Of a DNA stretch of 20,861 nucleotides, positions 1 to 20,861 are shown one piece after another. Under the pieces are notes generated by a model. That model saw only the letters and a list, made by a program, of their open reading frames with translations. It was not told the DNA's origin and ran no database searches. The stretch lies in IMG/VR virus record IMGVR_UViG_3300022666_000091, one strand, 5' to 3'. This stretch comes from an uncultured virus (IMG/VR IMGVR_UViG_3300022666_000091) (lineage: Duplodnaviria; Heunggongvirae; Uroviricota; Caudoviricetes). Made by a program: the position numbers and the translations under genes. Each line of letters starts with the position of its first letter. Position 1 is the first letter of the stretch.

Positions 1-793
1 CAAAGAGTGTATGCTTTGGATTGTTATAAGCGAGTGCCTTTGATACCTGATGGTTAATATCCTGCATCCAACGGTTTTCTCGCTGACCAATTGCTTTAAT
101 TCTTCGTCTTGATGATGGTGTCTGGCGCATCTGTAACTCTTTGCGAAGTTTAGAGTAAGCAGCTCTTTTTTGCTTAATGGATTTACCACTAACAAACGCT
201 GATTTATGCTTACTGTCATAAGTGGCAACAACAAAGTTAATACCTCTGTCAATACCAACAACATTGCATATATCAGAGAGGTCTGCTTTGGGAACATCAT
301 AAGTTACGGGGATATGCAAAAAATACTTACCATGCTTGTTGACAAGTTTTGCAGTCCCAAACTTATAAATATCGTGATTAAAATATTTTGACATACCATC
401 TTTAAAATATGGCAATTTTACTCGACCATCCAACGTATTAACAGAAAACAAGTTTTGTGTAAGTGAATAATCTCTGTTCCACACAAGGTCATACTGAGGT
501 TTCTTAAAAGATGGTTTAATCCACTCATTCTGATTTTCAAGAATGGTTTTGTATCTTGCGATGACAGTCTTAAACACAGACTGAGCCATCTGAGATTTTA
601 AGCCAAATCTTTCACGAAGGTCAGAATACAAGACCTTGTTAAGTGAAAATTGTTTCAAATCGTGGGTACGGAATATGTAGTTGGAAACATAATTACACGC
701 ATCACGATACGCAGACATAGTATTATCCAGTAATGGTTTGTCTTTTGCCGATATAGATATTTGTATTTTGGCTGTAATGGTCATCTGCTCCAT
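1..793 (-). CDS. tnpB: TnpB RNA-guided endonuclease, 5' part (cut by window edge; absent from the ORF track)
   Basis: Hand translation MEQMTITAKIQISIS...YFLHIPV...VVGIDRGINFVVATYD...RENRWMQDINHQVSKAL, with RuvC-I Asp in GIDRG. RBS GAAAGGAG at 801-808. Confidence 0.92.
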   Translation of the reverse strand, partial: MEQMTITAKIQISISAKDKPLLDNTMSAYRDACNYVSNYIFRTHDLKQFSLNKVLYSDLRERFGLKSQMAQSVFKTVIARYKTILENQNEWIKPSFKKPQYDLVWNRDYSLTQNLFSVNTLDGRVKLPYFKDGMSKYFNHDIYKFGTAKLVNKHGKYFLHIPVTYDVPKADLSDICNVVGIDRGINFVVATYDSKHKSAFVSGKSIKQKRAAYSKLRKELQMRQTPSSRRRIKAIGQRENRWMQDINHQVSKALAYNNPKHTLF

Positions 794-809
794 AAATATA
801 CTCCTTTCA

Positions 810-857
810 TTGCTTTTTCACTACATATATTATATAATAATTATTAGTGAAAGTCAA
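810..857. promoter_or_regulatory. Overlapping divergent sigma70 promoters for tnpA (+) and tnpB (-)
   Basis: Plus strand: TTGCTT(810-815)-17 nt-TATAAT(833-838). Minus strand: TTGACT(857-852)-17 nt-TATAAT(834-829). Inverted repeat TTTCACTA/TAGTGAAA at 816-823 and 845-852. Confidence 0.75.
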
Positions 858-871
858 GTTGAGGTAATACT

Positions 872-1276
872 ATGGATAATAGATATAATCGTCACAATAG
901 ACGCAAATACAGTCTGAAAGTGCATATCGTATTAGTAACAAAATATCGCAAACAACTACTCAACGGCAATATCAGTGACGATGTTAAGCAAAAGATTTTT
1001 GACATATGTAATTCTAATGGTTGGGAAATTGTAGCAATGGAATCCGATAAAGACCACATTCATTTTCTTGTAGATTACGATACTACTGATAGAGTATGTG
1101 ATATGGTTAAAACCATTAAGCAAGAAACCACGTATTATTTGTGGCAGAAGTATAGCAGCTCTCTTTTCAAACAGTATTGGAAGAAACATATCTTCTGGTC
1201 CGATGGTTACTTTGCTTGTAGCATTGGAGAAGTATCATCAGCGACTATACAAAAATACATAGAATCTCAAGGATAG
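872..1276 (+). CDS. tnpA: IS200/IS605 Y1 (HUH) transposase TnpA
   Basis: HIVLVTKYRK, DHIHFL (HUH motif), FWSDGYF, IQKYIESQ (catalytic Tyr). Confidence 0.96.
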   Translation: MDNRYNRHNRRKYSLKVHIVLVTKYRKQLLNGNISDDVKQKIFDICNSNGWEIVAMESDKDHIHFLVDYDTTDRVCDMVKTIKQETTYYLWQKYSSSLFKQYWKKHIFWSDGYFACSIGEVSSATIQKYIESQG

Positions 1277-1336
1277 GAGGTCGGTTGCTCCTCCCACCAC
1301 CTAAAGGAAGTGGGTTTCCGCAACCTAATAGAATTT

Positions 1337-1873
1337 ATGAATTGCGTATCCGTGGCAAGACCGTGCATAGATGACCGACTCCTCGAGTCGCGGGCCGCCG
1401 TCTTCAGAACGGTAAACAGCCTCCCCGATATTGCCCCACTGGGGAGGACGCTTTTTCCGGCGGACAGTGCGGGCTGTAGCGTCATTGGTATATATGGGTG
1501 ACTTGTACAGGTCCGACCATGCAACGTTATCCCTGTAAAAATGTGCTGCGCATTCATGGACCCTACGGAAGCGGTCGTTTGAGGGATTACTGCCGTTGTG
1601 CTTCTGCCAGATGATATCTTGCGCCAGCCTCCAACCTTGCAGATCGTGTGCTTTCTCCATGAACATGCGTAGCGACCCAAAGCACCACATCTGGGGTGCC
1701 ACATCTGCAGCGACCTTCGGCCATCCGTCAGGCCAGCGATCCCATTCCAAACTCGTCTCTCCATACGGCGGGTCGGTAATGATTGCATCGGCTGTCAGAC
1801 CAATGGCTGGGATTACATCCCTCATATCCCCGCAATACAAGGTTACGTGATCGTCTTGGAAATAAGGTTTCAT
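1337..1873 (-). pseudogene. N4/N6 DNA methyltransferase (beta class), 3'-truncated by IS insertion
   Basis: TLYCGD and IITDPPY motifs. The frame ends GYAIH|KFY* where HPTxKP and the FxGxG SAM-binding motif are expected; KFY* is read from the IS end. Confidence 0.88.
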
Positions 1874-1955
1874 GTTCCCTTATACAAAACCGGCGGCACA
1901 TGATTCGCCACATGCCGCCGGTTCCTCCTCTTCGATTACCCTATCCTTTTCCCGT

Positions 1956-2243
1956 TTACTCGGTCGCCCCCGACCCGCTCACCGGTACCGGCGTGAAGTC
2001 CGCATAAAACTCCTGGCCTACGGAAAACTGGCCGACCAGGGCCGGATTCGTGATCGTCATCTTCAGGTCTGCCGAAGGCGTCCACTTGGCAAACGTGTTG
2101 TTCTCGTCGCTGCCGTCCGGCGGATACGGGCCGTCATTCTTCGCCACGGCACAGAAGGCCAAATCCTCCCAGGGGCCGTTGTCCGGGCCACCGGCTTCGT
2201 GTATCTGAGTTGACGCAACTCTTAGTTTAGCTCTCATTTTCAT
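1956..2243 (-). CDS. Conserved phage hypothetical protein
   Basis: RBS AAAGGAG. The MRAK...ENxxFxKxTPS...TITNP...F..GQEFYxDF pattern is common in phage proteins. Confidence 0.8.
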   Translation of the reverse strand: MKMRAKLRVASTQIHEAGGPDNGPWEDLAFCAVAKNDGPYPPDGSDENNTFAKWTPSADLKMTITNPALVGQFSVGQEFYADFTPVPVSGSGATE

Positions 2244-2276
2244 AGTTTCTGCTCCTTTCGTTGTTGTTGTACGTTT

Positions 2277-2450
2277 CTACTTTCTGACCCCAAACAGATC
2301 CTTCAGAAAATCCGGTGGTTCGCTGCTGGCCGTTTTCACCTTCGGCGGCGAACACTTCCCGCAATAGCAGACCATTCCCTTCCGTATCCTGGAGCCGTTC
2401 TCCGCCTCTATGACCAGCGTGCCGCAGTTGGCGCAGAAGAGTTGCCTCAC
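2277..2450 (-). CDS. Small zinc-finger protein (57 aa)
   Basis: GTG start overlaps the upstream TGA (GTGA). CANC...CGKC motif. Confidence 0.65.
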   Translation of the reverse strand: MRQLFCANCGTLVIEAENGSRIRKGMVCYCGKCSPPKVKTASSEPPDFLKDLFGVRK

Positions 2451-2947
2451 GCCGCCACCCCCGCCAGCCGTCGCGCCCGCCGCCAGCTGCCGAAACGGAT
2501 CCGCACCGTCTTCGGGTCGATCCGCAGCCGGTCCCGAAAATCCCTCATGGTGCTGGCCTCTTTTACCTGCCGCAATAGGTGCTCGTCGGAATACTTCCGC
2601 TGCGTCCAGGTATTGGGCCGTCCCGAAGGTGCCCCTTTCCCTCCCCCTTTGCATTCCGGCCGCTGCTGTGCCTGAGGGAGGAAACAGCCGTGCAGCTCCC
2701 GGCGGGTCAGCACGGCACGGAAATACGACAGGTTGAAGTCAAGGATCTTGGCCACGGCCTGCTTGCTGTAGCCCATGGCGGCGAATCCCCGGATAACGTC
2801 GTCGAAAGGCTCGCCGAATTCCCGCTCCACGGCGGCCAGTTTCGGCGGCTTGGCCTGCCAGCATGAGCGGTTGCAATAAATCTGATCCGACTTGTAGCCA
2901 TGACCGCGGGGAACCAGTTTGCCGCATGCAGGGCAGCGGTTTCTCAT
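2447..2947 (-). CDS. Putative DNA-binding protein: Zn finger, HTH-like middle, homing-endonuclease-associated repeat
   Basis: CPACG...YCNRSC; YSKQAVAKIL; C-terminal KYSDEHLL...RFGSWRRARRLAG. ATGA coupling. Confidence 0.72.
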   Translation of the reverse strand: MRNRCPACGKLVPRGHGYKSDQIYCNRSCWQAKPPKLAAVEREFGEPFDDVIRGFAAMGYSKQAVAKILDFNLSYFRAVLTRRELHGCFLPQAQQRPECKGGGKGAPSGRPNTWTQRKYSDEHLLRQVKEASTMRDFRDRLRIDPKTVRIRFGSWRRARRLAGVAA

Positions 2948-3300
2948 GTTGGATCCTCCAGCGGCATCCTGTAGTCATTAGGCTTCAGATGGGGATACCG
3001 CTCACACAGCGCCGCCATCTTGTTCTTCAGACCGATCAAGTCATGCCAGTAGTCCTTGTCGAGTCCCCTGAAGAATTCCCGCAGCGCCTGCAGCTCCAGG
3101 TTTTCTTCCTTCGGCACAAACCAGACCTGAAACAGCCTTTTGCCCTCCACCACCCGCTCGCCGTAGCACATTACGACCTGATCCGGCCTTAAACCGGTCT
3201 GCTCCAGGAAGGCCCTAGCGTAGTTCTGTTTCGCGCTCTCCACGATCTGCGACATGCGGAGCGCAACAGCCACATTCTGCGGCGTGAACTGGCTACCCAT
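2944..3300 (-). CDS. Hypothetical protein
   Basis: RBS GGAGGG. Overlaps neighbours in the minus-strand operon. Confidence 0.7.
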   Translation of the reverse strand: MGSQFTPQNVAVALRMSQIVESAKQNYARAFLEQTGLRPDQVVMCYGERVVEGKRLFQVWFVPKEENLELQALREFFRGLDKDYWHDLIGLKNKMAALCERYPHLKPNDYRMPLEDPT

Positions 3301-3502
3301 TGAATCCCTCCAGCTGTTCCTTCCTGGTGCGCGGTCGGTACAGCCCAGCCCTGTAGAGCCGTTTCACCTGCTTGAACATGCCCCGCGTGCACTTGGGATC
3401 CGCGACGACCGTGCCGCCTCCGAAGCCGTTGATGTACCGCTTCGCGCCCCTGGTGGCTTCCTCTGCGTCCCTTCTCAGTCTCTTTGCTACCGAACCGCGC
3501 AT
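3293..3502 (-). CDS. Hypothetical basic protein
   Basis: RBS GAGGAGG. Fills the gap in the operon. Confidence 0.6.
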   Translation of the reverse strand: MRGSVAKRLRRDAEEATRGAKRYINGFGGGTVVADPKCTRGMFKQVKRLYRAGLYRPRTRKEQLEGFNG

Positions 3503-4290
3503 GTGTCCTCCTCATATGTTTTGATGACCTGCTTGATTGAATCCTTCCAGGCTACTTTGGGGTGGCCGTCCAGCGCACGGAAGAGTTGCCAGATCTGTCC
3601 GTCCGCCTGAAGCCGCTCGATGCCCTCGGCCGCCTGCCGCTCCTCGGGATTGTTCATGTCGAGCCGCTGCCGCACCTTGTTCATCTTGCCGATCCAGACT
3701 CGCTCGGACACAAAAGGGAGCACGGTGCCGCATGTCACCTCGGCATCTTCCACCCCGGCCAGCATTGGCTCCATGGATACCGAGGTTTGCCAACCACGCC
3801 AATGGGCCAGTTTCAGGCTTTCCAAGCGTTCCTGGGGAAACGGAGCACCAGGCTCCCAGAACCTCGTCAACGATGTGTCCATGCTGCCAATCGTGAATCG
3901 GAGCAGCACCTGGTCCTTCCACTGTTCCAGCTGGTCGGTGATCTGGTCGACACAAACAAGGTGCGGCTTCGTTACGACCAGAACCCGGTTGCCAGCCTTC
4001 AACATCTTTCGCAGTACGACGATGGACGGTGCCAGGTAGTAAGGCGTGATGTCGTGTACCGTCGGGAACATGACTACCCCGTCTTTCTTGCCCCATACCT
4101 GTTGCACGGCGGCCGGTCTGAAGCGTTCCATCAACCACTCGTCACGTGATGCTATTTTCTTAAAGCGAAGGGCGTTGACCCGGGCATAGCAGTAGCGGCA
4201 TCCATGCTGGCAGCCGCTGCCTATGTTGGCCGAGTGCTCAGACCATTCGCGAGTGCCGGTACCTTGGCGGCTTTCGGAAAAACCATTCAT
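3487..4290 (-). CDS. Radical SAM protein (spore photoproduct lyase-like or DUF5131/Gp37-Gp68-like)
   Basis: CQHGCRYC (CxxxCxxC), VVTK, EPGAP..ERL, SMEP. RBS GGAGGAGG before ATG 4290. Confidence 0.85.
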   Translation of the reverse strand: MNGFSESRQGTGTREWSEHSANIGSGCQHGCRYCYARVNALRFKKIASRDEWLMERFRPAAVQQVWGKKDGVVMFPTVHDITPYYLAPSIVVLRKMLKAGNRVLVVTKPHLVCVDQITDQLEQWKDQVLLRFTIGSMDTSLTRFWEPGAPFPQERLESLKLAHWRGWQTSVSMEPMLAGVEDAEVTCGTVLPFVSERVWIGKMNKVRQRLDMNNPEERQAAEGIERLQADGQIWQLFRALDGHPKVAWKDSIKQVIKTYEEDTCAVR

Positions 4291-4350
4291 GCGGCGCACC
4301 TCCTCCAATTATCCTCAAATCAGATCCTTGCGAACTGCCCAGCGCAAGCG

Positions 4351-4638
4351 CTACTCGCCCGTTTCCAGCGGACACCAGTTGCCAACCTTTTTCTCGCAGC
4401 CAGCCGTAACGCGGCTACAATCGGCAGTGTGAAACCTGGGGCACATCATCTCGGCCCGCGGCTGAATGTTCTCGCGGAAAAAACATGGCCAGCGCACTAG
4501 CATGCGCGGCGACCAGAAATAGCGGCATCTTTTGCCGTCGATGATATGCGGGCAACCAGCGCAGTTCTCGTGAAGATCCCGCGTCGGGATCGGGAGCTCG
4601 TAGTTGTATGCGAAGCCTATCGTGTTAGTTCTTGCCAT
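4351..4638 (-). CDS. Cys-rich hypothetical protein
   Basis: Eight Cys in 95 aa, including CAGC. Co-oriented with the operon. Confidence 0.55.
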   Translation of the reverse strand: MARTNTIGFAYNYELPIPTRDLHENCAGCPHIIDGKRCRYFWSPRMLVRWPCFFRENIQPRAEMMCPRFHTADCSRVTAGCEKKVGNWCPLETGE

Positions 4639-4819
4639 TGTCCGCAGATGTCAAACAGCCGAAGGGAATGATAAAGATGGTCGCCAGGAGAAGGATGATC
4701 ACAACAATGAGCGCATCGATGGTGCTTGATACGCGACGCTTGAGCGACTGTCTCCTGAACGGTGCCACCAGGAAAGAAGGAAGGATTTCCAAATAGATCT
4801 TTTTCACGCTGGTTCTCAT
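4625..4819 (-). CDS. Small single-pass membrane protein
   Basis: Hydrophobic run ALIVVIILLLATIFIIPF. RBS GGGGAG. Confidence 0.65.
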   Translation of the reverse strand: MRTSVKKIYLEILPSFLVAPFRRQSLKRRVSSTIDALIVVIILLLATIFIIPFGCLTSADNGKN

Positions 4820-4836
4820 GTCTCTCCCCTGTCTTA

Positions 4837-4888
4837 TATATCAGACGCTAACTGTGTATGCTATATCAGACACTCAAGGCAAAAGCAA
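4837..4888 (-). promoter_or_regulatory. Putative internal promoter with two direct repeats (GTCTGATATA)
   Basis: TATATCAGAC at 4837-4846 and 4862-4871 in an AT-rich intergenic gap. TTGCTT-17 nt-TATAGC on the minus strand. Confidence 0.45.
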
Positions 4889-4891
4889 GTG

Positions 4892-5128
4892 CTAATTTAC
4901 CTCTTTTGCTATCTTGAAGATTTGCGCCGCCACTCCCTTACCGACGACGATAGTATCTGCAGGCATATACTCGTTGACGATGAACTTGAAGCCGCCCAGC
5001 TGGAACGCTCCCGGGGGCACCGGCCCCCGGAGTATCCTGGCGGCATCGGATATCGCCTGTTGGATTTGCTTCCCAACATCCTCTGCCGTCACTGCTGCGT
5101 TGTTGCCGCAGGTTTTGTCCGCCATCAT
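4892..5128 (-). CDS. Hypothetical protein
   Basis: ATGA overlap with the upstream gene. Confidence 0.65.
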   Translation of the reverse strand: MMADKTCGNNAAVTAEDVGKQIQQAISDAARILRGPVPPGAFQLGGFKFIVNEYMPADTIVVGKGVAAQIFKIAKEVN

Positions 5129-5313
5129 TTCACCCCGTCGTCTCCGGGCTCCAGGAAGCCGCCAGTACCCTCGATCATCTCCTCAGAATCGAACTCAGGA
5201 TCCTTACCCTTGAGCTTCGCGTGTTCTTTCCCGGCCCTGTTGACCGCTTTCCCCAGAGCGCTCTTGAAACCCTTCAGCAGCTCGTCGCCGTCTTTCGCAT
5301 ATTTCTCCGTCAC
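5125..5313 (-). CDS. Small protein coupled to the zeta-like gene (62 aa), candidate antitoxin or partner
   Basis: RBS GGAGG. GTG overlaps the zeta stop (GTGA). MTEKYAKDGDELLKGFKSALGKAVNRAGKEHAKL with an acidic tail. Confidence 0.6.
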   Translation of the reverse strand: MTEKYAKDGDELLKGFKSALGKAVNRAGKEHAKLKGKDPEFDSEEMIEGTGGFLEPGDDGVK

Positions 5314-6452
5314 GCCACACCTCCGAATATGTTGGACACGGCCCCGTGATCGACAATGCCGTGAGTCTTTGACCAGATCATTTCCGGCTGGCCGTTCCTT
5401 CTGTTGTAGACCTCGAAATCGTCTGCATGATCCTTGAGACTGGTGAACGACTTCCTGACCGCCGGGTATGCCTTCTCCAGCATGTCCATGGGGATCCACC
5501 GACCGCTCCGCTCGGCCCGCTTTCGGGCGAAGTGTTTGGCCTGGTCCACGTCGAGATCCACCATGGTCATATGGATCTTGTAGCCTTCTTTCTTCAACCG
5601 GTCAATGAGCTTCGCGTACTTGGTGATGTTCTTCATGGTCCCGTCAATAATCAGGTGCTTCCCGTCCCTGATGGCCCGATCCCGGATCTCCTCGGCAAGG
5701 TCCGAACTCTCCTCGTGGCAGAGGATGGCGGCGTTCCTGGCGCTCCCCTTGATGGCCTCCTGGTACTCGGGGATATGTTCCTTCACGTCGTCGGGATTGA
5801 CCATGACGAACTGCTTCGACATCTCGTCGTTCATCATGTGCCTGAGAATGGTGGACTTGCCGGCAGCTGGTCCGCCAGCCATGAGGATCGCCAGCTTCTG
5901 GCCGCCGGGCCTTACCGGGAGCACGTGGTCGCTGAAGGCGCCGACGATCTTCTCGTGCAGGGCCTTTCGTTCCGGCGTGTAGTCGCCGCCCCCTTTGGCC
6001 TTGTAGTGGGCCTGTGTATCCTCGGGCAGGTGAGCGAGCCTGTTCTGCCAGATGCGCGGCGGCGGGCCGGAGTGCTCCTGCTTCTCGGGGAGATTCTTCC
6101 CTTCGATGGGGGTTGCATGCGACAGGATGTGCTTTTCGTGGACGAGACCCTGCTGGCCGTCTTCATAGCGAACGTGGTACTTGCCCTTTTCCTTCTCGTG
6201 CGGTTTAACGATGGAGAACCGTTTGCCGCGGTGCTGGATACCGATCCCTTCCTTGTCGTGGATCTGGAACGCCTGGCCGGCCTTCAGGTGTTTGTTTTTC
6301 ACGTCCTGCGGCCGGACGTAGTAGGTTTCCTCGAATTGCTTACCGCCGCGGTTGACCGTCTTTTTGACGGCTATCAGGTGACCGTCGTTTCTCTTAGCCT
6401 TCTGCAGCGGGGCAAGGAGGAGGTTCTTGATGTTGAGTATCCGTTTTTTCAA
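5310..6452 (-). CDS. Zeta-toxin (PezT-like) P-loop kinase with a ~150 aa N-terminal extension
   Basis: Walker A GGPAAGKST, VNPDDVKEHIPEY, HEESS, IIDGT, RAERSGRWIP. RBS GGAGG before TTG. Confidence 0.88.
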   Translation of the reverse strand: MKKRILNIKNLLLAPLQKAKRNDGHLIAVKKTVNRGGKQFEETYYVRPQDVKNKHLKAGQAFQIHDKEGIGIQHRGKRFSIVKPHEKEKGKYHVRYEDGQQGLVHEKHILSHATPIEGKNLPEKQEHSGPPPRIWQNRLAHLPEDTQAHYKAKGGGDYTPERKALHEKIVGAFSDHVLPVRPGGQKLAILMAGGPAAGKSTILRHMMNDEMSKQFVMVNPDDVKEHIPEYQEAIKGSARNAAILCHEESSDLAEEIRDRAIRDGKHLIIDGTMKNITKYAKLIDRLKKEGYKIHMTMVDLDVDQAKHFARKRAERSGRWIPMDMLEKAYPAVRKSFTSLKDHADDFEVYNRRNGQPEMIWSKTHGIVDHGAVSNIFGGVA

Positions 6453-6473
6453 TGACGCCTCCGTGTGGATTTT

Positions 6474-6698
6474 CTATATCAGCCGTGGGCTGGGTACTGC
6501 CGGTTCGTGCATGTCAGGGTCCACCAACCGCCGGATGTTCGCCAGGATGGATATTGGATGGATACCGGAATCCTGCAGTTGGCCCAACTCCCTGACACGA
6601 TCCAGAACTGCTTGTGCGTCACCCACGCTTGCCGTCAGCCGCTTCACAGTCTCGCATTCCCGGCATTGCTTCCGGGCGATCAAATCAACCGGTTCCAC
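6474..6698 (-). CDS. Hypothetical protein
   Basis: RBS AAGGAGG before GTG. Confidence 0.6.
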   Translation of the reverse strand: MEPVDLIARKQCRECETVKRLTASVGDAQAVLDRVRELGQLQDSGIHPISILANIRRLVDPDMHEPAVPSPRLI

Positions 6699-6714
6699 GT
6701 ATGCCTCCTTTCGT

Positions 6715-6813
6715 CTAACCTCCGTAGCCGCACTCGCTGAAGCCGCAACGCGGACACTTCCAGCAAGCTCCGCGTTTCTTTAGCGGCTTTCCGCAATTTG
6801 GACATGTAATCAA
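6715..6813 (-). CDS. 32-aa Zn-ribbon microprotein
   Basis: RBS AGGAG, TTG start. MITCPNCGKPLKKRGACWKCPRCGFSECGYGG. Confidence 0.6.
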   Translation of the reverse strand: MITCPNCGKPLKKRGACWKCPRCGFSECGYGG

Positions 6814-6824
6814 CTCGGTTTCTC

Positions 6825-7229
6825 CTACCCTTTCTGTTTGAACTTTCGTCTTTCCAACGCGATCTTCTTGTTGACAGTATGCGCCCCAAAACCGTCCTCC
6901 GGTAGAATCGCCTCGTTGCAATGCGGACATGTGGGCGCCATGCCCTTGCTGCGCCATGCCTGGTCAACGCGACGAGTGGCGATCAGGAGGTTGCGCCCGC
7001 ACCGTTCCTCCAGGGCTTGCAAGTCCTTCTCCCGGGTTTGTAAAGTAGCGATAGCGGAATTGTAGTTGTTGACCAGGATCATGAACGCCTTGAACGGCTG
7101 GACCGGGAGTCCGCAATCCTGACACTCAATGTATTCGTTGTGAGGGTCGTAGCTGAGGCGCTTATGCAGGCAGACTTTGTTAAGCCGCCGTTCAAGCCGT
7201 AGCTGGTCGATTTCGATGACGTCAGCCAT
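6825..7229 (-). CDS. Phage hypothetical protein with Zn-binding motifs
   Basis: CLH...CQDC, a coiled-coil middle and CPHC. Confidence 0.75.
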   Translation of the reverse strand: MADVIEIDQLRLERRLNKVCLHKRLSYDPHNEYIECQDCGLPVQPFKAFMILVNNYNSAIATLQTREKDLQALEERCGRNLLIATRRVDQAWRSKGMAPTCPHCNEAILPEDGFGAHTVNKKIALERRKFKQKG

Positions 7230-7380
7230 TGGTCGCGGACCCTTCCGATTCTCCCCTGATGCCGTAAAGCCGCTCCCTTACCTCACGTTGTCGCTGTGCT
7301 GCCCTTGTCTCCCGGCATCCCACGAAGTACCCCGCCGCGAAGACCAGACCAGCGACAAACAGACTTAATGCAATCGTCAT
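7222..7380 (-). CDS. Small membrane-anchored protein (52 aa)
   Basis: RBS GGAGG, ATGA overlap. MTIALSLFVAGLVFAAGYFVG. Confidence 0.6.
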   Translation of the reverse strand: MTIALSLFVAGLVFAAGYFVGCRETRAAQRQREVRERLYGIRGESEGSATNG

Positions 7381-7841
7381 ATTTCCTCCACCAGCCGCCG
7401 CACCTTCTCCCGGTAACGGCACGCCTTCCTCCCTTTCCCGTTGTACCTTCTGACCCCTTCCCATAACCGGCCGTCGGCAACGGCTATCTTCTCCTCCAGG
7501 TGACTTTCCGCTACCCGCAGCGCATGGGCCGTGTCTCTCGGATTCCCGCCGGGCCACTTGAGGATCTGAAACATGGAGACCTCGCCGTCCCTGCCTACGG
7601 CTTCCGGATCGAACCTGCTTTCAGCCGCCGCTATGGCCGCCATCAGCCGCGGACGTTTACTCCCGGCCAAGATCCGCGCCGTCTTCCCCACGTCCACCCT
7701 ACCGCTGCCATGGGCCACGATGAAACGTGCCAGTCTCACTTCCATGGCCGACGGCTGCCTCAACGCCACATGCCCGATCCCGGCGGCCGGGAACAGTACA
7801 GCCGCCAGGACCAGGACCGCTACGCGCCGCCCGACAGCCAT
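7377..7841 (-). CDS. Lytic transglycosylase (SLT domain) with N-terminal signal or TM segment
   Basis: AIAAAESRFDPEAVG (catalytic Glu), SMFQI, RRYNG. Hydrophobic N-terminus. Confidence 0.82.
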   Translation of the reverse strand: MAVGRRVAVLVLAAVLFPAAGIGHVALRQPSAMEVRLARFIVAHGSGRVDVGKTARILAGSKRPRLMAAIAAAESRFDPEAVGRDGEVSMFQILKWPGGNPRDTAHALRVAESHLEEKIAVADGRLWEGVRRYNGKGRKACRYREKVRRLVEEI

Positions 7842-8959
7842 GCCTCAATCCGTGTCAGGGTCTCACCCCAACTGTTTGCCATGCGTTCCTGAAGGAAGCA
7901 CTGGAGCAGGTAACGCAGGTGCCCGATACCCTTTTCCAACAGGTAGATCTTTTCGAGCGCCACGGCCTGGTGCTCTGCGATCTCGTCCCCGTCCCGCTCG
8001 ATCTGGACCTTCGGGCAGCGCATGGACGCGATATCGAAACTCTCGGCCTTCAGGGTCAGGCGCCACTCGTTGTCGTCGGTATCGGAAAAGAAGATGGTGG
8101 CCTCGGCAACCTGCCCGCCGTCGCGGAGTGCCGCCATTGCAGCCTCGGGGATCTTCGCCTGAGTGCCGGCCATGGTGATCTTCTGCGGGTCCTCGTTGCA
8201 GATGACCAGCTTCTTGTCGATCCAGGAGGAAAGCTCGGGCCGGGTGAACATGCCGTCGGTTCCCTGGACGTACAGCAACCACTTGAGGAAATCAGTGCCG
8301 ATCCAGGCATTGGATTTGAGGAGATCAAGGAGCGCCTCGGTTGACGCACGATTGGCGGCATGGAGCGCAAGCAGGGTGCCGGGGAGATCGGATTCAGCCA
8401 GCACGTCCACGGCGGTCAAGTACGGCACCTGCCACTTGGCGTGAACTTCGGGAAAGGTCCGCTTGAAGGCTGACTCAAAGAGGTCTACGGCCGCTTTGGA
8501 TGTGGTGAAGAGGAAGAGTTTGCCGGTCTTGGTGTTCCAGACGGCATCGTAAATGGTCGGGACCGGAAGGGTCTTGAGGAGGAGTTGCTGACGGACGCTT
8601 TCCTTGATCTCCTCGCGCTTCTGTTTGGGGACTCGCCGATAACCAGGATTCTCCGTGAGAAATTTTTTGCATGCTGCATCAAACACTTCGCGCATGACTG
8701 CGCCGGGCACCTTCCGTTGCTCCTGGCGAAGGGCCAGGAAAACGTAATCTCCGATGGTGGCGTCTGTCGGCTCATCGAAGGTGGTCAGCTGTCGCTGGAA
8801 GAAGTTGACCCAGCCGACGGATCGTTCCTCTGTGGAATCGAGAATCGGAACGAAGGCAAGCCGCTTCAGTCCTTGAAGGATCTCGGCGGGCGGCGGGATG
8901 GAACTGTTGTCCGTGATGGCGAATGTCATGATGTTGCACGTACTTCCGTAAAAACCCAT
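7820..8959 (-). CDS. rdgC: Recombination-associated protein RdgC family
   Basis: LKRLAFVPI...ERSVGWV, LALRQEQRKVPGAVMRE, KQKREEIKESVRQQLL..TLP.P, F..TF. RBS AAGGAG. Confidence 0.82.
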   Translation of the reverse strand: MGFYGSTCNIMTFAITDNSSIPPPAEILQGLKRLAFVPILDSTEERSVGWVNFFQRQLTTFDEPTDATIGDYVFLALRQEQRKVPGAVMREVFDAACKKFLTENPGYRRVPKQKREEIKESVRQQLLLKTLPVPTIYDAVWNTKTGKLFLFTTSKAAVDLFESAFKRTFPEVHAKWQVPYLTAVDVLAESDLPGTLLALHAANRASTEALLDLLKSNAWIGTDFLKWLLYVQGTDGMFTRPELSSWIDKKLVICNEDPQKITMAGTQAKIPEAAMAALRDGGQVAEATIFFSDTDDNEWRLTLKAESFDIASMRCPKVQIERDGDEIAEHQAVALEKIYLLEKGIGHLRYLLQCFLQERMANSWGETLTRIEAWLSGGA

Positions 8960-9045
8960 GGGTGCTCCTTCCTTTGTTGTTGTTTTTCAGCTAGTTGTGG
9001 CGTGTGGGCATAAACTGTTTCTTGCAAGAATCGGATTGTGCATGG

Positions 9046-9438
9046 TTATGCAGAACGAACTAAAATACCGTCATCATCATCGTGGAAACGAACATTACTA
9101 ACTCCACCCCAAAGTTTTGCCCATCCACGCAATCCGAACCAGTCCTGTTCTGCAAATTTCACAAATGACACCACTTCATTTCTCGCCCCTTCAAATTCAA
9201 ATACATCATCTTCAAAAGGAAGGTCTAAATTATCGTTCAATATCCACCATTCACCTTCGTGCCAAAGCCCCCAAAGATAATCATCACTGAATTCCTCTTC
9301 TGGGTCACCGCACGTCACCCAAAGCAGATATTGAGAAGCATTTGCATATGCTGGGACAGTATCGGCGGGGAAAAACTGCATAACCATCGGGTGGACTTGA
9401 CCGCCCGTTTCAGTGGTGTTTGTGGCTGTTTCGCTCAT
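9046..9438 (-). CDS. Acidic, Trp-rich hypothetical protein (cassette ORF, 130 aa)
   Basis: RBS GAAAGGGA and ATG 9438 lie in the attC loop. The TAA stop coincides with the GTTA core site. Confidence 0.7.
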   Translation of the reverse strand: MSETATNTTETGGQVHPMVMQFFPADTVPAYANASQYLLWVTCGDPEEEFSDDYLWGLWHEGEWWILNDNLDLPFEDDVFEFEGARNEVVSFVKFAEQDWFGLRGWAKLWGGVSNVRFHDDDDGILVRSA

Positions 9439-9484
9439 AATTTCCCTTTCCTTTTGCGAGGGCGGACAAGTCACCCTCAAAGCG
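9046..9484 (+). mobile_element. Integron-like gene cassette with antisense ORF, bounded by G|TTATGC and an attC-like site
   Basis: GTTATGC at 9045-9051, R'' GCATAAC at 9378-9384, L-box stem, R' GTTATAC at 9484-9490. Lower GC than the flanks. Confidence 0.6.
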
Positions 9485-9490
9485 TTATAC
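9378..9490 (+). other. attC-like recombination site
   Basis: GCATAAC-CATC-GGGTGGACTTGACCGCCC (9389-9406) pairs with GGGCGGACAAGTCACCC (9460-9476), with one unpaired base and one mismatch. Followed by TCAAAGC-GTTATAC. Confidence 0.62.
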
Positions 9491-9847
9491 CCTTTCGACA
9501 GGCTCCCGTGTCCACCGTCCTCTTCCGTCCTTGATATCGACCCGCAAATTCTGCGGCTGCATCATCCGGTCAACTGCCTGCTCAACCGTCTCGCCGCTCA
9601 TCATTTCCGATGCCGCAATCTTCAGCCAGGTTTTGAACCGCTTAGATTCGGTCAGCCTGCGGAAGGCTATGCGCTGATTCTGTGCCTGGCTCCGTTCTTC
9701 GCGGCTTTCGCCAACGGCCCCGGATGCCGGATGTGTGATTCGGCAGGCCGAAGAAGTCTTGTTCTGGTGCTGACCCCCGGGGCCACCGGCACAGAAATAC
9801 TCAATGCGGAAATCTTTCCTGGTTACGCTGAACAACAGTTCTTTCAT
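9485..9847 (-). CDS. Stand-alone peptide chain release factor-like (GGQ domain) protein
   Basis: AGGPGGQHQNKTSSACRITHPASG...EERSQAQNQRIAFRRL matches class I RF domain 3. No codon-recognition domains in 120 aa. Confidence 0.9.
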   Translation of the reverse strand: MKELLFSVTRKDFRIEYFCAGGPGGQHQNKTSSACRITHPASGAVGESREERSQAQNQRIAFRRLTESKRFKTWLKIAASEMMSGETVEQAVDRMMQPQNLRVDIKDGRGRWTREPVERV

Positions 9848-9849
9848 GG

Positions 9850-9963
9850 CTACCTTTCCTTGCTGTACCTGTCATCATTCCGCGGGTTGTAGCGGCATTC
9901 CCGGCACGCCTCGCTCTTGCCGTGTTCACTGTGCTGGTGAAAGACACGGCAGTACCAAGTCAT
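9850..9963 (-). CDS. 37-aa Cys/His microprotein
   Basis: ATGA overlap. MTWYCRVFHQHSEHGKSEACRECRYNPRNDDRYSKER fills the gap exactly. Confidence 0.45.
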   Translation of the reverse strand: MTWYCRVFHQHSEHGKSEACRECRYNPRNDDRYSKER

Positions 9964-10196
9964 CGAAGTTTCCGCAGCAGGTAATGTCCGGTCTCATAAT
10001 TGAGAGAAACATCAAGATCCCAGTTCCTGGAAGTCCGCTCTGTAAACTCTCTCACGTCCGATTCTCGCGGGCATCCCATCCTGTCAAGGAACGGCAGATC
10101 CGCCACGGCCGCTTCAACGTAGTCGTCACGGCTGATACGAACACACTGGCCGGGCTTCATGCTCATGGTGAGTTGCAGCAGGTCAGTTTGGGTCAT
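9960..10196 (-). CDS. Hypothetical protein
   Basis: MTQTDLLQL start with GAAAGG upstream. Operon coupling. Confidence 0.6.
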   Translation of the reverse strand: MTQTDLLQLTMSMKPGQCVRISRDDYVEAAVADLPFLDRMGCPRESDVREFTERTSRNWDLDVSLNYETGHYLLRKLR

Positions 10197-10407
10197 TGCC
10201 TTTCGCCTTCTGGTCCTCGCGTCCGGCATAGTATGCAAGCCATGCCGAGAGGCACGTCACAAACGCCACGGCCAAGGGCACGGACCACGGAATCTTGCCG
10301 TCTATGCAATCGAAGATCGCACTTCCCACCAGCCAGCCTATGAAGATCCCCAGGGCCAACTTGTACACCCGCCTCATGCTCAGAGTAAATCTGTACGCCA
10401 GTTTCAT
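10183..10407 (-). CDS. Small two-TM membrane protein
   Basis: Two hydrophobic segments. ATGA overlap. Confidence 0.65.
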   Translation of the reverse strand: MKLAYRFTLSMRRVYKLALGIFIGWLVGSAIFDCIDGKIPWSVPLAVAFVTCLSAWLAYYAGREDQKAKGNDPN

Positions 10408-10676
10408 ATCCCTTTTCCCCTCAGCCGTGCCGCCAGTTGCCTTGCCCCGTCCACGTCGAACAGCTGGTACACCGCTGGCCGCGTCCGCCGGATGCAGCGC
10501 ATGTCGAATCCATTCTTCTCCAGTTCCTTCCGGGCCGAATTCACGGCACAGACATCGGCGCCCCTGTTAATCTCCCGCGTCGTCCGGGGCTCGCCATGGA
10601 GCATGAAGTCGACGAACCGCTGCAGCCGGGGACTGTTCTCGAACTTCGCGTAATGGATGCCTTCGCGTTGTGCCAT
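10404..10676 (-). CDS. Winged-helix/HTH-like protein
   Basis: PRTTREI...CAVNSARKELEKNGFDM. RBS GGAGG. Confidence 0.65.
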   Translation of the reverse strand: MAQREGIHYAKFENSPRLQRFVDFMLHGEPRTTREINRGADVCAVNSARKELEKNGFDMRCIRRTRPAVYQLFDVDGARQLAARLRGKGI

Positions 10677-10697
10677 GGTGACCTCCCGGTGGAAAGC

Positions 10698-10931
10698 CTA
10701 CGCCAGCTTCTGCTCCAGAAACTCGACCAGCTGCCCGACGGTCTCAACGTCTTCCATCTCGTCCTCGTCCAGGTCCGCGTTGAATTCGTCCTCAAGGGCC
10801 ATGACCAGTTCCACCTTGTCCAGGCTGTCGAAGTCCAGATCATCGAAGGCCTTTTCCGGGCCGCAATTCTCCGGGCGCTCGCCTGCCTGCTCCGCTACAC
10901 ATGCCGTTACTCTTTCTGCGATTGTTGCCAT
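10698..10931 (-). CDS. acpP: Acyl carrier protein (phage-borne AcpP homologue)
   Basis: 77 aa, very acidic. DSLDKVELVMALEDEF carries the phosphopantetheine Ser; TVGQLVEFL. RBS AAGGAG. Confidence 0.9.
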   Translation of the reverse strand: MATIAERVTACVAEQAGERPENCGPEKAFDDLDFDSLDKVELVMALEDEFNADLDEDEMEDVETVGQLVEFLEQKLA

Positions 10932-10952
10932 TTTCGATTTCTCCTTTTATTA

Positions 10953-11297
10953 TTAATCTTCATTGTCGAATGTCGAAGTGTCCACGTACTGGAGGGCGTC
11001 GCCGTCGCTTTCCACGGCCTTGAGGCAGACTTCCGGGGTCTGGTCCTTCACGTACTGGAGGGCGTAGCCGTCGCTTTCCACGGCCTTGAGGCAGACTTCC
11101 GGGGTCTGGTCCTTCACGTACTGGAGGGCGTCGCCGTCGCTTTCCACGGCCTTGAGGCAGACTTCCGGGGTCTGGTCCTTCACGTACCGGAGGGCGTAGC
11201 CGTTTCTTTCCACGGCCTTGATAGCGTCTTCACCTTTCAATATGACGATTTCACTGTACGACCGTTTAACCAATGCCAAAAATTCTTGCAGTTTCAT
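10953..11297 (-). CDS. DUF4116-like 22-aa repeat protein
   Basis: Repeated AV..DG.ALQYVKDQTPEVCLK. RBS AAGGAGG. Confidence 0.85.
   Translation of the reverse strand: MKLQEFLALVKRSYSEIVILKGEDAIKAVERNGYALRYVKDQTPEVCLKAVESDGDALQYVKDQTPEVCLKAVESDGYALQYVKDQTPEVCLKAVESDGDALQYVDTSTFDNED
10983..11221. repeat. 66-bp tandem repeat, about 3.6 near-identical copies
   Basis: Units beginning CACGTAC at 10983, 11049, 11115 and 11181. Confidence 0.95.
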
Positions 11298-11319
11298 GTT
11301 GCCTCCTTGGTTTGTTGTT

Positions 11320-11526
11320 TTACCGCCTCTCGCCGGTGATCTTCAGAATCCGCTTCACCCTGTCGTCTGCGTCAATCAGGCCTTTCACGTTGTCGAGTAT
11401 GTTCTGGCCAGGGTAGCCGGTGTGTCGCAACTCGCATATTTCCCGGATGGTCTTTATCACCTCCACGGCATAGGCTAAGTTCGGGCACCCTTTCCTGTTG
11501 ATGCACACTGAGTCGCTTCCGGCCAT
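11320..11526 (-). CDS. Hypothetical protein
   Basis: RBS AGGAGG. Confidence 0.6.
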   Translation of the reverse strand: MAGSDSVCINRKGCPNLAYAVEVIKTIREICELRHTGYPGQNILDNVKGLIDADDRVKRILKITGERR

Positions 11527-11535
11527 GACTGCCTC

Positions 11536-11856
11536 CTATCCCATCGGATGATACTCCCCCTCGTCGTCATACGGCAGCCGCCCCTGCGGGCTGACCTGCA
11601 GCTGATATTCCATAATCGGCCGCGCCTGAAGACCGGCCGCCAGCCGCCGGGCGACGTCTTCGCTGGTGAACGTGAGCCCGTAGATCGCCCCCTGCGTGAA
11701 GCAGCGGGTATACTCCGGGATGTCGCCCACGGCCGGGACATCTACGCGGATGAAATGACAGCCGCCGATGGTCTGCTCCGTGATGCGGCCAGCCAGCTTG
11801 TTGTGGCCGAAGAGCTCCACCAGGCCCCATGCCTCGAACTGCTGCTTGTCGTCCAT
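11536..11856 (-). CDS. Conserved phage hypothetical protein
   Basis: WxxVELFGHxxLAGRxTEQTIGG..FIRVDVP pattern. RBS GAAAGGA before ATG 11856. Confidence 0.8.
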   Translation of the reverse strand: MDDKQQFEAWGLVELFGHNKLAGRITEQTIGGCHFIRVDVPAVGDIPEYTRCFTQGAIYGLTFTSEDVARRLAAGLQARPIMEYQLQVSPQGRLPYDDEGEYHPMG

Positions 11857-11887
11857 GCTGTTCCTTTCCATTAAATTATTTTTGTTT

Positions 11888-11920
11888 GGTGTATCACACA
11901 TCGTATGGTGTGTCAAACAC
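11888..11920 (-). promoter_or_regulatory. Promoter/operator motif, copy 1
   Basis: TTGACA-17 nt-TACACC on the minus strand. Similar to 17964-17997. Confidence 0.6.
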
Positions 11921-11931
11921 AAAATACACAA

Positions 11932-12183
11932 CTACACATCGACTCCAGGCAACACGGCCTCCAGGCAGCAGTCGCCGAAAACCGGCATGACCAACTGCTT
12001 TTTCGCGGCATGAATAGCGCGTAACCGTTCACTGGAAACGCCCTTCAGCGCCCGAACCTCTTCGGCCGTGTAGATGACCTCTTTGATCCCGTGACGGCGG
12101 GCAGCGGCCAGGGCCTTCTCGTCGAAGACTATGCCGATCCGCTCGTTGAGGATCTTGGAATCTATCAGGACGCAGAGGGACAT
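11932..12183 (-). CDS. Hypothetical protein
   Basis: MSLCVLIDSKILNERI...YTAEEVRAL...IHAAKKQL. Start uncertain. Confidence 0.6.
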   Translation of the reverse strand: MSLCVLIDSKILNERIGIVFDEKALAAARRHGIKEVIYTAEEVRALKGVSSERLRAIHAAKKQLVMPVFGDCCLEAVLPGVDV

Positions 12184-12317
12184 TGTTGTTGACCGGCAGA
12201 TTTGAGCGCGTCGGCAATGAGCACCTGCAGCGCCGCCTTTGCCTGACAGTCGTTGCGGTATTCCTTGGCCTGCCACTGCTCGATGATGTCCAAGGCAACC
12301 TCTTCCGGCGTTTTCAT
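12165..12317 (-). CDS. Hypothetical protein (50 aa; not in the track)
   Basis: RBS AGGAGGAG, ATGA overlap. MKTPEEVALDIIEQWQAKEY... Confidence 0.6.
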   Translation of the reverse strand: MKTPEEVALDIIEQWQAKEYRNDCQAKAALQVLIADALKSAGQQQCPSAS

Positions 12318-12532
12318 GTCTCCTCCTGGCCCCTGGACGTCATGGCCTGCTCGTAGGTAGAAAAGGTTCTAACACCGTCGAATGTCCACCGTCCCGAAAA
12401 CGGAAGGAGAAACCCGACAAACATCAGCCATGGCTCTCCCAGGGGCCATTCGCCATCTCTACAAAAAAGAGTACGGGCATCATGCCGCAGTCTTGCTGCG
12501 ATCTCGATTGCCCACGTTCTCCACCCCAGCAT
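12314..12532 (-). CDS. Hypothetical protein
   Basis: RBS GGGGGAG just after the terminase stop. Confidence 0.5.
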   Translation of the reverse strand: MLGWRTWAIEIAARLRHDARTLFCRDGEWPLGEPWLMFVGFLLPFSGRWTFDGVRTFSTYEQAMTSRGQEET

Positions 12533-12540
12533 CACTCCCC

Positions 12541-14544
12541 CTACCCCGGCCGGCACTCGCTCCGGCCCAGCTGCGCCGCGACCTCCTCCGGCGTCGTTCC
12601 GTCCAGCACCCGCACCTTGAGGTCACAGCGGGTACATTCCCAGTGATTCGTGCCAACGAGTTGTACGAAGGCGTGTTCTCCCGGCTTGGCTGCCTGCGCG
12701 GCGACGAAGGAGCCGAAGGCCCGGCTGGTTCCTTCCTGGGAGACGCGGGACAGCGCCAGCTCCGCATACAGGTCTGCGTGGGCGAAGTGGGGGTCGATGC
12801 CGATGTTCTCGAACACCATCCGGTATTTGCCCTGGGCCTCGTTGATCACTTCCTTTCGGCGGGCGAGCTTTTGCAGGTGGACCCAGAATACCTGTTCACA
12901 GATAAACTGCACCTGGGCGCGGCCGGAGTTGTCCTTGACCTCGGCCACCAAGCCGCACTCGTGGGGCTGTTCCTTCAGGCGGTGGACGTATTTCATCAGG
13001 TTCCATTCCAGGCCGTGGTAGCGGCTGATCCTGACCGTGTACCTGTTCTTGATCTCGTCGGACGATTTCTTCTCGGAGTTGGTCTGCTTCGGCCGGTCGC
13101 CCCACTCGCATATGTCCTGGTCGCCCTTCGATTCGTAGGAATAGTCGGCGAGCCATACCCGTCCGGGCCATCGCTGGGCAAACCTGCGGGCCTCGTTGAT
13201 GTTCGGCAGCGCATCGGCTACGCAGGCGCTGATGTCGAACTGTCGCATCAGTTCGTCGGCCCGCTCCCACGGGTCGTCACCATAGACGATCTCCAGGTGC
13301 GCCAGCCGGGATTTACAAACCCCGAGGTCACACTTGGGTCCCCAATAGCGGACCACGATCACGTTGAATCCACCCATCTGGTCGATGCCCATGGCGAAGT
13401 TGGTACCGTTGCGGAGCCACTTGATCTCGACGTTCACCGTAGAGCGCAGAATGTCGGTGGTGACTATCTGTGCTTCGGGCGACAGATACGGCACACCCAG
13501 CTTCGAATTGTAGAACTCCTGGAGGTCGCTCGCCTCCTGAAAAGCCCGCAGTATCTTCCCGGCGTCCTGCCGGCAGGAAAGGGTCTGCGGGATGTGATAG
13601 CCGACAATCGGTGAGCTTGGGTTGTGCGCAATCCACCGGCCGTCCCTGGGGTTGGTAATGATGGTCTTACAGGTCGGGCAGATATAGAAGAATTCTTTGC
13701 CGTTTTTGTCGCCGATGCAGTCCGGGAAAACGTCCGACAGCACGACACCGTCCTTGCAGCCGCAGTTGCTGTGGAACTTGTGCTGGTTCGACTGCTTGAA
13801 GTATTTGTCGATGTTCGCGTCCGGGTAGCCGGCCGTCGAGTATTTGAAGTTGATGGGGTAGGGGGAGTGCGACATGCGTTCTTCGGCTCGCTCGATGTCG
13901 CCTTCGAGCATCTTGCGGATCTCGTCGAACACGACGGCGAGCATCGGTATGGACTCGGTTGATGTCTGGCCCTGCATGTAGCTGAAGAAGATTTGCGACG
14001 GACCGATGGAGCGGACCCGCTTTTGGTCGGTCTTGCGCTTGTCGCCGTCCCAGGCGGTGGGGTCCTCGCCCCATAACGGCCGGATTTCCGGGATGGAGCG
14101 GACCGTCGGCTTGAATCGGACGTCCGAGAAAATCATCGCCATGGCTTGGTCTGGGAGGAAGTAGCCGAAGTATTTGCCCCAGAAGCGTAATGCGGCCCAG
14201 ACCAGAAACATAAACCCGAAGACGGTCTTGCCGACCTGAGCACCGCACTGGAGGACCATCTTCAGCCCCTCCGGGTTATGGTCCCCTGTGACCGCCATGG
14301 CGCGGTATGGCTCGATCAGGTACTCGTGGCCCTCCCAGGTGAATGGTTCGTTATCGACCTTGAGGGTCGGCCTGATCTGCTCCACGAAATCAAAGAGACA
14401 GTCCGGCACATTCTTGACGATCTCGGGTTTCGCCGGGACGATAATGCCGCGCTGCCTGGCCAATTGCCTGGCCCGCAATAGTTGCGCTGCCTGTTGAACG
14501 ATCTCTGGCGGGTAGCTATAGTTTTCGGCCCTCGATGATTGCAA
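12541..14544 (-). CDS. terL: Terminase large subunit, lambda GpA-like
   Basis: GAQVGKT (Walker A), VVFDEI (Walker B), YSTAG, CPTC, FYNSKLGVPY, MGIDQ (nuclease), DPHFAHAD. Confidence 0.9.
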   Translation of the reverse strand: MQSSRAENYSYPPEIVQQAAQLLRARQLARQRGIIVPAKPEIVKNVPDCLFDFVEQIRPTLKVDNEPFTWEGHEYLIEPYRAMAVTGDHNPEGLKMVLQCGAQVGKTVFGFMFLVWAALRFWGKYFGYFLPDQAMAMIFSDVRFKPTVRSIPEIRPLWGEDPTAWDGDKRKTDQKRVRSIGPSQIFFSYMQGQTSTESIPMLAVVFDEIRKMLEGDIERAEERMSHSPYPINFKYSTAGYPDANIDKYFKQSNQHKFHSNCGCKDGVVLSDVFPDCIGDKNGKEFFYICPTCKTIITNPRDGRWIAHNPSSPIVGYHIPQTLSCRQDAGKILRAFQEASDLQEFYNSKLGVPYLSPEAQIVTTDILRSTVNVEIKWLRNGTNFAMGIDQMGGFNVIVVRYWGPKCDLGVCKSRLAHLEIVYGDDPWERADELMRQFDISACVADALPNINEARRFAQRWPGRVWLADYSYESKGDQDICEWGDRPKQTNSEKKSSDEIKNRYTVRISRYHGLEWNLMKYVHRLKEQPHECGLVAEVKDNSGRAQVQFICEQVFWVHLQKLARRKEVINEAQGKYRMVFENIGIDPHFAHADLYAELALSRVSQEGTSRAFGSFVAAQAAKPGEHAFVQLVGTNHWECTRCDLKVRVLDGTTPEEVAAQLGRSECRPG

Positions 14545-14887
14545 GCAGTTCCTCGTCGGTCATCTCCTCAAGCCTTTTGCCTTGGGGCATCTCCAGGACG
14601 GTTGTTTCCTTCCAACCGGCGCGGCATTTGAGGTAGAAGATGGTTGCGGTCGTATTGCCAGCCTTGATCTGCTTCATCAGCTCGCTGGTGACAGACCCGA
14701 TGCCCAGGGCCTTCCCTTCCTTTATGGCCTCGGCAAATTCGGAATATTGCTTCTTTTTATTGATCAGGGTGTCGTGGCAGATGCCCAGGGCGTCCGCGAT
14801 CTGTTTCTCGGTCAGCCCCTGTGCTGCCAGTTTTTTCACTACTGCCGGTTCCGGCGGAACCCACGGTGGTCGTCCTCGTCCTGCCAT
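14516..14887 (-). CDS. terS: Terminase small subunit (HTH)
   Basis: GRPP, GLTEKQIADALGI, GNTTATIFYLK, MTDEELLAI. Overlaps terL. Confidence 0.82.
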   Translation of the reverse strand: MAGRGRPPWVPPEPAVVKKLAAQGLTEKQIADALGICHDTLINKKKQYSEFAEAIKEGKALGIGSVTSELMKQIKAGNTTATIFYLKCRAGWKETTVLEMPQGKRLEEMTDEELLAIIEGRKL

Positions 14888-14973
14888 AGCTTACCTCGTT
14901 CTCTGTTTCCGTTTTTGGTATTTTCTCCCCGAATCCTTTCCGGGGTCCAGCATTTTGCCTTCATCCCGCAAAC

Positions 14974-15138
14974 TCAAGCACTCGATGGCGTTTCCTGTAT
15001 CGGCACATCGGGGAAGTTGGCGCTTCCGATGTCCTTGGCAATTCGGGTCGCGGCCTGGCGGTTGTCCGCCTCGACGTAGACCCTGAATCTGTATCGCAAA
15101 AAGTGCCCGGCGGCCTGGCTTTGGAGCCACCGGGCCAT
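14974..15138 (-). CDS. Hypothetical protein (54 aa)
   Basis: MARWLQ...FRVYVEADNRQAATRIA. Weak RBS. Confidence 0.4.
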   Translation of the reverse strand: MARWLQSQAAGHFLRYRFRVYVEADNRQAATRIAKDIGSANFPDVPIQETPSSA

Positions 15139-15205
15139 GGAGTCTGTTCCTGCTCGGGCAGGGGTGTTTTCTCGGCGAAAACGGCAAGAATGGCCGGTTT
15201 CGGTC

Positions 15206-15565
15206 TTAGACGACCACAAAAACTTCGGGCAGGTGTTCTACCATTTCCTGCCACAACATCGTCGCCACCTCCCGCATTTGGGGGTGGGCCGCCGGAGATG
15301 TGCGCAGCCGGAAGAAGTGTCGCCATTCGCGGAGGTTCATGGTCATGACGATCTCGGTCTTCAGGCTGTTTGGGAGGACGGTCCGGGCTTCCTCAGGTTT
15401 CCATCCCCTCTCACGCAGTTTCTTGTAGTGTTGCTCTGCGTGATACATGGCACTCAGCCAGTCCGCTGTCGCTGGGTATTGCGTGGTGGTCGGGATATCG
15501 TTGTACTGCCCGGCGAACACGCCTTCGCACCACGGTGGAATAATGAACGCTACATGGCCGTTGGA
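15206..15565 (-). pseudogene. thyX: FAD-dependent thymidylate synthase ThyX, 3' half only
   Basis: EEARTVLPNSLKTEIVMTMNLREWRHFFRLRTSPAAHPQMR. Begins exactly at the IS right end. The RHRx7S motif half is absent from the window. Confidence 0.9.
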
Positions 15566-15750
15566 TTGACGTACTCCCACGGCTAAAGCGCGTGGGATTC
15601 TAGGCTCAAGCGGTCGCTGCTCCCCAAAGGGAGTCTCACGCGACCTAACCTAAGAGAAGACGCCCCTTCTCTGTGGATGTTTACAGCGGCGTTGTGGTCG
15701 CGGTCATGGATGACGCCACAACAGGAACAGACCCAACGCCGATCAGACAG
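15546..15750 (-). ncRNA. Predicted TnpB omegaRNA/reRNA; guide read from the thyX flank; 5' boundary approximate
   Basis: Inferred from established TnpB biology: the scaffold overlaps the tnpB 3' end and right end. Predicted guide TCCAACGGCCATGTAGCGTT. Confidence 0.55.
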
Positions 15751-16749
15751 TTTTAACTCTTGGATATGCCCGCAATCGGAACAGGTCTTAGAAGACGGAT
15801 AGAAACGATTGACCAGATGAACAACTTTGCCTTTGGTGGATGCAACGTACTGCAAAATGCTCATAAACTCGGAACGCGCAATGTCACTAACTTTGCGCCC
15901 CCACATGGCTTGCATCCCCTTCATAGCAAGGTCTTCAAAGAACAGTTGATCGTACCTGTCCGTCAACTCATGCGCCAGCTTAAAGAACCAATCGCGGCGA
16001 CGGTTAACCACGCGCCGATAAATGCGTGCCACATTGCGCTTTGCCTTGTGCCAGTTGCGCGAACCTTTGCGCTTACTCGACATACGACGCTGCGCCTGGC
16101 GCAATTCATCAAGCGCTTGGCGATAGTACAGCGGGGACTCAATCGCTTGCCCATCCGATGTGGTGAGAAAAGTCTTCAGGCCAAAATCAAAGCCCGCGCT
16201 GTTACCTGTCATGGCTTGATTGCTTTGGTCGATTTCTTCTTGCACCACAAAGTAGAGGTAGAGATTGCCCAACGTGTCGCGCTTGACTGTGACCGTCTTG
16301 ACGCCCGCGGGGATGTCGCGGCTCTTGCTGTATCTGTAGATTCTGCCCTGGATGTAGATGCGGTTTCCTTCGAGCAACTTCCAACCAGCCTGCTTGAGAG
16401 TGAACGAACTGTATTTTTTGACCTTTTTGAACGAGGGTGGCGCGGTCTTGACCTTGCGCTTGAGGTTGCCAAAGAACAATTTGTAGGCGCGGTCAATGCG
16501 CTGCGCTATGTCCTGAATGGCTTGCGAACCAACCAGATTCCAGTGAGCATAGCGCGGCAGTTTCTTGAGCTTTGTGAGATGTCGCATCAAATCGTACTGG
16601 CTCAAATGCTTACCAGTCAGACGATAGTAGCGACGGTGAAGCGCAATGCAGTGGTTGTAGATCAGACCCGCAATGTCAATCTGCTGGTGCAAATGCTTAT
16701 TCTTTTTTGCCCGATACAGCTTGAACTTGTAGGTCTTGGTCAGAATCAT
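15583..16749 (-). CDS. tnpB: TnpB RNA-guided endonuclease (388 aa)
   Basis: MILTKTYKFKLY start overlaps the tnpA stop (ATGA). RuvC motifs GFDFG, FEDL, DRDHNAA. Zn finger CSDC/CSCC. Confidence 0.95.
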   Translation of the reverse strand: MILTKTYKFKLYRAKKNKHLHQQIDIAGLIYNHCIALHRRYYRLTGKHLSQYDLMRHLTKLKKLPRYAHWNLVGSQAIQDIAQRIDRAYKLFFGNLKRKVKTAPPSFKKVKKYSSFTLKQAGWKLLEGNRIYIQGRIYRYSKSRDIPAGVKTVTVKRDTLGNLYLYFVVQEEIDQSNQAMTGNSAGFDFGLKTFLTTSDGQAIESPLYYRQALDELRQAQRRMSSKRKGSRNWHKAKRNVARIYRRVVNRRRDWFFKLAHELTDRYDQLFFEDLAMKGMQAMWGRKVSDIARSEFMSILQYVASTKGKVVHLVNRFYPSSKTCSDCGHIQELKLSDRRWVCSCCGVIHDRDHNAAVNIHREGASSLRLGRVRLPLGSSDRLSLESHAL

Positions 16750-17147
16750 TGGTTCTTCTGATCTTCGATGTAGCGGCGAATTGTTTCTTGCGAGATATGA
16801 CCAACGGATTCGCAATAGTACGAACGTGTCCACAGGGTAGGCAAGCGACTTTTGAGCTTGGGGAACTCTTTCCTCAATTCGTGCGAGGAATAACCCTTCA
16901 ACTGTTGGACGATATAGTGCGGTGGCAACGTGGGGGGGGCTTTGACAAAGATATGCACGTGATCGGGCATGACTTCCATGATCTCGATATGCGCGCCGAT
17001 GCTTGCAGCCCTTTCGGTCAACAACTCTTTCAGCCTGTCGGCAACCGCGCCAAGCAGCACCTTGCGTCTGTACTTCGGACACCAGATCAGGTGATAGCCA
17101 ATGTTGTAGACCGCTTTGTTGCTCGTTGTCCATCGCTCGTTCGCCAT
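16746..17147 (-). CDS. tnpA: IS200/IS605 transposase TnpA
   Basis: YHLIWCPKYRR, PDHVHIF, LWTRSYY, IRRYIEDQ. Confidence 0.97.
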   Translation of the reverse strand: MANERWTTSNKAVYNIGYHLIWCPKYRRKVLLGAVADRLKELLTERAASIGAHIEIMEVMPDHVHIFVKAPPTLPPHYIVQQLKGYSSHELRKEFPKLKSRLPTLWTRSYYCESVGHISQETIRRYIEDQKNQ

Positions 17148-17153
17148 ACCAGA

Positions 17154-17182
17154 AGTATATCAAATTGTTATGCTTCGGGCAA
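17154..17182 (-). promoter_or_regulatory. tnpA promoter, likely leaderless transcript
   Basis: TTGCCC-17 nt-TATACT ends 6 nt before the ATG. No Shine-Dalgarno. Confidence 0.55.
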
Positions 17183-17243
17183 GTATATACTGTACAGTTC
17201 AAATGTAGCGGGCTTTCATCCAACGGTTAAAACACGTTGGCTT

Positions 17244-17810
17244 TCAGCCCGAGAGGTGCCGTAAAAAAGATCCCGAACCTGCGTAAATCAGCGGTCCGTA
17301 ATCATCTCTGAAATACTCCTGATATTGAGCACTTAACGCGTTTACGAACACGCGCGATGGTGCGTGAGGCTTCCGCTGTCCGGCATACTTCTTCATTTCA
17401 GGGAAACTCGTTGCCAATACCTCAAAAAAAGTGCTGTGCAACTCGCAAGTCATTTCCTCTTGCCTCTTCTTGTAGTCATAAGCCGCATAGAACTTTTGTG
17501 ATTGTTCCCAATAAAAGAGCTTTTTCACAAGGTCATCGTAGGTGAAGTGCTCAACCGGTTCTCCGTCCACGATTGCATGTTGGATGTTGTGCTGCGGCCG
17601 CTCCTGTTGAATTGCAAAACGCTCCGCACGTTCTGCCTCGGCACGTGAAGGGTAATATTCGATATCTACCCTGGTGACTTCTTCGTACCAGGGTTTTTCT
17701 TGACGATGTTGCGCCATGCGTTGTATGGCGTGCAGTGAGACACCGACGTACAACAGATGATCTTCAGAATCGTAGTACCGATACAATGCCGTTCGTTCTT
17801 TGCCCTTCAT
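17244..17810 (-). CDS. GIY-YIG nuclease-domain protein; C-terminus clipped by the IS left end
   Basis: ALYRYY...LLYVGVS...R..QH...AE..AI..ERP.HN. Last codons (RHLSG*) come from IS sequence. Confidence 0.8.
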   Translation of the reverse strand: MKGKERTALYRYYDSEDHLLYVGVSLHAIQRMAQHRQEKPWYEEVTRVDIEYYPSRAEAERAERFAIQQERPQHNIQHAIVDGEPVEHFTYDDLVKKLFYWEQSQKFYAAYDYKKRQEEMTCELHSTFFEVLATSFPEMKKYAGQRKPHAPSRVFVNALSAQYQEYFRDDYGPLIYAGSGSFLRHLSG

Positions 17811-17956
17811 ACCCCCAGCTCCTGCAACAGATTTTCCACTGCCCGGCGCATCAACTCGCTGACTGAATACCCCGTCTGCTGCCTCGCCTTCTTGAGCCGC
17901 AGCAAGACCTGCTCAGGGAAATAGAAGTTGGTACGCTTCATCGTGCGCCGTTTCAT
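17807..17956 (-). CDS. CopG/ribbon-helix-helix regulator (49 aa; not in the track; alternative start 17941)
   Basis: MKRRTMKRTNFYFPEQVLLRLKKARQQTGYSVSELMRRAVENLL. ATGA overlap with the GIY-YIG gene. Confidence 0.85.
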   Translation of the reverse strand: MKRRTMKRTNFYFPEQVLLRLKKARQQTGYSVSELMRRAVENLLQELGV

Positions 17957-17963
17957 GTGTATA

Positions 17964-17997
17964 GGTGTAGCACATGTTCGGTTGGTGTATCAAACAC
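17964..17997 (-). promoter_or_regulatory. Promoter/operator motif, copy 2
   Basis: TTGATA-18 nt-TACACC ends 7 nt before the RHH ATG. Similar to 11888-11920. Confidence 0.6.
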
Positions 17998-19798
17998 TTT
18001 GGGCACGAGAAAACCCTGTCTCGCCTGGCGCCGCCATTGCCGCTGGCCGGTAGTTCGCTCGCACCAGTGCCTCGGCGAATGCCGGGGGCACGGAATTCCC
18101 GCACCGTTTGACCTGTTCCGTGGCGGTAATGCGGTTCCCTTCGGCGTCCCGGTCAATGATGTAATCCTGTGGGAAACCCTGGGCATTGAACAGTTCCCTC
18201 GGCGTCAGCATCCGCATCCCGATATCGGCTATTCGGTATTCCTCGCCCTGGACCGTGACCAGACCGAACCGGTCCTTGGTGGTGATGGTGTGCAGCGGCT
18301 CCCTCAACTGGGGGGCCTGGTCAGTCCCGTAGTATTTAAGGAGAAACGCCCTGACTTCCCCTACATGAAGCCCACCGGCGGTAATCGTCGGCATTGGGTC
18401 GGTCGCTGCCTGCCCATGCCGGCAGGTACCCCGCAGTTTCACCAGATGCGAGGTTATTAAAGAATCCTTGCTTTTCGACGTAATGGTCTGTTGAGGTTCG
18501 GCAGCGTTTGCACCATCTGATTTACCGAAATTCCGGACCAAGCTCGCTGCTACTATCCCGGTCTTCCCAGCTCCGTCCGCCATAACGGTAGGCGCTGGGG
18601 CATCGACCGCTTGCCCCACGCTCTCCCCGAAATGCCGGATAAGGTTGGCTACCACCAAGGAATGATGGTCGATGCTGGTTATCGTTCCCATTGGCTCCTC
18701 TGCGCAGGAGCCAACAGCTCCGGTGTAGTGTTTTGCCAGGAACGCGGAAACCAAGGCATGTTTACCTCCGCCTGCCACCACGGTCCCCAGGGGTTTGTCT
18801 ATACCCGGCACTCGGGGAGCCTGGCCAGGGCGTTCACCGTAGCCTGTCTGGATCAGCCTATGCGCACAGGTAATAGTGGGCAACAGTTCCTTGATACCGT
18901 GAGCCCTGCGCTTCCCATGATGCGTAAGCGGCACGATGAAGGGCTCCGGGCTCTCCACCACGTACTTCATCACCCCCCGGGCAATCCTCCGCAACGTGGC
19001 ATCCGCCAGGGGCCTCTTCACCTTGAGAAGCCTTCCCTCTTCCTTCGTGAGGAAAATCGAGGGACACGGGATGGACCAGTCAATGCACTCTGCGGCAGTG
19101 CGCCAGGGTTTGAGGCGACCGGATTTCACCGCATCGCTCTTCGGATCCCCGTGCGTCGGTTCCGGCCACACGATGGGCTGCCCGTCGCAACGGGCCACCA
19201 GAAAGAATCGTTTCCGGGATGTGGGGGCTCCATAATCGCATGCCCGCAACTCCTGGTATTCGACAGCATACCCATGGCGCTCTATGGCCTTCACAAACAC
19301 CTGAAACGTTCTTCCCTTTCGTTTCGGGCACGGGTAATGATCTCCGTTCGCATCCTTGACCAGCGGTCCCCAAGAAGTAAACTCCTCCACGTTCTCTAGG
19401 CAGATGACCCTCGGCTTCACCTTGCCGATCCACTTCAGCACGATCCACGCGAGACCACGTATCTTTTTCTGGACCGGCTTACCCCCTTTCGCTTTTGAAA
19501 AGTGAGTGCAGTCCGGAGAAAACCATGCGAGCCCCACAGGACGGCCTCCGGTTACTTCCGTCGGATCCACGTCCCAGACAGACTCGCACAGATGCCGTGT
19601 CAGGGGGTGATTCACCAGGTGCATCGCCACGGCGCCGGGGTCGTGATTGATGGCCACGTCTACCGGGCGGCCCAGGCCTGCCTCAATGCCGGTGGACGCC
19701 CCGCCACCGCCGGCGAAATTGTCTATCACCATTTCATCAAAGTTGAAAGCGAATTGGGGGGAAATACGGTAGCGAGACACCAGTTCTTCTTTCGTCAT
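17990..19798 (-). CDS. C5 cytosine DNA methyltransferase, phage type with a long repetitive variable region
   Basis: DNFAGGGGAS (motif I), SPDC (IV), ENV (VI), RKRFF (VIII), CGNSV (X). Repeated PxxTIT units. Confidence 0.95.
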   Translation of the reverse strand: MTKEELVSRYRISPQFAFNFDEMVIDNFAGGGGASTGIEAGLGRPVDVAINHDPGAVAMHLVNHPLTRHLCESVWDVDPTEVTGGRPVGLAWFSPDCTHFSKAKGGKPVQKKIRGLAWIVLKWIGKVKPRVICLENVEEFTSWGPLVKDANGDHYPCPKRKGRTFQVFVKAIERHGYAVEYQELRACDYGAPTSRKRFFLVARCDGQPIVWPEPTHGDPKSDAVKSGRLKPWRTAAECIDWSIPCPSIFLTKEEGRLLKVKRPLADATLRRIARGVMKYVVESPEPFIVPLTHHGKRRAHGIKELLPTITCAHRLIQTGYGERPGQAPRVPGIDKPLGTVVAGGGKHALVSAFLAKHYTGAVGSCAEEPMGTITSIDHHSLVVANLIRHFGESVGQAVDAPAPTVMADGAGKTGIVAASLVRNFGKSDGANAAEPQQTITSKSKDSLITSHLVKLRGTCRHGQAATDPMPTITAGGLHVGEVRAFLLKYYGTDQAPQLREPLHTITTKDRFGLVTVQGEEYRIADIGMRMLTPRELFNAQGFPQDYIIDRDAEGNRITATEQVKRCGNSVPPAFAEALVRANYRPAAMAAPGETGFSRAQSV

Positions 19799-20063
19799 GC
19801 TGTCTCTCCTCTGTATCGTTTGACCTGCTCCATGATCTCTTCTGCTACGTTCTTAACAACCGGGTTGGCTTCCATCTCCTCGTGACGGCGAAGCACCCAT
19901 GGCACCACCGTTTCGCAGAGATCGATAAGGTGTTTCAGAACATTCACCGCCTCTTTTGCGTCGGTCAACGCCTTTTTCAAGCCCGCATTCTCTACGATGG
20001 TTGCACCGGGATCGGGTTCGGATCGCAAATGGTGTATCGCTCTCCAAGGTACCAGTTGCCCAT
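19795..20063 (-). CDS. Hypothetical protein, probably split by a 1-nt frameshift near 20012-20020
   Basis: Strong RBS GGAGG before ATG 20063 opens only 23 codons. The downstream frame is coupled to the methyltransferase by ATGA. Confidence 0.5.
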
Positions 20064-20065
20064 GC

Positions 20066-20554
20066 CTACCTCCCCGTGCTTCCGAAGCCGTTCCCGGCCC
20101 GCTGGCTTTCCGGCAGTTCGTCCGTCTCGAGCATCTCGCACCTCACCACCGGGCAGATGACCCCTTGCGCTATCCGGTCGCCCTTCATGACCATATAAGC
20201 ATCCCTGCCGCAGTTCATGACGATGACACCCAGCTCGCCGCGGTAGCCAGAATCCACCGTGCCGAACTTCACCACGAGTGGGGTCTTTGCCGACATTCCC
20301 GAACGGGGCCGGATCTGGATCTCATGGCCGGGCGGAACCGCACAGGCCAGGCCGATCTTGAAAACGTATGTCATGCCCGGTGCCAGAACCATGTCTTCCA
20401 GGCTCTTGAAATCGAAACCGCTATCTCCCTCGTGGGCATATTGGGGAATCGTGGCTTCCAGGGAAAGGAGCTTCCATTCCAGGACACCGGCACGTCGCGT
20501 TACATGTATGTTGTTCCTCTGAACCCAGTTTCGGTACTCCTCAGTCAATGCCAT
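20066..20554 (-). CDS. dut: Trimeric dUTPase
   Basis: All five motifs: SGFD, RPRSG, GTVDSGYRGE, GDRIAQ, RAGNGFGSTG. Confidence 0.96.
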   Translation of the reverse strand: MALTEEYRNWVQRNNIHVTRRAGVLEWKLLSLEATIPQYAHEGDSGFDFKSLEDMVLAPGMTYVFKIGLACAVPPGHEIQIRPRSGMSAKTPLVVKFGTVDSGYRGELGVIVMNCGRDAYMVMKGDRIAQGVICPVVRCEMLETDELPESQRAGNGFGSTGR

Positions 20555-20714
20555 TCAAAAATCCTCCTCCCTTGAGACCTTCTTTCTGACAACCGCCAAT
20601 ATCACGACGTGACCGCCCGCACTCGCACTCTCCATCACCCCATACCTGCCGGGCGGCGCAATGGCGGGTGTGCCCCTGGTCTCTGATTTCGTCAATCTTC
20701 TGCTGGTCGTCCAC
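20541..20714 (-). CDS. Small His/Cys metal-binding protein (57 aa; not in the track)
   Basis: GTG start after purine-rich GGAAGGGGAAGG. MDDQQKIDEIRDQGHTRHCAARQVWGDGECEC... Confidence 0.55.
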   Translation of the reverse strand: MDDQQKIDEIRDQGHTRHCAARQVWGDGECECGRSRRDIGGCQKEGLKGGGFLNGID

Positions 20715-20832
20715 GAACGCAGCCTTCCCCTTCCACCATCTTCACGCCAAGTCCGCAACTGGCGTTCACCTAGAAACTATGGAACAGCTGCTTCTGATAA
20801 TTCAAAAAAATTCTTAATAGTGCAATATTTAC

Positions 20833-20860
20833 TTGACACGAGGTCTAAGTTTTTTATATT
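20833..20860 (+). promoter_or_regulatory. Possible outward-facing (rightward) sigma70 promoter in the AT-rich control region
   Basis: TTGACA-16 nt-TATATT at the window end. Confidence 0.4.
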
Positions 20861-20861
20861 T

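Follow-up and report, generated by a model that had tools for sequence, protein, structure and literature searches.

Work on integron cassettes, including their census, has been confined almost entirely to bacteria and has relied on models built from canonical attC sites. To our knowledge, very few phage CALINs have been published, and how cassettes arise is a long-open problem. The PeSL motifs of T4-type phages are reportedly promoter-plus-terminator stem-loops that act through homology and are proposed to shuffle gene modules between phages. The closest described counterparts of the phage elements analyzed here are the attC sites and cassettes of class 1 integrons and of the chromosomal arrays of Vibrio and Shewanella. 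Common to both are RYYYAAC/GTTRRRY-type cores, an imperfect hairpin whose extra bases lie on one side, site lengths of 48-131 nt, a stop codon inside the AAC core and the formation of arrays; likewise, the start of a cassette complements its own R'' over 9-12 bp (as measured in real arrays), R'' is fixed whereas R' is hybrid, and the sites are alike in structure but unlike in sequence.

Units lacking an integrase have been described both in phages, as CALINs (Qi et al., 2023, PMC9892861), and as SALINs, together with insertion at genomic attG sites (Loot et al., bioRxiv 10.1101/2022.09.11.507474). As far as these two reports set out their elements, the likeness to the present locus lies in a cluster of attCs or a single attC without an integrase, placed in phages or outside integrons, in accessory cargo, and in an integrase assumed to act in trans. 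In the recombination results given for the phage CALINs, IntI1 recombined five of the six sites assayed (Qi et al., 2023, PMC9892861). These published sites, by that report's account of its search, are canonical because they were found by IntegronFinder or HattCI, and the genes it describes run mostly in the usual direction, whereas here all genes are reversed, start signals lie in sites and the sites largely escape an attC model. A further difference is that here one site family is common to at least six unrelated phage contexts.

The segment 9046-9484 of the window (the whole stretch of 20,861 nucleotides analyzed, from an uncultured virus) is probably one integron-type cassette lying between a phage RF-1-like gene and rdgC, and would represent a SALIN of an array-forming (CALIN) family in wastewater-type phages. 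The SALIN/CALIN class, based on anatomy and comparison, would hold provided that the site counts as an attC. Integrase-less attC units in phages are a known kind of element; the variant here is the reverse orientation, with start signals inside the site.

Anatomy of the attC-like site and its cargo

A preliminary description of the locus had reported an R'' core, an R' core and, 333 bp to the left of R'', a second core complementing R'' over up to 12 bp, and all these statements on the sequence were confirmed (Table 1). The two cores of the site, termed site A, are complementary at 6/7 positions (GCATAAC vs GTTATAC), and the same spellings (e.g., GCATAAC, GTTATGC) occur among the 26 real attCs aligned. 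The first cassette bases, GTTATGCAG, complement the cassette's own R'', CTGCATAAC, at 9/9 positions, as had been claimed, within a perfect 12-nt inverted repeat (9042-9053 and 9376-9387, with 9 bp at the cassette ends) that brackets the 130-aa ORF. The long stem carries the single unpaired top-strand G already noted, which is a C on the 3' arm of the coding strand, and additionally a mismatch that had been overlooked. The two spacers read CATC and TCAAAGC. Cassette limits were read from the cores, the 9-bp end repeat GTTATGCAG/CTGCATAAC and the edges of the block conserved in six contexts, and from these we infer the position of the crossover at the cassette ends.

Table 1. Features of the cassette locus, in window coordinates.
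Feature	Position (strand)	Description
attC-like site A	9378..9490 (+)	113 nt; R'' GCATAAC, 4-nt spacer, imperfect stem, 53-nt loop, stem, 7-nt spacer, R' GTTATAC
Predicted cassette	9046..9484 (+)	439 bp; top strand of the attC reads TTATGCAG, antisense ORF, R''-hairpin-G
R'' core with 2-nt extension	9376..9384 (+)	GCATAAC at 9378-9384; CTGCATAAC with extension; minus strand encodes ..HPMVM..
R' core	9484..9490 (+)	GTTATAC; predicted crossover G|TT between 9484 and 9485
Left core with 2-nt extension	9045..9053 (+)	GTTATGC at 9045-9051; exact complement of 9376-9384
L''/L' stem	9389-9406 with 9460-9476	Bulged G9394, A9400.A9466 mismatch, 53-nt loop 9407-9459
Translation start in loop	9436..9453 (-)	AAGGAAAGGGA box 9443-9453, ATG 9436-9438
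Site B	9008..9044	Imperfect palindrome adjoining the left core, where attI or a decayed attC would be; also at the G004 array end
Cargo ORF P0001	9046..9438 (-)	130 aa; residues 1-20 (9379-9438) encoded by the site
Upstream RF-1-domain (GGQ) gene	9485..9847 (-)	Pfam RF-1 E 1.3e-18, PHROG 3122 E 2.6e-30; stop TAA inside R'
Downstream RdgC-like gene	7820..8959 (-)	Pfam RdgC E 2.1e-12; NCBIfam RdgC models below cut-off

The cargo ORF runs antisense to the attC-like site, starting at the ATG in the loop, reading HPMVM through R'' and stopping at the TAA inside the left core, whose TTA complements this stop. In the same manner, the TTA of R' is the complement of the TAA stop of the release-factor-like gene, which proved to encode an RF-1 domain; both arrangements had been stated in the preliminary description, as had the lower GC content of the segment. 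The ORF body (9054-9377, + strand) is foreign in composition, with 43.5% GC (0.435), as compared with 0.567 in the RF-1 gene and 0.588 in rdgC. P0001 gave no match in Pfam, PHROG or NCBIfam, and it belongs to a small family, with eight relatives recovered at E<=1e-3 from 1.84 billion representatives; its AlphaFold model has a pLDDT of 63.5 and found nothing at E<=1e-3 when compared with the PDB by Foldseek. The start signals in the loop (a strong AAGGAAAGGGA box and ATG) are kept in every copy of site A. A recombination site that provides a translation start is known from attI1, in which ORF-11 can be joined to the following cassette gene by fusion or by coupling. Both attI1 and site A thus supply a start, the difference being that ORF-11 lies in the platform attI, whereas site A, which belongs to the cassette itself, has the start in its variable loop.

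Unlike a complete integron, the locus has no intI, attI or Pc, and no tyrosine recombinase was found among the window ORFs scanned, in agreement with the initial remark that intI is absent from the window. Next to the left core lies site B, where the window matches the end of the array in another phage (G004) over 39 nt at 85% identity, the surrounding DNA being otherwise unrelated; a search with 18-mers of site B matched only a twin contig of the window, G004 and, by chance, one AT-rich phage. Taken alone, the 12-nt repeat is within chance: the window holds three such loci, and at least one was present in 45% of 200 Markov simulations (mean 0.83). The hairpin folds moderately better than shuffled sequences (z of -2.07 and -2.70 for the two strands). 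It is the exact recurrence elsewhere, and not the window by itself, that shows the feature to be non-random.

Recurrence of the site with other cargo and in arrays

Copies of site A at 82-97% identity are present in G002, G003, G004, L019, L020 and L021. The site is found in six otherwise unrelated viral or metagenomic contexts (the window and five others), each time heading a different ORF. Between the window and the five other contexts, the only DNA common at the locus is 9376/9378-9487/9489 (82-97% identical), and the ORFs behind the site are 130, 101, 183, 102, 96 and at least 63 aa long. All five complete ORFs (5/5) terminate with GCATAAC, which complements the fixed core of the site, and two further bodies (P0006 and P0007) follow the same 20-aa leader. 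The R'' core, GTTATGC when read on the coding strand, is the same in 6/6 contexts, whereas the last three bases of R' are different in each of the six, which is expected because a hybrid R' should vary. Start signals (RBS and ATG) were located in the loops of site A, site F2 and site 3 of G003, and sites of 48-58 nt are without them. When sites A and F2 were searched in 185,579 bacterial and archaeal genomes, A gave 0 matches and F2 two chance matches, with no core or partner arm. A blastn search of 7820-9847 against GenBank phages returned one weak RF-1 match only, and locus searches by proteins P0003, P0001 and P0005 returned the twin contig and nothing more. The nearest record (G001) overlaps the window only at 11110-19900. 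Elsewhere, the window resembles G002 and G004 in a C5-methylase gene (18.05-19.77 kb), at 67-76% similarity.

The cassette had initially been called solitary, which holds for the window but not for other phages, where arrays of up to eight units occur. The longest, in a complete phage of 58 kb (G003), comprises eight sites and cassettes arranged head-to-tail at 41,625-45,193; shorter arrays are found in G004, G002, L020, L023, L027 and L029. The attC bottom strand carries the ORFs both in the window and in every array examined, and most sites inside one array differ from each other. Perfect 9-12-bp pairs of the form GTTAnnnnn...nnnnnTAAC, corresponding to the two ends of a unit, number eight in G003 (seven of them chained), against 1.1 in shuffles, with four in L029, three each in L023 and G004, two in L020 and one each in L027, L021 and the window. 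The relatives therefore contain 22 such pairs besides that of the window, as compared with two in 252 kb of control DNA (79 unrelated phage loci). The five variable bases of these end repeats covary. Bona fide integron arrays show the same end-repeat pattern, with 9/9 matching positions in 11 of the 22 pairs listed and at least 8/9 in 16 of the 22.

Strand assignment and comparison with real attC sites

Four lines of evidence agree in placing the genes on the attC bottom strand, as the preliminary description had done. First, in 6/6 contexts R'' is constant and R' follows the neighbor. Second, a single base bulges from the 3' arm of the coding strand in 7/15 folds, one fold being mixed and none reversed; on the folding strand this base is a G in site F2 but a C in site A, which counts against the attC reading, and the bulges of the aadA7 and TJE1 bottom strands, as given in Table S3 of the report on phage CALINs, look the same as those seen here (Qi et al., 2023, PMC9892861). 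An automatic bulge count (5 vs 6, with 9 equal) was discarded since it mixed spacer asymmetry with bulges, and the folds were read instead. Third, 5/5 hits of an attC covariance model fall on the non-coding strand. Fourth, a C precedes GTTA on the non-coding strand in 16/18 sites, vs 23/26 real attCs.

The covariance model (R1) was home-made from 26 real attCs and has 13 pairs; the boundaries of the real attCs were set by counting and confirmed by alignment. The preliminary description had proposed such a model as a check, and with this surrogate the outcome was unfavorable: site A scored only 5.0 bits on the + strand and 1.6 bits on the - strand, with the R box alone aligning, and it was absent at E<=10 from a search of 64.5 kb. 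A sibling site from the same arrays (G002, 4763-4864) reached 18 bits (E 0.08) with the model made from real attCs only. The sensitivity of R1 is modest: the held-out TJE1 attC1 scored 22.1 bits, and in P12002L, which has two published sites, the best hit was no better than E=1.7. The spacers also differ, being 4 and 7 nt in site A as opposed to 5 and 5-6 nt in the real sites parsed by eye (aadA1, estX, TJE1 attC2, She10 and Va3), and some phage loops, unlike those of integron attCs, encode an RBS, an ATG and about 20 codons. Collectively, the end cores, the one-sided extrahelical base, the complementarity between cassette start and R'' and the fixed R'' with hybrid R' are those of an attC-borne cassette, and the R-L spacers, the covariance score and the gene direction are not; co-direction of the gene with the top strand is typical of integron cassettes, not absolute.

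Possible routes of mobilization and their implications

Under the reading as an integron-type cassette, the recombination site would be the folded hairpin 9378-9490, with the phage coding strand as the attC-bottom-like folding strand. Because coding and folding strands would coincide, the crossover would read TAA|C in the mRNA sense and G|TT on the + strand; as a consequence, the upstream gene would gain a TAA stop at every insertion, and the cassette would end in its own TAA and import, in the hairpin loop, a ribosome-binding site, a start ATG and the initial 20 codons of its own. Expression would take place within the phage operon, without an integron promoter. Excision is predicted to release a 439-nt circle with the junction TCAAAGCG|TTATGCAG and a site closed by a perfect 9-bp R box. 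We infer that a recombinase acting in trans moves the units, and this would be a tyrosine recombinase working on the folded strand, either a host IntI or a look-alike enzyme. A G|TT crossover in this orientation cannot explain one site joined to eight different ORF bodies. Tentatively, the family might constitute a phage-adapted, reverse-oriented branch of integron cassettes, in which the sense strand is recombinogenic, TAA|C serves as a universal stop and the loop forms a portable expression head (RBS, ATG and some 20 codons) now carried by at least eight unrelated bodies; such a branch would circulate among unrelated wastewater phages and phage-plasmids without an integrase of its own and largely escape the attC models used in censuses.

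Signs of movement were sought at the locus. The capture of cassettes suggested in the preliminary description is in accord with the integron-type anatomy, the strand and the horizontally recurring module, but no recombination event, empty site or excised circle was found among the relatives and contigs compared. The only close relative, L021, carries the same cassette, and no presence/absence variant of the locus, nor a different ORF with G|TT breakpoints as had been anticipated, was seen in it. Window and L021 share a 100% identical tract, 8931-9676 (746 nt), which looks like homologous exchange because it overruns both G|TT boundaries. At 79 other RF-1-like phage loci, the TAA+C ending is found in one, rdgC downstream in the same order in none and P0001 in none. 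One contig (run X10) is identical over 8700-9059 and unlike in its last 28 letters, departing 14 nt inside the cassette and not at G|TT; no joints were found in the contigs of four runs (X8, X9, X10 and X12), of which X8, X9 and X12 cover parts only. Circles and rare joints are invisible in this material because all 21 listed runs are contig sets, not raw reads.

The search for an enzyme bears on the first alternative, namely that the attC likeness is convergent or very distant and the hairpins are substrates of a non-IntI recombinase of phage or host (an Xer-like tyrosine recombinase or other). Among nine related records, five (G002, G003, G005, G006 and G007) have no PF00589 match. The PF00589 proteins scanned, from G004 and G009, are non-IntI (TIGR02249 at 47 bits, against a cut-off of 265), share 23% identity with each other and are encoded far from the arrays or several genes away; PF00589 matches occur in G008 and G010 as well. 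The IntI-like recombinase that the preliminary description would have looked for in phage and host was not found among the proteins scanned in these records, which fits a non-IntI enzyme, as do the non-canonical spacers, the failure of most sites in the model from real attCs and the lack of site copies in bacterial genomes. However, no conserved recombinase was found across the related phage genomes scanned, none is common to the arrays or adjacent to them, and G003, G006 and G007 are without any; moreover, cores, flanking C, bulge side and cassette-end repeats agree with true attCs, and the sibling site in G002 is near-canonical. This alternative is considered unlikely.

Lower still is the probability that the sites are conserved linkers for homologous recombination, similar to PeSL, with which co-infecting phages would swap genes in the absence of a site-specific enzyme. 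PeSL-mediated shuffling is already published, and here too stem-loops border small accessory genes in hyperplastic regions; the tract identical in window and L021, which is not core-bounded, resembles a homologous patch, and the identity of site A across unrelated genomes is high. Nevertheless, linkers leave unexplained the perfect, covarying inverted repeat of each unit, the contrast between a fixed and a neighbor-dependent core, and the one-sided bulges, and they would offer little homology since most sites of an array differ. In addition, 8800-9900 contains 0 promoter-like and 0 terminator-like sites, so that the motifs of PeSL are absent here, whereas cores, end repeats and bulges follow the attC pattern. 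Finally, RNA-level hairpins regulating how each small gene is translated or processed, with an incidental attC likeness, fit the start signals in long-hairpin loops and the intergenic position of every site on the coding strand, but are a very improbable sole explanation, as an Rfam scan gave no family match, the shortest sites carry no start signals, and ORF-bracketing repeats, a fixed and a hybrid core and near-identical sites in unrelated genomes are not predicted; a function in RNA may well exist alongside that in DNA.

If the integron-type sites are inactive relics, the locus adds one more CALIN/SALIN and is of modest weight. If the family is active, it would constitute a private phage cassette pool, self-expressing in any operon and invisible to current censuses, and would give phages a further, site-specific way of becoming mosaic and of exchanging accessory genes, among them probably genes for host takeover or anti-defence. 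With one and the same site placed before many genes, the family could also reveal how new cassettes form, and the recurrence of one site before many genes offers a concrete data set for the problem of cassette origin.

The locus and its surroundings in the window

Genes at the locus run on the minus strand, and when the window was re-read the sequence statements of the preliminary description all proved correct: the three cores, a perfect 12-nt inverted repeat and the single bulged G of the stem are present, the 53-nt loop of site A (the attC-like hairpin) contains the AAGGAAAGGGA box together with the ATG of the 130-aa ORF, the TAA stops of both this ORF and the RF-1 gene lie inside cores, and GC content is lower in the ORF body (43.5%) than in the adjoining genes (56.7% and 58.8%). 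The stem additionally carries an A.A mismatch. No family match for the ORF was found in Pfam, PHROG or NCBIfam. Perfect 12-nt inverted repeats with arms 50-600 nt apart occur at three loci in the window, with at least one arising in 45% of 200 simulations, and the fold z-scores of site A are -2.07 and -2.70; taken by themselves, the features of the window are not beyond chance.

The phage nature of the window is clear from its gene content: large terminase, dUTPase, two DNA methylases, SLT lysozyme, GIY-YIG and HNH nucleases, a zeta-toxin-domain protein and two TnpB proteins; a Y1 transposase was not seen among the window ORFs scanned. The nearest virus record, G001 (pieces L001-L003), agrees with the window at 99-100% to either side of a point that lies 20 nt away from the second TnpB gene's end; exactly there it carries ~3.9 kb of extra DNA (4456-8358). 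Tandem repeats in the DUF4116 gene align in several registers between the window and L021, its only close relative at the locus. Site B, which adjoins the left core of the cassette, is an imperfect palindrome in the window with the end GTTTATGC, and over 39 nt it is 85% identical to the array end of the related record G004 (L008 3793-3831), the surrounding DNA being otherwise unrelated between the two. Site B may represent an attI-like site or an attC that has decayed.

Features of the locus and other elements of the window
Feature	Position	Strand	Remarks
OrfB_IS605/TnpB gene	2-793	-	
Perfect inverted repeat	3669-3681/3955-3968		13 nt; radical-SAM-like gene
RdgC-like gene	7820-8959	-	
Perfect inverted repeat	8318-8331/8601-8614		14 nt; rdgC
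Site B	9008-9044		
Perfect inverted repeat	9042-9053/9376-9387		12 nt
Left core	9045-9051		GTTATGC
130-aa ORF	9046-9438	-	start ATG in site A loop
Predicted cassette	9046-9484		439 bp
Site A	9378-9490		113 nt
Core	9378-9384		GCATAAC
Stem of site A	9389-9406/9460-9476		
Core	9484-9490		GTTATAC
RF-1-domain (GGQ) gene	9485-9847	-	Pfam RF-1 E 1.3e-18, PHROG 3122
DUF4116 gene	10956-11297	-	
Tandem repeats	10983-11221		~66-nt units
Point of G001 extra DNA	~15560-15565		
OrfB_IS605/TnpB gene	15586-17223	-	Cas12f-like TNB domain

A recurring site, different genes and complementary unit ends

The first clue that site A recurs came from a protein search, in which P0006 and P0007 matched the ORF solely in its first 20 residues (MSETATNTTETGGQVHPMVM) and diverged completely thereafter. 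Scanning for exact words taken from a portion of the site located it in three more viral contigs and three metagenome contigs, and by blastn the stretch from 9376/9378 to 9487/9489, which on the coding strand begins with (A)TAAC and ends with GATGGTTATGC, is the sole DNA common at the locus with G002, G003, G004, L019 and L020 (82-97% identity), likeness away from the locus being confined to a C5-methylase gene. The ORFs behind the site are all different in six contexts (130, 101, 183 with an HD domain, 102, 96 and at least 63 aa). Since an exhaustive search aligned relatives of the cargo protein only from about residue 17-20 on, the closest leaderless relatives (P0005 and P0008) have a short N-terminus, and residues 1-17 are disordered in the structure model, the first 20 codons are part of the site and not of the protein family.

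Similar sites occur in series in related phages. The complete 58.3-kb genome G003, which has terminal repeats, ParA, a serine resolvase and a CI-like repressor, carries eight sites between small genes at 41,625-45,193, close upstream of the terminase genes, and shorter runs are found in G004, G002, L020, L023, L027 and L029. Their lengths are 48-131 nt and their sequences differ, but on the coding strand they always read ...TAAC-G...hairpin...G-GTTA..., the TAA of the first core usually being the stop of the upstream gene. Folding gave a hairpin for each of 16 strands, with z-scores between -1.05 and -3.94. In a second long family, F2, the loop likewise includes a ribosome-binding site and an ATG, and a constant ...PVDSLV... 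stretch joins the site to different ORFs. Near the end of the nearest other RF-1 locus (L047, ~2420-2470; 68% aa identity) there is also an F2-like site start (TATAAC G...GACCGGGGGA...ATG). A third long type, whose loop again contains a ribosome-binding site and an ATG, occurs at G003 42663-42797 (L013 2663-2797); its GTTA core sits in another reading frame than those of site A and F2, and a joint at a fixed valine codon is therefore not general. At G003 43075-43102 (L013 3075-3102) a consensus TTGACA-16 nt-TATAAT box, recognized by eye, precedes two ORFs of one cassette, and thus some cassettes may carry their own promoter. Elsewhere in this genome one uninterrupted reading frame, 6032 aa long, spans 8258-26356 (L011-L012).

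Across each gene or gene pair, the last 9 nt of a site (GTTA and five bases), read as reverse complement, are identical to the first 9 nt of the next site (five bases and TAAC), and the five variable bases change between units. By eye, seven units of G003 gave 8/9 once and 9/9 six times. Perfect pairs numbered eight in G003 (seven chained; 1.1 in shuffles), four in L029, three each in L023 and G004, two in L020 and one each in L027, L021 and the window, with two in a control of 79 unrelated phage loci (252 kb). The repeats measure 9-12 bp. In bona fide integron arrays (the Shewanella phage M16-3 integron, the class 1 array of a P1 isolate and a Vibrio anguillarum chromosomal-integron fragment), 11 of the 22 listed pairs were 9/9 and 16 were 8/9 or better. 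Perfect runs there spanned 8-12 bp, and low values marked places where intervening sites had been skipped. Complementary ends across each unit are as predicted by the circular-cassette model, and they provide the strongest single argument for regarding the units as integron-type cassettes. A G|TT crossover in the favoured orientation cannot account for one site joined to eight gene bodies; the joining would reflect the genesis of cassettes or an exchange within the site.

Orientation and resemblance to attC sites

Because the site is nearly symmetric, its orientation needed testing, and four lines concur that the plus, non-coding strand of the window corresponds to the attC top strand, as had been assumed. 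First, the core adjoining the ORF body is constant in six contexts (GTTATGC, coding strand), whereas the opposite core varies with the neighbour (GTATAAC, TTCTAAC, TCATAAC, TTATAAC, TAATAAC, ATATAAC), as expected for a fixed R'' and the hybrid R' of a G|TT crossover. Second, of 15 folds, 7 have single-base bulges on the coding strand's 3' arm, with one mixed and none reversed (three are perfect short stems and four folded otherwise), an arrangement like that of the bottom strands of aadA7 and TJE1 in Qi et al. 2023 (PMC9892861). Third, all five matches of a covariance model from 26 real attCs lie on the non-coding strand. Fourth, C precedes GTTA on that strand in 16/18 sites, compared with 23/26 real attCs. 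The genes are accordingly reversed relative to ordinary cassettes; in sense-strand order, a unit consists of C-spacer-hairpin, then the gene, and a final TAA.

Strict membership of the attC family fails on two of the features tested, spacers and model score. The spacers of the window are 4 and 7 nt, compared with 5 and 5-6 in the real attCs parsed by eye. The surrogate attC model R1 (26 real attCs, 13 pairs) gave site A only 5.0 bits from an alignment of the R box alone, and the site went unreported at E<=10 in a search of 64.5 kb. A sibling site in G002 flanking a site-A cassette reached 18 bits (E 0.08) and three further siblings 9-10 bits. The sensitivity of R1 is moderate: it recovered the held-out TJE1 attC1 at 22.1 bits, and its best match anywhere on the P12002L genome was no better than E=1.7.

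Variants, recombinases and known phage integrons

L021 retains the same cassette as the window. The two are identical over 8931-9676, the remainder of the RF-1 gene and rdgC having diverged (RF-1 gene 90.8% identical overall, rdgC part 77%); this tract oversteps both G|TT boundaries and on sequence grounds is best read as a homologous patch regardless of them. None of the 79 other RF-1-like phage loci compared has the gene adjoining rdgC, so that there is no locus for an empty-site comparison. Among the sequencing runs, available as contig sets, a contig of run X10 (depth 50.8) is identical to window 8700-9059 and then departs 14 nt inside the cassette, its last 28 letters being unlike the window. 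Phages with different content at this point of the genome seem to occur; this is a lead rather than proof.

No tyrosine recombinase was found among the window ORFs scanned. A PF00589 match was absent in five of nine related records. Of the four records with a match (G004, G008, G009 and G010), G004 and G009 were scanned; their proteins are of a generic kind that NCBIfam does not assign to IntI, with 23% identity between the two. No Xer-like recombinase was seen beside the arrays. A search of 185,579 representative genomes of bacteria and archaea found neither site A nor F2.

Phage-borne integron parts have already been published. Qi et al. 2023 (PMC9892861) report three integrons and 17 CALINs (attC clusters without integrase) among 10,705 phage genomes, and recombination by IntI1 of 5/6 sites from virulent phages; Loot et al. 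(bioRxiv 10.1101/2022.09.11.507474) describe SALINs, single attCs without integrase, as well as insertion driven by IntI at attG sites in genomes. In the literature searched, which was not exhaustive, no description was found of reversed arrays, of starts inside attC loops or of this site family. The observation is confirmed, and comparison supports its reading as a cassette well; we infer that the units are mobile and that an enzyme moves them.
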